Of a stretch of 64,000 nt of DNA, positions 1 to 64,000 are shown one piece after another. The position numbers were made by a program, and so were the translations under genes. The notes beneath the pieces were generated by a model that did no database searches, had not been told where the DNA came from, and worked only from the letters and a program-made list of their open reading frames with translations. This DNA comes from Myxococcota bacterium (lineage in GTDB: Bacteria; Myxococcota_A; UBA9160; SZUA-336): positions 736,001 through 800,000 of the forward strand of contig CBDFGR010000002.1 in assembly GCA_965247115.1 (NCBI GenBank), given 5' to 3'. Every line of letters begins with the position of its first letter. Within the stretch, counting starts at the first letter, position 1.

Positions 1-58
1 AGCAGACGTGCCTCATCTGCCGCGACGAGCTCGGGAACGAGCAGAACTTCTGCCTCTG

Positions 59-2512
59 ATGTCGAGAGCGCTCCCGATCCTGGCTCTCTTCAGCGCCCTG
101 CTCTGGGGGGCGGACAGCCGAGGACAGGGAGGGGACGGCGAGCCCGTGAAGCTCGACTTCCAGAACACGGAGATCACGGATGTGATCGCCATGATGGCGG
201 AGCTCACGGGCAAGAACTTCCTCTACGATCAGGACAAGGTCAGCGGCAGGGTGACGGTGATCTCACCGACACCGGTCAGCGTCGACGAGGCCTACCGGGT
301 GTTTGAATCGATCCTGCAGGTCCGGGGACTGACGACCGTGCCTGCGCCCGGAGGCGTGCTGAAGATCGTACAGATCCGCGAGGCAAAGGAATCGGCGATC
401 GAGACGCTGCCGAGCCATGCTCCGATTCCGAACCGGGATCTCTACATCACCCGACTCATCCCGCTTCGCTACGTGAAGGCGGACGCGATCAGCAACACGC
501 TGCGGCCGCTTATCTCCCGGGAATCGAATCTGATCGCCTACCAGCCCACGAATACGCTCATCGTCACGGATACCGCCGCGAACATCCGACGCCTGGTCAC
601 GATCATCGGGGAAGTCGACGTTGTGACCTACCGCGAGCAGGTCAAGGTGCTGCAGATCCAACACGCGGACGCTTCTGTGCTCGCGGCGCAGCTGCAGGAG
701 ATCTTCTCCGAGCCCGCTAGCCAGGCGGCGAGCCGGGCCCGAACGACCGCACGAGCGCGGCGAACCGCCCGCACGCCACAGGGGGCTGCCGGTACTCCCG
801 CCGCTCCCGTCATTGCAGGCGTATCGGGAGAGCCACGCTTCATCACAGACGAGCGCACGAACTCGATTATCGTGATCGCAACGCGAGGCATGATTCAGCA
901 GGTCGAGAAGCTGGTGCCCCTGCTCGACTACGAGCGCAAGGGCTCGGGTCGCATCCACGTGTTCAGGCTCCAGAACGCGGACGCGGAGGAGATGGCGCAG
1001 ACGCTCTCTACACTGACCACCTCATCTGCGGCGACGATCGGCGGACGGACGACTTCCGGAGCAACGGCTGCGGCCGCGGTTGCCGAGCTCGGGCAGGGTG
1101 TCCGCGTCACCGCCGACGCGCCAACAAACTCCCTGATCATCCAGGCCAGCTCGGAAGGCTTCGCGGCCATGAGCGACGTCATCACCGCCCTCGATATCCG
1201 CAGGCCACAGGTGCTAGTCGAGGCGCTGATCATGGAGGTAAACATCACGAGCAACCAAGATCTCGGACTCGCGTGGCTCTACCAGAACGAGCTCAACGTA
1301 AGCAACTCCGCGGTCTCGGTCGGCGTCGACCCCGGTGGCGTCTTTCCGAACCCGAGTGGGACGCCGCCCGCGAACACCGGAGCGGGTCTGATCGGCTCGA
1401 CGGCAGCGGACCTAACCACGGCCGTGCTCGGGAAGACCATCAACATACCTGGGGTCGGCGACGTGCCGATCATCCAGGGAGTCCTCATCGCATCCAGGAA
1501 CGATGCGAACACGAACCTGATCTCTGCGCCGGTGATCCTCACGGCGGACAACGAGGAGGCGGAGATCATCATCGGGCAGGAGATCCCGATCCCCACGACA
1601 CTGCTCGAGACGGCCGATCCCTCTGCTGCAGGCGGCTTTCAGACCTCTCAGAACATTGCGCGCGAGAACGTCGGCGTGACTCTTCGCGTGACGCCCCAGA
1701 TCAGCGAGGGGGACACGGTGCGCCTCGAGATCTTCCAGGAGATCAGCGAGGTGGAGTCGACGGATGACGAGCTCGGTCCGACGACGCGGAACCGCCAGGT
1801 CGAGAATACGGTCTACGTCCGCGACGGCGAGGCGGTGATGCTGGGTGGGATCATCTCGGAGAGCCAGGGCGTGGCGGAGAGCAAGGTGCCGTTCCTGGGG
1901 GACATCCCGATCGTGGGCTGGCTGTTCAAGACGACCAGCGACACGGTGCGCAAGGTGAACCTGCTGATCATCCTCACGCCGCGCATCGTGCGCGATCCGG
2001 AGGACCTGGAGCAGCTGACGCTGGAGCGGCGCGAGCGGTTCCGGGACAGCGCGAGCGCGGGCTACACCGCCGAGGAGCTCGCGGAGCGTCAGGCGGCGCT
2101 CGACGCGGGGGTGGAGCTCCCGAGCGACCCCAACCCGGTGCGGCGCGAGCTGGAGCGGCACGACGGGCGGCATCCGGTCGCGCTCCTGCCCGATCTGCGC
2201 GCACAGAAGCGGGAGCGTGAGCGCGTGCGCCGGGAGGAGCTTGAGGCGCTGCAGGCCGATGGGGACGGCGGCGCCTACCTGGTCCAGGCCGCCTTCTTTC
2301 ACAACCCGGCGGAAGCGATCGCGCTCTTGCAGCTGCTGATCGATCTCGGCTACGACGGGACCGTGTTCTCGCGCCCGGAGTCTGGGGACCCGGTCCACTT
2401 TGTACAGCTCGGCCCCTACGTGTCCGAGGAGAGAGCGAGGCAGATCGCGCGCGACGTACGCTACGAGGCGGACGTGGATCCCCTTGTCGTGGTACAGCGG
2501 GGAGAGAGGTGA
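59..2512 (+). CDS. gspD: Type II secretion secretin with C-terminal SPOR-like domain
   Basis: Signal peptide, N0 motif LDFQNTEITDVI, secretin core (QVLVEALIMEV, KVPFLGDIPIVGWLF), tail YLVQAAFF...VQLGPY; first gene of the gsp run. Start at ATG 59 is inferred. Confidence 0.95.
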   Translation: MSRALPILALFSALLWGADSRGQGGDGEPVKLDFQNTEITDVIAMMAELTGKNFLYDQDKVSGRVTVISPTPVSVDEAYRVFESILQVRGLTTVPAPGGVLKIVQIREAKESAIETLPSHAPIPNRDLYITRLIPLRYVKADAISNTLRPLISRESNLIAYQPTNTLIVTDTAANIRRLVTIIGEVDVVTYREQVKVLQIQHADASVLAAQLQEIFSEPASQAASRARTTARARRTARTPQGAAGTPAAPVIAGVSGEPRFITDERTNSIIVIATRGMIQQVEKLVPLLDYERKGSGRIHVFRLQNADAEEMAQTLSTLTTSSAATIGGRTTSGATAAAAVAELGQGVRVTADAPTNSLIIQASSEGFAAMSDVITALDIRRPQVLVEALIMEVNITSNQDLGLAWLYQNELNVSNSAVSVGVDPGGVFPNPSGTPPANTGAGLIGSTAADLTTAVLGKTINIPGVGDVPIIQGVLIASRNDANTNLISAPVILTADNEEAEIIIGQEIPIPTTLLETADPSAAGGFQTSQNIARENVGVTLRVTPQISEGDTVRLEIFQEISEVESTDDELGPTTRNRQVENTVYVRDGEAVMLGGIISESQGVAESKVPFLGDIPIVGWLFKTTSDTVRKVNLLIILTPRIVRDPEDLEQLTLERRERFRDSASAGYTAEELAERQAALDAGVELPSDPNPVRRELERHDGRHPVALLPDLRAQKRERERVRREELEALQADGDGGAYLVQAAFFHNPAEAIALLQLLIDLGYDGTVFSRPESGDPVHFVQLGPYVSEERARQIARDVRYEADVDPLVVVQRGER

Positions 2513-2513
2513 G

Positions 2514-4253
2514 GTGTCCAACGCGCTGGAGCTGAGCGCCGCGCTTCTCGACGCCACGTCGCTGACGGAGGATGAGCTCGAGGTCGCGCTGCGTCGACAG
2601 GAAGAGTCGGGGCAGCGACTGACCGAAGTGTTGCTGGAGCTCGGCCTCGTGCCTGAGCCGGAGCTGCTCGGCCTGCTCGGCGGCCTGTACGGTATCCCGG
2701 TGCGCGACACACTTCGAGCGGATGAAGTGGACGGAGAGCTCGCGACGCAGCTTCCGATCTCCTTCGCCAAGCAACACCACCTGCTGCCGATCCGACGCGA
2801 AGGAGACAGACTCGAGATCGCGATCTCGGATCCGCTCCTGACGGACCCACTCGACGACCTGCAGCTGCTCTTTCCCGGGGTCTCCTGCGAGCCCGTCCTG
2901 TGCAGTCGACGGGCCATCCTGAACTGCATCAACCAGGTATTCGACCGCGCGAGCTCCGCGGAGGAGGTCAGAGGAGAGCTCGGCGACACCGAGCTTGCCG
3001 ACGTCGCCTCTGAGCTGATCGAGGAGCCAAAAGACCTGTTGGACTCGAGCGAGGAGAGTGCCCCTGTCATCCGGCTCGTGAACTCGCTCTTGCAACAGGC
3101 CGTCAAGGAGCGGGCCAGCGACATCCACATCGAGCCGCAGGAGCGGGAGGTGTTGGTGCGCTTCCGCACCGACGACATGCTCTTCGAGCCAATCCGCCCG
3201 CTGCCCCGGCAGCTGCATCAAGCAATTACCTCGCGCATCAAGGTCATGGGGAGGTTGGACATCGCGGAGCGGCGGCTACCGCAGGACGGACGCATCAGCC
3301 TGAAGATCGCGGGCCGCGACTACGACGTGCGGCTGTCCACGATCCCGACGCAGTACGGAGAGCGCAGCGTGATGCGCCTGCTGCCCCGCAGCCAGGACTT
3401 GCTGAGCATCGAGAGTATCGGGCTCAGCGAGGAGCTGCAGCACGTGCTCCGCCGGCTGATCCGACGCAGCAACGGTATCGTGCTGGTCACCGGACCGACG
3501 GGCTCCGGCAAGACCAACACCCTGTACGCGGCACTCGCCGACATCAACTCCCCGGAAAAGAACATCATCACCGTGGAAGACCCCGTCGAGATCCGTCTGG
3601 AAGGGATCGGGCAGATCGAGGTAAAGCCACAGATCGGCCTCACGTTTGCAGCCGGTCTGCGCTCGATCCTGCGCCAGGATCCCAACGTGATCCTGGTCGG
3701 CGAGATCCGCGATTCCGAGACCGCAGAGATCGCGATCCACGCGAGCCTCACGGGCCAGCTGTGCTTCTCTACCCTACACACGAACGAGTCAGCAGGAGCG
3801 ATCACGCGGCTGATCGACATGGGCGTCGAGCCGTTCCTGATCGCCTCGTCGCTCGTCGCCTCGCTCGCCCAGAGGCTCGTGCGCCTTCTGTGCGTCAGCT
3901 GCAAGGAGGCCTACCGTCCAAGCGACGTGGAGCTGGAGGAGATCGGACTCGAGCGCGAGCAGCTCGAGATGGGGAGGCTGTTTCGCGCCAAGGGTTGCGC
4001 GGCGTGCAACCAGACCGGCTACCGGGGCCGCGCCGGGATCTTCGAGATCCTCATCGTGGACGACCATATCCGCAGCATGATCACGGGCGGCATCGACTCC
4101 AAGTCGATTCAGGAGGAGGCCGTCCGCGCGGGAATGACGACAATGCGGATGGACGGCGCACAGAAGGTGCTGCATGGACTGACCGCTGTCTCCGAGATCA
4201 TGCGCCAGACCCAGGAGGAGGCGGTCGCCGCGATCGACCCGGAGGCCGGCTAG
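2514..4253 (+). CDS. gspE: Type II secretion ATPase
   Basis: ASDIHIEP, DIAERRLPQDGR, Walker A GPTGSGKT, LRQDPNVILVGEIRD, tetracysteine motif. Confidence 0.95.
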   Translation: MSNALELSAALLDATSLTEDELEVALRRQEESGQRLTEVLLELGLVPEPELLGLLGGLYGIPVRDTLRADEVDGELATQLPISFAKQHHLLPIRREGDRLEIAISDPLLTDPLDDLQLLFPGVSCEPVLCSRRAILNCINQVFDRASSAEEVRGELGDTELADVASELIEEPKDLLDSSEESAPVIRLVNSLLQQAVKERASDIHIEPQEREVLVRFRTDDMLFEPIRPLPRQLHQAITSRIKVMGRLDIAERRLPQDGRISLKIAGRDYDVRLSTIPTQYGERSVMRLLPRSQDLLSIESIGLSEELQHVLRRLIRRSNGIVLVTGPTGSGKTNTLYAALADINSPEKNIITVEDPVEIRLEGIGQIEVKPQIGLTFAAGLRSILRQDPNVILVGEIRDSETAEIAIHASLTGQLCFSTLHTNESAGAITRLIDMGVEPFLIASSLVASLAQRLVRLLCVSCKEAYRPSDVELEEIGLEREQLEMGRLFRAKGCAACNQTGYRGRAGIFEILIVDDHIRSMITGGIDSKSIQEEAVRAGMTTMRMDGAQKVLHGLTAVSEIMRQTQEEAVAAIDPEAG

Positions 4254-4258
4254 CGACC

Positions 4259-5482
4259 ATGCCGGTCTACCGCTACAAGGGCATCGCCACTCCGAACCGC
4301 CGGGTCAGCGCAACCATCGATGCGGACAGCTTGCGTGGCGCGCGCGCCAAGCTCAAAGGCGAGGGTGTGTATCTGACCTGGATCGAGGAGGGCCGGACAC
4401 GCTCCAGTGCTTCGGAGCTCCTGTCGCGTTTCCGCATCTCCGCGTTGCAACGCGTACCGGACCTCGCCCTCGCGATGCTGACAGGGCAGCTTTCGACGCT
4501 GCTGGGCGCAGGAATCCCGCTCCTGCAGTCTCTGGCCGCCCTGACCGAACAGGTGGAGAACGACCGCCTCCGGAACGTGGTGGGCAAGCTGCGCGAGCGC
4601 GTGAACGAAGGGACCCCGTTGGCGGACGCCATGAGCGAGTACCCGCAGATCTTCGACAACCTCTACTGCTCCATGGTGCGGGCGGGTGAAGCGTCCGGCA
4701 AGCTCGACCTGGTGCTGCGCCGGCTGGCGGATTACGTCGAGAGCCGCATGGAGCTGCGCAACAAGCTGATTAACGCGATGATCTACCCGGTCCTCATGCT
4801 CGTCGCGAGCGCGCTCGTGGCCGGGGTCCTGCTCGTCAAGGTGATCCCTACCATCACGAGCCTGCTCCAGGACCTGGATCAGGAGCTTCCCACCGCCACG
4901 CTGGTCGTGATCTCCATCTCCGAATTCCTCACGTCCTGGTGGGTCTACCTCGTGGTCGGAGCCGTGCTGCTCTACAGCGTGTTCCATCAGGTCACGCAGA
5001 CCAAGCGAGGCCGTCTCGCGTGGGATCGCTTCCGCCTCCGGCTGCCCGTGCTGGGCCACACGCTGCGCTACGTGGCGATCGCGCGCTTCGCCCGCACGCT
5101 GTCGACGTTGCAACAGGGCGGACTCGACATCGTGCGCGCCCTCGGGATCTCCAAGGGTGTCACCGGCAACGCGGTGATCGAGCTCGCGCTGACGGACGCC
5201 GCCGAAGCGATCACGCACGGCGCCACCATCGCAGCTACGTTCCAGCGCAGCGGGGAGTTCCCGGCCATGGTGACGCAGATGGTGGCTGTGGGAGAGGCAT
5301 CCGGGGAGCTGGACAGCATGCTTGAACGTGTTGCGGAGACCTACGACCAGCTCGTAGACAACAGCCTGAACCGACTGACCGCGTTGACGGGACCCATTCT
5401 GCTTGTCTTCGTCGCAAGCCTCGTGGTGCTCATCATCCTCTCAACGGTTCTACCCCTGCTAAATCTCACGCTCGCGCTTTAG
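4259..5482 (+). CDS. gspF: Type II secretion inner membrane platform protein
   Basis: MPVYRYKG start, two GspF repeats (MVRAGEASGKL; MVAVGEASGEL), AMIYP. Confidence 0.95.
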   Translation: MPVYRYKGIATPNRRVSATIDADSLRGARAKLKGEGVYLTWIEEGRTRSSASELLSRFRISALQRVPDLALAMLTGQLSTLLGAGIPLLQSLAALTEQVENDRLRNVVGKLRERVNEGTPLADAMSEYPQIFDNLYCSMVRAGEASGKLDLVLRRLADYVESRMELRNKLINAMIYPVLMLVASALVAGVLLVKVIPTITSLLQDLDQELPTATLVVISISEFLTSWWVYLVVGAVLLYSVFHQVTQTKRGRLAWDRFRLRLPVLGHTLRYVAIARFARTLSTLQQGGLDIVRALGISKGVTGNAVIELALTDAAEAITHGATIAATFQRSGEFPAMVTQMVAVGEASGELDSMLERVAETYDQLVDNSLNRLTALTGPILLVFVASLVVLIILSTVLPLLNLTLAL

Positions 5483-5505
5483 GCCGAGATGAAAGGGACC
5501 GCACC

Positions 5506-5970
5506 ATGAGCCATCGCCACCTCAGACATCGAACCCATCCGGATCGCCCCGGCTTCACGCTGATGGAGATCCTGGTCGTCGTGTTGCTGATCGGGATGCT
5601 GATGACGCTCGTGGGCTCGCGCCTGTTCTCGCGCCTTGACGAGTCGAAGATCACCATCGCGGACGGCAAGCTGCAGAAGCTCGCGCAGCAGCTCGAGCTG
5701 TACAAGCTCGACAATGGCCGCTACCCCACCTCGGGGCAAGGTCTGATCGCGCTCGTCGCCATACCCAGCACAGATCCGCTGCCGCGTCATTACCCCAAGG
5801 CCGGCTACGTCCGACAGGCGGACCTGCTCGACCCGTGGGGAACCGAGTACGAGTACGAGCAGCCGGGGCCCCACAATACCTACAGCTACGACCTGTTCTC
5901 TCTCGGCCCGGACGGGCAACCCGGAGGGGACGACATCAGCAACTGGGACGACGCCGAAGGCCAGCCGTGA
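5506..5970 (+). CDS. gspG: Major pseudopilin
   Basis: Prepilin motif GFTLMEIL; LYKLDNGRYPT; DPWG; SLGPDG. Confidence 0.95.
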   Translation: MSHRHLRHRTHPDRPGFTLMEILVVVLLIGMLMTLVGSRLFSRLDESKITIADGKLQKLAQQLELYKLDNGRYPTSGQGLIALVAIPSTDPLPRHYPKAGYVRQADLLDPWGTEYEYEQPGPHNTYSYDLFSLGPDGQPGGDDISNWDDAEGQP

Positions 5971-6536
5971 ACCGCATCGAGGGTGGGGAGGGCTTCACCC
6001 TCCTCGAGATGCTCGTCGTTGTCGCGCTGATCGGACTCCTCGCCGGCTTCTTCATGAGCTTCCCCTCCACGACTCCTGGTGCGCTGCGCCACTCGGGGCG
6101 CGTCGTTGCCGCAGAGCTGGGCTACACGGCTCAGCGAGCGATCTCGACCGGAAAGCTTCACCGCTGGCTGATCGATCTCGACAAGCAGACCTTCCGGATC
6201 GAGCAGCAGGTCAAGCTTGAGGAACCACCCGAGGCCGAGCTGCCCACACACGCGGAGCTCCTCGACCTCTCTCCGCCATCTTCCCTGCGAGAGTACGCAC
6301 CGGTCGAGAACCGCAGCGGAGAGTGGCGCTGGCTCGACGACACCGACGTCGTCATCGACCGTGTGTTGATCGGGGATGATTCGTACGCCGAGGGTGAGGC
6401 CACGGTGGCTTTTGCACCGGACGGGGGAGCGGACCCGGCAGAGGTCTGGCTCCGCGATGAGGCAGGCCGCAACATGCGGGCACGCGTCGTCGCGTTCACG
6501 GGAGAGATCCACCTGGAGGACGCGGTGCGTGAGTAA
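5967..6536 (+). CDS. gspH: Minor pseudopilin
   Basis: GFTLLEML prepilin motif, F.PDG motif, position after gspG. Confidence 0.8.
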   Translation: MNRIEGGEGFTLLEMLVVVALIGLLAGFFMSFPSTTPGALRHSGRVVAAELGYTAQRAISTGKLHRWLIDLDKQTFRIEQQVKLEEPPEAELPTHAELLDLSPPSSLREYAPVENRSGEWRWLDDTDVVIDRVLIGDDSYAEGEATVAFAPDGGADPAEVWLRDEAGRNMRARVVAFTGEIHLEDAVRE

Positions 6537-7023
6537 GCCCGCGCGATCCGATACCGGCTTCACGCTACTCGAGGTCCTCATCGCGGTCTTCGTGTTGGGG
6601 ACGGTACTTGGCTCGCTCGTCACGCTCGTAGGAGGGAACCTGGCCCGGCTGAGCGACGCGCGCGCTGAGCTCCTGGAGATGCGACTGGCGGAGCAGCGCA
6701 TCCGCGAGCTGGAGGACGAGTTCCAGAACGGCGCGGAGGCAACGGACGGCCTCGATTCCGGTCGCTTCGAGCAGCCGAACGACGGTCTCGCATGGCAGGT
6801 ACTGGTCGAGCCCTACCGGGTGCCGTTGCCTCCGGGATACGAGGGTGTCGAGGTCGCATCCCCGCTGTTCGACACGCCCGAGTCAGACGCCGAGGTGGTG
6901 CTGCGACGCGTAGAGGTCCGGGTCTTTTCGGTCGAGAGTGAACCGAACTCTGCCAGGCCGCTGGTCATCCTGATCCCGGAGCCGCTCGCGGAGGTGGAAG
7001 TCCCAGAGGGAGAGAGCTCGTGA
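6529..7023 (+). CDS. gspI: Minor pseudopilin
   Basis: GFTLLEVLIA prepilin motif; operon position. Confidence 0.8.
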   Translation: MSKPARSDTGFTLLEVLIAVFVLGTVLGSLVTLVGGNLARLSDARAELLEMRLAEQRIRELEDEFQNGAEATDGLDSGRFEQPNDGLAWQVLVEPYRVPLPPGYEGVEVASPLFDTPESDAEVVLRRVEVRVFSVESEPNSARPLVILIPEPLAEVEVPEGESS

Positions 7024-7997
7024 TCCGCCCCCAGCAAGCGCCGCGAAAAGCGGCGCCAGCGGGCTTCACTCTGCTCGAGATCCTGATCACGATCGCCATC
7101 ATGTCAATGCTGATCACGGCAGCGGTGCAGGCCTTTCAGAGCATCACGCTTGCCGAAGAACGCGCTCACGCGGGCGTGGGTCGCGCGCGCTCCGCGCAGG
7201 TCCTGCTAGACCGCATGGAACGCGAGCTCGTCGGAACGGTCCTGGTGCCGCAGCTCGAGCAGGAGGAGCCCATCCCCCAACCCTACGTCTTCATGGCTTC
7301 GGACAGGACCACGCAGAACAGCGACTCGGACGCGGTCCGGTTCGTCACACTGACAGCGACCCGGACCCCCGGCTCGGCGCCGCCAAGCGGTCCGCGCGTC
7401 GTGACGTACGCCGTTCGTGAGGCGGAGCTCGATCTGCAGGACGAGCTCCATGAGAGCGGCCGACTCGAGCTGGTGCGGCAGGAGGACCCACTCTCCGACG
7501 TACCCGACCGCGAGATCATCATGCGCGACGGCCAGGTCGTCGCGGAAGACGTCGCCAGCTTCGGGCTCCGTTACAAGAGCGACAGTGAGGCCTGGCTCGA
7601 CGGCTGGGACTCGACGGATGCGTCGAGGCTGGACGAGGTGCCGCTCTCGGTAGAGGTGGCGGTGCGCCTCTGGGAGCAGAATCCGGACGGTGACTTCGTG
7701 CACGGCGAGGAATACAGCCGCACGATCGAGCTACCCCTGCGGCCGGCCGATTTCCTTCGACCAGAGGGAGATGAGGACGCGCAGGCCTGCGGCAAGACGG
7801 TCGAGCAGTGCTGGCGAGAGGACCTTCGCAACGCGGTCGACCTCATGAGCGCGATCGGCCGGCGTGCGCAGGACCTCTACGAGTCGATCCCGCCAGCGAC
7901 CTGCTGGAACTCCGACGACCCGGACCTGCTCTCTCTCAAGGCTGCGCTCGAGGAGCTCGAGGACGTCGATGACAACATCGGGAGCGCCTGCGAATGA
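7020..7997 (+). CDS. gspJ: Minor pseudopilin
   Basis: GFTLLEIL motif, WLDGWDS...VPLSVEV; Cys-containing C-terminal extension. Confidence 0.8.
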   Translation: MIRPQQAPRKAAPAGFTLLEILITIAIMSMLITAAVQAFQSITLAEERAHAGVGRARSAQVLLDRMERELVGTVLVPQLEQEEPIPQPYVFMASDRTTQNSDSDAVRFVTLTATRTPGSAPPSGPRVVTYAVREAELDLQDELHESGRLELVRQEDPLSDVPDREIIMRDGQVVAEDVASFGLRYKSDSEAWLDGWDSTDASRLDEVPLSVEVAVRLWEQNPDGDFVHGEEYSRTIELPLRPADFLRPEGDEDAQACGKTVEQCWREDLRNAVDLMSAIGRRAQDLYESIPPATCWNSDDPDLLSLKAALEELEDVDDNIGSACE

Positions 7998-9037
7998 GGC
8001 GAGACGGCCGCGAGCAAGGGGTCGTATTGTTGCTGGTGCTCGTCATCCTCGTGGCGTGCATCAGTACGGTCTACGCGTTCACGCGCACGACCACGCTGGA
8101 GGTGCTGAGCTCTCGCCACCGCAGCGAGCGCACGCGTGCAGAGCTGCTCGCGCGTTCCGGGGCACGCGTCGCCGAGCGCGCCCTGCTCGACGACCTTGAC
8201 TGGGGCGACGACCTGACGCGGCTGCTGGAGTCTGAGCGGGATGACTGGGCCCTGCTCACACGAGCACCGATCCAGGTGCCGGGTGGCGGCGAGCTCCGCA
8301 TTGGGATCGCGGATGCCGGCGCGCGCATCAACCTGAACGGCCTCATCGACGCCTCAGGGCAGGCCCACCTTCCGAGCAGGCCCTTCCTGGAGACGGCGCT
8401 CGAACGCATCATCGATTCGATGCCCGGCCGAGCGGAAGAGAAGCTCTACGACACCGATGCCATCTCGGTCGGAATCCTGGACTGGCTCGACACGGACGAT
8501 CAGACCGCGTCGTTCGGCGACAACGAGGCGCGTTTCTACGCTGGGATGGACCCCGACGCCATTCCGCTCGATCGCCCGCTCTTCTCTCTCGACGAGCTCG
8601 CCGGGGTGCCAGGTATGGATCGGTTGCTGGTCGAAGCGCTCAAAGACTACTTTACGGCCTACCCGATGTTTCCCGCCGTGGACAAGAGTGGGGTGAATCC
8701 CAACACAGCGCCCGCACACGTACTCGGCCTCGTGTACCACTACCAGGGCAACGCCAGCGAGGGTCGGCTCTTCGACCGAGACGACGTGTTCCGCATCCTC
8801 CGTTTCCGCGACGAGGAGCGCGTCTTCTGTCGCGATTCAGCCCTGGAGGGCTGCGAGAGCTTCCAGGAGCACATGGAGATCTTCGGCGATAGCGTCTTTC
8901 CGCCCTTTCAGTTCGCGAGCGACGTGTTCGAGATCAAGGTGGAGGCCAGCTACGGCGAGACCCGAGCCTGCGTCTCCCGCGTGATCGATCGCAGCGACGA
9001 CGAGGTCCGCACGCTCGCGTATCGGATCGAGTGCTGA
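7994..9037 (+). CDS. gspK: Minor pseudopilin
   Basis: GVVLLLVL leader, RINLN, ILDWLDTDD, VNPNTAP. Confidence 0.9.
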   Translation: MRRDGREQGVVLLLVLVILVACISTVYAFTRTTTLEVLSSRHRSERTRAELLARSGARVAERALLDDLDWGDDLTRLLESERDDWALLTRAPIQVPGGGELRIGIADAGARINLNGLIDASGQAHLPSRPFLETALERIIDSMPGRAEEKLYDTDAISVGILDWLDTDDQTASFGDNEARFYAGMDPDAIPLDRPLFSLDELAGVPGMDRLLVEALKDYFTAYPMFPAVDKSGVNPNTAPAHVLGLVYHYQGNASEGRLFDRDDVFRILRFRDEERVFCRDSALEGCESFQEHMEIFGDSVFPPFQFASDVFEIKVEASYGETRACVSRVIDRSDDEVRTLAYRIEC

Positions 9038-10590
9038 TGTTCGATCGCGTGATCCTCGGCCTGGATCTCGGCAGCTACTCGATCAAGGCGGTCGAGCTAC
9101 GCGCAGACCTGCGCAGCATGGAGTTCGTCCGCTTCGAGGAGCAGGTGCTCCCACGCTCGGCCTCGGGCGACGAGATTGAGGCCGCCGTCGAGTCCTTTCT
9201 GGCAGAACGCGAGCTACCGCTCGAGTGTGTGGTGGGGGCGCTTCCCACCGCGAGGGTGACGCAGCGGCATTTGCGCTTCCCCTTCAGCGGCAGCAGACGC
9301 GTGGCGCAGGCCGTCGACTTCCAGATCCACGAGGAAATCGCCTTCCCGCTCGAGGATACGATCCGCGCGCACGAGCAGGTGAGGCTGGCAGGTGACCAGA
9401 CCGAGGTGCTCGTAGTGATCGCGCAGCGCGAGGAGGTGCGCGCGTACCTCGACACGTTGCACCGAGTGCGTGCGGAGCCCCGCATCGTCGACGTGGAAGG
9501 AGCGGTGCTCGCAAACCTCTCCTGGCAGCTGGAAGACCCGAAGCGGGGTCGCGTCATCCTCGACGTCGGCCACAGCAAGTCGAACCTCGTCCTGCTCGCC
9601 GGGGGACGCCCCATCCTGTTGCGGAGAATCCCGGTCGCCGGCCGCCACTTCACAGAAGCGATCGCAGAAGACCGAAACCAGAGCATCGAGGATGCCCAGG
9701 CCCACAAGCACGAATACGGCGTATTCGAGGTCGGGAGCACCAAGCCCGCCTCCCAGCTGCTGGATGCTGCGCTAGAGCGGCTCGCCCGCGAGACGCTCCG
9801 CTCGCTTCAATCTCACGTGGTCGACCCTGGAGACCCCGCCTCTCCGTCGCAGCTCCTGGTCGTCGGTGGCTCGGCCCAGCTCACGGGGCTGTCCGCGTTC
9901 TTGTCGGAACGCACGGATCTCGAGCCAGCCGAGCCCCCGCTCGACGACGGACCTCGCCTCGACGCGGACCCATCTCGTTTCGCACAAGCCGCCGCGCTGG
10001 CGGTGCGCGGCGCCGGTCGTAGAGCCACGACCCAGATCAACTTCCGGCGCGGCGAGTTCGCGTACGCCAAGGACCTGTCCGCGCTGAGGCGGCAGCTTCA
10101 GCTCACGCTCGCCCTGTTCGCTCTCGTGCTCGCACTCTGGCTGGCGAGCACCGTCTCGAAGATGATCATGAATGAGTCGCAGGTCGACCGACTGCAGCAG
10201 ACCATCTTCTCGATCCACCGCGAGACCTTCCCGACCTCTCGCGCTACCGGAAACTTCATGCAGGCGATGGAGACGGAGTACGGTCGTGCCCGCGAGCTGG
10301 CCGACCATCTTGGCGTGACGGGTCGCGGTCTCACGATCCTGGATGCCTTGGGCGAGATCTCGACGCGCGTGCCGCCGGCCCTCGACATCACGTTCGACGA
10401 GCTCAGGATCGACAGCAAGAACATCACCGGCCGCGGCCATACGCCGGACTTCGTCTCGGCCGATCAGCTGCGCAGAGAGCTCTCGCAGATCGACGGCTTC
10501 GGAAGGGTGCTCGTCTCGGACGTGGCGACCGACTCGCGCAGGGGGGGCAAGAGCTTCACACTGAAGATCCGCCTCGAGGAGGGATCGTGA
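9037..10590 (+). CDS. gspL: GspL, PilM-like cytoplasmic domain plus PilN-like periplasmic domain
   Basis: LGLDLGSYSIKAV and ILDVGHSKS actin-fold motifs, INFR, one TM segment, ferredoxin-like C-terminus; operon position. Confidence 0.8.
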   Translation: MFDRVILGLDLGSYSIKAVELRADLRSMEFVRFEEQVLPRSASGDEIEAAVESFLAERELPLECVVGALPTARVTQRHLRFPFSGSRRVAQAVDFQIHEEIAFPLEDTIRAHEQVRLAGDQTEVLVVIAQREEVRAYLDTLHRVRAEPRIVDVEGAVLANLSWQLEDPKRGRVILDVGHSKSNLVLLAGGRPILLRRIPVAGRHFTEAIAEDRNQSIEDAQAHKHEYGVFEVGSTKPASQLLDAALERLARETLRSLQSHVVDPGDPASPSQLLVVGGSAQLTGLSAFLSERTDLEPAEPPLDDGPRLDADPSRFAQAAALAVRGAGRRATTQINFRRGEFAYAKDLSALRRQLQLTLALFALVLALWLASTVSKMIMNESQVDRLQQTIFSIHRETFPTSRATGNFMQAMETEYGRARELADHLGVTGRGLTILDALGEISTRVPPALDITFDELRIDSKNITGRGHTPDFVSADQLRRELSQIDGFGRVLVSDVATDSRRGGKSFTLKIRLEEGS

Positions 10591-11144
10591 ACTCGTTCCT
10601 CACACCGCTCCGGACGTACCTGGCGGGACTCTCGCCCCGCGAGAGCTGGCTGCTCATCCTGGGGGTCTGTCTCCTGGGCGCCATCGTCTTCGACCTGTTC
10701 CTGATCCGTCCGATGAGCGCCCGCGCCGAGCTGGCCGAAGCAAAGACCGTGCAGCTGGAGCGAGACGTGGCGCGGGCGCTGCGCATCGCAGGCGAGGTCC
10801 GCTTGCTGCAGGGAGAGCTCGTTAGCGTCGAGAAGCGGATCCGATCGGGCGAGCGGACGAACCTTCTCTCCGAGCTGGAGAAGCTGGCGGCGGATGCCGC
10901 GATCGGCGACGGGCAGCTCGAGTCGATCAAGGAGCGCGGGGCGTCTGCCAACCCACGCTACCCCGAGACGCGCGTAGAGGTCTCGTTGAAGGGGACGACC
11001 GTGCAGCAGACGGTGGACTACCTGTACCGGATCGAGACGGCCCCCATACTGCTGATCATCCGCTCGCTACGGGTGAAGGCCCGCGGCGGGGACGAGCAGC
11101 TGGTCGACGTGCAGTTCTCGGTCTCGACCTTCGAGCGCACCTAG
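10587..11144 (+). CDS. gspM: Type II secretion protein M
   Basis: LSPRE before a single TM helix; follows gspL. Confidence 0.8.
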   Translation: MNSFLTPLRTYLAGLSPRESWLLILGVCLLGAIVFDLFLIRPMSARAELAEAKTVQLERDVARALRIAGEVRLLQGELVSVEKRIRSGERTNLLSELEKLAADAAIGDGQLESIKERGASANPRYPETRVEVSLKGTTVQQTVDYLYRIETAPILLIIRSLRVKARGGDEQLVDVQFSVSTFERT

Positions 11145-11155
11145 CGGCGCTCGCC

Positions 11156-11845
11156 ATGAGTGCCGCAAGTCCCACCCGGGGACTCCTCATCGATGCCGTG
11201 GGTACGCTGATCCGGCTGCGAGAGCCGCCGGGAGCCGTGTACACGCGCATCGCGATGCGACATGGCGTCGAGCGCGAGCAGGGCGATGTCGCTGCCCGCC
11301 TGGGCGAGCAGCGCATCACTCCCCCTCCGCTCGACGGAGTTCCGCTGGCTGATGTTCCGGGGCGCGAGAGAGCGGCCTGGCGCGAGATCGTTCGGGGGGC
11401 CCTCGGAAGCGTCGCTGCGGATGGACCCTGCTTTGCGGAGCTGTTCGATTTCTACGCGGGCCACGCTGCCTGGGTGGTCGAGGAGGGAGCCCCGAAGGCC
11501 CTCCTCCGGGCACGCAACCAGGGCTTTCGCGTGGGAGTGGTCTCGAACATGGATTCTCGCCTGCAGGGTCTTGTGCGGGAGCTCGGCCTTGCACCGGCGC
11601 TCGATGCAATCGTGCTTCCGTCGAACACGGGCCTCGCGAAGCCCGACCCACGAATCTTCCAGGTCGCGCTCGAGCGTCTGGGGAGCGCGGCGGGCCTGGC
11701 GCTCTACATCGGAGACCGCGAGAAGGACTGCGTCGCTGCCGCTCGCGCATCCGGCCTGCGCGGGCTGCGCTATGCACGCGGAGAAGCCTCGTCGGACCCC
11801 ACGCTGCTGACGGACTGGCGCATGCTGCAGGCTCACCTGACCTGA
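11156..11845 (+). CDS. HAD-superfamily hydrolase (REG-2-like)
   Basis: DAVGTL, VVSNMD, KPDPRIF, IGD motifs. Confidence 0.85.
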   Translation: MSAASPTRGLLIDAVGTLIRLREPPGAVYTRIAMRHGVEREQGDVAARLGEQRITPPPLDGVPLADVPGRERAAWREIVRGALGSVAADGPCFAELFDFYAGHAAWVVEEGAPKALLRARNQGFRVGVVSNMDSRLQGLVRELGLAPALDAIVLPSNTGLAKPDPRIFQVALERLGSAAGLALYIGDREKDCVAAARASGLRGLRYARGEASSDPTLLTDWRMLQAHLT

Positions 11846-11857
11846 TACCCTGCTGGC

Positions 11858-12724
11858 ATGGACTCCATGCAGGGCATGAAGCTGCCCGACAGCGAGCGCT
11901 GGTCACCCCGCGTCGTCGTGGTGCGAGGGTTGAATCCGGGACCCTTTACCGGGCCCGGCACGAACACCTACCTCCTGGGGACGGGAGCCGAGCGGCTACT
12001 ACTGGACACAGGCTCCGGGGTGAGCGGCTATCTCGAGCTGCTGGAAACAGCGCTCCAGGAGATCTGCGACGACGCGCGGCTCGGCGAGATCCTCGTAACG
12101 CACACGCACCCCGATCACCTGGGCGGCGCGCCTGGCGTGCTCGAGCGTTTCGGCGAGCGCAGCGTCTCGAAAATGCCCTGGCCCGAGCGCGATCGGCACG
12201 TGTCGGTAGAGATCGTGCCGATCGGCGACGGGGACCGCTTCGAAACCGACGGGGTCACGCTGCGAGCGCTCCACACTCCCGGTCACGCGCAGGATCACCT
12301 CTGCTACTACCTGGAGGAGGAGCGCGCGCTCTTCACCGGTGATGTTGTGCTGGGCGCGGGAACCACCGTCATCCCGCTCGATGGCGGAGACATGGCGCTC
12401 TACATGGACACGCTCCGACGAATGCTGGACCTAGATCTGGAACGTATCTATCCGGGTCATGGACCGTACATCTCGAAGCCCAAGGAGAAGATCCAGGAGT
12501 ACATTGACCACCGGCTCGAGCGCGAGCAGCAGATCGTAGCGGCCGCAGCGAGCGGAGCCTCGACGGTCGAGCAGATGGTGGAGCTGATCTACACAGACAC
12601 GCCCCGCTACCTGTATCCCGCGGCCGGACAGTCCGTTCTGTCGCACCTGCTCAAGCTGCAGGTGGAGCGGCGGGCTTCGCGCACGACCGATGCAGGGGGC
12701 GAAGAACACTGGGCCATTGCCTGA
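11858..12724 (+). CDS. MBL-fold metallo-hydrolase (LACTB2-like)
   Basis: NPGPFTGPGTNTY, THTHPDHLGG, TPGH, FTGD, YPGHG. Confidence 0.9.
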   Translation: MDSMQGMKLPDSERWSPRVVVVRGLNPGPFTGPGTNTYLLGTGAERLLLDTGSGVSGYLELLETALQEICDDARLGEILVTHTHPDHLGGAPGVLERFGERSVSKMPWPERDRHVSVEIVPIGDGDRFETDGVTLRALHTPGHAQDHLCYYLEEERALFTGDVVLGAGTTVIPLDGGDMALYMDTLRRMLDLDLERIYPGHGPYISKPKEKIQEYIDHRLEREQQIVAAAASGASTVEQMVELIYTDTPRYLYPAAGQSVLSHLLKLQVERRASRTTDAGGEEHWAIA

Positions 12725-13442
12725 GCCGAACCTCCCGGACGCGATCCTCCTCGAGCAGCTCGGCTCGACCGACCGAAGCAGACAGCGCAGCGCCTGCTCA
12801 GCCCTCGCCGAACGCCTTGGCGAGCGCCCCGAGCTCAGAGAGGCTCTCCTGTCGACCGTTCGCGAGGGGACTCCACTCGCGCGCTTTGCCGCCGCCTTCG
12901 TTCTCTTCGGAGCCGAGCGCCCGACCCTGCGGCTGCTGCCTGCGCTGCTCGATGCGCTCGAGCTCGAGGACGGCGATATTCGCTGGCAGGCGACACACAT
13001 GCTCGCCACGCTGGGCCACCTGCAGGGGGAGGTGCTCCCCGTGGTTGTGCACGAGGCCAGGAACGCGCCGAGTCCCCTTCGGCGCCGCATGGCGCTCTAC
13101 ACGCTCCGCGAGCTCGCGCCAGATCGGGAGGAGACCGCGGCGGCCTGCGCGGACGCCCTCGACGATCCCATTGCGGAGGTGCGGCGCGCCGCACTCACCT
13201 GTTTCGGAAAGCTCAGCGGCGCCGGACGCGAGGCGTTGGAGCGCGTGCTCGGGATCGCGACCAGCCACTCCGACCCTCGCATGCAGAGCCTCGCGGCAGT
13301 CGCGCTGCCAAACCTGCTCCGCGCTCACCCCGAGGCGGGTCCAGCCGTGAGGGAGCTGTTGCGCGGACTCAGCCGCTCCGACCAGCCTTCCGTGGCGCGC
13401 GCCGGCGTCCAGGCTCAGGGGCGACTCGACGAGAACAGTTGA
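12717..13442 (+). CDS. HEAT-repeat protein
   Basis: Repeated L.D.D..VR..A helical motifs. Confidence 0.7.
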   Translation: MPEPNLPDAILLEQLGSTDRSRQRSACSALAERLGERPELREALLSTVREGTPLARFAAAFVLFGAERPTLRLLPALLDALELEDGDIRWQATHMLATLGHLQGEVLPVVVHEARNAPSPLRRRMALYTLRELAPDREETAAACADALDDPIAEVRRAALTCFGKLSGAGREALERVLGIATSHSDPRMQSLAAVALPNLLRAHPEAGPAVRELLRGLSRSDQPSVARAGVQAQGRLDENS

Positions 13443-13478
13443 ATTCCGCCCGGAAGGGTTCGAGTATCTGAGTTGGCA

Positions 13479-14066
13479 ATGGGAGACGTTGCACCCAGAC
13501 TCGTGCTCGCAAGCTCTTCGCCGCGACGGTACGACTTGCTGAGCTCGGAGGGCTTCGAATTTCTCGTCGCCGAGCCGAACGTGGACGAGTCGGCCCCGGC
13601 GAGCGAGCTTCCCGAGCGGACGGCCGCGCGCCTCGCTCTCACGAAGGCCCGCTCCGTGGCGGAGCGAGTGGGCCCCGAGAGCTGCGTGCTGGCCGCAGAC
13701 ACCATCGTCGTGGTGGACGACCACGTCATGGGAAAGCCGCGGGATGAGGAAGAGGCAATCCACATGCTGCTGCGCCTCGCGGGCCGAACCCATCGCGTAA
13801 TCACCGGCTACGTCGCGCTGCTGGACGGGAGCCCGGCAGAGTCGGGCGTGGAGGTGAGCCGGGTGCGCATGCGCACGGTGACCAGCGAAGAAGCGCGCGC
13901 CTATGCGGCGACGGGTGAGCCGCTCGACAAGGCCGGCGCCTACGCGGTACAGGGAGTCGGCGGGCGCTTCGTGGAACACATCGACGGATCGCGCTCCAAC
14001 GTGATCGGCCTCCCGCTCGAGGTCGTGGTCCCAGCACTACGGCGACTCGGCGTGGACCCGACATGA
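13479..14066 (+). CDS. maf: Maf-family nucleotide pyrophosphatase
   Basis: LVLASSSPRR, ADTIV, GKP, DKAGAY, SNVIGLP. Confidence 0.95.
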   Translation: MGDVAPRLVLASSSPRRYDLLSSEGFEFLVAEPNVDESAPASELPERTAARLALTKARSVAERVGPESCVLAADTIVVVDDHVMGKPRDEEEAIHMLLRLAGRTHRVITGYVALLDGSPAESGVEVSRVRMRTVTSEEARAYAATGEPLDKAGAYAVQGVGGRFVEHIDGSRSNVIGLPLEVVVPALRRLGVDPT

Positions 14067-14770
14067 GTGGGATCGGCGCGCGAGCCGAGGCGCTGCGCAA
14101 ACGGATCGAGACGGCCGCGCGTGAGGCGGGCCGCGATCCTGCGGACGTTCAGCTGCTGGCAATCTCCAAGACCTTTCCCGCCGAGCGGGTGCTCGAGGCG
14201 AGCGCGGCCGGCCTGCGGTCGTTCGGTGAGAACCGCGTGCAGGAAGCAGAGAACAAGATCCTCGAGGTTCGGGCCGCGGCGAAACCGCGCCTGGACTGGC
14301 ATCTGGTGGGTCAGCTCCAGCGCAACAAGGCACAACGCGCCGTCGAGCTCTTCGACTGGATCCACTCCGTCGATCGCCCGGCGCTCGCGACCGCGCTCGA
14401 ACGGCACGCGGAAAGGTTGCAGCGGCGACCGCGGGTCTTCCTCCAAGTGAACGTGGACGAGGAGGAGCAGAAGGCCGGCGTGGCCCCGAACGAGCTGGCG
14501 CAGCTGGCCGAGCACGTCGACGCCATGGCCCACCTGGAGCTGGTCGGGCTCATGGCCATTCCGCAGGCGTGCGACGATCCCGAGCAGGTGCGACCCTCCT
14601 TCGCGCGACTGCGCGAGCTGCTGCAGCAGCTGAACCAGGGCCGCGCGGAGGAAGCCCGCTTGACCGAGCTCTCCATGGGCATGTCCGCGGACTTCGAGGC
14701 GGCGATCCGCGAGGGAGCCACCTGGGTTCGGGTCGGCAGCGCCATCTTCGGGGAGAGGGTACAGAGATGA
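14063..14770 (+). CDS. yggS: PLP homeostasis protein
   Basis: AISKT, FGENRVQE, WHLVGQLQRNK, LSMGMSADFE. Confidence 0.95.
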   Translation: MSGIGARAEALRKRIETAAREAGRDPADVQLLAISKTFPAERVLEASAAGLRSFGENRVQEAENKILEVRAAAKPRLDWHLVGQLQRNKAQRAVELFDWIHSVDRPALATALERHAERLQRRPRVFLQVNVDEEEQKAGVAPNELAQLAEHVDAMAHLELVGLMAIPQACDDPEQVRPSFARLRELLQQLNQGRAEEARLTELSMGMSADFEAAIREGATWVRVGSAIFGERVQR

Positions 14771-15579
14771 GCCGTCTGCCGGAGTCTGTCGGGACGATCG
14801 GAGGGGGGAACATGGCCGAGGCCCTGTTGCGCGGGCTGCTGCGTGCGGGAATGAAGCCGACACAGCTCTGCGCTTCCGATCCCGTTGCCGCGCGGCGCAA
14901 CCTGCTGAACGACGCGCTCGCCGTGCGCATCACGGAAGACAACCTCGAGCTTGCCAGCAGCTGCGAGGTCGTGGTGCTCGCCGTCAAGCCCGACGTCGTC
15001 GACGCCGCGGTTCGGGGGCTCCCGGCCGAGGGCGGGCCGCTCTTCGTCTCGATCGTGGCCGGACGCTCCACCGCCAGCCTGCGCGCGGTACTTCCGCGCG
15101 GAGCCCGAGTCGTTCGCGCCATGCCCAACACTCCGGCCCTCGTCTCCGCCGGCATCAGCGCCCTGGCGGACGACTCGGGCGCCAGCGGGGAGGATCTCGA
15201 GCGCGCCGAAGGTGTCCTGGGCGCGATAGGTCGCGTGCTCCGCCTTCCCGAGACGTGCATGGACGCTGTGACGGGACTCTCTGGCTCTGGGCCAGCCTAC
15301 GTGTACGAGTTTGTCGAGGCTCTGAGCGAAGCGGGCGTCCGCGAGGGCCTGCCCGTCGCAGCAGCTCGGGAGCTGGCGCTGGAGACGGTGCTTGGCGCAG
15401 CGCAGCTCGTGAAGGAGTCGGGCGAGCACACCGCTGTGCTCAGGGACAGGGTCACGTCTCCTGGCGGCACGACCGTCGCGGGTCTCGCCGCGCTCGAGCA
15501 AGCGGGCTTCCGGGCGGCGCTACTGGCGGCCGTTCGCGCCGCGACCGCGCGCTCGAGAGAGCTCGCCGGCGATTCCTGA
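14767..15579 (+). CDS. proC: Pyrroline-5-carboxylate reductase
   Basis: IGGGNMA, RAMPNTP, GLSGSGPAY, VTSPGGTT. Confidence 0.95.
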   Translation: MSRLPESVGTIGGGNMAEALLRGLLRAGMKPTQLCASDPVAARRNLLNDALAVRITEDNLELASSCEVVVLAVKPDVVDAAVRGLPAEGGPLFVSIVAGRSTASLRAVLPRGARVVRAMPNTPALVSAGISALADDSGASGEDLERAEGVLGAIGRVLRLPETCMDAVTGLSGSGPAYVYEFVEALSEAGVREGLPVAAARELALETVLGAAQLVKESGEHTAVLRDRVTSPGGTTVAGLAALEQAGFRAALLAAVRAATARSRELAGDS

Positions 15580-15625
15580 AAGCGCTCAAGCCCCGCCCGC
15601 TTCAGGCCGATCCTGCCTGCCAGAG

Positions 15626-16138
15626 ATGCGTCTCACACCTATCGAGATCCGCCGCCACCAGTTCAAGTCCCGGCTGCGGGGCTTCGATCGCGCCGAGGTC
15701 GAGGCCTTCCTCGACACCGTGGTGGCCGATTTCGAGGAGGTGGTGCGGGAGAACGCGCAGCTGCAACGCGAGTCCGAACGGCTCGCCCGCGAGCTCGACA
15801 CCTACCAGAGCCGTGAGAAGACGATTCAGGAGACACTGACCACCGCTCAGGGAATCGTGGAGCAGATCAAGCGAACCGCCTCCAAGGAGGCCGAGTCCAT
15901 CGTGGTCGAGGCGGAGCTGCGTGCGGAGAAGCTGCTCCGGGACACCCGCGATCGCCGCGCCGAGCTATCCCACGAGGTAACCGAGCTCCGCCACCTCCGT
16001 ACCCGCCTGGACACGGACCTCCGCAAAACGCTCGACACCTACACCCGCATGATCGAAGCCTTCCGCGACTCCCGCCGCCCCAAGGCCACAAGACCCCCCA
16101 CTCCCGCCAACCGCCCACGGCGCGCCCCGGAAACCTGA
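15626..16138 (+). CDS. divIVA: DivIVA-domain protein
   Basis: LTPIEI...F....RGFDRAEVEAFL followed by coiled coil; yggS-proC context. Confidence 0.85.
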   Translation: MRLTPIEIRRHQFKSRLRGFDRAEVEAFLDTVVADFEEVVRENAQLQRESERLARELDTYQSREKTIQETLTTAQGIVEQIKRTASKEAESIVVEAELRAEKLLRDTRDRRAELSHEVTELRHLRTRLDTDLRKTLDTYTRMIEAFRDSRRPKATRPPTPANRPRRAPET

Positions 16139-16255
16139 TTCCTGCCCGGGGCGTTTCCCGCTCCCCGACGGCGCGGGGGAGTCGAATTGACTCACCCCAC
16201 TCTCGGGCTTACTCTGCCGCCCCGGTCTGAGTAGCCCCCCGGAGTTCCCCACCTC

Positions 16256-16612
16256 ATGCCCACGTACGAATACGAGTGCACCAAAGGTCATCAGTTCGAG
16301 GTCGAGCAACGGATTACGGACGAGCCCCTAACCCGTTGCCAGTCTTGCCGTTCCAAGGTGACGCGTTTGATCTCGGCCAGCACCTTCATCCTCAAGGGTG
16401 GAGGCTGGTACGCAGACGGCTACGGTACGTCGAAAGCCAAGGGGAGCGAGTCCGGTGAGTCGTCCTCCTCGAGCCCAAGCTCGAGCTCGTCAGACAGCAC
16501 GTCGACTTCCTCCGACAGCTCCACGAGCTCCTCCGACAGCTCGCCGAGCTCCTCCGACAGCTCCACGAGCTCGTCCGGTACCGCTAGCGGGTCCTCCACC
16601 AACGAGTCGTAG
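16256..16612 (+). CDS. FmdB-family zinc-ribbon protein with Ser-rich tail
   Basis: MPTYEYEC..GH.FE, C..C, LKGGGWY. Confidence 0.9.
   Translation: MPTYEYECTKGHQFEVEQRITDEPLTRCQSCRSKVTRLISASTFILKGGGWYADGYGTSKAKGSESGESSSSSPSSSSSDSTSTSSDSSTSSSDSSPSSSDSSTSSSGTASGSSTNES
16510..16572 (+). repeat. Three tandem 21-bp repeats in the Ser-rich tail
   Basis: ctccgacagctccacgagctc x3 (middle copy has 2 substitutions). Confidence 0.85.
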
Positions 16613-16660
16613 GACACGCTCCGGCTACAATCCCCACAGCAGCTCGGGAGGTCGCGGGGG

Positions 16661-17512
16661 GTGACCACAGTCGTCAGCGGAAGGACGCTTGCGGAAGAGA
16701 TTCGCAGTTCCGTGCGCGAGCGTGCGCTGGCCCTCGAGGGAGGTCCCGCGTGTCTCGCAACGGTCATCGCGGGCGACGATCCCGCCTCCAAGCTCTACGT
16801 CCGCAACAAGGGGAAAGCAGCCCGAGACTGCGGCCTCGAGTCGCGCCTGGTCGAGCTGCCTGGAGGGATCTCCGAGTCCGAGCTGATCCAGGAGGTAGGC
16901 CGCCTCAACGGGGATCCGGGGATCCATGGGATCCTGGTCCAGCTCCCCCTCCCGGAAGGGACGAGCCCCGCCAACGTGGCCGCGGCGATTCAGCCGGAGA
17001 AGGACGTCGACGGCCTCCACCCCACGAACGCGGGTCTCCTGCTCAAGAACGAGCCGTGCCTTGCTCCCTGCACACCCCTCGGCTGTCTCTTCGTCCTCGA
17101 TCGACACTCGATCCCGATCGAAGGTGCGGAGGCCGTTGTGATCGGACGCAGTGAGATCGTGGGCAAGCCCGTGAGCATGCTCCTGCTGCACGGAAACGCA
17201 ACGGTGACCGTCTGCCACTCCCGTACGCGCGACCTGGCCTCGGTCGTACGCCGGGCAGACATCGTCATCGCAGCGGTCGGCGTCCCAAAGCTTGTGAAGG
17301 GCAACTGGATCAAGCCGGGGGCCGCCGTGATCGATGTGGGCATGAACCGGCTCGATGGCAAGCTGGTCGGCGACGTGGACTTCGACGCGGCGAACGGCGT
17401 TGCGGGATTGCTGACGCCGGTGCCGGGCGGTGTGGGCTTGTTGACGATCGCGATGGTGCTGCGAAACACGCTCACCGCATTCGAGTCTCAGAGCCCCAAA
17501 CGAAGCGCGTGA
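16661..17512 (+). CDS. folD: Methylenetetrahydrofolate dehydrogenase/cyclohydrolase
   Basis: YVRNK, GILVQLPLP, KDVDG, PCTP, GRSEIVGKP, TPVPGGVG. Confidence 0.97.
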   Translation: MTTVVSGRTLAEEIRSSVRERALALEGGPACLATVIAGDDPASKLYVRNKGKAARDCGLESRLVELPGGISESELIQEVGRLNGDPGIHGILVQLPLPEGTSPANVAAAIQPEKDVDGLHPTNAGLLLKNEPCLAPCTPLGCLFVLDRHSIPIEGAEAVVIGRSEIVGKPVSMLLLHGNATVTVCHSRTRDLASVVRRADIVIAAVGVPKLVKGNWIKPGAAVIDVGMNRLDGKLVGDVDFDAANGVAGLLTPVPGGVGLLTIAMVLRNTLTAFESQSPKRSA

Positions 17513-18609
17513 GCGAGGGACTCTCGCACACGCCGTTGTTCGCCCGACACCGCGAGGCGGGCGCCAAGCTGGCCCCGTTCGCCGGCTTCGAGATGCCGGT
17601 CGTCTACAACTCCATCGTCCTTGAGCACCAATCCGTCCGAAACCAGGCGGGGCTCTTCGACGTATCCCACATGGGCGAGATCCGCCTGGTCGGCGCCGAT
17701 GCTGCCGCTCTCGCGCAGCGGCTATTCACAAACGACGTCCAGAGCATGCAGCCCGGCCGCGTTCGCTACGGCATGCTGCTGGACGAGGACGGCGGGGTCA
17801 TCGACGATGTGACGCTCTATCGGGTAAGCGAACAGGAGCTGTTCTTCTGCGTCAATGCGGCGAACACGGCGAACGACCACGCCTGGATGCGCGACGTGCT
17901 GCGTTCGGCGCGGCTCGCGTGCCAGATCGAGGACGAGAGCGCCGAGACCGCGCTGCTCGCGCTGCAGGGTCCCGCCGCGATCGGCATCATCGTAGACCTG
18001 CTGCCGGACGGCGAGACGCCTCCGCGGCGCTGGCGCTACAGGCGCACGGAGCTCGCGGGTATCTCGGTGGGTATTTCGCGCACGGGCTACACCGGAGAGG
18101 ACGGGGTGGAGATCTACGTGCGTGCACAGGATGCCGTCCGGCTCTGGGATCGGCTGCTGGATGCGGGCGAGCTCACGCCGACGCCTGCAGGTCTCGGTGC
18201 GCGCGACACGCTGCGCCTGGAGATGGGCTACCCCCTCTACGGGCACGAGCTCGACCGCGCACACACGCCAATCGAGGCAAACCTGGAGCGCTTTGTCGCA
18301 TTCGGGACCGGCTTCATCGGCGAGGAGGCACTCGTGCGAGCCCGAAACTCCGGCCCGCGGCAGCTCCTCGTCGGCCTTGTGCTCCAAGGGCGCCAGGTGG
18401 CGAGAGCAGGCTTTCCGCTCCTCGCCGGGGACGCCCAGGGCATAGTGACCAGTGGCAGCTACGGTCCCAGCGTCGAGCGATCGATTGCGATGGGCTACGT
18501 TCCCGCCGAGTCGGCGCAGCCCGGAGCCAGCATCCTTGTCGAGGTGAGAGGTCGGCACGTGCCGTGCGAGGTGGTCGGGCTGCCCTTCTTCAGCAGGAAG
18601 AGAGGATGA
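17509..18609 (+). CDS. gcvT: Glycine cleavage system T protein
   Basis: [31 protein letters not shown]. Confidence 0.97.
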
Positions 18610-19013
18610 CGGAGCACACACTCAAGTTCCCCGAGGACTGTCGATACTCGGAGTCGGACGAGTGGGTTCGCATCGATGGTGCCCTGGCTCGCATCGGCGT
18701 TTCTGATTACGCCCAGTTCGAGCTGTCGGACGTGGTGTTCGTGGAGCTTCCCGAGATCGGAGCGCGGCTCGAGGTGGGTGCGGCGTTCGGGGTGGTGGAG
18801 TCTGTCAAGGCTGTGAGCGATCTCGTGGCGCCCATCAGCGGCGAGGTCGTCGAGGTCAACGAGACGCTCGATGAGCACCCGGAGTGGGTGAACGAGGATC
18901 CGTACGGCCGCGGCTGGATACTCGCCATCGCTCCGGAGGAGCCCAACGCGATCGACGGCCTGCTGTCGGCGGAGGAGTACCGCGCCTCGGTCAAGTCGCG
19001 CGCGGATCATTGA
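18606..19013 (+). CDS. gcvH: Glycine cleavage system H protein
   Basis: Lipoyl motif [18 protein letters not shown]. Confidence 0.97.
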
Positions 19014-20332
19014 GCTATCTGCCGCACACCGATGACGAAGTCCGGACGATGCTCGACCGGATCGGTCTGGAGCGTAGCGAGGACCTGTTCGCCGCGGTTC
19101 CCGAGAACCTGCGACGCCGCGCCGGGCTCAAGCTCGCGCCCGAGCTGGACGAGCCTGCGCTGCTGAAATACTTCGCCGCCCAGGCCGCTCGCAACGTCTC
19201 GGTTCGGACGAACGCGAGCTTCCTCGGAGCCGGCGTCTATCACCACTTCATCCCCTCGAGCGTCGGTGCGCTGGCCTCGCGCGGCGAGTTCATGACAGCC
19301 TACACGCCGTATCAAGCCGAGATCAGCCAGGGAACGCTGCAAGCCATCTACGAGTTCCAGACCATGCTCTGCCAGCTCCTGGCACTCGATGTCGCGAACG
19401 CGTCGCTCTACGACGGAGCCTCGGCCACCGCGGAGGCGGCGCTGATGGCAATGCGCGTCACGCGGCGCCAGGTCATCTACATCGCCCAAGGCGTACACCC
19501 GCACTACAGAAAGGTCGTCGAGACGTACACGCGCGGTCTCGGCGCCGAGCTGGAACTGCTGCCCCTCGGTGAAGACGGACGCACGCAGCTCCCGAACTCG
19601 CTTCCCGACGAGTCCGCGGCCGTGATCTTGCAATCTCCGAACTTCTACGGCTGCATCGAGGACCTGGCGGCCGCTGCAGAGAAGGCGCACACCGCCGGCG
19701 CGCTGGCGATCTCCACCACCACGGAGGCGCTCGCGCTGGCGCTGCTCGAAGCACCGGGAACGCTCGGGGTGGACATCGCCTGCGGCGAGGCGCAGTCCTT
19801 CGGCGTCCCGATCTCGTTCGGCGGGCCCCACGTGGGCTTCATGGCCGCGCGGGCCAGGCTCGTTCGCAATCTGCCAGGACGTCTGATCGGCGAGACCGTG
19901 GACAGCGACGGCCAGCGCGCGTTCGTCATGACGCTGACCACTCGCGAGCAACACATTCGCCGCGAGCGAGCGACGAGCAACATCTGCACGAACCAGGCAC
20001 TCATGGCCCTGCGGGTCACGATCTTCCTCGCGCTCATGGGCAGGCGGGGCCTGCGCCGACTCGCCGAGATGAACCATGCGCTCGCGTGCTACGCGAAGCG
20101 CGAGCTGACGCTGGCGGGACTCCGACTTCCCTATGCAGCAGCCGCGTTCAACGAGTTCGTCGTCGAGGTTCCCCAGCTCGCCGAGCGCCTGCGCCGCTGC
20201 CAGGAGCAGGGCATCCAGCCAGGCGTAGCGCTCGATGAGCTCGGCGACGCAACCGACCGTCTGCTGGTCTGCACGACCGAGATGAACGATCGCGAGGAGA
20301 TCGATCGCCTCGTGCGCGAGCTGGCTGCGTGA
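19010..20332 (+). CDS. gcvPA: Glycine dehydrogenase subunit 1
   Basis: [34 protein letters not shown]. Confidence 0.97.
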
Positions 20333-21813
20333 GCACGCCGGGGCGCAGCGGGCTCGTGTTCGAAGAGCCGCTCCTCTTCGAGCGTTCCCGGCGCGGCCGG
20401 GCGCACGTCCCGATCGCACACCCCGACGTACCTTCCGTCGACCCGGAGGTCTCCATCGGCGCTGGGCTGGTACGTCAAGACATTCCCGACTTCCCGGAGC
20501 TGTCCGAGCCGGAGGTGGTGCGCCACTTCACGCGCTTGTCGCAGTGGAACTACGGAATCGACTCCGGGCTCTTCCCGCTGGGCTCATGCACGATGAAATA
20601 CAACCCGAAAGTGAACGAGACGGTTGCCGCCTTGCCCGGAATCGTCGACGTCCACCCCCTGAGCCGGGCAGAGGACCTGCAGGGAATCCTCGCCCTGGCC
20701 TTCGAGCTCGAGCAGGCGCTCGCCGAGATCTCCGGGCTCGATCGGGTCACGCTGCAGCCGGCCGCGGGTGCGCAGGGCGAGCTGGTTGGAATGATGATGA
20801 TCCAGGCCTATCACCGCTCCAGGGGAGAGGAGCGGCGCACGAAGGTGCTGATCCCCGACACCGCGCACGGCACCAACCCGGCCAGCGCGGCGCTGACCGG
20901 CATGCAGGTCGTCGAGGTGAAGAGCAACGACAACGGCATCCTGGACCCCGACGCGGTCGCGGCCCTGCTCGACGACCGCACGTCGGCGCTGATGCTCACG
21001 AACCCGAATACGCTCGGGCTCTTCGAGACCCACGCGGAGCGCCTCGCCGAGCTCACCCACCGGGCCGGCGGATTGGTCTACCTGGACGGCGCGAACCTGA
21101 ACGCGCTCATGGGGGTCGCGAAGCCAGGGCACATGGGCGTGGACATCATGCACTTCAACCTGCACAAGACGTTCTCGACGCCCCACGGCGGCGGCGGCCC
21201 TGGGGCCGGTCCCGTGGGGGTTCGCAATCTGCTGGCGCCTTTCCTCCCGATCCCGGTGATTCAGCGCGAGCACGAGCGCTACCGGCTGGACGAGGACTTT
21301 CCACTCTCCGTCGGTCGGGTCCACGGGTTCTTCGGAAACGCAGGGGTCTGGATTCGAGCGCTCGCCTACATCCGCACCTTGGGAGCGCGCGGGCTCGGGC
21401 TGGTCACGGAGCGTGCCGTCCTCAACGCAAGGTACCTGTTGGCCGCACTCCGTTCCTCCTACCACGTCCCCCACGACCAGCCGATCATGCACGAGTGCGT
21501 GCTCAGCGACAGGCACCAACAGGCGACTGGCGTCACGACGGCCGACATCGCGAAGAGACTGATGGACTACGGGTACCATCCGCCGACCATCTACTTCCCT
21601 TTGGTCGTCGCAGGAGCGATGATGATCGAGCCGACGGAGTGCGAGTCACTCGAGTCCCTCGACGGTTTCATCGAGGCCATGAATCGTATAGCCGAAGAAG
21701 CCAGGACAGACCCGGAGCAAGTGACGGGCGCACCGACCCGGCCGATCGTGCGCAGGCTGGACGAGGTGCGAGCCGCCCGCAAGCCGAAGCTGCGCTGGAT
21801 GCCGGAGGATTGA
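20329..21813 (+). CDS. gcvPB: Glycine dehydrogenase subunit 2
   Basis: PLGSCTMKYNP, AHGTNPASA, NLHKTFSTPHGGGGPG. Confidence 0.97.
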   Translation: MSTPGRSGLVFEEPLLFERSRRGRAHVPIAHPDVPSVDPEVSIGAGLVRQDIPDFPELSEPEVVRHFTRLSQWNYGIDSGLFPLGSCTMKYNPKVNETVAALPGIVDVHPLSRAEDLQGILALAFELEQALAEISGLDRVTLQPAAGAQGELVGMMMIQAYHRSRGEERRTKVLIPDTAHGTNPASAALTGMQVVEVKSNDNGILDPDAVAALLDDRTSALMLTNPNTLGLFETHAERLAELTHRAGGLVYLDGANLNALMGVAKPGHMGVDIMHFNLHKTFSTPHGGGGPGAGPVGVRNLLAPFLPIPVIQREHERYRLDEDFPLSVGRVHGFFGNAGVWIRALAYIRTLGARGLGLVTERAVLNARYLLAALRSSYHVPHDQPIMHECVLSDRHQQATGVTTADIAKRLMDYGYHPPTIYFPLVVAGAMMIEPTECESLESLDGFIEAMNRIAEEARTDPEQVTGAPTRPIVRRLDEVRAARKPKLRWMPED

Positions 21814-21814
21814 G

Positions 21815-23374
21815 TTGTCGCCAACGCTGCGCCTGGTGGCGGTGGCGCTCGCTTGCGCGAGCTGCGCAGTCGTACAGCGTGAGAAGCCCGGACTGTCCGA
21901 CAGCATCGAGCATGAGAAAGCGCTGACTGCGGATATCCACCGGCAGATCCGCGACAACGCCCCCCTCGTGAGCGATCCCGTGCTGCTGGACCTTGTGTAC
22001 GAGGTGGGGGACCGGATTGTCGCCGTCACCGAGCCCCAGCCGTTCATCTACCGCTTCTTCATCATCGAAGACGACTCCCTCAACGCATTCACCATCGGGG
22101 GGGGCTATATCTATATTCATACGGGGACGCTCGCGCAGGTCGGTGACATTGCCGAGCTGGCAGGACTCCTGGCCCACGAGATCGCTCACGTGCGCAAGCG
22201 CCACATCGCCCGGCGAGGCGAGGGTCAGAACGTCGCAACGCTGACCACGCTTGCGAGCCTCGCGGCCGTGGCACTCGGTGCGGACCCCGGTGTCATCATC
22301 ATCGCGCAGGGCTTGAATGTCTCTCTGCAGCTCAAGCACACACGAACACACGAGGCAGAGTCGGATCGGGAGGGGGTCGGCTACCTGATCAAGGCTGGCT
22401 ACGACCCGTACGGAATGCAGCGTTTCTTCCAGCGCATCCAAGAGGCCTACCCGAGCCACGGCAACGAGATCCCCACCTACCTGTTCTCGCATCCGGCCAT
22501 CGATGAACGCATCGCGAGCATCCCGCTGCTCGTGGAGCGCAATGGCGGCGGGGCGGGACTGCAACGCGAGGATGTACGCCTCGCAGACATCCAGGCACGC
22601 CTGGCAAAGCTGAGCGAGCCGGTCGTGGGGGGATCCGGATTGAAGGCCCGAGCGGAATTTGATCGAGATCTGAGCGACCCGCTGCTGGCTCGTGCCAGCG
22701 ATACGCAGACCGATGAGCGCGCCCTCGATTTGCTGGGCCAGGCTGAGATCCTGGAGCCGAATGACCCCCGCATCTTCCTGCAGCGGGCAGAGATCCATGA
22801 GAGACGCGAGGACCTCGAGGCAGCGCTCGCGGATCTCGAGCGCGCCTTCGAGCTCGACCCCAGTACTCCCGTCGTTGCCCAGTCGCTCGGGCGCCTCCAC
22901 AAGAAGCTGGGTAATCCCTCGCGTGCGGTCCTCTACATGGAGCTAGCGATCGCCAACTATCGACCGGGCAGCCGGAAGCGCCAGCTCGCGGAGCTCGAGG
23001 TCGAGCGCATGGAGTTCCCGCTGCTCGAGAGCAGCACATTCTCCCGCCTGGAGCAGGGGGACGACGCGCTCGAGGATCACGGCGTGGAAGCGGCCCGCTT
23101 CACGCGGGGCGACGCGATCGTGTGGACAGGACGCGTCAGCGAGCGCTTCGATAAGCGGACCCCGCCCATCGAAGTGAGCTGGCGCTCGCCATCGGGTGAG
23201 GTCGTGTTGCACGAAACAGTGCGACCGAAGCGCAAGCGTACGGTCACGTCGACCTTCGACTCCACCGACGCCGAGCTGGGACAATGGACACTCGAGGTCG
23301 CCGTGGGAGAGACCTCGGAGGAACAGCTCTCGTTCGAGCTCGTAGAGGCCGACTCGCAGCGCCACGGCGCCTAG
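21815..23374 (+). CDS. M48-family metallopeptidase with TPRs (BepA-like), probable lipoprotein
   Basis: NAF..GG, HEIAH, ESDREG, SHP, TPR-like helices, lipobox-like ASC. Confidence 0.85.
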   Translation: MSPTLRLVAVALACASCAVVQREKPGLSDSIEHEKALTADIHRQIRDNAPLVSDPVLLDLVYEVGDRIVAVTEPQPFIYRFFIIEDDSLNAFTIGGGYIYIHTGTLAQVGDIAELAGLLAHEIAHVRKRHIARRGEGQNVATLTTLASLAAVALGADPGVIIIAQGLNVSLQLKHTRTHEAESDREGVGYLIKAGYDPYGMQRFFQRIQEAYPSHGNEIPTYLFSHPAIDERIASIPLLVERNGGGAGLQREDVRLADIQARLAKLSEPVVGGSGLKARAEFDRDLSDPLLARASDTQTDERALDLLGQAEILEPNDPRIFLQRAEIHERREDLEAALADLERAFELDPSTPVVAQSLGRLHKKLGNPSRAVLYMELAIANYRPGSRKRQLAELEVERMEFPLLESSTFSRLEQGDDALEDHGVEAARFTRGDAIVWTGRVSERFDKRTPPIEVSWRSPSGEVVLHETVRPKRKRTVTSTFDSTDAELGQWTLEVAVGETSEEQLSFELVEADSQRHGA

Positions 23375-24522
23375 TGGATCGGCCCACGGCGGCCGCCTAT
23401 GCGCGACACGCTGGCGAGTGGATCGCAGCGCGCGGACCCAGCCCCCTGGCCACGAAGCGTCTCGAACGCTTCGCCGCCAGGCTGCGCCGGGGAGCGCGAG
23501 TCGCGGACCTGGGTTCCGGCCCCGGCTGGTACGCGGAAATCTTGCAGGCGGGTGGCCTTGCGAGCGTCGCCCTCGATCTCACTCGCGAGATGTTGCGCGA
23601 GGCAGGACGCAGGTATCCCCACCTCCCGCGCGTGCAGGCGGACCTCGGCGCCCTGCCCTTCGCCCGCGGCTCGTTCGATGGCGCCTGGGCCATCAACTGC
23701 CTCTCTCATCTCTCGGCGGCAGAGCTGCCGCTCGCGCTCGCCCACCTACACCATTCGCTCCGTGTCGATGGCTTCATCGAGTTCACCCTGGTCGATCTCG
23801 AGACTGTTGACCCCACGGCGGACGAGCTCCGTCGCGGCACAACGCAGCGCCGCTTCGACGACGACCGCTTTGGCGGTCGGCTGTTCACCGCAGTCACAAA
23901 GGACCGCGCGCGGGTGCTGCTCGAGGGCGCTGGCTTCGACCGGATCCGGATCGAGCGTCCCGAGCAGCGACCCGTCTGGCTCTGGATCCGGGCGCGCAGG
24001 AGCTACACGCTCCCCGACTACCGACGCCCCGGTCTGGACTTGCTCGTCTGCGGGCTAAACCCGTCTCTCCGCGCGGCCGAGAGTGGGATCCCGTTCATCA
24101 CGGGGAGCAACCGCTTCTGGGCCGCCGCCACGAAGGCAGGGCTTGTCGGGCGCGAGCGCGATCCGTGGGATGCGCTCCGAAGGGGCCTGGGATTCACGGA
24201 TCTGGTCAAGCGCCCGACGCGAGGTGCGAACGAGCTCACCGTCGCCGAGTACGCCGCGGGCCTTGAGCGGCTCCGGCAGCGGGTCGGCGAGGAGCGACCG
24301 GGGGCAATCTGCTTTGTGGGTCTGGACGGTTGGCGGCGTGCCGTCGATCGCAGTGCCGAGCCCGGCTGGCTCGCGGATGGAGTCGGAGGCCGCCCGGCGT
24401 ACCTCATGCCGTCCACTTCCGGCCGCAACGCGCAAACGGACCTGACCACGCTGACCCGCCACCTGCGTCGCGCGGCGCGCGGCTCGAATCCTGGAGGCCA
24501 GCGGGCCCGCAACGACGCCTAG
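23374..24522 (+). CDS. Class I SAM methyltransferase fused to a Mug/TDG-type uracil-DNA glycosylase
   Basis: DLGSGPG and LPFARGSFD in the N-half; GLNPS, NRFW, TDLVKRPT, MPSTSGRNA in the C-half. Confidence 0.85.
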   Translation: MDRPTAAAYARHAGEWIAARGPSPLATKRLERFAARLRRGARVADLGSGPGWYAEILQAGGLASVALDLTREMLREAGRRYPHLPRVQADLGALPFARGSFDGAWAINCLSHLSAAELPLALAHLHHSLRVDGFIEFTLVDLETVDPTADELRRGTTQRRFDDDRFGGRLFTAVTKDRARVLLEGAGFDRIRIERPEQRPVWLWIRARRSYTLPDYRRPGLDLLVCGLNPSLRAAESGIPFITGSNRFWAAATKAGLVGRERDPWDALRRGLGFTDLVKRPTRGANELTVAEYAAGLERLRQRVGEERPGAICFVGLDGWRRAVDRSAEPGWLADGVGGRPAYLMPSTSGRNAQTDLTTLTRHLRRAARGSNPGGQRARNDA

Positions 24523-25797
24523 CAGGCTGCGGAGAAAGTGACTGGTTGAGGGGTGGTCCTTCCGACGAGGGGGTTCACCGGCCGAGGGGCGGGGCGCGAT
24601 TCCCGGTTCGAACCGGTCTTGGGCTCCGCTGATCGCGGGGCGGTTTCGCACATGACCTACGTGGCCTCCAGCAGCTTGCGGATCCGGATCAGGTTGTAGG
24701 CTGCGGCCGTGAAGGTGAAGACCCAGCCGACCCGATCCGTGCCGCGGTGTCGGGTCTTGCGCATCAGCCCCACGGTCTTCATCCAGCCGAAGACCTCTTC
24801 CACCCGTTTGCGAAAACGCTGACTCAGTTCGTAGCCCCGGTGGCGCGTCGTCCGCCCGTCGATCGCGCTGCGTCGATTCGTCGTGTTCTGCGCCACGTGT
24901 GGGGTCACGCCCAACTCTCGAAGCTCTTCCACGAACCCCTTCGTGTCGAAGCCCTTGTCTCCGCCCAATGTCCTCCGACGCCCGCCTCCCAGACCTTCCA
25001 CCATCTCGAGCGCCGCTTCGCGCTCCGCATATCCCGACGCCTGCGTGAGCTTCGCCGCGACCACCAAGCCGTTCCGGTTCTCCGTCACCACGTGTCCCTG
25101 GTACGCGAGTCGGGCGCCTTGGCCTCTCATACCGGCGAGTCGTGCGTCGGGATCCGTCGTCGACGCATGCGTCTGGTTGCTCCGCTTCTCGCCTCGGAAG
25201 TTCACCGTCGGGTTGCCCGGGTCATCGTCGTCTCTCCGTTCCTCGTCCTTCCGTACGAAGCTCTTCTGGCTCGCCCACGCCTCGATCAGCGTCCCGTCTA
25301 CCGTGAAGTGCTCCAACGACACCCATCCCTCGGTCTCGGCCTGCTCCAGCACTGCGTCGAAGAAGTGCTCGGCAATCTCGCCCTTGAGCAGCCGGTCTCG
25401 GTTCTTCGTGAACACCGTGGCGCTGAACACCACCTCGTCAAGCTCCAGACCCACGAACCAGCGATACAGCAGGTTGTACTCCAGCTGCTCCACCAGCTGC
25501 CGCTCGCTCCGGATGGTGTAGAGCACCTGCAGCAGCAGGGCGCGCAGCAGCTGCTCCGGGGGCACGGACGGGCGCCCTACGCCTCTGGCGTAGATCGCGT
25601 CGAAGCGCGGCGATAGCCGCTGCAGCGCCGTGTCGACCATGCGCCGCATCGCTCGAAGCGGATGATCATCCGGAATCCGCGACTCCAGCGACACGTAGCT
25701 GAACATCCCGCCCTGAAGCGTCCCCTGTCCTCTCACGCCTCCCCCTTTGGGGCTCGCTCCCAAGGTACCCTTCGATGAGGAGTTTTTCAGCAGCCTG
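24523..25797 (-). mobile_element. IS5-family insertion sequence
   Basis: Imperfect IRs caggctgcggagaaagt / caggctgctgaaaaact; CTAG duplicated at 24519-24522 and 25798-25801. Confidence 0.9.
24657..25736 (-). CDS. IS5-family DDE transposase
   Basis: GRPSVPPEQLLRA, SERQL, VDGTLIEAWAS, STTDPDA, GGDKGFD, RKRVEEVFGW.K. Confidence 0.92.
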   Translation of the reverse strand: MRGQGTLQGGMFSYVSLESRIPDDHPLRAMRRMVDTALQRLSPRFDAIYARGVGRPSVPPEQLLRALLLQVLYTIRSERQLVEQLEYNLLYRWFVGLELDEVVFSATVFTKNRDRLLKGEIAEHFFDAVLEQAETEGWVSLEHFTVDGTLIEAWASQKSFVRKDEERRDDDDPGNPTVNFRGEKRSNQTHASTTDPDARLAGMRGQGARLAYQGHVVTENRNGLVVAAKLTQASGYAEREAALEMVEGLGGGRRRTLGGDKGFDTKGFVEELRELGVTPHVAQNTTNRRSAIDGRTTRHRGYELSQRFRKRVEEVFGWMKTVGLMRKTRHRGTDRVGWVFTFTAAAYNLIRIRKLLEAT

Positions 25798-25829
25798 CTA
25801 GGGGCAATGCGCCTATACTCGCCCGACGC

Positions 25830-25928
<99 letters not shown>

Positions 25929-26047
25929 CGAGAAGGCCGCTCCGGTCGTTAGAGCACACAGAACACGCGGAGCAGCCGTTTCAGAGTCCTCCTATTTGTC
26001 ACGGCTGTGTCACGGGGTTCTAATCCCGTCGGTCAAGAGGAGAAGCC

Positions 26048-26311
26048 GTGAGAAACGCCGCGCGCGTGGAGATCGAGGAGCGGATCTTGGAGTGGCAGGC
26101 GCAACTCGATTACGAAAAGAGCCGCGACTGCTGGAGCGGCAAGGAGAACGCCAAGATCATGCTCGCCGCTCACTACCGAGTGTACTTCGATCTGTTCCGC
26201 GAGGACTTCCGAGAGCTCCAATCCGAGGCGCTTGGCGAAGAGATCAAGCCGAACGGTAAGGACCGACCGACGCCTCCCAACACCGTCGGTCCAAGGAGCC
26301 AGAGTGAGTAA
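26048..26311 (+). CDS. Hypothetical phage-like protein
   Basis: First of a chain of short ORFs with overlapping start/stop codons after selC. Confidence 0.5.
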   Translation: MRNAARVEIEERILEWQAQLDYEKSRDCWSGKENAKIMLAAHYRVYFDLFREDFRELQSEALGEEIKPNGKDRPTPPNTVGPRSQSE

Positions 26312-26627
26312 GCTAGAGCTAACGCTAGCCATCACATTCTTTTTGGTAGGCGTCTCGATGATCTATGCCGCGGAGCCCAAGGTCATAGATGAGGGCGTGA
26401 TTTTTGACGCAGACACCATCGGCTTCTACACCATCACGCCCCCGATCAATCCCTGCACCGGAAAGATAGACGAGAGGGACGACGCAGGGTGGGCGGAGTG
26501 GAGGAGCACCTCGGGGAAGATGTGGCTCGTTTGCTTGCGAGACCCGACGCCTGTGACTGGTGGGCTTCCCTACTGGGAGTTCTTGGAGCCGACGGGTACA
26601 GACCCAGCGGGTCAGGAGGGAGAATGA
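26304..26627 (+). CDS. Hypothetical protein with signal peptide
   Basis: AAGGAG Shine-Dalgarno, GTG start, hydrophobic N-terminus. Confidence 0.5.
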   Translation: MSKLELTLAITFFLVGVSMIYAAEPKVIDEGVIFDADTIGFYTITPPINPCTGKIDERDDAGWAEWRSTSGKMWLVCLRDPTPVTGGLPYWEFLEPTGTDPAGQEGE

Positions 26628-26959
26628 GCCACACGCCTACGCCGTGGATGTATCAAGAGCGCGGGCCGCGAGAAGTAAAGCTTCTCCGGGTTCACTATGA
26701 GATCGGCTCTCAGGCAAATGGGGAAGGAATCGGACTTGCTTTTGGCGACGATGAAGTGAACGCCGAGCACATCGTCCGCTGCGTGAACTCCCACGACGCG
26801 CTCGTAGAGGCGCTGCTCGAGGCGCAAATGGAGCTGCTCCATGTCGCCGGGGGGCAGGGTAAGCCTGAGGCTGCGAAGGACATGCTCCCCCGCATCCGGG
26901 ACGCACTCAACTTGGCCGATGGACTGACGGGCAGCCAACCCGCGGGTCAAGGAGACTGA
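26624..26959 (+). CDS. Phage-type hypothetical protein (HTPxPW N-terminus)
   Basis: MSHTPTPW...NAEHIVRCVNSHDALVEAL pattern typical of small phage proteins. Confidence 0.65.
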   Translation: MSHTPTPWMYQERGPREVKLLRVHYEIGSQANGEGIGLAFGDDEVNAEHIVRCVNSHDALVEALLEAQMELLHVAGGQGKPEAAKDMLPRIRDALNLADGLTGSQPAGQGD

Positions 26960-27497
26960 GTGCTGGTCCGTGGCGACGCTCGAGCGATTCCTCTGGCCGA
27001 CCAGGTGGCCGACTGCGTCGTGACCAGCCCTCCGTACTGGGGCCTGGCGGACCTACGAGATCGATGGCCAGATCGGCCTCGAGGAGACGCCCGCTGAGTA
27101 CCTCGAGGAGCTCCTGGCCGTGTTCCGGGAGGTACACCGCGTCCTCAAGCCAGAGGGGACGCTCTGGCTCAACCTGGGCGACTGCTACGTCTCTGCCCCG
27201 AGCAGCGACCACGGCTGGGACAAGAGCACGCTGACGCTGCCGAAGAGCCGCGAGCGCAAGATCCAGGCGGCGGCGCAGAAGGCCTCGCGGCTCAAGGGCC
27301 GGAAGTTCGAGGGCCTCAAGCCAAAGGACATGGTCGGGATGCCCTGGACGGTCGCGCTCGCGCTGCGCAACGAAGGCTGGTATCTGCGGCGGGACATCAT
27401 CTGGCACAAGCTATCGCCAATGCCCGAGGCAGTGATCGCCCAACGGCTGCGCACGAGTACCTGTTCCTGCTGGCCAAGTCTCGCCGCTACTACTACG
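26960..27497 (+). pseudogene. Phage-type N4/N6 DNA methyltransferase, frameshifted and truncated
   Basis: VTSPPYWGL, GQIGLEET, LWLNLGD.Y, IIWHK..PMPE, HEYLFLL across two frameshifts; cut by the IS IR at 27498. Confidence 0.85.
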
Positions 27498-27579
27498 GGC
27501 ACTGCCTCAGTCTGAAATCTTGAGCGGCTGATCTCCCGCTACCGGACCATGCTGCATTTCTCTATCCTTGCCGCTAAGC

Positions 27580-27816
27580 ATGGCGAAGCGGACAAAGAAG
27601 AAGCGCCCCCGAGACGTGATCGGAAACGCCGTGCGCGTGATGCGGGTCGCGACTGGTGAGGAAGACGCGGAGACGGCGGAGGAGACCGAGGAAAGCCCTG
27701 CTGCCCAGCTCGGCCGGAAGGGCGGCGAGGCCCGGGCGAAGCGTCTGACTTCTGAGCAGCGGCGCGAGATCGCCAAGAAGGGCGCGGCGGCTCGCTGGGG
27801 CAAGCGTAAGGAATAA
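27580..27816 (+). CDS. Small basic IS-associated protein
   Basis: RPRD...A......ATGE and LGRKGG.ARA..L....R.EIAKK.A.ARW pattern. Confidence 0.75.
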   Translation: MAKRTKKKRPRDVIGNAVRVMRVATGEEDAETAEETEESPAAQLGRKGGEARAKRLTSEQRREIAKKGAAARWGKRKE

Positions 27817-27898
27817 TCCGAGGAATATTCCTCTTGACTTTGGGTCGCTCTCTGGCGAAACTCCTGGCATCGCGCGACTGCACGATGGGGGTGAGCCA

Positions 27899-28450
27899 AT
27901 GACCAAGCGACCGATGATCGAGGTGATGGCTTGCATGGATCCTTATCTCGATGACCTCAATGCGATCTGCCACGAGGCCGTGACGACGTATCAGGGAAAG
28001 GAATATAGCGATCGCGTCCGTTTGGAGCACACCCCAAGCACTCAGGCGAACTGCATCCACTCGCACATGGTCGCCGGCGCCCATCGCCTTCTCTCGGACC
28101 GGCCCGGTATCAGATTCCTCGAAGTGCGGGGTCTGAACATCTGGCTCTTCGGCTCGGAAGTGATCGTGAGGTTCAAGAAAATGGATCCCAGTGGACGGTC
28201 GCAAAACTACCAGACGCAGCAGGCAAAGGACTATGACGGCGGTGATGATCTGCCCGGCGTTCCACCGCCAGCTTGTCGGGTGACCGTTGGCTACGTGCTC
28301 GACCCACCGGGCTCTGGGATTCGCCGAGTTCAAGTCGCGCGTCCTTTCGGGCAGCAGGTCGAATGGTGTGCGGCGATCGTGCCTCCAGACGGGCGTCTGC
28401 CGGGAGCGCGGCTCTGGATCGATGTGACAAGTCAAAGGAATTTCGGCTAA
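27899..28450 (+). CDS. Hypothetical protein, candidate toxin partner of the downstream ImmA/IrrE protein (RmrT-like)
   Basis: 183-aa ORF 21 bp upstream of an HTH-M78 gene; RFKK and GY.L motifs; function inferred from context. Confidence 0.55.
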   Translation: MTKRPMIEVMACMDPYLDDLNAICHEAVTTYQGKEYSDRVRLEHTPSTQANCIHSHMVAGAHRLLSDRPGIRFLEVRGLNIWLFGSEVIVRFKKMDPSGRSQNYQTQQAKDYDGGDDLPGVPPPACRVTVGYVLDPPGSGIRRVQVARPFGQQVEWCAAIVPPDGRLPGARLWIDVTSQRNFG

Positions 28451-28471
28451 CTCATTCCGCGGAGCGGCACC

Positions 28472-29569
28472 GTGGACGAGTTCAATCATGAAATGCTCAT
28501 CCTCGCGCGTGAAGCGCGAGGCTTCACGCAAAGTGCGCTGGCAATGCGTATCTCTGTCGGGCAGGGCACGCTCTCGAAGTTCGAGACAGGAGTCGCGCAG
28601 CCTCAACGCAGGACCGTCACCGCTCTGGCCCGCGCTCTCGGCTATCCAGAGGCGTTTTTCCGCGAGCCTGGACATGCCTACGGATTCCCGCCGTTCCATT
28701 ACCGAAGGCGCAAGAAGCTGTCGGCGAAGGCGCTCGGTCGGATCATCGCGGAGATGAACATTCGGAGGCTTCACGTCCGCAAGCTTGCGCTCTCCTACCC
28801 CCCTCCTGCGAGCACCCTCATCCCCGAGATCGACATGGATGAGTACCAGGGAACCGACAGCCGCGTGCCTTCCGCGGAGGATGTTGCGCGGTCAGTCCGC
28901 GAGGCTTGGATGCTCTCCAGTGGGCCAGTGCCGAACATGATGGAGTTGATCGAGCAGAACGGCGGCATCGTGGTTCCCTTCGCGTTCAAGACCGCGCTGC
29001 TCGACGCGATGAGCCAGCGTATCGACGGAATGCCAGTTCTGTTCTTCGTGAACGTCAATTCACCTGCGGACCGGGTTCGCTACACGCTGGCCCACGAGTT
29101 GGGCCATATGTGCTTGCACACGACGGCACTCAAGAGCGACGAAGAGATGGAGCGTGAGGCCGACGCGTTCGCGGGTGCGTTTCTCTTGCCTGCCGACGAG
29201 ATCAAATCACAGCTACGACGCTTCGACCTCAGACACGTCGCGAACATGAAGGCGTATTGGAAGGTCGCCATGCAGGCGATCGCCGTGCGTGCTCATCGAC
29301 TGAATCTCATCACGCCGTACCAGTACAAGATGTTCTGGATCGAGATGGGGAAACTCGGCTATCGCCGACGCGAGCCGAACGAGCCCCTGCGCGAGACTCC
29401 GACGCTTCTGCACAGGATGGTTGCGTTCCATCGGAGCGAGCTTGGCTACTCGGTCGAAGATATGGCGAAACTACTCTGCCTCGAAGTGCCCGAATTTACG
29501 CTGATGTACGGGGCAGACGCCCCGTATGAGCCCGAAGTGGGTCGCAATCATCTTCGCCTCGTAAAGTGA
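28472..29569 (+). CDS. XRE HTH plus ImmA/IrrE (M78) metallopeptidase (RmrA-like antitoxin)
   Basis: AREARGFTQSALA...LSKFETG HTH; RYTLAHELGH; EREADAFAGAFLLP. Confidence 0.92.
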   Translation: MDEFNHEMLILAREARGFTQSALAMRISVGQGTLSKFETGVAQPQRRTVTALARALGYPEAFFREPGHAYGFPPFHYRRRKKLSAKALGRIIAEMNIRRLHVRKLALSYPPPASTLIPEIDMDEYQGTDSRVPSAEDVARSVREAWMLSSGPVPNMMELIEQNGGIVVPFAFKTALLDAMSQRIDGMPVLFFVNVNSPADRVRYTLAHELGHMCLHTTALKSDEEMEREADAFAGAFLLPADEIKSQLRRFDLRHVANMKAYWKVAMQAIAVRAHRLNLITPYQYKMFWIEMGKLGYRRREPNEPLRETPTLLHRMVAFHRSELGYSVEDMAKLLCLEVPEFTLMYGADAPYEPEVGRNHLRLVK

Positions 29570-29579
29570 ACTTATTTGC

Positions 29580-29608
29580 TTGACGTTAGGCATAAAAGTT
29601 CATATAAT
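29580..29608 (+). promoter_or_regulatory. Sigma70-type promoter of the transposase
   Basis: TTGACG-17 bp-TATAAT, 6 bp before ATG 29615 (possibly a leaderless mRNA). Confidence 0.7.
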
Positions 29609-29614
29609 GAGGCT

Positions 29615-30496
29615 ATGAACAGGTTGCCCCTTGAGAAGCGCGTCCAGATCCTATCGATGCTCTGCGAGGGCTCGTCTATGCGCTCGGTTTCCCGAGTGGC
29701 AGATGTGTCGATCAACACAGTCACCAAGCTTCTGGTAGATGCCGGAAATGCTTGCGCCGGGTTCCATGATGAGACGGTTCGCGGCGTTAGGGCGCAGCGT
29801 ATCCAGTGCGACGAGATCTGGTCGTTCTGCTACGCAAAGGCCAAGAACGTCCCAAACGCAAAGTCTGCGCCCGGATATGCAGGAGATGTCTGGACCTGGA
29901 CCGCACTCGATAGCGATAGCAAGCTACTTGTTTCGTATCTGATCGGTGGTCGCGATACAGAGTATGCCGTGGCGTTCATGAACGATCTGCGTTCGCGTCT
30001 TGCCAACCGTGTGCAACTCAGCACCGACGGGCATCGCGCCTATCTGAGCGCCGTCGAGGATGCATTCGCGGACGACGTAGATTATGGACAGATCATCAAG
30101 ATCTACGGAGAGCCACCGGGTCAGGACAAGCGCTATGGCCCCGCTATCTACAAGGGTACGCGCAAGTCGCGCGTGATCGGCTACCCAGATCCGCGGTACG
30201 TTTCGACTTCGCACATTGAGCGCAGCAACCTCTCATTTAGAATGCATATGCGCAGATTTACGCGGCTGACCAATGCACACTCAAAAAAGTTCGCGAATCA
30301 CTGTCACATGGTCGCTCTATACACAGTCTGGTACAACTTTGCTCGGCTTCACAAGTCCATACGGATGTCGCCGGCACTGGCTGCCGGGATCTCCGATCAT
30401 CTGTGGGACATGGCCGATATCGTCGGGCTGGTTGAGAAGGCCGAAGCGTCACGCTCCCGGGAGCGTGGCTCCTACCAGAAACGAGTTTCAAACTGA
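29615..30496 (+). CDS. IS1-family DDE transposase
   Basis: N-terminal HTH (LCEGSSMRSVSR), QCDEIWSF, STDG..AY, TSHIERSNLSFR...RRFTR. Confidence 0.9.
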   Translation: MNRLPLEKRVQILSMLCEGSSMRSVSRVADVSINTVTKLLVDAGNACAGFHDETVRGVRAQRIQCDEIWSFCYAKAKNVPNAKSAPGYAGDVWTWTALDSDSKLLVSYLIGGRDTEYAVAFMNDLRSRLANRVQLSTDGHRAYLSAVEDAFADDVDYGQIIKIYGEPPGQDKRYGPAIYKGTRKSRVIGYPDPRYVSTSHIERSNLSFRMHMRRFTRLTNAHSKKFANHCHMVALYTVWYNFARLHKSIRMSPALAAGISDHLWDMADIVGLVEKAEASRSRERGSYQKRVSN

Positions 30497-30505
30497 GGCA
30501 GTACC

Positions 30506-30668
30506 GAATGGTTGGGTTGCGAGTCGGGTTCGCGGCAGCCACCACCAATTCACTCACCCTGACAGGGCCGGCGTCGTCACTGTGCCACATCCGAAGAAAG
30601 ACCTACCGATTGGAACGGCACGTAACATCTACCGTCAAGCCCAGTTGAAGTGGAGGGATCGCACATGA
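30506..30668 (+). pseudogene. hicA: HicA toxin, 5'-truncated
   Basis: GW...RVRGSHHQFTHP....VTVPHPKKDLPIGT; start region replaced by the IS IR. Confidence 0.85.
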
Positions 30669-31078
30669 GGTATCCCATCGTCGTCCACAAGGACGAAAGG
30701 AGCTGCTACGGCGCTACCGTGCCGGATCTTCCTGGCTGCTTCTCGGCCGGAGATACGCTGGACGAGGCGATTGAAGCCGCCCACGAGGCAATCGCTTTTC
30801 ACCTTGAGGGCTTGCTCATGCGGGGCGAGCCGATCCCCGCACCATCGCCGCTGGAGGTACACCAAGCCGATGAGCATCTCGCCGACGGAGTCTTCGCGAT
30901 CGTCACCGTTGACATCTCGAAGCTCTCGAGCAAGGCCGTGCGAGTCAACATCACGGTTCCAGCCCGCGTGCTCGCGATCATCGATGAAGCCGCGTCGCGG
31001 GAAGGAGAAACGCGCTCCGGGCTGATGACGCAGGCGGCGCTCCGTTATGTGGAGCAACAGACGAATGAGGGCAGGTGA
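30665..31078 (+). CDS. hicB: HicB antitoxin
   Basis: YG.TVPDLPGCFSAGDTLDEA; C-terminal RVNITVP ribbon-helix-helix. Confidence 0.93.
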   Translation: MRYPIVVHKDERSCYGATVPDLPGCFSAGDTLDEAIEAAHEAIAFHLEGLLMRGEPIPAPSPLEVHQADEHLADGVFAIVTVDISKLSSKAVRVNITVPARVLAIIDEAASREGETRSGLMTQAALRYVEQQTNEGR

Positions 31079-31244
31079 GCCCATTCCAAAACCGCTTCAC
31101 CGCTACTCCGTGGTAGCCTGACCGTATGACCCCGGACGAGTCTGCGCGTCCCAACAGGAGACCGCTACGGAACTTAGGTTCCTCCCCAAGGCGAAAACGC
31201 GGAGCTAAGTCTGGCCCCTCCGACTCAGAAAGAAGACCCACACA

Positions 31245-31320
31245 ATGAAGAAGAAGGAAATGGAGGCACTCGAGGCCGACGGTTGGGGGATCGGGACCTC
31301 CCAAGAGCTCCTGAACCTCT
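31245..31320 (+). pseudogene. N-terminal fragment of an XRE-type antitoxin/regulator
   Basis: MKKKEMEALEADGWGIGTSQELLNLS resembles the 'LE..GW..G....FL.LS' N-terminus; similarity then stops. Confidence 0.4.
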
Positions 31321-31399
31321 CGGGCGGACCATCGTGGGACTGCAACGGGTGGAGGGCAAGCGTCTCATGCTCCGGCCACCCAAGTCGGTCAGGGGCTAG

Positions 31400-31518
31400 A
31401 TGGCGGACAAGCAAATCACTGCTCTGATCGTTCCACAGGGCAAGATACTCGACTTCATCGACAACAAGCTCCGAAAGGAGACACCGGAAGAGTACGTCCG
31501 GCAGGAGATCGAGAAATC
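31400..31518 (+). pseudogene. N-terminal fragment of an HsdR_N/N-6 methylase-type restriction protein
   Basis: GKILDFIDNKLRKETPEEYVRQ. Confidence 0.6.
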
Positions 31519-31800
31519 GCCTGCAGGCTTCTTGAGATCTTCGATGCAGACCAATGTGATATCGCAGTGCTGGTGACTGGCGACACGGATCTAGCCCCTG
31601 CCGTGCGGACTGCCCAAGCTCTCTATCCTGAGAAATCGATCTTCTTCGCATTCCCCTTCGCAAGACAGAACCAAGAACTCCAAAAGCTGATCCCGGGACA
31701 CACGTTCAAGCTTAAGTACCCTCGCTATCTCCAGCACCAGTTCCCCGATCCACTGGTGCTACCAGGAGGCCGCGCGCTCACAAAACCCGCACGCTGGTAG
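31516..31800 (+). pseudogene. C-terminal fragment of an NYN-domain ribonuclease
   Basis: IACRLLE...CDIAVLVTGDTDLAPAV...FAFP...QFPD...KPARW. Confidence 0.7.
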
Positions 31801-31822
31801 AACTGGCCTGTGCGCTAAGTAC

Positions 31823-33502
31823 CTAGTTCCGAGAGTCCTCGACCGCTACGCGCTCTTCCGCTTCCCCCTTTCCGCGCTTCTTGGCGCCCTTGCGCTCGGA
31901 GCGGACTCGGCCGTGAGGCTTCTCCGCCGGGAGGTCGAGCTGAACGTGGTCGATCGGAGCTCTCTGGGCTTGCAAGTAGGGGAGATAAACCGGGGGAAGC
32001 CCGGGTCTTTCGTTCTGAAGCAACTGCTCCACTGTCACGACCTGGATCTTCGGGAAGGGCTGCCCGGTCATCGGCCAGCTGTAGGTCCCGGCAGCGTCTG
32101 CAGCCCGGGTCATCCCGGGTGTGGGTTCCCTCATAAGGATCAAGACTCCGAGCTGTGCATCCTCCGCGGTAAGCGTCCCGTGGAGTTCTCGAACCATCGC
32201 CGGCCCTATGTTCTCTCCTCCTTTGACTGAGACGATTCCCAACCCAAATTCGCCCTCCGGAAGGTCGAATCGTAGTCGGCCGTCGACACCTTCATCACCC
32301 ACTTGCTTGTCGTTTGCCTGAGCCTTCAATCGGGTGACTGCCCAGGTCTCAAAGTCGAACCTGTTCTTCTCCCAAAGGGCACAAGCACCGGCTAGATCTT
32401 TCGGCTTGCCGGCGACCCCATAAGAATCCGAGATCGTGGAGCCATATCGGTCATGCAATCGAGTCTCGATTACATCGATCGCGAGATAGGCGATGTCGAT
32501 TCCGATCCACGTTCGACCTAGGGCCTGCGCCGCATCAATCGCCGTCCCACATCCGCAGAACGGATCAAGGACCGTATCGCCCTCATCACTACATGCGCGT
32601 ATGATCCTTTCGAGGAGAGCGAAAGGCTTCTGTGTCGGGTAGCCGAGACGCTCCTTCGAACTGTTGTTGAGCTTGTCGATTTCCCATACGTCATCGACGG
32701 GCCGCCCCTCCAGCATTGCATCTGCCACGTAGCGCTTGATGCGTTTCCCACCGCCAGCATCCGATAGGACGTAGTCACCATGTTCGTCGTGTCGCAACTT
32801 CTGCTTCCGAACCTTCAGATACTCCTCCTGACTCTCCCAAGGGATGCCATAGCCATTGAATCGCTGAGCGTCCCCAAGCGCGTAGAAGAGCAAGACATCG
32901 TGCCGACGCTCAAAGTGGTGCGCCAGCCGTTTGTTCCACCCGGAGTAGTGCCAGATGATCTCGTTTCGGAAGCAACGCGCACCGAAGACGGCATCCATGA
33001 GTACTTTGAGATAGTGACTTGCCCCGGGGTCGCAGTGAAGCACGATCGAGCCAGTGGGCTTCAACACTCTTCGGAGCTTTATCAGCCGCGGAGCCATCAT
33101 GGCCAAGTACGCCATCATGTCCTGCTTCTTCAGGAACCTCTTGAAGGCGTATAGGCGCTCAGCGACTTCACCGCCCTCTGCAACGCCGAGTTCGAAGGCC
33201 TCCGCTGCGCTCGGTGTCCATCGCCAGGTGTCTTCGAACGCCCGTCTCTGGGCAGATGATCTTCGCCCTGAGGGATCTAAGAAAAACTGGTTGTAGTCCT
33301 GCTTGCTATTGAACGGCGGGTCCAGATAGACAAGATCGACCGATGCCTTGCGGATCTCAGGGAGGACTTCGAGGTTGTCGCCGTAGTAGAGGACGTTGGG
33401 ACTCGCGGGCTCGAGATCCAGCTCGAAGTCCGTCTGTGTGCCCGCAGCGTCTCGCGCGACACCGCGCCGGGTCGCCCTCTTTCGCTTCCGTGAAGTTGCC
33501 AT
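31823..33502 (-). CDS. Beta-class N6/N4 DNA methyltransferase with C-terminal Mrr-like domain
   Basis: LYYGDNL, YLDPPFNS, GYPTQKP, DPFCGCGT; C-terminal DEGVDG...VSVKGG. Confidence 0.9.
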   Translation of the reverse strand: MATSRKRKRATRRGVARDAAGTQTDFELDLEPASPNVLYYGDNLEVLPEIRKASVDLVYLDPPFNSKQDYNQFFLDPSGRRSSAQRRAFEDTWRWTPSAAEAFELGVAEGGEVAERLYAFKRFLKKQDMMAYLAMMAPRLIKLRRVLKPTGSIVLHCDPGASHYLKVLMDAVFGARCFRNEIIWHYSGWNKRLAHHFERRHDVLLFYALGDAQRFNGYGIPWESQEEYLKVRKQKLRHDEHGDYVLSDAGGGKRIKRYVADAMLEGRPVDDVWEIDKLNNSSKERLGYPTQKPFALLERIIRACSDEGDTVLDPFCGCGTAIDAAQALGRTWIGIDIAYLAIDVIETRLHDRYGSTISDSYGVAGKPKDLAGACALWEKNRFDFETWAVTRLKAQANDKQVGDEGVDGRLRFDLPEGEFGLGIVSVKGGENIGPAMVRELHGTLTAEDAQLGVLILMREPTPGMTRAADAAGTYSWPMTGQPFPKIQVVTVEQLLQNERPGLPPVYLPYLQAQRAPIDHVQLDLPAEKPHGRVRSERKGAKKRGKGEAEERVAVEDSRN

Positions 33503-33759
33503 CGTTACGAATCCCTTACAGGATGAACGGATGCGGGGGAGAGCGCATGAATGGCGGCATTCATATCGCACGCGGTTACCCGAGGCGCAACACCTTGGTG
33601 TCGCAATACTCAGAGGAAGCCTGCATCTTGTAGGGCCAAACCTTCGTAGTACAACATGCGCAGGTGCCGAGTGCGTCCAGCCCGCACGGAAGGGCACTAA
33701 GACCGCTGGCCTCATCCCGACAGGTCGAGCTGGAGCTCGCGCGGGTGTGGCGACTGTGA

Positions 33760-33875
33760 GCCGGGAGGGCGGCTCGGGAAGCGAAGCGCTGGGGCTTCGA
33801 GCGCATCATCACGTACACCCTTGAGTCAGAAGCGGCCACGTCGCTCAAGGCTTGCCGGTGGACGCCGACGGTGTG
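33760..33875 (+). pseudogene. Fragment of an XF1762-like phage protein
   Basis: AKRWGFERIITYTLESEAATSLKACRW. Confidence 0.45.
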
Positions 33876-33959
33876 ATTCGGGGAGGGTCGTGGAACTTGC
33901 AAGCGACGATGGGAAAGGGAGCCCGCTACCTGTCGGTAGTCCGCGATCTGAAAGTCTCG

Positions 33960-34015
33960 TTGATTTACACCTTGACAATAGACTCCGAATTGTTGATAAT
34001 CAGAGTGTAAATCAA
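33960..34015 (+). promoter_or_regulatory. Sigma70 promoter bracketed by an 11-bp inverted repeat
   Basis: TTGACA(33972)-17 bp-GATAAT(33995); ttgatttacac / gtgtaaatcaa on either side; AAGGAG Shine-Dalgarno. Confidence 0.75.
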
Positions 34016-34027
34016 GGAGTGCAGACA

Positions 34028-34459
34028 ATGCAGATCAGGGAGATAGAAATCCGCTATCGAGTCCGGGGAGAGGTCGAGGATCAGCTGCGGAATTCGGCGC
34101 AGGTCGCCGCCGCCGTTCGGCGCATCGTGGGTCACGACCCGAGGGAGCACCTCTGCGTGCTCTACATCGACGCGCGCCACAGGATATTGGACGTGGAGAT
34201 CGTCTCGATTGGGACCCTGACCCAGTCCCTCGTCCATCCCCGCGAGGTCTTCCGTACAGCGATCCACCGCTCCGCTCGTGGCATCATCATCGCGCATCAG
34301 CACCCGTCAGGAGATCCGACACCATCCGACGAAGACTACGAGGTCACACAGCGGCTGATCGATGCGGGCAGCATCCTCGGCATCGAGGTCCTCGATCACG
34401 TGGTCGTCACGACCAGAGACTTCACATCGCTGCGGGAGCAGCACCCCGACTGGTTCTGA
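34028..34459 (+). CDS. RadC-like JAB-domain protein
   Basis: VHPREVF, AHQHPSGDPTPS.ED, LDHVVV. Confidence 0.92.
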   Translation: MQIREIEIRYRVRGEVEDQLRNSAQVAAAVRRIVGHDPREHLCVLYIDARHRILDVEIVSIGTLTQSLVHPREVFRTAIHRSARGIIIAHQHPSGDPTPSDEDYEVTQRLIDAGSILGIEVLDHVVVTTRDFTSLREQHPDWF

Positions 34460-34560
34460 TTAGGCTCGATGGCTCGCCGGGGAAGGCAGGGCTACCGGTG
34501 GCCCTTTTGATTTGCAGATGGTAATTCTTACGCTAGGAGTGCTAGAAGAGAGGGGAGAGC

Positions 34561-34791
34561 ATGAGAGGCGGGCAGACGATGGGGGGCGAGTACCCGAAGC
34601 CGCGGGGTGGCCTAGTGGACGCCGCAGCTGGATCGGAACTCCGGAAACCAGGAGAGAGCTATGCTGCCGCAATCAAGCGCCTGGGGCGCGAAATCATCGA
34701 GCTAGAGCTCGAGGCGGCAGGCGGAGATCGGAAGCGCACGGCGCGCGCTCTACGCCTCACGATCGAAGAGCTCGAGGAAGAGCTCCGCTAG
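34561..34791 (+). CDS. Small hypothetical protein, possible Fis-like HTH
   Basis: Shine-Dalgarno present; LEAAGGDRKRTARALRL resembles a Fis-type HTH. Confidence 0.45.
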   Translation: MRGGQTMGGEYPKPRGGLVDAAAGSELRKPGESYAAAIKRLGREIIELELEAAGGDRKRTARALRLTIEELEEELR

Positions 34792-34802
34792 GGAAGGGCC
34801 CC

Positions 34803-35015
34803 GTGGGGACGAAGAAGGCGAGGCGCGGTGGAAACCGGCCGGGTGCGGGGAGGCCTCCAAAGCACCCGAGCGGACGGAGCGAGCAGGTGAGCATTCAGCT
34901 GCCGCCGCCCGTACTCGGTGCATTGCGCAAGGAGGCTGAGGCGCAGGGGAGGAGCCTTTCGGACATCGGGGCAGAGATCCTCGAGCGGAGCCTGAAGCGG
35001 CGCGGACGGCTCTAA
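34803..35015 (+). CDS. Small DNA-binding protein (AT-hook-like plus ribbon-helix-helix)
   Basis: RGGNRPGAGRPPK; VSIQLPP....L...A...GRSLS. Confidence 0.6.
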   Translation: MGTKKARRGGNRPGAGRPPKHPSGRSEQVSIQLPPPVLGALRKEAEAQGRSLSDIGAEILERSLKRRGRL

Positions 35016-35120
35016 GGATGCGACCCGCGCGTGTCGCTTGTGAACTGGAGGAGTATCCCGAACCCTTGTGCGCTCCTTGCGATTTGGCAGCTCCATCACG
35101 GCCCGTGGTAGCCTGACCGT

Positions 35121-35200
35121 ATGACCCCGGACGAGCCCGCGCGTCCCAACATCCTCTACTACGGTGACAACCTCGACGTACTCCGGCGGTACGTGAAGGA
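35121..35200 (+). pseudogene. N-terminal fragment of a DNA methyltransferase
   Basis: PNILYYGDNLDVL matches PNVLYYGDNLEVL of the intact MTase at 31823-33502. Confidence 0.75.
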
Positions 35201-35240
35201 AAGGACGAGGTGGCTGGAGGCGACTCGGGAGCTGATTAGA

Positions 35241-35308
35241 GAAAACCCGGGGATGCACGCATCCCCGGGGTGCCAATTGAAAAACCCCGGGTTGCACGCA
35301 ACCCGGGG
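35241..35308. repeat. Two tandem perfect 11-bp-arm palindromes
   Basis: cccggggatgc-ac-gcatccccggg and ccccgggttgc-ac-gcaacccgggg, period 39 bp, each preceded by gaaaa. Confidence 0.85.
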
Positions 35309-35468
35309 GGGTCAAAGAGTGCCGGCATGCTGAGTATCGGCAGTCTCATTGGGAAAATCAATGCGAAAAGCGGCCTTCTTCATCGACGGAAGCACGGTGA
35401 GGCGGTAGAGTCGGCCTTGCTCCCCGAGGAAGAGGCTAAGATACACGATACGACCACGGCGTTGGCGC

Positions 35469-36134
35469 ATGAAAAGAGACACGAAGATGTCCAACTGCCC
35501 ACCTTTTTTGATCCTGCTACTCATGCCGCTGCTTGCGGCCTGCATCACCAACACGCGCGAGAACGACTTCCCGCGCGCAACGCTGCTGGGCGTCGATTCG
35601 CCGCCGTCGATCGAGACCGCGGTGACGGACTTCAACGCGCACCTGGATGGCGGCAAGCTAGTCAGCTCCCATGCCCAGGGGCGCCTCCAGTTTTCACAGA
35701 TGACCCGACGCTGGCAGAAGCGGGGTGCAATTTCGGGTGCGGAGTTTCGGCGCGACGAAGATTGGACGGGCGAGTCCGATTCGTATGTGGTGATGTCTGG
35801 ACGGCAAGTGGGACGTTCGAGTATCGCTCTGCAGATCCTCTCGGGGCTGACGCTGACGCTGATTCCGTACTACGTCGACACCACGAGCGAGCTGGAGTTC
35901 AAGCGGCAGGATGCAGCGACAGGCGAAGTGACCGCCGCTCACGCGAAGATGCGCACGTACCAACTGGTATCGCTGCTGTTCTTGCCGTTCGCGCCCTTCA
36001 GCCTGGCGGGCGATATCCGCCAGGCGAACATGCTTGCGGACAGCGTCTATTGCCAGCTATGGCGTGGGGAGGGCTGCGAGTCCGCCGAGCCCGGCTCCAA
36101 GGGATGGAGGGTCGAGCCACGAGCAGCGGATTGA
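35469..36134 (+). CDS. Hypothetical lipoprotein
   Basis: Lipobox LAAC; LSGLTLTLIP hydrophobic segment. Confidence 0.7.
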   Translation: MKRDTKMSNCPPFLILLLMPLLAACITNTRENDFPRATLLGVDSPPSIETAVTDFNAHLDGGKLVSSHAQGRLQFSQMTRRWQKRGAISGAEFRRDEDWTGESDSYVVMSGRQVGRSSIALQILSGLTLTLIPYYVDTTSELEFKRQDAATGEVTAAHAKMRTYQLVSLLFLPFAPFSLAGDIRQANMLADSVYCQLWRGEGCESAEPGSKGWRVEPRAAD

Positions 36135-36222
36135 CATCCACCCAAGGCATTTGGACTTAGTAGGAAGGGCGTTGCGCGGGACCCCATCGAGGACCCTGCG
36201 GAGATAAAGCGCATCCTCAAGG

Positions 36223-36534
36223 CCGCTCGGGAACATCGACACGCCTGAGGACGACGAGGTCGGCTACTACCAGGCGGCCGAGGCGCTCCGCCAGATGGCC
36301 GAAGACAGAGCGATCTACTTGGTCTACGAAAACCCCTACACGCTGAGCCGCGGCCGCTTCGGGCGACTCCTCGCGTACCCCTACGCGGACGGCGTGAACC
36401 TGAACCTGGAGATGGTTCGAGCCGGCTGGACGCCGTTCTACACGAAGTACGGTGTGGGCCGCTTCCCGGCCGCGTTCATGCAGGCGGAGGCGGAGGCAGC
36501 GCGGGCGCGCCGCGGGCTCTGGTCTCATCAGTGA
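36223..36534 (+). pseudogene. Thermonuclease (SNase) fragment lacking the N-terminus
   Basis: IDTPE, FGRLLAY, NLEMVRAG, ARRGLW; in-frame TAA at 36205. Confidence 0.75.
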
Positions 36535-36568
36535 GGGTCCCGACAGCCTGCGGAGGCGACGCAGCTGA

Positions 36569-37087
36569 TTAGTGAGAAGGTCGCCTGTACAGGTACTCGA
36601 ACACGGCCCGCACTATCCAGAGCACAAGCCAGATACCCGCGACGGTCCCCCCGGCCGCCTTCGAGACGAAGGCCATCATGAAGGCAGCAAAGGCGAGAAC
36701 ACCGACTCCTAGATAGAGGTTGTGCTTCTGGCCGATCGTCTGAAGGCCTCGAACCTCCTTTTGGTCGGCGACCTGAGCCTCGAGTTGGAGCTTCTCCATC
36801 GCCCGAGCGTGCTCTCCGTTGGCGCGGAACTCATCGTGAATGGCCTCAGCGAACTCCGGAAAGGCGTCCTTATAGCCGCGCATCTGCTCAGGAGAAGGCA
36901 TGTGGGCCCACTCCAATACGGCCTCACCACTGCCATCCTCGCTTCTGCGGACCCCAAGTCGTCCACCCGGTCCGCGTAGCCCTTGATCGACCGGTTGCTG
37001 CTCGGGCGGAGGAGGTACGAGCTCCGCCGTCTCTACAGCAGGCTCATCGACGACGCCTTCTTCGGAGTCAGCCCGCTCGTCCGGCAT
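36569..37087 (-). CDS. DUF2335-like membrane protein
   Basis: MPSPEQMRGY....P..A..I......GEH followed by two TM helices. Confidence 0.65.
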   Translation of the reverse strand: MPDERADSEEGVVDEPAVETAELVPPPPEQQPVDQGLRGPGGRLGVRRSEDGSGEAVLEWAHMPSPEQMRGYKDAFPEFAEAIHDEFRANGEHARAMEKLQLEAQVADQKEVRGLQTIGQKHNLYLGVGVLAFAAFMMAFVSKAAGGTVAGIWLVLWIVRAVFEYLYRRPSH

Positions 37088-37914
37088 ATGCGGGGAGACT
37101 CGCTAAGGGGACTTCGGGGTGTTGCTCGGCGGCTGCCCGAAAGGCCGCTGCCGCCTGCTGTCCGGTCTGCCGTAGAGTGGCATGCGTATCCGACCAGGCA
37201 TTGATCACGCTCGCACGTGACACGAACTCGAGACCGGGCGGATCGAAGTACAGGGGACTAAACAGCATGGCTCCTCCAGAGAGCCACGCCCGTCGCCTAT
37301 TCGCTCGTCGCAGACCAGACATGGGGGTCACATCCAGCGGGGGATCGAAAGTTGCTGCTTGGTTCGTCGAGAAGATACACGTACTGGGCGAGGTCACGGA
37401 CCTGCGTCCGATCCTGACAGATCGAGACGCTCCTGGTCTTGCGACGGCGCGGCGCTCAGCGCGCTTGGGCATACAGACTCCCCGTGGGCCACGATGCTCG
37501 GCCCGTCTCCCCTCGATACCGTCTCTTCGGCAGATTGGGCCTAGCGAGTGAGCGGAGTGTAGCACGGCCGCCAAGGGCTCTTCGTGGCGATTTCGCTTCA
37601 TCTCATCAGGAGATTTCCCCTTTGGCTGCCGGGGTTTTGCGCGTCTGTGAATGGACTGGGTGGCATTCCCTATATCGCCACGACAGCCCTGCAAAAAGTG
37701 GGCGGGATCGCCCTGGCCGACAAGGGCAGCAAACGCCGCAGACCTGCGCATTTGGTTCTTGTTTTCTCTCCTCATATGAGGTGGAAAAAGAGGAACCACC
37801 CGGGTGGTTGGGGCCATGAGTGCACGAAAGCTCGCACCATCCGCGCTCAAGGTTGTCTAGCCAGCCCGCACGGCAGGGCACTAAGACGGAACTAGGTACT
37901 TAGCGCACAGGCCA

Positions 37915-39322
37915 GGGTGACGTCCGGGGTTTGCTGGAAACAAAGGGGGGATGCAACCTCGCGTGAATCAAACAAAACCCGCCGGACCTTCCGGCCACGC
38001 GAGGAGACATCCCCTTGGCAACGAGAGTACTGAGCAGCGAGAGGACGAGCCAGAAGATCCGTGAGCTGATCCAGGAGCTGGAGGAAGGAGACGGCCTGGA
38101 GGGGCTGCTCCAGCTCGCGATGCGCAAGATCATCGAGGAGGCGCTGGAAGCCGAGGTCAGCGATGTCCTGGGCCGAGGCCACTACGCGCGGCGACGCGAG
38201 GGGCAAAAGGGCTACCGCAATGGATCGCGACCGGCGCGGGTGAAGAGCGCCGAAGGTCCGATCGAGTACCGGGCTCCGCAGGTGAGCGACACCGACGAAC
38301 CCTTCCGTTCCGGGATCCGTCCCGAACTCGAGAAGCGGACGCGCGCCCTGGAAGAGCTGGCGGTGGAGATGTACGCGAGAGGACTCTCGACCCGCGACAT
38401 CGAGGCCACCTTTCGAGGCGAGGACGGACGGTCCTTGCTTTCGCGGACAGCCGTGAGTGAGGTCACGGAGCAGCTCTGGGAAGAGTACGAGGCCTTTGCG
38501 ACCCGGGACCTCTCCGAGTTCAAGCTCCTGTACCTGTTCGTGGATGGCGTCGCCGAGCGCCTGCACACCGGTCAGCGTCGCGAGATGGTGCTGTGTGCCT
38601 GGGGCATCACCGACGAGGGCGAGAAGGTTCTCCTGCACCTGAGTCCGGGCACGAAGGAGGACACGGCGAGTTGCACGGCCTTCTTCCAGGACCTCAAACG
38701 TCGCGGCCTCGAGGATCCGCTCCTCGTCGTCACGGATGGAGCCCCCGGTCTGATCCGCGCGGTCGAGGAGTGCTTTCCCCGGGCGGAGCGACAACGCTGT
38801 TTGGCCCATCGGATGCGCAACCTCGCCTCCAAGATCTCCGAGCCCGACTGGCCGGAGTTTCGCGCCCACGCCAAGGCCTGTTACGAGGGACCCTCGCAAG
38901 AGGTCGCTCGTCTCCTGCGCGACGACCTGGTCCGACGCTACGAGAAGACGTTACCTACGGCCGTGCAGTGCTTCATGGATGATTTTGAAGCCTGCATCGC
39001 CCACTTGCGCTTCCCGGTAAAACACCGTCGCGTGATTCGGACGACGAACTTACTCGAGCGCCTCTTCCTCGAAGAGCGCCGTCGCATGAAGGCGGTCGTA
39101 CACGCCTTCGGAGAGCGTGCGGTCTTGAAGCTGATGTATGCTGCGTTGATCCGGAGCGCCGAGTCCTGGCGGGGCATCGCGATCAGCGCCTTTGAAGCCC
39201 GACAGCTCTCTGTGATTCGGGAAGAGCTTGACCAGAACCACGAACGCCGTCAGGCTCCCGCCATCCCGTCACGCGAAGCCAATCCCCGGTCCCGCGTTTC
39301 CAGCAAGAACCGGACGTGACCC
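37915..39322 (+). mobile_element. IS256-family insertion sequence
   Basis: 27-bp IRs gggtgacgtccggggtttgctggaaac / gggtcacgtccggttcttgctggaaac; flanks not duplicated. Confidence 0.9.
38015..39319 (+). CDS. IS256-family (mutator) transposase
   Basis: GYRNG, MYARGLSTRDI, LFVDG, VTDGAPGL, QRCLAH..RN, RTTNLLER. Confidence 0.95.
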   Translation: MATRVLSSERTSQKIRELIQELEEGDGLEGLLQLAMRKIIEEALEAEVSDVLGRGHYARRREGQKGYRNGSRPARVKSAEGPIEYRAPQVSDTDEPFRSGIRPELEKRTRALEELAVEMYARGLSTRDIEATFRGEDGRSLLSRTAVSEVTEQLWEEYEAFATRDLSEFKLLYLFVDGVAERLHTGQRREMVLCAWGITDEGEKVLLHLSPGTKEDTASCTAFFQDLKRRGLEDPLLVVTDGAPGLIRAVEECFPRAERQRCLAHRMRNLASKISEPDWPEFRAHAKACYEGPSQEVARLLRDDLVRRYEKTLPTAVQCFMDDFEACIAHLRFPVKHRRVIRTTNLLERLFLEERRRMKAVVHAFGERAVLKLMYAALIRSAESWRGIAISAFEARQLSVIREELDQNHERRQAPAIPSREANPRSRVSSKNRT

Positions 39323-39495
39323 TATCGCTCGCCAGCCGACCGGTCCTTCCGGTCATGACAGTTGAGCTAGGATCGGCTGGCCCGAAGCACCCGGACGTGT
39401 GACCATCTGTCTGGATCATTTTGTGCCCACGTACTATCAAAGAATCGCAGGTCGAGTTTGCAAACAGCTAGTTTTTCGACACTTTCTGCCCTCAA

Positions 39496-39571
39496 GCCGA
39501 CGTAGCTCAGCTGGTAGAGCAGCTGATTCGTAATCAGCAGGTCAGCGGTTCGAGTCCGCTCGTCGGCTCCA
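39496..39571 (+). tRNA. tRNA-Thr (CGU)
   Basis: 76-nt cloverleaf; GCCGACG/CGTCGGC acceptor; anticodon loop TTCGTAA; GGTTCGAGTCC; CCA end. Confidence 0.97.
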
Positions 39572-39674
39572 GCGCTTCCAGGCACTTACGCCGGAGTCGC
39601 CCGCCCCTGGGACGCCGGAATGTAGCAACGGTGTAGCAACGGGGAGCACCTGTCCGCGCACAGCCGATGCCATC

Positions 39675-40040
39675 GTGGAGTCGCCGGAGCAGCTGCAGTT
39701 CATGCGCTGGCTCATGCACGCCGCCGCGCCCATGAAGCCCCGCGTGCCCGGCTTCAACAACGACATGGAGCGCTTCGCGGCCATAGAAGAGCTGCCCCTC
39801 TCGGACATCCGCTGTCCGACCCTGATCACGCACGGGACGGCCGACGGCGACGTACCGTTCAAGCACGCAGAGGACGCCTATCAGATCATCCCAGACTCCC
39901 AGCTCCACCGGATGGAGAACGGATGGCACCTATTGTGGCTGAGTGAGGGCGCAGACGAGATGGTCCGCAGACAGATCGAGTTCGTGAAGGCGCACTCCGA
40001 ATCGAGCCGAACGGTCAGCCAGCCCCGCGTCGGGGCGTAG
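39675..40040 (+). pseudogene. Alpha/beta hydrolase C-terminal fragment
   Basis: PTLITHGTADGDVP...GWH; no nucleophile elbow. Confidence 0.7.
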
Positions 40041-40917
40041 CCAGCACGTGGTCTTCGTCCAGGCCTTCGATGAAGTTCAGGGCGCGGCTCGAGCGGTAAC
40101 CGAGTAGCTGCTGCGCCTTCTTGGGGAGCGTGCTGGCGAGGGCGGATGGCACCGCCATGAACTGGTTCTCTTCCTGGATCAGGCGATCGAGCCCAAACGA
40201 GAAGATCAGCCCAGTGCGCGGCTCGTCGACCGCGCTCGATCCCAGCCCGTGGAACACGCTGCCCAGCCAGACGGCCACCGAGCCCTTCGGCATCACCGCC
40301 TGAATCACCTCGTGCTCCTCGGGCTTGCGGTCCCGCGGCCAGCCGTTGCTGCCCGGAACGAAGCGCGTCGCACCGTTGTCGCGCGTGAAGTCCGTGAGTG
40401 CGACCATGAAGGCCAGCGTCAGCTCCGGCCCTTCGGGATCGCGATGCCAGTAAGGCAGGTAGCGCCACTCGTCGCGGTGTAGCATCTGGTTCGCGCCGCC
40501 CCGGCACACCTGCATCGCGACGCTGGCGTTGATGTGGTAGTGGTGGCAATTGGGGCCTTTGGCGGGATCGATCACGTCGAAGAACTTCGGCTCGGGTACG
40601 GGAGTCGAAGACGACGCCATCGGGAACTCGGGAAGCAAAATCCCGTCGGCCAGCTCGAGCAGGCGCTCGTTGCACAGCAGGTGCTCGCTGAACTCCGGCC
40701 CCCGCGCGAACAGCGCAGTCACGGACCGCTTTCGATGGCCAAAGAACTCGCCGCCGCCCGGCTCCTGCTCTTCGAGCTCACCGGCCACCTTCGCAGTGAG
40801 CGTGTCCATGATCTCTGGCGCGAGCAGGTTCTCGATGATCACGAGCCCGTTCTCGCGGATCTCGGCCACGGCATCGGCCATGTTGTCGTCTCTACGAAAC
40901 CGTCGGATGGCGTTCAT
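40015..40917 (-). CDS. Phytanoyl-CoA dioxygenase (PhyH) family protein
   Basis: QMLHRD, ALTDFTRDNGATRFVPGS, GSVFHG, QEENQF. Confidence 0.9.
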   Translation of the reverse strand: MNAIRRFRRDDNMADAVAEIRENGLVIIENLLAPEIMDTLTAKVAGELEEQEPGGGEFFGHRKRSVTALFARGPEFSEHLLCNERLLELADGILLPEFPMASSSTPVPEPKFFDVIDPAKGPNCHHYHINASVAMQVCRGGANQMLHRDEWRYLPYWHRDPEGPELTLAFMVALTDFTRDNGATRFVPGSNGWPRDRKPEEHEVIQAVMPKGSVAVWLGSVFHGLGSSAVDEPRTGLIFSFGLDRLIQEENQFMAVPSALASTLPKKAQQLLGYRSSRALNFIEGLDEDHVLATPRRGAG

Positions 40918-41562
40918 GGTCGGTCTCCGTGGCGCCGCCTCCCCCGTGAGGAGCAGTCTATCGCTCTTGCGTGAGAGACTCCAAGGCGACTCCCGAGTGC
41001 CGAATCGGAGATTTCGATGTCGAGCAGTGTCGTCGCCAGAGGCCCAGCCCGCCTCTCGAGCTCGCGCCCCGGGCCTCAGACCAATCGATAGGACGGGAAG
41101 GGCCATTGTCACAACCCGAGAAACCCTCTTAAACTCCCTATCCCCCCAGGTCTTGGGTTCTGCTATCGTTCTCCGCCGAGGGGCCTTCCGATCGGCTTAC
41201 AGCTTCTGGCCTTACCCGCCTGCTCTGTTTCCCATATCGAGTTTGCCTTTCCTGCTCGTGCGCAGGGCCAGGCGGCCAACGTTGCGGGCGGTTTACATAG
41301 CGCCCGACCACCTGAGGTGGAAAGTCCGGCCCCGGAGTCTGGCGCAAATGCCGCGAACTCGAGAAGAAGGTGCGGCAGAGGAATGTCAGTTGAGTAAGAA
41401 GCTATATGTCGGAAATCTTGCCTTTTCTACCACCGAGGACGAGCTACGGGCCGCCTTCGAGAAGGGGATTATATCGCTGTTTACCCAGATTCCGATCTAA
41501 TGGGAATTAGGTACTTTGACTGAATCAACCACCTATCGAGGCTGCCGCCATGGGTGATCTCA

Positions 41563-41856
41563 TCAGCTTCCCGGGAGGCGAGTCTCATCCTCAGGACTCG
41601 GAGCAAGAAGGCGAAGAGTGTCCCGCGCCATCTGAATCAGGTCACGCCGATCCCAAAGAGAGGTCTGGGGATACTTCCCCTCCAACTTCGGATCTGGAGT
41701 CAGAACAAGAACGACCTTTCCGTCTTCTTGGGTCTGGCCGTTGTCGCTATACGCCCAAGTGGACACCTGAGATGGAACGCCAGTATTACGTATGGTTGCG
41801 GTCATATCTTCGTCAGACAGAACCTTGATGCCGCCGTCGCTACGTCGATCGGTCAT
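41563..41856 (-). CDS. Hypothetical passenger protein
   Basis: ATG with AAGGGG Shine-Dalgarno, same strand as the IS operon; an alternative + strand ORF overlaps it. Confidence 0.4.
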   Translation of the reverse strand: MTDRRSDGGIKVLSDEDMTATIRNTGVPSQVSTWAYSDNGQTQEDGKVVLVLTPDPKLEGKYPQTSLWDRRDLIQMARDTLRLLAPSPEDETRLPGS

Positions 41857-41917
41857 TTGCTCATTCCCCTTCTTGCGTCCGTCTGACTTCCTTCACGCTG
41901 TTTACCCAAGGCCCCGA

Positions 41918-42106
41918 TCACTTCCGAGCTCGTGATCCAGGCTTGAGATAGCGCCACTCGTCTTCCTTCTTCGGCGGACTACGCATCAGCGCTCGCGCGA
42001 CATTCTCCGGTGTGTCCGGGATCGGGTCGGGCATGACCAGCTTCTCCGGCCGGCCTCGGCGACGTTTCTGTTTGTTCGACTCTGACTGATTACGGTTTGC
42101 GGTCAT
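41918..42106 (-). CDS. Small basic IS-associated protein
   Basis: RRGRP...IPDTPENVARALM..PPKK...W.YL; ATGA overlap with the endonuclease stop. Confidence 0.6.
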   Translation of the reverse strand: MTANRNQSESNKQKRRRGRPEKLVMPDPIPDTPENVARALMRSPPKKEDEWRYLKPGSRARK

Positions 42107-42750
42107 CTCGACTCTCCAAAATACTGCTTCAGGAACTCAAAGACTTCACGCTTTTGCACCTCGGACGCCGACTGAACAATGGCGAAGACATTAAGCCAGC
42201 CGGTTTCATCATCCCAATAGTTCTTCTTCATGACTTGGTGACGCCCGCAAAGGGGTTGCCATTTTGTCGGGTCTTTGGGGTTAGCCTCAGCGTGAAGTGC
42301 GTGAGGCGTTCGATGGTCAGGTGTGAGTTTGACTGTCCCTCCGCCCACAAGGTCGGTATCGCCGTTACGCAAGTTGCAAGTTATGCCGCTTTCCTGCCAA
42401 GCGCACCGATCTTCGTATTGAGCTAAAACGAGTTTCCAAGTAGCTGCCGTGGGGCGTGTACGGCGGAGTGCTGTAGCTCGGCGCTCCGCGTTCGGCATCA
42501 TGTACTCACTGACCTTCAGCTCGTCTCGGTTTCGCCAAGATAGGATCGTATAACCCTCGTCGGTTCGTAATTCCGAAAGGCGTTGATGCCAGTTTTCAGG
42601 GATACGTCCCGACTCGGGGTCAGTTGCAACTTCGATCAACTGTTCACGAGTGGCCACTTTACCAGGATTATCCAGAAAGAATGCCTTGATGCGCTTCCGT
42701 ATCGACCCCTGGCGGTATGTTCCTTGAATGGTGGCATTTCTATCTTCCAT
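42103..42750 (-). CDS. HNH type II restriction endonuclease, KpnI-like
   Basis: PENWHQRLSELRTD.GYTILSWR, GGGTVKLTPDH.TPH and WQ.LCGRHQVMKKNYWD match R.KpnI as I recall it. Confidence 0.85.
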   Translation of the reverse strand: MEDRNATIQGTYRQGSIRKRIKAFFLDNPGKVATREQLIEVATDPESGRIPENWHQRLSELRTDEGYTILSWRNRDELKVSEYMMPNAERRATALRRTRPTAATWKLVLAQYEDRCAWQESGITCNLRNGDTDLVGGGTVKLTPDHRTPHALHAEANPKDPTKWQPLCGRHQVMKKNYWDDETGWLNVFAIVQSASEVQKREVFEFLKQYFGESR

Positions 42751-43507
42751 TCAAACGCCGGTGCTTTGCGATTCTTGATCGCGTCAGAGTTAGGGATTCG
42801 GGAGAATTGTCACAGAGGATTCCATTTCGCTTGAGGCGAAGGCACGCTTCGCCCGTGGTTCCAGAGCCGCACATGGGGTCAAGTACAGTGTCGTTCTCTT
42901 TGGTGGACATGGACAGCAACGGCTCAATCACCGAAAGCGGTTTTTGAGCCGGGTGGCCCGTCTGCTCTGAACGCCCAACAAATCCGATATTGAGCGACGC
43001 TTCCAGTACCGAGGAAGGGCCGGGCACAAAACGCATCTTCCCATTGTAGAAGCGTTTGAGTTGCTCCTCATTCAAGAAGTGCTCCGGGTAAACCGGCGCG
43101 TTGTCCGATGCTATGTGCAGGCAAGTATTCTGCGCTGATCTCCACCCTCTAATGACGGAAGGACAGTTCTTGTAGTACCACGTGAGCCATGCCACAAGAC
43201 CGAAACCCGATGGGATGTGAGCGATCTGGTGGGCGATAATTTCCGGAAATCCCCAGATGAAGACGTGTTCAGAAATCTTGCACGCAGCATGGATGACGTC
43301 GGTAAGCCAACCGTCATAATCTGGTCGGAATCCACCGACTCCTTTGTTGTACCAAGGGTCGAGTATGACCGCATTTACGGGTGGAACCACCGCAAGCGTA
43401 TCCAGCACATCAGCCGCCGGAAGCATCTTGATAGTTGGGCGCTTTATGCGGGGGCTACGAGATTTCCGCTGCTTTGTGGCTGACGCTTGAACCGAGCCAT
43501 CCATCAC
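42740..43507 (-). CDS. Beta-class amino DNA methyltransferase
   Basis: Motif IV variant DPWY, HPAQKP, motif I DPMCGSGTT. Confidence 0.88.
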   Translation of the reverse strand: MMDGSVQASATKQRKSRSPRIKRPTIKMLPAADVLDTLAVVPPVNAVILDPWYNKGVGGFRPDYDGWLTDVIHAACKISEHVFIWGFPEIIAHQIAHIPSGFGLVAWLTWYYKNCPSVIRGWRSAQNTCLHIASDNAPVYPEHFLNEEQLKRFYNGKMRFVPGPSSVLEASLNIGFVGRSEQTGHPAQKPLSVIEPLLSMSTKENDTVLDPMCGSGTTGEACLRLKRNGILCDNSPESLTLTRSRIAKHRRLNGR

Positions 43508-44481
43508 GTCGTCTCCGCCGACGCCCCGGTGGCCTGAATTAGATCCCGGTATCGCAGGCGCTTCCCGAACATCGCACTCGCCACGGTCCGCATCTGGTCG
43601 AGCGTGTCGTACTCACGGACGTTGTGCCGCCCGGCGAATTCGCAGACGTAGCGGTTTAGGTGCTTCGGGGACATCTTGTGATACGTCCCCTGATAGCCAC
43701 GCTTGAGCATTGACCAGAACGACTCCACGCCGTTCGTATGTGCTTGGCCTCGCACGTACTCCCCCACGCTGTGACGGACGCTCTCGCGGTTCGGATAGCC
43801 GCTGTACGCGGTCGCGTCGTCGGTGTAGACCTTCGCGCCTGGTGAGACTCGACTGGCAACGAACCCCTGGAGGGTCGCGGAGTCCGTCGCGGACACAACG
43901 ACAGCGCTCACGCGCTTTGTGGTCCGATCCTTCACGCCGACTACAGCGGTTTTGCCCACGGGTCCTCTCCCCAGCCGCAACTTCTTTCGGGCGTGTTTGT
44001 TGCGTTCCCGCCCGCCCAGATACGTCTCATCGACTTCCACCGGCCCCGCGAAGGGCTGCTCTCCACCGCTCCCATCCTGCCACACCTCACGGATTCGGTG
44101 GGCCAAATGCCAGGCCGTGCGCTGAGTGACGTGTAGATCACGGTGCAGCTTCATCGACGCAACGCCCTTGAGGTTGGTGTTCATCAGGTAGATGGCGAAG
44201 GCCCAGACCTGGTAGCCCTTCTTGGAGTTCTCCATGACCGTCCCGGTTTTGAGACTGAAATCTTTGCGGCAATCGCGGCAACGGTAGGGCTGGGGCTTGC
44301 GCGTGGGGCGCTCCTGAATGTTCAGGGAGCCGCACTTGGGGCAGGCCACGCCATCTGGCCATCGAGCCTCGATGAACCAGCGCTCGGCCGCCGCGTCGTC
44401 CGGGAACATCTTGGCCACCTCGACCATCGACAGGCCCTTACGGTGCGCCTTTCCCGGTCCCTTCTTGCCGCCCTTCGCCAT
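43504..44481 (-). CDS. IS1595-family transposase
   Basis: RWPDGVACPKCGS zinc ribbon, VEVDETYLGG, YTDD, HTNGVESFWSMLKRG..G.YH. Confidence 0.95.
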   Translation of the reverse strand: MAKGGKKGPGKAHRKGLSMVEVAKMFPDDAAAERWFIEARWPDGVACPKCGSLNIQERPTRKPQPYRCRDCRKDFSLKTGTVMENSKKGYQVWAFAIYLMNTNLKGVASMKLHRDLHVTQRTAWHLAHRIREVWQDGSGGEQPFAGPVEVDETYLGGRERNKHARKKLRLGRGPVGKTAVVGVKDRTTKRVSAVVVSATDSATLQGFVASRVSPGAKVYTDDATAYSGYPNRESVRHSVGEYVRGQAHTNGVESFWSMLKRGYQGTYHKMSPKHLNRYVCEFAGRHNVREYDTLDQMRTVASAMFGKRLRYRDLIQATGASAETT

Positions 44482-44506
44482 TCCCGGCCTCCTTATTTAT
44501 GGCGAC

Positions 44507-44535
44507 AGTTTACCCAACTAGCAGGGCGGCGTCAA
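44507..44535 (-). promoter_or_regulatory. Sigma70-type promoter for the tnp-M-R operon
   Basis: TTGACG-17 bp-TAAACT on the minus strand; AGGAGG Shine-Dalgarno before the ATG. Confidence 0.65.
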
Positions 44536-44800
44536 GGGAATCTGGGTAAACAGCGATATAATCCCCTTCGAGAAACACGGCCGCGTCGAGTCCGTGAACG
44601 TGATCATGGATCGCGATACCGGCCGTTCTCGTGGCTTTGGGTTCGTCGAGATGGACGAAGCCAGTACCGCGGACGCTGCGATGCGCGCCCTCGACGGGAG
44701 CAATCTCGGCGGCCGAGACCTCAAGGTCAACGAAGCGAACGAGCGGGGTCGCGGCGGCGGCGGCGGCGGCGGCAGAGACCGCTACTAGGTCGGGTCCAAC

Positions 44801-44842
44801 AAGGGGGGTGCGCCCGCTGCCTGGGCGCCCCCTTCGTCTTCT
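44801..44842 (+). terminator. Probable intrinsic terminator of the RRM gene
   Basis: aagggg...gcgccc / gggcgc...cccctt hairpin followed by a T/C-rich tail. Confidence 0.5.
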
Positions 44843-45089
44843 CAGGCTCACAGGAGCCAGCCGGCGCTATGACGACCAGTCCGCCGAAGGAGACCCCCCT
44901 ACGCGCTGCGATCGGCTCACGCTCACTCGCGCGCGAGTCCGGTGTAGGGCGGTGCGAAAACCAGCAGCTCAGCAAAATCCTGCACTCGCGCCGATTCTTG
45001 ACCGATCGATCCGCCGAGTCTAGGCTGCTGCGCGCTCCCGGCCCTGCGTACCGGAGCACCTGCCCGATCCGAGACGAGGGGAAAGACAG

Positions 45090-45872
45090 ATGGTACTGCC
45101 GGGACTGGCGCTCGTTCTCGCCGTGCTGTCGAGCTGGCCTCTTGCGCTCTCGATCGAGGGGCGAGTCAACGCGGAGAAGATCGCCCTCTGCGCCCGGGAC
45201 AACCGCCCTCCAGAGAACACGCTGCAGACGGTCGAGCTCACCTCGACGGATCGCCTGGGAAACGAGCTCGTGCGGCGCGCGACCGTCTACCGCGGCAACG
45301 CGCCCGACGGGGTGCGCGCCCTCTACGTGCAGCTCATCTATCCCTCGGATCTGAGCGGGTCGCGGCTGCTGCTCGCGGAACGCAACGGCCTGACACAGAT
45401 ATTCCTCGCGGTCGCCGGAACGCCGGATCTGAAGCGGCTCAACGCGCCGAGTGACAGCCCTCGGCTCTTCGATACAGACTTCTCGTCCGAGGATCTCGCG
45501 CGGCTCTACGGCATGAACAAGCCGGGGCGCTCGACGCGCCTCAAGGATGGCCAGCGCGAGGGTCGACCCACCTACGTGATCCAGACCCGTCCCTACAACA
45601 AAGAAGACTCGAGCTATGCCCTGGTCGTATCCCACGTCGACAAAGAGACCTGCATCGTGCTCAGGGTCGAGCTCTACGATCGCCTCGACCAGCTGAGGAA
45701 GGTCCTCACCGTGCCGCCGGACCACGTCAAGCAGGTCGGCTCCGTCTGGATCGCCCACGATTTCACGATGCAGGATCTCCTCGACCAGACGCAGACGCGC
45801 TTCATCGTCGAGCGTGTGGAGAGTGGAGATCGGGTCCGAGATCTCCCCTTCCCCGTCCCCGCTCCGAAGTGA
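45090..45872 (+). CDS. Outer-membrane lipoprotein-sorting (LolA-like) protein
   Basis: Signal peptide, P.DLSG..LL, LFDTDFSSEDL, VELYD....L.K. Confidence 0.75.
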   Translation: MVLPGLALVLAVLSSWPLALSIEGRVNAEKIALCARDNRPPENTLQTVELTSTDRLGNELVRRATVYRGNAPDGVRALYVQLIYPSDLSGSRLLLAERNGLTQIFLAVAGTPDLKRLNAPSDSPRLFDTDFSSEDLARLYGMNKPGRSTRLKDGQREGRPTYVIQTRPYNKEDSSYALVVSHVDKETCIVLRVELYDRLDQLRKVLTVPPDHVKQVGSVWIAHDFTMQDLLDQTQTRFIVERVESGDRVRDLPFPVPAPK

Positions 45873-45881
45873 GCCGACTCC

Positions 45882-46010
45882 CTACCAGCGCTCCCAGCGA
45901 ACGATCTCGTCCTTCGACAGCCGCGGTCGCGACTTGCGAGCTTCGCCGCTCTCATCGGGGTAGCCGAGCGTGATCACGTTCGCGACGACGTGGCTGGCTG
46001 TGATGGTGAG
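45882..46010 (-). pseudogene. Nitroreductase-like C-terminal fragment
   Basis: VITLGYPDE......RPRLS..EIVRWERW. Confidence 0.5.
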
Positions 46011-46063
46011 CGACTGGTCCATGGAGGCCAGCTCGTCCGCCGTGTGCGAAACGGTGGGCGAAC

Positions 46064-46258
46064 CACAGCCTTCGGCACTCGCCTGCAGCACAACTCGCGA
46101 CGGAAGGGTTCGCTGCGAACCTCGTCCAGGCGCAGCTCGGCCACTCGAGCCTCGCGACCACCGATCGGTATCTCCGACACATCGCTCCGCAGCAGCTGAT
46201 CGACGCGGTTCGGAGACGGGCCTGGGACGTTCGAACCCCTGCGGGCCGGGCCCTTTGA
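46064..46258 (+). pseudogene. Tyrosine recombinase C-terminal remnant
   Basis: HSLRHS...VQAQLGHSSLATTDRYL (HxxR, LGH, catalytic Tyr); no N-terminus. Confidence 0.85.
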
Positions 46259-46413
46259 CCCATTCACGGCCTGCGGCATCGAGCAGCTGCTCGCCCGACG
46301 GGGTCTGCTCGATGCAGAGGATCTCGGCTACCGGCCTCGGGGAGCGGCGGGAGCTCGCGCTGACGCTCGCATAGGCGCTGCGTCCGGGGGTTATCATTGT
46401 CTAGGAGGTCCCG

Positions 46414-47121
46414 ATGAGGAACGCTCGAAAAGCAACTCTCCTTCTCGCCACAGTTCTCATGTCGGTTCCGATCTTGAGCCAGGTCGGCTGTGCTGCAGTT
46501 CGGGGCACGGCCAGCGCATCTGACCGATCCGGGTTCCTGGGAAACTACTCGGAACTCGGGCCTCGAGAGGGGTACGAGGTCCAGGAGGTCTACATCAATC
46601 CGGACGCCGCGTGGAAGAGCTACGACTCCGTCCAGATCGACTCCGTCACTCTCTGGGTCAACGATGAAACTCAGTCTCTCGAGGACGAAGAACGCCAGAT
46701 GCTCACCGACCTCCTGTACAAGGCGCTCAACGACCAGCTGACTGAGAAGTTCAAGATCGTGGATCGACTCGGACCAAACTCAATTAGAGTGAGGGCGGCT
46801 CTCACGCAGGTGAAGGGCGCGAAGGTGGCTCTTAGGACCGTCTCCTCCATCGTCCCCGTGATGTTCGTGGTCTCTTCTGGGGTGGGCCTTTCTGGCGACG
46901 TTACGAACACCGTTGGCACTGCAACTCTTGAGGCGGAGCTCCTCGACTCCATCACTGGCGAGCGACTCGCCGCCACGGTCGATCGGCGTGCCGGTACCAA
47001 GTCGGTGCTCGCTGGGTCCCGCACCTTCGAGAAGTGGGGGGACATCCAAGCGGCCTGCGAGTTCTGGGCATTGGGTCTGACACGGACACTTGTCCGGCTC
47101 GGAGTCCAGGTCCGAGACTGA
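46414..47121 (+). CDS. DUF3313-family lipoprotein
   Basis: Lipobox VGC, SGFLGNY..L, EAELLDSITGERLA..VDRR. Confidence 0.8.
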   Translation: MRNARKATLLLATVLMSVPILSQVGCAAVRGTASASDRSGFLGNYSELGPREGYEVQEVYINPDAAWKSYDSVQIDSVTLWVNDETQSLEDEERQMLTDLLYKALNDQLTEKFKIVDRLGPNSIRVRAALTQVKGAKVALRTVSSIVPVMFVVSSGVGLSGDVTNTVGTATLEAELLDSITGERLAATVDRRAGTKSVLAGSRTFEKWGDIQAACEFWALGLTRTLVRLGVQVRD

Positions 47122-47228
47122 GTCTGGGGCGACTCACTGCCCGCACCACAAGGAGTCCAGCCCCAGGGGAAACGCGGGTGCGATCTTCTGCTGCCGAGTA
47201 CCATGTTGAGGTCGATCTAGTAAGACCT

Positions 47229-47315
47229 AGCAAGTGCGCGCCGTCGCGACTCGCGCACTCCAGGCAGAACTTGGCGTGGTTGGGGTTCTCGTGGCCGCAG
47301 CTCGCGCAGTTCACC
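47229..47315 (-). pseudogene. Double zinc-ribbon N-terminal fragment (adenylate cyclase type)
   Basis: CASCGHENPNHAKFCLECA. Confidence 0.55.
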
Positions 47316-47495
47316 AGGCTCTCGAGAGCCAACTGACCCGGTGCGCCCACCGCGGGGGTCGTCGAAGGCAGTGTGCGAAACGGTGTGCGAACTGGTCGCA
47401 ACAGGCGCAAACAGGACGAAACCAGGAGTACCGTATGTCCCCGATTTTCGTACCGCAGGCAAACAGACCGCAACGCAGCACAACGTCCGGGACGA

Positions 47496-47540
47496 ATTCG
47501 TAATCAGCAGGTCAGCGGTTCGAGTCCGCTCGTCGGCTCC
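47496..47540 (+). repeat. att site: 45-bp copy of the tRNA-Thr 3' half
   Basis: Identical to 39526-39570. Confidence 0.97.
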
Positions 47541-47772
47541 GCGATTGCAACCACTTACGCGCCGGCTCGCATAGCTCCACTCTGATCGGGAAGCATATGG
47601 GAAGCAGTGGAGCCGACCGATAGGCGCCCACATCGTGATCCCCCCCAGATGCCCCCTCCCCCCAAGACAAGGCCAGATCCGACTCGAGTTCGGTCTCGAA
47701 AATCTCCAGCAGTTATCCGGTACATGCGGTTATTCTAGACGGACCACCCGAACCCGGAGAACCGAGAACGCC

Positions 47773-48222
47773 ATGAACGTAGAGAACGCACTCACCCCGA
47801 CGGAAGAGCAGATCAAGGAACTAGCGGAGGCGGGACACGACAAGCCGATCTACATGGTCAACCTGCTCAAGTTCAAGAAGAAGGCGGAATACCCGGACGA
47901 TCGCGAGACCGATCTGACCGGTCAGGAGGCCTACGGGATCTACGGCAAGGAAGTCGCGGCCCATCTCGCCAAGGTCGGCGGCAAGGGCGTGATCGGAGGG
48001 CAGGTCACCGGGCTTCGCCTGGGTGTCGTCGAAGACCTCTGGGACACGATCGCGATCGCGATGTATCCCAACCGCAAGGCGATGCTCACCATGATCACGG
48101 ACCCCGACTACCAGAAGAGCGCCGTGCACCGCGCAGCCGGCCTCGAAGGCCAGCTCAACATCGAGATGGTGTTACTTGCGCAGGCTACGTCGCCACGGCA
48201 ACCAGATCCGACCGCAGGCTAG
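47773..48222 (+). CDS. DUF1330-family protein
   Basis: PIYMVNLLKFKKKAEYPD, WD......YP, HRAAGL. Confidence 0.85.
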   Translation: MNVENALTPTEEQIKELAEAGHDKPIYMVNLLKFKKKAEYPDDRETDLTGQEAYGIYGKEVAAHLAKVGGKGVIGGQVTGLRLGVVEDLWDTIAIAMYPNRKAMLTMITDPDYQKSAVHRAAGLEGQLNIEMVLLAQATSPRQPDPTAG

Positions 48223-48384
48223 GGTCGAACCGGGTCCACGACTCGAGCCTGTTGCCCGACGGGCATCTATGTAACAACGATGTAGCAGCGGGAACGGCAC
48301 AGCACGGCTCAACGTGGGACGGTCGCCGGCATCCAAACCCTTGATCCGGCGTCCCATGTCGTCCCGCGGCGTGCCGTCGGGGGC

Positions 48385-48431
48385 GATTCGTAATCAGCAG
48401 GTCAGCGGTTCGAGTCCGCTCGTCGGCTCCA
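48385..48431 (+). repeat. att site: 47-bp copy of the tRNA-Thr 3' half
   Basis: Identical to 39525-39571. Confidence 0.97.
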
Positions 48432-49024
48432 TGATGTCACGCACTTACGCGCCGACACCCATAGTTCCACTCCGACCGGGAAGCACATGGGAAGCAGTGA
48501 AGCCGACCCGATGGGCGCCCAAATCGCCTTGTCCGCGATCCCGCCAGATCCCCCCTCCCCCCCCCAAGGCATCGCCGGATCCGACTCGGCGTTCGGCCGA
48601 GAGAATCTCGGGCAGTTGGAGCAGAGGGCAATACGCCAGCCCGCGAGTCGTGAGCTGCGAACAACAGACCACTTCCTGCTCCCAACTAGGCACGCCGACA
48701 CAATTCCAAGTGGTCTGCAGGTTGGTAGCGGGGGAGGGATTCAACGGAAAAGCAGCAGAATTCCGGCTGTAGTCCGAGTTCCGATTGCGGCCTGACCCGG
48801 ACCCCTCGGCAGCATGAGATCGGCGTCTTCGTTGGAGCGCAAGCTCCCGGAATGTCGCTCGGTTCGAGCAGGAGACTTTGCTTGGCTGATTCGGTCACCG
48901 CCAGCCTTCCGGGCGAATTCGACCCTGTTAGAACTACCAGTTGACCCCATGGGACGGCTTGTGCTCAAGTCCACCGCCCCCAACAGACGATGGCTCGTCG
49001 CGGCATCGGATCGCAGCAAGGAGC

Positions 49025-50464
49025 ATGGATTTGGGTACTGCAAAGATACTACTGACGCTGGTCGCTACGTGTCTCTTTGGAAGCACTGCACACGCGCAGG
49101 CGCCTCCAAAACAACAACCCTCTAGCGACGAAGAAATCAACGCTGCGTTGGCTGGCGGCGTCCCTTTGGGTCGTTGGAGCGAAGGCCTTCTATTTGAAGG
49201 CATATCGCCTCAGCCCTGGTTGAAGAGCGCCGCGAACTGGTTTCCCAATACGGAAGAGATTCAGCCGAACGAGATGCGGATCATCTTCATGGGAACGTCG
49301 CCGAGTATTCGTCCGGGGCAGATGAACACATCCATACTCGTCCAACTGGGCAACGGCGACAACTTCGTCTTCGACCTTGGCGAGGGGTCGATCGCCAACT
49401 ATCCCGCAGCCGGAATCGCCCTGAACCAGATCGACAAGGTCTTCATCACTCACCTCCATGTCGATCACTTCGGCTCGTTGCCTTACCTGTGGATGTTCGG
49501 AACCTGGGCGGGGGGGTGGCACCAGCGCCTGAATGTCTACGGGCCTTCCGGCCGCACCTCCGAGTACGGCACCGCCAAGATGGTTGAGGGCATGAAGATG
49601 ATGCTCGGCTGGCATACCGATGCCTTCAGCGTGTTCCCGGTAGGGAAGGGCTGGGACATTCAGGTTCATGAGTTCGACTTTCGTGACAACGGCGGCGTCA
49701 TCTATGACAAAGATGGTGTCAAGGTCATTCACTGGCAGCGCTCGCATGCGAAGGACGGCGCCTCGGGCTACCGGCTCGACTGGAATGGCTTGAGCTTCGT
49801 GTGGACCGGTGACGGACGGCCGAGCGAACTGGATATCAAGTACGCCCAGGGCGTCGATGTCTATGTCACCGAAATGCAGGCGGAACTGATCGCGATCAGC
49901 TCGGGTGTACAAGGTGTTCCACCCTTCCTCGGGCGCTACACCGTCGATACGCACCATACGCCAGCGTATGCGGCAGGGTATCTGGCCAGCAAGATCAAGC
50001 CAAGAATCCTGATGACGACGCACATGGCCTTCGATCCCTACCAGAACGAGGAATCGGTTGCGGAGATCCGCGAGTATTGGGATGGTCCGTTCCACTTCGG
50101 CGCACCTGACGGGATCGTCGCCAACGTAACGAAGGAGAGCATCTGGGTGCGAGAGGGCATCCTGCCGGACTTCCCGAACAACCGCGCGCCGCAGTTCGAC
50201 TTCACCAATGGACAGCTAGTCGTGCCGCATCCCACGACCAGCCGAGAGGAGATCCAGGAACCGTTTGTGCGGGAGCAGCAGATCGACCCGAAGGAGTACT
50301 ACCCCAAGGGATACCACCCGCATCTGCTCGAAGATTGGCCGGTTGAAGGTGACCTGGTAATCCCGCTCGAAATGGCTCCCAAGGATCTTACGGATGGGAT
50401 GGGCGCAGAGTGGCGGTTGAAGCAGAAGAACCGCAAGGTGCTTGAGGAGCAGAGGAAGGAGTGA
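49025..50464 (+). CDS. Secreted RNase Z/arylsulfatase-like MBL-fold hydrolase
   Basis: Signal peptide, FMGT, FDLGEG, THLHVDHFG, WTGDG, HHTP. Confidence 0.8.
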   Translation: MDLGTAKILLTLVATCLFGSTAHAQAPPKQQPSSDEEINAALAGGVPLGRWSEGLLFEGISPQPWLKSAANWFPNTEEIQPNEMRIIFMGTSPSIRPGQMNTSILVQLGNGDNFVFDLGEGSIANYPAAGIALNQIDKVFITHLHVDHFGSLPYLWMFGTWAGGWHQRLNVYGPSGRTSEYGTAKMVEGMKMMLGWHTDAFSVFPVGKGWDIQVHEFDFRDNGGVIYDKDGVKVIHWQRSHAKDGASGYRLDWNGLSFVWTGDGRPSELDIKYAQGVDVYVTEMQAELIAISSGVQGVPPFLGRYTVDTHHTPAYAAGYLASKIKPRILMTTHMAFDPYQNEESVAEIREYWDGPFHFGAPDGIVANVTKESIWVREGILPDFPNNRAPQFDFTNGQLVVPHPTTSREEIQEPFVREQQIDPKEYYPKGYHPHLLEDWPVEGDLVIPLEMAPKDLTDGMGAEWRLKQKNRKVLEEQRKE

Positions 50465-50732
50465 CGTTCTGGCGAGGGGTGCCGCCCCCGCCTGTGCAGC
50501 CGCTCCAGCCCCGCGCGGATCGCGCTGCTGTCGACATTGGCGTACTTCTCGACCCGGTACGCAGGTGCTTCGGCTCCGATGGCGGCGTAGCGGCTGCGGG
50601 AATCGAACCCGCGTCCGCCTGGGGCTAGGTGCGCGTCTACGAGAGCATGGAGCTGCCCGAACGCCTCGTCCTCGATGTCCGAGACATCCCACCGACCGTC
50701 GAGGGTGAGAGAACCTGTCCTTTCGAGTCATG

Positions 50733-50885
50733 ACCCAACCGGCCACGCGAATCGCGTCCGCCTGAGGATGGCCGCGACGGGCCGCGATCTGGCCAGGAAG
50801 CGCTCCCAGTAGAAAGGCCGCGAAGATCCCGACCCCGAAGAAGCACCGCGAGAACGACGAACGTGAATACATCGAGTGGCCCCAT
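50733..50885 (-). pseudogene. DUF3302-like membrane protein fragment, frameshifted
   Basis: MGPLDVFTFVVL / LGALPGQIAARRGHPQADAIRVAGWV. Confidence 0.6.
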
Positions 50886-50929
50886 GACCTCAGCGAGACG
50901 ACACCCACGAGCGATCCGTCCTCGGATTC

Positions 50930-51091
50930 CTACGGCGCTTCCCTGCGAGGTCCGGCCCAGTCCGTGACGGGTGCGGTGACCGCGTCGCCGCTGAGCCACA
51001 ATCCCGGACGACGATCTTTCGGATCCACGCAACCCGTCCCGACGAGCATGACCAGACACACGAGTACCACCTCTAGGGTTCGCTTCTCCAT
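50930..51091 (-). pseudogene. Lipoprotein N-terminal fragment
   Basis: LVGTGC.DPKDRRPGLWLSG......VTDW, then an abrupt end. Confidence 0.4.
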
Positions 51092-51245
51092 GATGTCTCC
51101 ATTTGGATCGTCGTGGATGTTCATGCTGGCTGGGTTCGTGCAATGGATGCGATCTCGACGGCTGCGTTCAACGCCGATACCGCACCGCAGACCATGATCC
51201 GCGCGGGCGGATCGTCGGAGATGCGGTTCGGTTCCCAGGTCTGGT

Positions 51246-52250
51246 TCACGAATCCTCAAGGTTGATCTGGCGTCCAGCTTCGGCGGCGATCTCGACGGAG
51301 CGCAGTCTCTTTTCGTGATCGTAGATCGAAGACACCAGCATCAATTCATCTGCGCCCGTCTGTTCGATGAAGTTGGCGATTTCGCGAGTCACGATCTCTG
51401 GAGTTCCAACCGCGGAGCAACTTCCGATCTGGGCGAGCATCGCCCGCTCTTGGGGACTCATCTGGCTCTCGAAGTCCTCCACCGGAGGCGGCAGCTGACC
51501 TGGCGTTCCCAAGCGCAGATTGATGAACGCCTGCAGCGACGACGATCGCAAGAAAGTCGCTTCTTCTTCTGTTTCCGCCGCGCAGACGTTGAACCCGAGC
51601 ATCACATAGGGTTCACCCAACTGTTCCGAAGGTTTGAAACGTTCTCGATAAACCGCGATCGCGTTCATCATTTGCGCAGGTGCAAAATGTGACGCGAATG
51701 CGTACGGAAGCCCGAGCATCGCCGCCAGCTGGGCTCCGTAGAGGCTCGAACCCAGAATCCAGAGCGGTACGTTGGTCCCTGAACCCGGAACCGCCGTGAC
51801 CTTCTGCCCCGGTTCGGCTTCCTTGAAGTAGTGCTGCAGCTCGACCACGTCTCGCGGAAAGTCGTCGACACTTCCTCCAAGCGTCCGACGTAACGCTCGA
51901 GAAGTCAGCGGGTCCGTCCCCGGTGCACGTCCCAACCCGAGATCAATGCGCCCGGGATAGAGGGATGCGAGCGTTCCAAACTGTTCTGCGATCACCAAAG
52001 GCGAGTGGTTGGGCAACATGATCCCGCCGGCGCCCACCCGGATGCTCGACGTCCCGCCAGCGATGTATCCGATCACCACTGACGTCGCCGCACTCGCGAT
52101 GCCCTTCATGTTGTGGTGTTCCGCGAACCAATAGCGCTCAAAACCCCATGTCTCTGCGTGTTGCGCAAGATCGAGAGAGTTGTGAAGGGCATCGGCAGGT
52201 GTACTGCCCTGGGCCACCGGAGCGAGGTCGAGGATTGAGAATGGCGTCAT
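51246..52250 (-). CDS. LLM-class (luciferase-like) flavin-dependent oxidoreductase
   Basis: [33 protein letters not shown]. Confidence 0.93.
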
Positions 52251-52955
52251 CTGGAACCGTTGTTTAGCGCGCTAACTGCCCCGATGGTATGACGCCCAAT
52301 CTCGGCGAATCGCGCAACTACTCGGAGCCACCTACTTGACGACCTGCAAGGAGGGATTCTGGGCACACACTCCCTCGCGATCGCCGGCCCCCTAAATAGT
52401 GCTCGATTTCGAATGCCTTGAGCGCGGGCCAAAGTTGGTCGGAACGCGGCTTGCGGTGCCAACGGAGTGATCGATGGCAACTCGCCAGACTTTCGCAATG
52501 ACGCTCATGACTGGGGTCTACTGGTGGACCGTCCGGAGGATCTCCGCTGCGGATCTTGCAACCTCTAGAAGATCCAGGTCCCCACGGATCTCTCGGTAGC
52601 GGACCTCTCCTTCCTCCAGTTTCGGCGCGATCAGCACTGCCGAGCAGCACCAGTCTGGCGTTCGTACTCAAGGCACTGCTCGACGTACGCCTTCGCGTGT
52701 GGATGGGTCGGGTTCCCTTCCAGCTTCGCCTTGATCTTCGCGTGCGCGGCTTGGGTGCTCGCCGCTCGTTGGGCCGGCCTCGTTGGCAGCTGTAGCGACG
52801 GTGGTTTCATTTTCTGACCGTTACTCCAGGAGGCAACGGACTGCTCACTGATTGTTCCACGGGAGAATCGGAGATGGGTAATTCAATTGTGCCTACTCGC
52901 GGTGCACCGTGTTAAGATGTTCTACGCTTTACGCTGAAGTCACAGGAGGACGGAA

Positions 52956-53495
52956 ATGAGCTATATGCCAAAATGCCTGGGGCACGTGAACATTTTCGTG
53001 AGAAATGCTGAACAGGCTCGCGATTGGTATGAGGACCTGTTGGGCTTGCATACCTACGATTTCAAGCCTGGTGTCGCCGCCTTTATGTCGGCCGACAAGG
53101 AAATCTCTCACGAAATAGCCTTGCTGGAGGTCGGTGAAAATGCTCCACTGCAGCAAAAGGGGCAGGTCGGCCTGAACCACATGGCTTGGTACATGTACAA
53201 CCTGGAGGACTTGAAAGAGCTATATCACAGGGTAAAGGAAAGGAATATACCCATCAAAAACATCTCGGATCACGGCCTGTCCATCGGGATTTATATAGAA
53301 GACCCCGACGGCAACGGCATCGAGCTGTCCTACGAGCTGCCACGGAGCCAATGGGGCCGGGAAGATAACATCTTTATGGCTGGTAGTTTCATCGAACGAG
53401 GCCGCTTCCCCGGGCCCTGGGACGCAGAGATTGCGGCGAGCCACATGGCCCCGGGCGAGCTGGCTATTCCGTACAGGCCCCCAGCCACCCGGTAA
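52956..53495 (+). CDS. VOC/glyoxalase-family protein
   Basis: LGHVN..V, HEIAL, GLNHMAW, Y..DPDGNGIEL. Confidence 0.9.
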   Translation: MSYMPKCLGHVNIFVRNAEQARDWYEDLLGLHTYDFKPGVAAFMSADKEISHEIALLEVGENAPLQQKGQVGLNHMAWYMYNLEDLKELYHRVKERNIPIKNISDHGLSIGIYIEDPDGNGIELSYELPRSQWGREDNIFMAGSFIERGRFPGPWDAEIAASHMAPGELAIPYRPPATR

Positions 53496-53498
53496 GGC

Positions 53499-54218
53499 TC
53501 ACCCAGATACACAAGCGATTGGGGGAGGGATAGGGAGTTCAAGAGGGTTTTTCGGGTTCTGACATTGGCCTTTCCGTCCGATCGAGTCGTCCGAGGGCCC
53601 GGGGGCGGACGATTCGGAAGCCAGCCAGCCGTTGCCGTGCTGAGCGGCGCGGCGCAACGCCACGTCGGCATGTCCGCCGAAAATGAAGGGTGGGTGTGGC
53701 TGGGTCTGGGGCTTGGGAGGCACGGTATAACTCCTGCCCGAATACTCCGTCACGTTGTCGTTGAACAGGCTCAGCATGATGTCGATGGACTCGTTGAAAC
53801 GCTCGCCGCGCGTGTTCCAGTCGCGGCCTACGATATCGAACTCCTCCTGCAGCCAACCGCCTCCCATGCCAAACAGGAAACGGCCGCTGGAAAACAGGTC
53901 GAGGGTGGTGACCGAACGCGCCAGATGAAACGGATCGTGCAGCGGAACGATGGAAACCGAGATGGCCAGCCGCAGAGTCCTCGTCAGGGCCGCGAGATAA
54001 GCCAGCACCGCATAGGGATCATAAAACGGTAGCTTGGAATGAAAGGCCTGATGGGCTTTGCCCCCCTCGCCACTGTAGGGATACCGGGATTCACTTGCTA
54101 CGGGGGTCACGACATGCTCGCCCAGCCACACCGAGTCGAAGCCCAACTCTTCCGCCAACAGGGCCACATCGATGATCTGCTGCGGCCGGAGGGGGAAGAG
54201 AGATACGCCAAACTTCAA
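53499..54218 (-). pseudogene. LLM-class F420-dependent oxidoreductase, C-terminally truncated
   Basis: AEELGFDSVWLGEH, TLDLFSSGRF, GW..EEF, RRAA..GNGW; similarity stops near 53615 at a repeat. Confidence 0.75.
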
Positions 54219-54652
54219 GGATTCACCTTCGGTTTCGCATTATCAACGATGCAATAGGCAAAGGACTGCTCAGCCGTGCCAGAGAACGCTAATTGCACAC
54301 GAGCGCCGATGGCAATGTCACCGCCTGGCGCATCAAGCTGGGCGGCGATACGGCAGGTGGGCGCATCATCCGGGCAGACAAGTCCCACCACGTAGGGTTT
54401 GGCAACCGACGGCAGCAATGGGCGTTGGACGTGTGTGAACGTGAAAATCGTGGCCGCCGAGCCAACCACCTGCCAGTCATAGTGGCCACCCTTACATGCG
54501 GGGCCGCTGGCGGACGGATACCAATCCCACTGCCCACACACGGAACAACGTGGCAAGCGCAGCTCATGTTTGGCAATGCCCTGCCAATAGGGCGCCAGCT
54601 CGGGTGCCGAACGAGGAGGAGGAAACAGGGGCCCAGGCGCGGCCATGATCAA
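54215..54652 (-). CDS. Zn-ribbon OB-fold (DUF35) protein
   Basis: PYW......EL..PRC..CG....YP, PYVVGLV. Confidence 0.85.
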   Translation of the reverse strand: MIMAAPGPLFPPPRSAPELAPYWQGIAKHELRLPRCSVCGQWDWYPSASGPACKGGHYDWQVVGSAATIFTFTHVQRPLLPSVAKPYVVGLVCPDDAPTCRIAAQLDAPGGDIAIGARVQLAFSGTAEQSFAYCIVDNAKPKVNP

Positions 54653-54957
54653 CGTCTCATGGTGATCGATTGTCTACTGTTTGATCGTTCGTAGTTCTCC
54701 AGTGCCATTCTATCCCTTGTCTAGCTCGCCCACTCCAACCGCAGCGTCTTTTTCTGGCGTCCCCTAGGGACGTCTCATTAGCTTCCCAACATATTATTTA
54801 TATTGGAATTTTCTTCGTAGACGGTCTGGCTTTGTACCGTACCTTGTACCAATAGGTGACGGGGTATCTCCCCGTCCCACGCCCACGGCGCTAGCAACCC
54901 GGCCGCCAGCGACAGAGAAGTCCCCACCGGCTGACGCAGAAAGCTCCGGGCATCCGG

Positions 54958-57900
54958 TTACCGATCGACCTGGGATCCTGTCAGGAGTTGTGGAGCGAGT
55001 AGCGCCTTCGCATCCTTCAGAACCTGCGTGTCGAAGCCTTCGGTGAACCGGTTATAGATGGGCGCAAGGAGGTCGCGGGCTTCGTCGTGCTTGCTCTGGC
55101 GCTGCCAGCAGCGGGCCAGGCTGGTGGCAGCGCGTAGCTCGTGCAATCTCGCCCCCTGGTTCTGGGCGATCTCGAGCGCGCGCTCGAAGAGCGACTCTGC
55201 ACGCGTCTCTTCGGAGTCTTCCGTCGCGATCAGCAGCTCGCCCTTCGCCCGGTGGAGCTCCGGCTCCCAGAAGCGCTCACCGTTCTTCTCCGCGGATTGG
55301 AGGGCCCTCTCGATCACCTGCAGGGCCATGTCCGGCTGCCCCGCCGCCGCATGCGCTTCGCCACCGAGTCCGAGGAACGCGGGCGCGAAGGACCGGGATC
55401 CCGTCGCGGCGAGGAGCGAGGCTCCCTCCCAGTACTCACCGATGCTCGCAGGCTCGGAGCTGGAGATCGCGAGGGCGCTGCCGCGAAGCATTTTGCCGGA
55501 GCCGACAAAGAAGATGAAACTCTGGCGCTCCGCGATCGCCAGAATCTCCTCAGCCAGCTCGAGTACTTGATCGACCTCCCTACGCATGTACCGGCAGAAT
55601 GCGAACAGGGTGAGCGCGGAGGCCACATCGAACGGTTGGTCCAGTTCCCGAGCCAGCTCGACTCCACGCCGGGCTCGTTCGAGCGCCGTGTCCAGGCGGC
55701 CCAGCTCTGCGACCGACAGCGCGGAAAAGCTGTTTGCAGCAACGTTCACCTCGACGATGGTGCGGAGATCGCGAGACGGCAAGGGCCCGCGGTACGAGAT
55801 CACTCGGTCCAAGTGGCGCAGTGCGTCCGCCGGGTGGCCCTGCAAGCCGAGCGGGGTCCCAAGGCACACGTCGCCGGTAATCGCTATCGCTTCGTCTCCG
55901 ACCTCCTGCCCGAGCGCAACGATCTCGCGGGCCACCCGGACCGCCGAATCGAGCTCGGCACGGTTGTTGTGGACAACGGAGAGTCCGGCGAGTGCGTGTG
56001 CCCGCAGGCGCGCATCGGCGAGAGAATGGCACAGCTCGTATGCCCTTGCGTAGGCGCTTGCGACGTCGTCGTGGGCGAAGCCCTTGGTGGCGACCAGGTT
56101 TTTGCTGAGCCCGAGCTGCAACTCCAGTTCCTGCGGTTGGCGATCGGGGCCCTCTGGGAGATTCGCAAGGAGGTCGAGGCCGCGCTTGAATAGGCGTGTG
56201 GACTCCTCAATGGCCGAGCGCTCAAACGCGAGATCCGCCGCGCGCCCATATGAAACGGCCGCCGGTACGGGTAGATCGGCGCGCTCGTAGTGGCGCGCCA
56301 GAAGCTCGGGCTCGGCCTTCGCCCGCCCCGGGAAGTGCTGTTCGAGTATCCTCGCGATCCGTTTGTGAAGAGGTTGGCGAACGCTGCGCAGCAGCGACCG
56401 ATAGGCCGTCTCCTCGATCAGTGCGTGCTTGAACGAGTAGATCGCCGCGGGTGGGGCACCGCGCTGGTAGACGAGCTCGGCCTCGACGAGCCGAGCGAGG
56501 CCCTGGCGCAGTGCGGCGTCATCGAACTCCGCCACAGCCGCAATGAACTCGTAGGAGAACTCGCGCCCGAGCGTGGCGGCCAGCTGGGCCACCTGCTTCG
56601 CGGCGGAGAGGCGGTCGAGGCGCGCCATCAGCGAGTCCTGGAGTGTCATCGGGATGGCGAGCTCTTCTAGGTCTCCCGTGAGCTCGTAACGATCCTCGCG
56701 CTGGGAGAGCATTCCCGACTCGAGGACCGACTTCGTGAGCTCCTCGACGTAGAGCGGCATACCTCCAGCGCGCTCCAGGATTCGCTCGACCACGGGATCC
56801 GGGAGCGCGCGATCACCCGCGATCGCTGCGATCATCTGTGACGCCGTATGGTGTTGAAGACGGCCGACGGCGACCGGCGTCACGTGGGAGCGCGCGGGCC
56901 ACGGTGGCTCGAACTCCGGCCGGAATGACAACAGTGTCAGCACCCGGGCGCGCGGGATCTGCTCGAGCAGGCGCCCCACCACCTCGAGGGTCGAGGGATC
57001 GCACCAATGGAGATCTTCGAAGACCATCACCACGGGCTGCCGTTGCCCAAGCGCAAGGGTCCAGGCCGCGAGCGCCCCGATCGTCTCTTTGCGCTGCAGC
57101 TCGGCGCCGAGGGCGGGGCGCCGATAGGAGCCGGGATGCGGAATTGCGAAGAGCGGAGCGAGCAGCGGAACCAGCTCCGCCGTCGAGAGACCCGCAAGCT
57201 CGAGTCCCGCCTCGAGGCGGCCCAACTTCAGCTCCCACGCGTCCGTTTCCTTAAAGCCGCAGGCCTGCTGCACGAGCTCGATGATCGGCTGGAAGGCACT
57301 GTCTCGGGCGTAGGGCGAGGCCTGGCACTCGAGCCAGGTATGCGACGTGTCGGCCAATCTCTCTCGGAGCCCGTGAAGGAGCCGCGATTTCCCAACGCCG
57401 GCTTCGCCCGAGAGGACAACGGCCTGCCCGTCGCCTTCGATGACCTGCCACCAGCGATCCAGCAGCAGCCCCAGCTCCTGCTCCCGTCCCACCAGCGGGT
57501 TCAGGCTGCTTGCTGCTTTGAGGCGACTGCGAATGCCGCTCTGCTGCAGCACCCGGTGGACCCGGATCGGCTCCGCGACGCCCTTGAGGACGGGCGTGCC
57601 CAAGTCCTGCGTAACGAAGAGCCCCAGAACGAGTCGGTGCGTGGCGTCGCTGATCAACACGGCGTCCGGCTCGGCCACGTTCTGCAGCCGGGCCGCGATG
57701 TTAGTCGTCTCGCCGACGGCAAGGGTTTCGCGACGGTCGCCGTCACCCATCTCGCCGACCACGACCGGACCGGTGTGGATTCCGACACGCACGCCTAGCC
57801 GTACCCCGCTCTCACGCTCGAGGCGGTCGTTCACGCGCCCGAGCGCCAATGGGATCTCATGCCCTGCCCGGACCGCGCGCTCGGCGTCGTCTTCGTGGGC

Positions 57901-58353
57901 CTGCGGGTAGCCGAAGTAGACCAGAAGCCCGTCGCCCAAGTATTGGGCGATATGCCCCTCGTAGCGGCCGATCACCTCGGATGCGCCGTCTTGATAGACG
58001 CGGAGCACCTCCCGCAGCGCTTCCGCGTCAAGACGACTGGAGAGAGCCGTCGAGTCCACCAGATCGCAGAAGAGCACCGTGAGCTGGCGCCGCTCGGCTT
58101 GGGCGCTGAGCGTGCCCGCATGTGTGGGCGAACCGATTACCCGTTCGGGCGCGCCCGCTTGCAAGGTGCCAGCCGTCCACGCGATAGCTTTGCTCTCTCT
58201 CGCGGCGACCTGCTGGATGTCTACGAGCTCGTTAACCAGCTCGTTGAGCGCCTCGTCGTCGAGCTCAAACTCGCGCTGTAACGCCCCGCGCGAGACGCGG
58301 CCCTGCTCCTCTAGATAGGCTTTGGCGCGCCGGATCGTCTCAAGGAAGCTCAT
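54958..58353 (-). CDS. Class III adenylate/guanylate cyclase with AAA/STAND ATPase and TPR region
   Basis: ERRQLTVLFCDLVDST, GDG, GET.NIAARLQ, GEAGVGKSRL, EDLHWCD, GFDT..L..A. Confidence 0.93.
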   Translation of the reverse strand: MSFLETIRRAKAYLEEQGRVSRGALQREFELDDEALNELVNELVDIQQVAARESKAIAWTAGTLQAGAPERVIGSPTHAGTLSAQAERRQLTVLFCDLVDSTALSSRLDAEALREVLRVYQDGASEVIGRYEGHIAQYLGDGLLVYFGYPQAHEDDAERAVRAGHEIPLALGRVNDRLERESGVRLGVRVGIHTGPVVVGEMGDGDRRETLAVGETTNIAARLQNVAEPDAVLISDATHRLVLGLFVTQDLGTPVLKGVAEPIRVHRVLQQSGIRSRLKAASSLNPLVGREQELGLLLDRWWQVIEGDGQAVVLSGEAGVGKSRLLHGLRERLADTSHTWLECQASPYARDSAFQPIIELVQQACGFKETDAWELKLGRLEAGLELAGLSTAELVPLLAPLFAIPHPGSYRRPALGAELQRKETIGALAAWTLALGQRQPVVMVFEDLHWCDPSTLEVVGRLLEQIPRARVLTLLSFRPEFEPPWPARSHVTPVAVGRLQHHTASQMIAAIAGDRALPDPVVERILERAGGMPLYVEELTKSVLESGMLSQREDRYELTGDLEELAIPMTLQDSLMARLDRLSAAKQVAQLAATLGREFSYEFIAAVAEFDDAALRQGLARLVEAELVYQRGAPPAAIYSFKHALIEETAYRSLLRSVRQPLHKRIARILEQHFPGRAKAEPELLARHYERADLPVPAAVSYGRAADLAFERSAIEESTRLFKRGLDLLANLPEGPDRQPQELELQLGLSKNLVATKGFAHDDVASAYARAYELCHSLADARLRAHALAGLSVVHNNRAELDSAVRVAREIVALGQEVGDEAIAITGDVCLGTPLGLQGHPADALRHLDRVISYRGPLPSRDLRTIVEVNVAANSFSALSVAELGRLDTALERARRGVELARELDQPFDVASALTLFAFCRYMRREVDQVLELAEEILAIAERQSFIFFVGSGKMLRGSALAISSSEPASIGEYWEGASLLAATGSRSFAPAFLGLGGEAHAAAGQPDMALQVIERALQSAEKNGERFWEPELHRAKGELLIATEDSEETRAESLFERALEIAQNQGARLHELRAATSLARCWQRQSKHDEARDLLAPIYNRFTEGFDTQVLKDAKALLAPQLLTGSQVDR

Positions 58354-58584
58354 CGCGAAGGCCGGGTTCCAAATCCGCACATTCTGGTCGCCTCGAGAGT
58401 CGAGGTCAAAGGAGCCCGACTCTGATGAGCACGAGGCAGGAATTCGTAATGACTCTCGGCCAAGATGAGGGCCTCAGCGCAATTTTCACGGAACAAGGTT
58501 CTGCGCAGACCGTAGTGGGGCAGATGTGGGGGCATTTGGGTGGTCGGACATTCTAGATCTAATTTGAATTCAACTGCATAGCTA

Positions 58585-58773
58585 TCAAATTGGAAGGACG
58601 TCCGCTCTGTCGAACTGGCTTTGCCTGGCATTGCATTGGATAGTGCTCGATTCTCGTTCCTCCTCATACGAAATTCGAAACCCCATGGCTTCGAACGACC
58701 GCGCGGCTTCGGCGGCCGCCACCCAGGGGCGCTTGATTTGCGGAATCGTGACGCCGAAATGTGGCTTTGCCAT
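58585..58773 (-). pseudogene. LLM oxidoreductase N-terminal fragment
   Basis: FGVTIPQ.......EAARSFEAMGF, then similarity is lost. Confidence 0.5.
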
Positions 58774-58836
58774 GCGCTCCTCCCGCGCTTTTTATTGGCT
58801 GGGCATTAGTCGGGCATTCGCCATCCAGCGCAATCT

Positions 58837-59253
58837 CTAACGCGCTTCCAGACGCACAAATACCCGGGGTGGAAAACCCATCAGCAAGCGCGCAACAAAT
58901 GGCAGGCGGTTGTCTTCCAGCACACGGTCGTGTTCGGCTCCGTCCACCGGTACGGCTGTGTAGTCACCGCTTTGTGCGGCGTGTGCGCCGCCAAACTCGA
59001 TGTGCACTTCTGGATTTTGTTTCACCTGACTGAACCACGCTCGGGGCCAATGGTTTGCAGCAAGGTACAGTTCGTCCTGGCTCTCAAATAGCGACAGCAC
59101 GCGTTGTGTTTTGCTGCCGTCGTTCTCAGTCAGAGTAATGACCAGGTTCTCCTCGCCGCGGGGTTGGGAATAACCGAGTCATGATTCGAACGCCGCAACC
59201 AGGGCGACGTATAGACCAAGAACGACGAGCAGAATCTTGATTGGCAGTTTCAC
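58837..59253 (-). pseudogene. Split-barrel/nitroreductase-like membrane-anchored protein with an in-frame TGA
   Basis: One continuous frame with TGA at 59179-59181; ANHWPRAW......NPEV, GFPPR.F.RL. Confidence 0.55.
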
Positions 59254-59783
59254 AGTGCTTGGGCCCCGGATTGTTCGACAGGTACGCGTCGTAATCAGCT
59301 GCGTCCCTGTGTTCCTCCAAGTTGTCGAAGGGATCGGGGGGCACGGCACCATTCCCCTCCTGGCCAGTGCCAGAGGCTGTGGGTTTTTCCTGTGCGGTAT
59401 CTTCGTTCTCAATCTCCTGGGACATCGACTTCACCTCTAGTCCGGCGTCCCTCGGCGCCCGGACTCCTTCTTCTTACGTCGAGGGCCAGCTCAAACTGGA
59501 CCCCTTGACCCGGGCCCTTTGGCACCGGCCGCCGCAACAGGGGATCTGCAGCAGCTCTCCCCCGAGAGGATTCAAGCTCGGTATCGACCGGCGTTTCTTC
59601 GCCAGAACGGAAATAGCCACTCAGCGATAGAGGCCTCCCATAGGCACGGGAAGCCGCGCAGATAAACCTCGAGCGCGTCACGCTGATTGATGTGACCTGA
59701 GGCTATCGCGTGGGCAAGTTCATCGATGTGACTTCTAAACTCCTGCGCATGGGCTTTCGAGTGGTGCCGCAGGAGGGCCGGTG

Positions 59784-60023
59784 TCAAGGCCGCGAACCTG
59801 TCCGCATCGTCCGCCGAGCGGTTTGCGACCCTGAGCCGAGGTCCGACGTAGAGAGGCGTGCGTTCTCGTCCGCAAACGCCACAAGGTCGTCAACCGCATA
59901 GACAACAGCAGCGCCGAGCTTTCGATATCGGGGTCCAGTACCAAGAACTCGCCAGTTACAGAGTGTCTTCGGCGCTACCCCGAGATTCTCAGCCGCTTCT
60001 GGCGTTCTGAGTAGCCTCTCCAC
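59784..60023 (-). CDS. AlpA/excisionase-like HTH protein
   Basis: LLRTPEAA..LGV..KTL.NWR..G.GPRYRKLG..V.Y. Confidence 0.85.
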   Translation of the reverse strand: MERLLRTPEAAENLGVAPKTLCNWRVLGTGPRYRKLGAAVVYAVDDLVAFADENARLSTSDLGSGSQTARRTMRTGSRP

Positions 60024-60081
60024 TCCAGCCCTCCGGTCCCCATAGGGATACGAAGGACGCTACCGGGCAGCCGCGATGAGG

Positions 60082-60717
60082 TCACTGCGAAGATCGCGCG
60101 CCTTTCTCGCAGTAATCCTCCCAAACATCGTGGCATCGACTACCACGCCATGCATCCCAGGCCACCCGATCCGAGACCGAGAAGTGGGCTACTGCCCAGC
60201 GCACGGCATCAGTCGCCTTGGCTCCATTGAGAACGTGGGCGAACACTGTCTCCGAGAGACTCCGGTTCCTCTCCCGCTCGGTGTGACGGGAGAACGAAGT
60301 CCCCCGACCTTTCCCCGAGTAGCCGAGTTCTCGTGCCAAGAACCTCGGAAAGTCCCCTTTTGGGACATCTACCATCAGCTTGCGAATGGCTGAGTCCTGA
60401 CGGTCGAACGTTGCGTTGGCCCACGCGGGAACAGCAACGCCGTTCTCTCTGGCCAATGCACGGGCGTCGTGTGCGTAGATCAGCTCTGACCGCTGACGAA
60501 ACAACTTCTCCAAACCGTTCAGCCTATGGCCCAGGCGTGCCATGCGAGCCCGCTCCGCGTGCGGCCGCAGTCGCGGGTCAAGAGCCGCGAGATCAGCGAG
60601 CAGATCAGCGAAGCCAGACGCGCTCCTTTCCGCAAGCCCAGTACCAGCACGCGCGTGAAGCCTGAGCCGGTCCTTGATAGGGACTTTGCGCTTCTCATAG
60701 TAGACCGGGAGGGTCAC
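60082..60717 (-). CDS. Hypothetical protein between the integrase remnant and the HTH gene
   Basis: GTGA overlap with the integrase stop; 211 codons. Confidence 0.45.
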   Translation of the reverse strand: MTLPVYYEKRKVPIKDRLRLHARAGTGLAERSASGFADLLADLAALDPRLRPHAERARMARLGHRLNGLEKLFRQRSELIYAHDARALARENGVAVPAWANATFDRQDSAIRKLMVDVPKGDFPRFLARELGYSGKGRGTSFSRHTERERNRSLSETVFAHVLNGAKATDAVRWAVAHFSVSDRVAWDAWRGSRCHDVWEDYCEKGARSSQ

Positions 60718-60852
60718 CTGCGAGAATCCATCCGGACGAGCTTTCCGGTGACCGAGCCGCCCATCAACGAATCCAAGGTTTCGCCTACCAACTCTGCCGC
60801 ATCCCGAAGAGGACCGTCGGCAAGATGGGCATACCGCTGAGAGGTGGTCGCG
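60714..60852 (-). pseudogene. Tyrosine integrase C-terminal remnant
   Basis: TTSQRYAHLADGPLRDAAELVG. Confidence 0.7.
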
Positions 60853-61050
60853 CGGCATCGAGTCTCCCCAGGCCGCCGATCAGGGACACCAGTATGTAAG
60901 GCAGAACGGTGATCTGAAGGAGGCGAATATAGGCTTGCCCGACGATTTCGAGTTTGCCCGCCGGCTCGCCGAAAAAGACGCCGCAAAAAATGCCGAGTCC
61001 TAATCCCCACAGAACGCGGGAGAACGCGCTTTGCGGGATCAATCGCATCT
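60853..61050 (-). pseudogene. Dicarboxylate/amino acid:cation symporter N-terminal fragment
   Basis: GLGLGIFCGVFFGE....VG.AYIRLLQITVLPYI.VSLI.GLG. Confidence 0.7.
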
Positions 61051-61092
61051 AGACGCATGCGTTTCTTCAGGTGGGATTGTAGGCATCGGACG

Positions 61093-61980
61093 TCAGCGTT
61101 CCGATACGCCGGTGATGCTGTCGCTCATCGCGCGCTCATCTCGATTCGGCCAGCGCCCGGCCTCGACCTGCGCGATGAATGTGCCAATCGCACGGTTGAA
61201 GGCTTCGGGCTCTTCCAGATTCACCGCATGGCCCGTGTTCGGCACCACGAGTAGCGCGGCGGAACGGATAACCCGCTTCATATAGACGTTCGGGGCCAGG
61301 CAAGGCCAATCCTCGTCGCCCGAGACGATTAGCGTCGGCACGGTCATGGCTTGCATTTCACCTTCGAGGTCGTAAAGCGAAGGCCGCTCCTTTTGGACGC
61401 CGAGTTGGGTGTTCGCGGAGCCTTCGGCGGAATGTTCGGCGAGCATTCGCGCGAACTCCGCAAAACCGCGGGGATCCTTATTCTCGAACTGCACGCGGGT
61501 TGGCCCATAGGCATAGCCTTCGGCGAAAGATTGCATCGAAGACGTTCGGAGCTTGGCGGCGATCGCGTCGACTTCGCCGTGAAACCGCCCGAGCTGTTCG
61601 CGCTCGGCTCCGTAGCCGACGCCGGCGAGGACGAGAGATTCGGCGCGTTCAGGGTAGGTAAGTCCGAAGTGCAGCGTCGCGAACCCGCCCATCGATAAGC
61701 CGACGACGTGAGCGCGACTGATATCGAGCTGGTCCAGCACGGCCCGGATGTCGTCGCGGGCAAGGTCTTGGGAATATGACGAGACGTTGGCCGGAACGTC
61801 GGAAGGCGGATAGCCCCTGGCGTTGAACGCGATACATCGGTGGCGCCGCGCGAATGCCCGGATCTGCGGTTCCCAGCTTCGGTGGTCTCCCGCAAACTCG
61901 TGAACGAATACTACCGGCGATCCAGTTCCGGCTTCCTCAAAATAGAGCCGCACCCCGTCGTCGCTCGTAAGATATGGCAT
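61093..61980 (-). CDS. Alpha/beta hydrolase
   Basis: FVHEFAGD, GLSMGG, GDED, GHAVNLEEP. Confidence 0.92.
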   Translation of the reverse strand: MPYLTSDDGVRLYFEEAGTGSPVVFVHEFAGDHRSWEPQIRAFARRHRCIAFNARGYPPSDVPANVSSYSQDLARDDIRAVLDQLDISRAHVVGLSMGGFATLHFGLTYPERAESLVLAGVGYGAEREQLGRFHGEVDAIAAKLRTSSMQSFAEGYAYGPTRVQFENKDPRGFAEFARMLAEHSAEGSANTQLGVQKERPSLYDLEGEMQAMTVPTLIVSGDEDWPCLAPNVYMKRVIRSAALLVVPNTGHAVNLEEPEAFNRAIGTFIAQVEAGRWPNRDERAMSDSITGVSER

Positions 61981-62351
61981 CGTTGTTCACCCCCCACATC
62001 CACCCCCCCCCCCACATCGAGGCGTGAGTATGCGCATGATCGACGAAAAGCGTCGAGAGGCTACACAACCCCCAGGATTGACGCAGCGGCGCTTCAGGAT
62101 TGACGCAGCGGCGGAATCGGCTCCGAGGATGGGGCGACCAGGCCGACGGACCGTCGAAGTCACTCCGCCAATCATGAGCGGCGTCGAGCGGAAGTCGTTG
62201 GATGGGGCTCTACACATCGAACAGTGTCGGGCTGGTGGAGGCGCTCGATCCCGGGCCAGCACGAGGAGGGGTGCGGTGGTCGGGCCAACCGCTCCCGAGC
62301 TACACCCCAGAGCACCTCGGTCGGTGTAGGGTCTGGGCCATCAAACTCCAC

Positions 62352-63701
62352 TCAAACCAAGAACTTGAGATCGGCGTGGAAAGTCGGGTAGGCGTACACG
62401 CGCGACGCGATCTCTGCGGCAGGAATGTCCTTCTCGATTGCGAGGGCGAAGGTGTGGATGGTCTCCTCGGCACCGTGCCCTACGAGGTGCGCACCGAGGA
62501 TGTGACCGGTCCCTCTTTCGACCAGGACTTTCGCCCAGGCAGTGGTCTCCGCGTGGGTGCGGGCGGAGCGCCACTCCCGCATGTCGTTCATCCGCACCTC
62601 GAAGTCGAGCTCTGCCGCGGAGGCTTCGGCCTCGCTCAACCCGACGGTCGCCAGCGCAGGAACGGTGAAGACAGCAGCAGGCTGGAACCCGTACTTCGCC
62701 GCTCGGAGCTCCTCGTGAGTCAGGTTGTGCCCGACGATCCTCCCCTCGTAGGTGGCGAGGGGGGAAAGCTGCGGCCGGTCAGGAAGCGAATCCCCCGCAA
62801 AGAAGACATCGGGATTCTCGAGGCTGCGCAGATACTCGTCGAGCTCGACCCGACCCTGGTCGAGCGTGATCCCCGCCGCAGCCAGGTCCAGCCCGGCCAG
62901 ATCTGCGACCCGGCCGGCGCCGTTCACACCTACCTTGCCGCTCGCCACGGCCTTGCTGCCGCCGACCCGATAGTGGACGTCCTGTCCACCGCTGTGATTC
63001 TCGATCCGATCGATCGTAACGGAGGTCTCGATCTGCACGCCGAGGGCGCGCGTCAGCTCCGCGATTCGATGAGTCGCATCCGCGTCGAGCGTGGGTAGCA
63101 CGCGCGGCGCCACCTCGAGCAGCGTGACGCGTGTGCCCGCCCGCGCGAACACGTGCGCGAACTCAAACGCGATCACGCCCGCGCCCACAAAGACCATCGA
63201 GTCCGGCAGGGCAGCAAGCTCGAGGAGATCGTCGCTCGTGATCAGATGCTCCGCGCCGGGGATCGGAAGCGGACGCGGCGTCGAGCCCGTCGCCACGACG
63301 ACCTTGTCTCCGGAGTAGCGTCGACCGCGGACTTCGACTTCGCGCGGACCCGTGAAGCGTGCTTGCCCGCGCACCAGGTCGATGCCGCGGTTGACGAGGC
63401 TCTTCTCGAACTCTTCAGGCACGCCATCGACAAAGGTCCGCTTGCGCTCGATGAGCCGTGGCCAGTCCAGCGTCGCAGGGCCAACCGAGATCTCATGCGT
63501 CCCGGCCCGGGCGATTTCATCGAGTGCCTGAGCGGCCGCAACGAGGACCTTCTTCGGGACGCACCCGCGAAGCGGGCACACTCCCCCCACATCGCGCCCC
63601 TCGACCACCAACGCTCGCTTCTCCGCTGCCCGAGCCGTTCCAGCCGCAGCGAGGCCTGCGTTTCCCGCTCCCAGAACCAAGACGTCGTAGTCAGTGAGCA
63701 T
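62352..63701 (-). CDS. Class I pyridine nucleotide-disulfide oxidoreductase (glutathione reductase/dihydrolipoyl dehydrogenase family)
   Basis: GAGNAG, GGVCPLRGCVPKK, ATGS, GAGVIAFE, AYPT. Confidence 0.92.
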   Translation of the reverse strand: MLTDYDVLVLGAGNAGLAAAGTARAAEKRALVVEGRDVGGVCPLRGCVPKKVLVAAAQALDEIARAGTHEISVGPATLDWPRLIERKRTFVDGVPEEFEKSLVNRGIDLVRGQARFTGPREVEVRGRRYSGDKVVVATGSTPRPLPIPGAEHLITSDDLLELAALPDSMVFVGAGVIAFEFAHVFARAGTRVTLLEVAPRVLPTLDADATHRIAELTRALGVQIETSVTIDRIENHSGGQDVHYRVGGSKAVASGKVGVNGAGRVADLAGLDLAAAGITLDQGRVELDEYLRSLENPDVFFAGDSLPDRPQLSPLATYEGRIVGHNLTHEELRAAKYGFQPAAVFTVPALATVGLSEAEASAAELDFEVRMNDMREWRSARTHAETTAWAKVLVERGTGHILGAHLVGHGAEETIHTFALAIEKDIPAAEIASRVYAYPTFHADLKFLV

Positions 63702-63769
63702 CGAGCTCTCCTCTTCGCCGGTGGGGGGCTAGGAGCTTCCGCGAATGCGGCGCGTTCTACAACGAATTT

Positions 63770-64000
63770 CTATTGGGCGCGACGGCTCTCCTCGAGGAGC
63801 CAGTCACGGAACGCGACGACCTTGGGCCGCTCCGCCGCAACGTGCGGACACACGAAGAAGAACGCGAGCTCCATCGGGAGCGTGAGGTCGAAGGGGATGG
63901 CGAGGCGGCTGGCGGCCAAGTCTGCGGCCGCGAGGGTGCGCCAGCCGAGTACCATGCCAGCGCCGTCAATCGCGGCCTGCATGGCGTGGTCGGGGTGGCT
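63770..64000 (-). CDS. LysR-family (GcvA-like) regulator, C-terminal part; runs off the window
   Basis: QAAIDG.G..L...........RL..PF....RPKV.AFRDWLL.E. Confidence 0.85.
   Translation of the reverse strand, partial: SHPDHAMQAAIDGAGMVLGWRTLAAADLAASRLAIPFDLTLPMELAFFFVCPHVAAERPKVVAFRDWLLEESRRAQ

Follow-up and report, generated by a model that had tools for sequence, protein, structure and literature searches.

The question raised by this locus is how copies of the 3′ half of a single tRNA gene came to stand in tandem, beside repeats resembling integrase arm-type sites, in DNA that carries no intact integrase. The window (the whole stretch of DNA analysed, 64,000 nucleotides) contains an intact tRNA-Thr(CGT) gene followed by copies of its 3′-most 46 nt, the repeated core. 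Both copies described in the earlier note, at 47496-47541 and 48386-48431, were found (Table 1). The tandem array is larger than had been stated, since two further cores lie beyond the window (at contig C2 808968 and 818066), and it comprises five tRNA-Thr(CGT) cores across 42.6 kb, all in one orientation. The cores bound four segments: (i) segment 1 (7.9 kb), with an alpha left arm and a beta right arm, (ii) segment 2 (0.84 kb), gamma on the left and alpha on the right, (iii) segment 3 (24.5 kb, its right end at core 4 outside the window), gamma on the left and an arm of unassigned type on the right, and (iv) segment 4 (9.1 kb), alpha at both ends. The two arms are therefore of unlike type in three of the four segments; cognate alpha-alpha pairs of ends delimit segment 4 and the composite running from site 1 to site 3, and segments 1, 2 and 3 taken singly have none.

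Table 1. Positions of the array features that fall within the window.
Feature	Position	Strand	Basis
tRNA-Thr(CGT), intact, array site 1	39496..39571	+	
Alpha left arm, IHF-like motif 39583-39590, TGTAGCAAC doublet 39621-39642	39572..39660	+	
Cargo: alpha/beta hydrolase, C-terminal fragment	39675..40040	+	weak PF12146
Cargo: PhyH dioxygenase ORF, probable true start near 40918	40015..41112	-	
Dispersed repeat of ~83 bp, likely oriIS end of IS91/ISCR element	41063..41145	-	
IS1595, 3.1 kb, with passengers (DNA methylase and three unassigned ORFs)	41464..44567	-	
Cargo: LolA-like lipoprotein-sorting gene	45090..45872	+	
Beta right arm scrap, 22 bp, away from any core	46042..46063	+	
C-terminal remnant of small (~200 aa) tyrosine recombinase	46064..46255	+	
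Cargo: DUF3313 lipoprotein	46414..47121	+	
Beta right arm, doublet 47371-47391	47356..47495	+	
Core 2, tRNA 3′ half, 45/46 identical	47496..47541	+	sequence comparison
Gamma left arm, IHF-like motif 47552, doublet 47588-47606	47542..47714	+	
Cargo: DUF1330 gene, sole gene of the 0.84-kb segment	47773..48222	+	
Alpha right arm, doublet 48270-48290	48232..48385	+	
Core 3, tRNA 3′ half, 46/46 identical	48386..48431	+	sequence comparison
Second gamma left arm (78% identity with the first), doublet 48478-48496	48432..48653	+	
Start of segment 3: genes for metabolism and regulation, several of them truncated; no recombinase	48941..64000	.	
Second oriIS-like repeat of ~83 bp, overlapping an LLM gene at its 3′ end	53527..53608	+	

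The arrangement around the cores is regular. The IHF-like motif CACTTACG, which had been reported about 10 bp behind each core copy, occurs three times in the window (0.58 expected), each time 10-11 bp behind a core. Four cores have a doublet 47-50 bp downstream, against a chance rate of 1.0% per random 80-bp window (exact doublets of at least 8 bp with a period of 10-12; 20,000 draws from the same contig). All six doublet coordinates originally given for alpha, beta and gamma proved correct, and the doublets do flank the sites, except for the beta doublet at 46042, which adjoins no core. The alpha left arm and its counterpart behind core 4 share 95% identity. The alpha right arm matches the one that precedes core 5, as well as three arms in the genome of a sister species (G002), at 91-93% identity, and the beta right arm matches three G002 arms at 88-89%. 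Homology between arm copies often ends 5-30 bp outside the doublet, the cargo beyond being different, and the cores are 45-46/46 identical although the two gamma left arms differ by 22%. No beta left arm was seen at any Thr core, and a gamma right arm was not found in the genome under study (G000). Decayed sites are common: besides the scrap at 46042 there are, at C2 821.9 kb, a beta arm without a doublet and, in G002, an alpha left arm minus one repeat and a core missing 5 bp.

Repeated cores might be a product of assembly, and the contigs of the sequencing runs do break at the cores, the direct link from core 2 to the gamma arm being absent from the pieces listed. However, the flanks differ from core to core, runs X19 and X20 reproduce long parts of the stretch letter for letter, and G002 has the same junction types, so that we regard an assembly artefact as extremely improbable. 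For these comparisons, stretches without read cover were given no weight and depth was not taken as copy number. The best-matching sample contains a 2.4-kb contig (run X20), at single-copy depth, on which the gamma arm and DUF1330 are linked to a core lacking 3 bp and to about 2 kb of other DNA, and therefore a second context exists in that sample; the other runs diverge in the DUF1330 region after about 48173. The contigs of six runs contained no informative excision or empty-site junction at the cores. A joint in run X1 skipping 888 bp was not counted, because one of its sides comprised only 21 letters, all inside the repeat.

The doublets had been interpreted as arm-type sites of distinct integrase lineages, and this is supported, two of the three types being associated with integrase lineages. 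The gamma doublet was found beside 8 of 30 loci of P4-type integrase homologues (about 0.1 expected), and the beta doublet beside 9 of 26 loci of a separate integrase lineage (about 1 expected), with almost no cross-over between the two; the reference gamma and beta integrases share only 27-29% identity with each other's lineage. These sequence associations make it likely that the gamma and beta doublets are real arm sites. In genome G034, gamma arms bound an autonomous element on either side, and its integrase combines PF13356 and PF00589. A gamma left arm is present at a Thr core in 9 of the 225 genomes of the class (0 with a reversed-pattern control), and a beta arm in 2 of the 225, both of this genus.

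The integrase of alpha was not found. The tRNA-Leu integrase of G125 belongs to an element with a terminal alpha-like doublet; it was not accepted as the cognate enzyme because the doublet occurred within about 1.5 kb of none of 12 homologue loci. No PF00589 match stood beside an alpha-type arm in the five genomes checked, and the strict alpha-left pattern gave zero matches in the metagenome and genome contigs searched for a cognate alpha integrase. A looser pattern identified a single proteobacterial MAG in which a TGTAGCA doublet follows tRNA-Thr(CGT), on a contig ending about 250 bp later. Across the 225 class genomes, the strict doublet was detected in two and the loose doublet in seven, the latter below the reversed control of about 30 hits; five of the eight foreign matches of the loose doublet adjoin a tRNA or a piece of one. 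The core plus the IHF-like motif was found in no viral contig and in two metagenome contigs, with an integrase in view on neither.

The absence of an intact integrase from the window was confirmed, and profile searches with PF00589 and PF07508 extend it to the entire array. The genome contains 32 PF00589 matches, only one of which (the scrap at 46064) is inside the array; neither the serine recombinase profile PF07508 nor the gamma-type PF13356 found a match anywhere in the genome, whose best match to the gamma integrase has 27-31% identity. Apparently intact beta-lineage integrases are encoded in the genome, at tRNA-Pro/Arg; one beta-lineage integrase gene lies at C3 654292-655422. The scrap itself consists of the C-terminal ~60 codons of a recombinase joined directly to the beta right arm scrap. 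Its relatives have the catalytic Pfam domain alone, and it was rejected as the integrase of the array because they are without an arm-binding Pfam domain. Pfam scanning of ORFs called throughout the array revealed no conjugation or mobilisation genes; these ORFs were chosen by a codon-score filter that may miss short genes.

We consider it probable that the four integrase-less blocks behind tRNA-Thr(CGT) represent serial site-specific insertions by at least three integrase lineages, followed by decay through deletion; the array is most likely a CIME-like tandem-accretion hotspot. Each newcomer would recombine at the anticodon loop, complete the tRNA again with the 3′ half it brings, followed by its left arm, and displace earlier elements downstream, and an inner junction would therefore consist of an older right arm, the core and the left arm of the next element. 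This order of insertions and junctions follows the lambda-type model. Deletions spanning former junctions would then strip integrase genes and fuse neighbours, which would account for the arm pairings of the four segments. The unlike ends of three of these favour deletion over a cassette design. Thr segments that have unlike ends and no integrase are likewise found in G036 and G089.

The earlier note had suggested a cassette-like array worked in trans. Under such a maintained system, arm-core-arm junctions would be under selection, and resident or visiting integrases would excise, reorder and re-insert blocks, including those with unlike ends. Sharp homology limits just outside the doublets, near-perfect cores and the second context of the gamma-DUF1330 unit in one sample are consistent with it, as are the variety of right-arm/left-arm combinations, at least six when G000 and G002 are taken together, and the recurrence of unlike ends (alpha with beta in G002, gamma with an alpha-like type in G089). 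However, the genome has no PF13356 integrase, the alpha enzyme was not found, a beta left arm is missing from the Thr cores, many arms are broken and cargo genes truncated, and the blocks range from 0.84 to 24.5 kb. The contigs of six runs showed no informative excision junction, and in G002, whose assembly has no intact tRNA-Thr(CGT), the junctions are spread across three contigs. Together with the unlike ends, these observations make a maintained cassette system rather unlikely. Judged from the arms, only alpha-left by alpha-right stretches could possibly be excised, given a matching integrase from outside.

Some observations count against the decay reading: the sharp arm limits and near-identical cores could mean that the sites are still used or selected, the best-matching sample has a second gamma-DUF1330 context, and the genome encodes apparently intact beta-lineage integrases.

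Variation of arms and cargo among relatives, another expectation of the note, was observed in the sister species. Cargo is 98-99% identical between G000 and G002, compared with 84-90% for housekeeping genes, and in G002 the shared cargo has another order and lies between other arms, the same arm types being differently paired. The LolA-like gene is 87% identical to another copy in the genome. The IS1595 element interrupts an RRM gene and has an identical copy on contig C3; its empty site is present in runs X1, X2 and X20. The ~83-bp repeat is likely the oriIS end of an IS91/ISCR element. An oriIS lies 3′ of a Y2 transposase and forms the end of its element; one copy of the repeat follows a PF04986 fragment at a distance of about 135-210 bp. 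The sequence downstream of the two full IS91 transposases of G002 differs from the repeat, and no target-site rule was found by eye at the repeat ends. Cargo turnover probably proceeds via IS91-type origin remnants, other ISs and exchange with sister species.

Such copying could also have carried the att junctions along as dead passengers, the blocks being spread by IS91-type one-ended transposition, IS5 and homologous recombination, and block order would therefore say little about integration history. A UPF0182-alpha right arm-core block does occur in three scattered copies in G002, four of the eight oriIS-like copies checked there lie no more than 15 bp from the end of a block shared with G000, and orphan Thr cores exist elsewhere in G000. 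In G000, however, four copies point the same way immediately behind the tRNA, the pattern expected under accretion, and gamma left arms stand directly behind intact tRNA-Thr genes in G034, G092, G182 and G183; we therefore find this explanation very unlikely. A two-step route of gene capture in this sediment genus, in which minimal ~83-bp IS91 origins would load chromosomal fragments of sister species between conserved arm-core junctions and passing integrases of several lineages would excise alpha-alpha or mixed-end composites and carry them between species, the tRNA serving as a shared, enzyme-free docking station, appears quite unlikely. If mixed-end blocks were mobile in trans, integrase-based island finders would miss a route by which metabolic genes are swapped among sediment bacteria.

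Serial insertion followed by deletion has close parallels. The reports on CIMEs and on the ICESt1/ICESt3 accretion model describe decayed elements stacked at one target with chimeric att sites between them (PMC5704250, PMC7563491). CIMEs derive from an ICE or IME, keep att ends and cargo but no recombinase, and move only in cis with an incoming element. The array likewise stacks cargo at a specific target with att direct repeats, and has no functional recombinase and no conjugation or mobilisation genes among the scanned ORFs; movement of its blocks would also need an incoming element. Unlike the CIMEs portrayed there, it contains no functional ICE or IME and mixes arms of at least three lineages, and since three of its four segments have unlike ends, these are fusions rather than single decayed elements. 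The ssrA island arrays of Dehalococcoides are many tandem islands between repeats of the target 3′ end, 15 of them without an integration module and with metabolic cargo (PMC3146451); they use a serine recombinase module at tmRNA, whereas the sites here are of tyrosine-integrase type at a tRNA anticodon loop. Partial tRNA copies between elements, with newcomers pushing older ones inward, as well as remnants with fragmented integrases and scattered partial tRNAs, are reported in the work on tRNA-seeded islands and tycheposons of Prochlorococcus (bioRxiv 10.1101/2020.12.28.424599). As the array lacks integrase, replication and packaging genes, its elements are not tycheposons, and only the kind of island is the same.

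In integron cassette arrays, gene blocks lie between repeated recombination sites and their order varies between relatives. The present array differs in having no intI, in sites that are tRNA halves with arm repeats instead of palindromic attC, and in blocks of up to 24.5 kb with broken genes; no attC-like inverted repeats were found at its junctions, and no intact tyrosine recombinase in or beside it. Our search of the open literature found no publication on this array or lineage. The architecture has already been published for other systems, and on the present reading the array shows a known process with unusual legibility: its arm repeats record which integrase families used tRNA-Thr, and within an uncultured class they allow arm motifs to be assigned to integrase lineages, which is useful for att-site prediction.

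Annotation with ARAGORN revealed a tRNA-Thr(CGT) gene in the window (C2 736001-800000 of a 5.17-Mb genome in three contigs, C1-C3, 98% complete), and its 3′ 46 nt are copied at four further cores, two of them outside the window. The recurrence of the tRNA 3′ half near 47496 and 48385, described in an earlier note, was thus borne out. The cores delimit segments of 7.9, 0.84, 24.5 and 9.1 kb (42.6 kb in total), and two more orphan tRNA-Thr 3′ copies lie elsewhere in the genome, outside this array. The motif CACTTACG, which we take to resemble the IHF consensus, stands behind four of the five cores, and it occurs three times in the window (0.58 expected). The three families of arm-type direct-repeat doublets (alpha, beta and gamma) were also found at the positions first reported, well above chance; a comparable doublet occurs in 1.0% of random 80-bp windows.

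Coordinates of the tRNA-Thr array and of other loci discussed (plain numbers, window positions; G002, sister species; L, extracted loci)
Feature	Location	Right side	Left arm	Remark
Site 1, tRNA-Thr(CGT)	39496-39571	tRNA	alpha	
Site 2	47496	beta	gamma	45/46 nt
Site 3	48386	alpha	gamma	46/46 nt
Site 4	C2 808968	unassigned	alpha	46/46 nt
Site 5	C2 818066	alpha	none	45/46 nt
~83-bp repeat	41063-41145; 53527-53608			two copies in array
IS1595 insertion	41464-44567			100% identical copy at C3 2495932-2499035
tRNA-SeC island	25830-39320			abuts tRNA-Thr
Beta right arm homologue, L155	C3 689939-690074			runs into Pro(CGG) core
Four related integrase genes	C1 1398; C2 278063; C3 4671; C3 2634071			98-99% identical
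Phe + Thr fragments	C3 319.7-319.9 kb			paired
Gly + Pro fragments	C3 353.3-353.7 kb			paired
Thr(CGT) 5′ half	L045:12778-14036			G002 C18
Three-core Thr array	L046:8452-15386			G036 C23
Short tyrosine recombinases	L037:11222-11803; L039:9067-9885; L040:17570-18199			G002 islands

The order of the arms means that like ends occur only in segment 4 and in the composites that start at site 1 and end at site 3 or site 5. Both beta doublets had been said to flank sites; the one at 47371 is indeed the right arm of site 2, but that at 46042 is away from any core: 22 bp of the beta right arm are fused there to a small tyrosine recombinase of which the tail remains. Over 61 residues this tail is 77% identical to a G002 protein of 193 aa whose only Pfam domain is the catalytic one. 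Of the genome's 32 PF00589 matches, the tail is the sole one inside the array; PF07508 had no match anywhere in the genome. The absence of an intact integrase, stated in the earlier note, therefore holds for the array. Catalytic-domain-only recombinases of ~200-270 aa, related to the tail, were seen in islands of G002, away from tRNA ends.

Nine of the 225 class genomes carry a gamma-type (GGAAGCA) doublet 35-60 bp behind the Thr core, whereas the control gave none. In genome G034, a 19-kb element has the gamma motif at both ends and encodes an integrase of 432 aa that combines the arm-binding domain PF13356 with PF00589. Loci were obtained for 30 of the 51 matches to this integrase, and a gamma doublet, by a pattern that also admits GCAAGCA, was present at eight (one being G034 itself; ~0.1 expected), several of them at Thr(CGT) pieces. 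For beta, 27 loci around homologues of the integrase at tRNA-Pro(CGG) of the studied genome were collected and 26 scored (one overlap). A beta-type doublet (loosened pattern) occurred at nine (~1 expected); none had a gamma doublet, and none was at a Thr piece. Since the beta right arm homologue runs into a Pro(CGG) core, a Pro-targeting lineage is the likely source of the beta arm at Thr, and a target switch possibly accounts for this family on both cores. The strict alpha doublet is restricted, among the 225 genomes, to the studied genome and G002; similar doublets adjoin tRNAs in other genomes, and the homologue test for a cognate integrase gave the alpha doublet at 0 of 12 loci. The proposal of at least three integrase lineages is thus well supported for two (gamma and beta), the third (alpha) being likely.

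The genome was also searched for integrases tied to the doublets, as possible helpers in trans. Three apparently intact beta-lineage enzymes (374-391 aa) lie at Pro and Arg sites, whereas a gamma-type enzyme is absent (no PF13356 match in the genome; best matches to the gamma integrase, 27-31% identity) and an alpha enzyme was not found. Since no beta left arm lies behind a Thr core in the studied genome or G002, the beta arm is without a partner under the lambda-type model. Were an alpha enzyme to be brought in from elsewhere, it might remove 39572-48431, segment 4 or the entire row.

The earlier note envisaged a cassette-like array open to excision or reshuffling. Arm homology frequently stops 5-30 bp past the doublet, and such limits favour continued use of the sites; broken arms and one deleted core are also present, and favour decay. 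The top-matching other studies are, by record, sediment metagenomes, and assembled contigs of four such runs were compared. Runs X19 and X20 contain long pieces of the stretch without differences, their contigs breaking at cores; they represent one sample, possibly the source, and are therefore not independent. In both, one contig has a 3-bp deletion in core 2, and in X20 this contig has the gamma arm and DUF1330 gene as well as ~2 kb of DNA absent from the stretch. A second context for this pair thus exists in the sample, in this or another genome. In X1, X7 and X12, DUF1330 diverges from the window near 48173, ahead of the alpha arm; an origin of segment 2 by deletion fusion would predict this. 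Among the junctions listed in the contigs of the six runs there was no informative case of a circle or an empty core, so the check for excision gave it no support. We consider an active cassette system unlikely.

In G002 (same genus, 95% complete), seven Thr 3′ halves lie on three contigs in both orientations, and a Thr 5′ half is cut at the anticodon loop; this half is followed by a 386-aa integrase gene. No intact tRNA-Thr(CGT) is present in the G002 assembly, and the tRNA may therefore be split or unassembled. The junctions carry the same arms in other pairings, plus two additional motifs, and common cargo blocks are 98-99% identical (84-90% for housekeeping genes). The LLM block, in segment 3 in the studied genome, lies between alpha left and beta right arms in G002. 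The comparison with relatives thus revealed re-paired arms and differently placed cargo. Thr segments without integrase and with unlike ends occur in G036 and G089, of other families; the G036 array has gamma-type arms.

Scanning of 59 ORFs across and around the array, picked by a codon-score filter, revealed metabolic, transport or regulatory genes, ISs and fragments. Several array genes have relatives elsewhere in the genome with 83-87% identity, a level similar to that which separates species within the genus. The IS1595 insertion, with a DNA methylase and unassigned ORFs, sits within an RRM gene, and its empty site was seen in three runs.

The ~83-bp repeat (21 matches in this genome, at least 14 in G002; confined to the genus among 61 genomes) has sharp ends and unlike DNA on either side, and one copy is directly 3′ of an IS91-type transposase fragment. 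Of the 15 longer copies, seven have a tRNA or part of one no more than 5 kb away (13% of random points), and four of eight checked in G002 fall at the end of a shared block. According to PMC13181058, the last 82 bp of the IS91 oriIS end suffice and neighbouring DNA is mobilised by one-ended transposition. The repeat is likely a minimal IS91/ISCR oriIS, and we infer that it moves cargo.

Other tRNA genes show related features. The island behind tRNA-SeC has its own doublet and carries ImmA/IrrE, HicB, RadC, methylases, an IS1-like element and IS256; the SeC 3′ fragment, accompanied by an integrase, is on C3. Many tRNA 3′ fragments (SeC, Pro, Phe, His, Met) are far from the parent tRNA or on other contigs, some fragments are paired, and small arrays occur at tRNA-Pro(TGG), Gly(GCC) and Leu(TAG). 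All four of the related integrase genes have a tRNA-Lys(CTT) gene or part of one beside them, and three are near contig ends.

By the respective criteria the Thr locus is neither an integron nor a tycheposon. CIMEs are described as decayed elements that retain att sites and are stacked by accretion (PMC7563491, PMC5704250), Dehalococcoides ssrA arrays as comprising 15 islands without integration modules (PMC3146451), and Prochlorococcus islands as showing fragmented integrases and partial tRNAs between elements (bioRxiv 10.1101/2020.12.28.424599). As far as these accounts go, the Thr locus resembles all three arrangements and has most CIME features, differing in that three segments are fusions; the array is real, and is another instance of an already known arrangement.

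Follow-up and report, generated by a model that had tools for sequence, protein, structure and literature searches.

Transporter insertion sequences (tIS) of the IS1595 family, such as MTnSag1/tISSag10 and tISCpe8, carry passenger genes inside their ends (PMC5704250). They combine one DDE transposase bearing a zinc ribbon, inverted repeats (IRs) of 25–30 bp and an 8-bp target duplication, and the passenger may be a resistance gene or a methyltransferase gene on its own. Transposon-like restriction–modification (R-M) units are also known, bounded by IRs of 65 bp in Xanthomonas oryzae and of 26 bp in Neisseria gonorrhoeae (Furuta, Abe and Kobayashi 2010; PMC2853133). That paper places the R-M genes between the IRs, with an 8-bp duplication and a relative holding the empty site; it describes no transposase for the Xanthomonas unit, and a truncated Type IIG gene with a likely inactivated transposase for the Neisseria unit. 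Both transporter IS and the units of Furuta et al. are precedents for the element described here. In the PaeR7I case, a Type II R-M system moved together with an IS, through laboratory co-integration of a plasmid at IS1 or IS5 (PMC3031569). The closest characterized nuclease to the one discussed here is R.KpnI of Klebsiella pneumoniae, which cuts GGTAC^C (PMC4081073).

The window, a 64,000-nucleotide stretch of a Myxococcota genome (assembly GCA_965247115.1, contig CBDFGR010000002.1, positions 736,001 to 800,000), contains an IS1595-family element of 3103 bp (41464..44566) with perfect 30-bp IRs at both ends. It shares the features of the IS1595 tIS listed above, whereas its cargo is a full Type IIP pair that forms one overlapping operon with the transposase and its cargo slot is closed by a constant small basic ORF. 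Compared with the units of Furuta et al., the transposase is intact and two copies occupy different targets; compared with the PaeR7I case, the pair lies inside a single IS. The element is a transporter IS that has entered two sites as a whole, and it likely serves as a delivery vehicle for a Type II R-M pair: a nuclease of the KpnI family, with GGTACC as its predicted target, and a short methyltransferase that is predicted to protect this site. The features are as follows.

41390..41463, plus strand: interrupted gene for an RRM RNA-binding protein, 5' part (one 95-aa ORF in the frame of the empty site)
41456..41463, no strand: target site duplication, copy 1, TTCGAGAA (present once in the empty site)
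41464..41493, no strand: terminal IR, downstream (right) end, 30 bp, starting GGGGATTATAT (ends the same in the second copy)
41550-41828, plus strand: overlapping ORF, alternative to the fifth ORF
41563..41856, minus strand: probable fifth ORF of 97 aa, without family assignment
41896..41908, no strand: inner 13-bp stretch matching the IR core exactly, at the right-end position of sister elements
41918..42106, minus strand: small basic ORF, 62 aa, closing the cargo slot, with homologues in sister elements
42103..42750, minus strand: KpnI-family HNH Type IIP restriction endonuclease, 215 aa (PADLOC REase_II PDLC03503, E 5e-79; homology to R.KpnI)
42740..43507, minus strand: beta-class amino (N6-adenine or N4-cytosine) DNA methyltransferase, 255 aa (PF01555, PADLOC MTase_II)
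43504..44481, minus strand: IS1595-family DDE transposase, 325 aa, with N-terminal zinc ribbon (PF12762, PF12760, NF033547; D151, D221, E253)
44488-44495: Shine-Dalgarno-like motif ahead of the transposase gene
44507..44535, minus strand: candidate sigma-70-like promoter (TTGACG-17-TAAACT) within the left end, position read from the sequence
44537..44566, no strand: terminal IR, upstream (left) end, 30 bp
44567..44574, no strand: target site duplication, copy 2, the same 8-mer TTCGAGAA
44567..44788, plus strand: interrupted RRM gene, 3' part (PF00076, 40.1 bits, cut-off 20.7)

The repeats, the 8-bp duplication and the length had been noted in the sequence-only reading, and the same ends recur on contig C3 (2495933-2499035). 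There, a second copy with complete cargo is identical at 3103/3103 positions and is flanked by a different 8-bp duplication, CAACAATA. In 4/4 runs examined, a joint that leaves out 3111 bp reveals the empty site, and a same-genus genome has one copy of the 8-mer inside an unbroken gene (3 loci). The second copy with its other duplication, together with the empty sites, thus rules out chance as the source of the boundaries, and the whole unit transposes: it is self-mobile and its insertion is recent, in keeping with what had been suggested. The joints listed include no circle junction; they come from contigs, which cannot show absence. None of 31 further genomes from the order, 16 of which are 90% or more complete, has the nuclease, and the GC content of the element is 0.57 vs 0.66, so the element appears to have arrived recently. 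Its insertion splits the host gene for an RRM RNA-binding protein, which has three paralogues elsewhere in the genome (68-77%). Contigs of metatranscriptome run X6 also cover the element; DNA may be present in the library behind them.

The transposase matches PF12762 with 131.7 bits and NF033547 with 174.8 bits against a cut-off of 75, which bears out its assignment to IS1595, as do the perfect terminal IRs with an 8-bp duplication that differs between the two copies. Its N-terminal zinc finger (PF12760, 37.9 bits, cut-off 25.4) is a trait of all IS1595 groups except IS1016. The ends fit GGnnATTAT, the end consensus of the ISNwi group (Siguier, Gagnevin and Chandler 2009), which reportedly includes elements with methyltransferase passengers. 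Another analysis did not recover the ISNwi group as monophyletic (PMC8101967). Transposase, methyltransferase, nuclease and small ORF lie on the minus strand with successive overlaps of 4, 11 and 4 nt, confirming the overlapping single-strand arrangement noted before. The candidate promoter is a weak call by itself, because the scan found 2 sites where 1.1 are expected by chance. Its -10 overlaps an inverted 9-bp copy of the IR core. A second IR-core copy near the transposase promoter passed a shuffle test (<=5/500 shuffles) in 6/21 left ends, L014, L021 and L032 included, and the window's own left end failed it (44/500 shuffles); as a general rule this arrangement was rejected and is kept as a lead only.

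The homology to R.KpnI (T2K1_KLEPN) that had been proposed from motifs extends over 205 aa without gaps (115/205 identical, 56%, E 5e-89), with identities of 51/84 in residues 11-95 and 50/90 in residues 96-185. The residues D145, H146, Q172 and D160 correspond to D148, H149, Q175 and D163 of KpnI, and D145, H146 and Q172 are invariant across 80-84 homologous loci. In the ExDxD motif of KpnI, D134 and D136 are kept and the equivalent of E132 is N. The predicted domains are a winged helix (13-90) and an HNH domain; the structure model (pLDDT 82.9) matches NaeI with Z 8.2 and rmsd 2.1 over 73 aligned residues, and a Foldseek search gave no match with E of 0.001 or better. The branch of the KpnI family to which the nuclease belongs numbers 1580 homologues. 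In plasmids the nuclease occurs in 2 records; among viral contigs, 3 pattern matches included 0 relatives.

The methyltransferase (PF01555, 74.4 bits, cut-off 26.7; PADLOC MTase_II, 1.5e-24) carries motif IV, DPWY, at 50-53 ahead of motif I at 210-216, the order of the beta class, and the D, P and W of DPWY are kept in 75/75 homologues. An E. coli homologue of KpnI (87% to R.KpnI) has a 418-aa methyltransferase transcribed divergently, which was used as a stand-in for M.KpnI; the 255-aa enzyme of the element, in tandem with its nuclease inside an IS, matches it over 37 aa covering motif I only (E 3e-4). By this comparison, the methyltransferase is not orthologous to the KpnI-type enzyme and forms a separate lineage. 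The description of the cargo as a complete KpnI-like system thus holds for the co-oriented pair and for the nuclease, but not for the methyltransferase. The second copy, the interrupted RRM gene, the probable fifth ORF with its inner end and the non-KpnI lineage of the methyltransferase all go beyond the sequence-only reading.

This lineage raises the question of whether the pair works on a sequence other than GGTACC. The unusual DPWY would fit such a difference, as would the weak or partial matches that were all a search of PDB, plasmids and phages returned for a close characterized relative of the methyltransferase, and GGTACC is not specifically avoided. Conversely, the nuclease resembles R.KpnI over both domains without a gap, and methyltransferases need not be related to protect one site. 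Similarity at this level generally goes with isoschizomers among Type IIP enzymes, which also counts against a different specificity, and we consider it rather unlikely. Site avoidance proved uninformative as a test of specificity, being indistinct from general palindrome avoidance: GGTACC has an observed/expected ratio of 0.91 in this genome and an avoidance rank of 24/64, and it ranks 25/64 in 56 carrier loci and 10 to 31 of 64 over four carrier-locus sets. The element contains 0 GGTACC sites, a count often expected by chance.

The nuclease of the window carries the rare changes E22K, L29P, P134L and D157N. E22 is E in 99% of 239 homologues, and neither P at position 29 nor L at position 134 occurs in any of the 239 (runs X5, X6 and X9 have L at 29). 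Because 3 rare changes fall at columns at least 95% conserved, as many as in only 6/239 homologues, the nuclease may be weakened. The methyltransferase has 0 changes of this kind among 64 homologues. In two of three other samples with the element, the nuclease is disrupted, by a frameshift in X5 and by a 176-bp deletion in X9, each supported by a single assembled contig (depth 7 and 13), and no methyltransferase lesion is listed for either. These observations could mean that the nuclease of this lineage is weakened or dead, that the element spreads as a carrier of an orphan methyltransferase, and that loss of toxicity may have allowed copying. However, none of the catalytic or putative zinc-binding residues is changed, the X6 frame is unbroken, and by a looser measure of rare changes 17/239 homologues equal or exceed the window. 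A weakened nuclease is thus a possibility to be taken seriously, if a doubtful one.

Homologues of the small ORF with 36-74% identity precede the right IR in L100, L103, L104 and L105, beside unrelated cargo, and the nuclease also has a small basic ORF behind it at L014, L019, L021, L026, L032 and L049. The search assigned it no family, and its Atlas matches are to unnamed clusters only (0.93, 0.91; low recognition). Roles as a controller protein, toxin or R-M component were rejected because it lacks a family and co-occurs with unrelated cargo; judged from its homologues, it is a gene intrinsic to this IS group. Exact matches to the IR core in the window number 3, the two ends and 41896..41908. 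The end implied by the inner copy lies 33 bp past the stop of the small ORF, compared with 30 bp in L100, the nearest relative, and by this position the copy is likely the leftover of an older right end. The fifth ORF beyond it was likely captured when the element extended past that end. It has no Pfam, NCBIfam or PADLOC match and a best Atlas score of 0.79, and its region shows a 27-bp in-frame length difference in X5 and X9.

The DPWY methyltransferase family adjoins the nuclease in 53/56 GTDB loci, in three gene arrangements, a linkage that indirectly supports its predicted role of protecting the nuclease's site. A full IS1595 transposase lies directly upstream in 4/56 (L014, L021, L026 and L032, with IR and 8-bp duplication at L014 and L032) and a truncated one in 3/56 (L019, L024 and L043); the IS1595-linked nuclease loci are labeled with five phyla. 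Since 42/49 loci with the methyltransferase–nuclease order have no transposase trace, delivery by an IS is demonstrated for only a minority of pairs, and most may have spread by other routes. The transposases of the five full elements are 48-76% identical and their nucleases 68-87%, a difference that could also reflect slower evolution of the cargo. On the transposase tree, the cassette needs 4 changes, at least 2 of them forced by starred branches. IS-linked and IS-free pairs interleave within one 41-row clade (SH-aLRT 97) of a quick tree of 71 rows, with partial-gene loci left out and 21/64 inner branches open. A bolder account would make this IS1595 group a shuttle that carries R-M cassettes among phyla sharing a habitat (sponge symbionts, judging from organism names). 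In it, the KpnI-like cassette passes between several transposase lineages, reaches at least five phyla and becomes domesticated once the IS is lost, and transposase bound to the second IR-core copy on the operon promoter replaces the controller (C) protein that otherwise times nuclease expression on entry into a new host. As a whole, this account is unlikely.

Outside G067, 20 related transposase loci were found, 11 of them with IR and duplication, in genomes mostly chosen for holding this nuclease. R-M-type genes fill the cargo slot in 6/11 of these bounded sister elements (5/9 distinct ones), and they are of four different kinds. The genome itself has another IS1595 element (L060) with a methyltransferase-HNH gene as cargo and a third with an NYN protein matching PADLOC HEC-09. 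Such repeated carriage argues against the pair being a chance hitch-hiker in elements that take any neighboring genes with no preference for R-M cargo. That explanation draws on the membrane-like, HTH or unknown genes of 4/9 distinct sister elements and on G067, which has at least 60 matches and whose 20 examined loci are about 1.5-kb elements without R-M cargo; it seems distinctly improbable.

The sequence-only reading had further proposed addiction, whereby the nuclease kills cells losing the element and so stabilizes the IS itself. Addiction is established for Type II R-M systems on plasmids, and the IS-linked movement of PaeR7I needed restriction-based selection (PMC3031569). Both copies of the element have open frames with intact catalytic residues. 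A chromosomal IS, however, is not lost by segregation, and the two copies back up each other, such that losing one would leave methylation in place. Moreover, the pair survives without a transposase in most loci, the element persists with the broken nucleases of X5 and X9, and addiction would protect the methyltransferase gene and not the transposase or the ends. Stabilization of the IS by post-segregational killing thus found no support and is unlikely.

If the element does deliver an R-M pair, the single promoter in its left end would drive all four genes, from transposase to small ORF, with translational coupling along the operon, and the position of the methyltransferase ahead of the nuclease would allow a new host to be methylated first. 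The transposase would bind the 30-bp ends and insert the unit at AT-rich 8-bp targets, with the R-M pair as exchangeable content of the slot between transposase and small ORF. After delivery, the transposase and the ends would tend to decay while the pair is retained as an ordinary chromosomal defense; alternatively, as in the related strains, the nuclease may decay first. The IS would therefore aid the spread of the pair more than the pair aids the stability of the IS.

Full-text searches of the literature turned up no paper on an IS1595 element that carries a complete Type IIP pair, KpnI-like or otherwise, although an earlier description may exist. The element defines no new mobility or defense mechanism. 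It bears on the old question of how Type II R-M pairs enter new hosts without killing them, for which the published IS-like R-M units examined offer no working transposase. Here, an autonomous unit of 3.1 kb is inserted twice, its empty sites are seen and several phyla hold relatives of it, and it is small enough to be cloned whole for tests of transposition, establishment, restriction and addiction. The KpnI-family branch to which its nuclease belongs is widespread and uncharacterized, and with its own DPWY methyltransferase family it is a source of possible isoschizomers. Judged from its genes and relatives, the element likely spreads a predicted R-M defense pair between bacteria.

The element is bounded by perfect 30-bp inverted repeats (IRs; 41464–41493 and 44537–44566) with an identical 8-mer on both flanks, and it encloses 3103 bp. 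The transposase, methyltransferase (M), nuclease (R) and small basic protein are encoded in four consecutive minus-strand open reading frames (ORFs) of 325, 255, 215 and 62 aa that overlap by 4, 11 and 4 nt; most of the remaining element is occupied by a fifth:

41856–41563, minus strand, probable fifth ORF, 97 aa

Ends, 8-bp duplication, length and overlapping ORFs are thus all present as the sequence-only reading had described them, and its assignment to the IS1595 family also stands. NF033547, PF12762 and PF12760 all recognise the transposase at their curated thresholds, and it keeps D151, D221 and E253. The end motif presumably fits the ISNwi group of IS1595. According to PMC8101967, the family is characterised by an IS1595 domain, a zinc finger and an 8-bp duplication. 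GC content is 57% for the element against 66% for the genome, with the cargo genes at 53–54%.

One promoter-like site, weak alone, lies ahead of the transposase, as does a ribosome-binding motif. Because the ORFs overlap, the genes would form a single coupled operon read from this site, with M preceding R and apparently no controller gene. Part of the IR core, in inverted orientation, overlaps the -10 box, and comparable second IR-core copies lie near the promoter at three nuclease loci (L014, L021 and L032). In a shuffle test of the second copy, 6 of 21 left ends pass and the window element fails. That the transposase regulates this operon may be taken as a lead.

The cargo had been read as a complete KpnI-like restriction-modification (R-M) system; judged by sequence, that label holds for the nuclease only. 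The nuclease is called REase_II by PADLOC (PDLC03503, 5e-79) and is identical to R.KpnI at 115 of 205 positions without gaps, the reference (cluster P0122, T2K1_KLEPN) being reached by way of an E. coli homologue. Its D145, H146, Q172 and D160 correspond to KpnI residues D148, H149, Q175 and D163, as given in PMC3834813, and two acidic residues of the ExDxD motif are retained. In the predicted structure (pLDDT 82.9), a winged helix spans residues 13–90 (NaeI, Z 8.2, rmsd 2.1, 73 aligned), and HNH structural matches over residues 99–181 are weak. From the identity with R.KpnI, GGTACC is the predicted cut site; tests of GGTACC avoidance gave no separation from general palindrome avoidance.

By PF01555 the methyltransferase belongs to the beta-class amino-methyltransferases; its motif IV reads DPWY, of which D, P and W are invariant in 75 of 75 homologues. 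The KpnI-type methyltransferase, for which the 418-aa enzyme adjoining the E. coli nuclease homologue serves as stand-in, is transcribed divergently, and its similarity to the window enzyme is confined to motif I, which rules out a KpnI-type methyltransferase here. The DPWY family accompanies the nuclease in 53 of 56 GTDB loci (49 in window gene order, four tandem-reversed or convergent), and this linkage is good indirect evidence that the two form a cognate pair.

Evidence for movement as one unit is unusually strong. A BLAST of the element against its own genome reveals a second copy on contig C3, identical at 3103 of 3103 positions and so in cargo, with different flanks and a different 8-bp duplication; this copy lies 60 bp upstream of a divergently oriented gene (222 aa). 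When the window copy is excised in silico together with one duplication, a gene for a 95-aa RNA-binding protein (RRM, PF00076) is restored, and three loci of the same-genus genome G014 hold the RRM gene intact with a single 8-mer. An empty-site joint skipping 3111 bp occurs among the contigs of all four sequencing runs examined, which come from four studies; one of the runs, X1, probably represents the source sample and is not independent. Such contigs could derive from a near-identical paralogue or a sister species, G014 having three such copies. The joint is well supported in runs X5, X6 and X9 (175 letters on the short side), where the element is present too; its insertion in those populations is therefore at another site. 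None of 31 other genomes searched in the order, several of them incomplete, yielded the nuclease. Given this absence, the empty sites and the identical copy with its own duplication, recent arrival and transposition are well supported, as the sequence-only reading had supposed of the insertion. Targets are AT-rich (85% A+T over 15 duplications), and the transposase would insert the whole unit at such sites; a replicative route via a circle is suggested for the family in PMC5704250.

The RRM gene and its upstream region occur three times in G014 (L140, L142 and L143; 94–98% identity), which hints at a mobile or duplicated unit. An 80–90-bp repeat upstream of this gene (41060–41149) has about nine more copies in the source genome and about 20 in G014. 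Elsewhere in the window, tRNA-Thr(cgt) (39496–39571) is followed by several partial tRNA-like copies (near 39860–39930, 47390–47714 and 48232–48617), as left by successive island integrations. A Mutator/IS256-family transposase (PF00872; 38015–39319) has more copies in the genome, and a tRNA-SeC gene (25830–25928) adjoins a repeated region (24503–25810; 27 BLAST matches in the genome).

Transporter IS of the IS1595 family are known to carry resistance genes (PMC5704250). Furuta 2010 (PMC2853133) describes R-M units that share IRs and 8-bp duplications with the window element, in one of which the transposase is likely inactivated; for IS-flanked R-M or M genes it refers to Siguier 2009 (IS1595). 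Among the papers covered by full-text searches, none describes an IS1595 element that carries a full Type IIP pair.

Among the 49 loci in window order, a full IS1595 transposase lies directly upstream in four (L014, L021, L026 and L032) and a truncated one in three (L019, L024 and L043); a profile search found none in 42. L030 gives a weak tblastn match to the transposase, L049 retains the right end and small ORF, and IRs with 8-bp duplications occur at L014 and L032. The full transposase is absent from all 35 metagenome loci. IS-linked loci carry five phylum labels and mix with IS-free ones within one clade of 41 (SH-aLRT 97, quick tree), and many IS-free pairs in Anaerolineae share a common locus adjoining recD2. 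Organism names suggest that the hosts of the relatives are sponge symbionts. The earlier proposal that post-segregational killing by the nuclease stabilises the IS fits poorly: at most loci the M–R pair has survived the IS, related strains keep the IS although their nuclease is broken, and either of the two element copies could stand in for the other.

Set against 239 homologues, the window nuclease departs with a rare residue at three positions where conservation is at least 95% (E22K, P134L and D157N), a number reached in 6 of 239, or 17 of 239 by a looser, less extreme measure. Among the 119 closest homologues it has four (L29P and G76D added, D157N dropped), equalled in 2 of 119; the methyltransferase has none among 64. 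L29P is private to the window lineage, X5, X6 and X9 having leucine. In X5 one extra base disrupts the nuclease frame at codon 78; in X9 the nuclease lacks 176 bp (codons 54–113) and the transposase contains a one-base insertion, each lesion being one contig's evidence; the frames of the X6 element are unbroken. From these rare residues and lesions, nuclease decay is apparently common around this element.

Related transposase loci were examined for cargo in 40 of 90 listed (20 from genome G067, 20 from elsewhere), a sample biased towards genomes holding this nuclease. Outside G067, 11 of 20 have IRs plus duplication, and six of those 11 hold R-M-type genes in the slot:

Cargo of related IS1595 elements
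L102: Type IIG
L103: methyltransferase plus HNH
L105: Eco29kI-family nuclease
L109 and L110 (genome G048): methyltransferase-HNH gene in opposite orientation; twin IS1595 copies at different targets
L113: Type II nuclease and part of a methyltransferase

The L109/L110 transposase match contains one TAG. R-M-type cargo is absent from the 20 loci of G067, where elements are about 1.5 kb. This genome, which also holds L043, shows a burst of the IS group (379 candidates, of which 60 were scored and all 60 matched), and the elements examined share ends, differ in targets and are in some cases nested with another IS. The source genome holds other IS1595-family elements. L060 (C3:949286–953809), of a second kind with 17-bp IRs, carries, besides a P63C protein, a methyltransferase-HNH gene interrupted by a DUF772/DDE transposase; L061 (C3:2509971–2512470) has a 364-aa protein and a PIN-like ORF (by eye; no Pfam match); and L062 (C2, about 1625817–1628882) has an NYN protein (PADLOC HEC-09, 4e-43).

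Regardless of cargo, a small basic ORF lies ahead of the right end. In L100, the nearest relative (transposase 69%), the cargo differs and the element ends 30 bp past this ORF. Because an exact 13-bp IR core in the window element sits where the right end of L100 would fall, the element has probably been extended by about 420 bp. The slot holds different R-M-type genes in 5 of 9 distinct elements. On the transposase tree, the cassette requires four changes, at least two of them forced, which suggests that it has been exchanged between transposase backbones.
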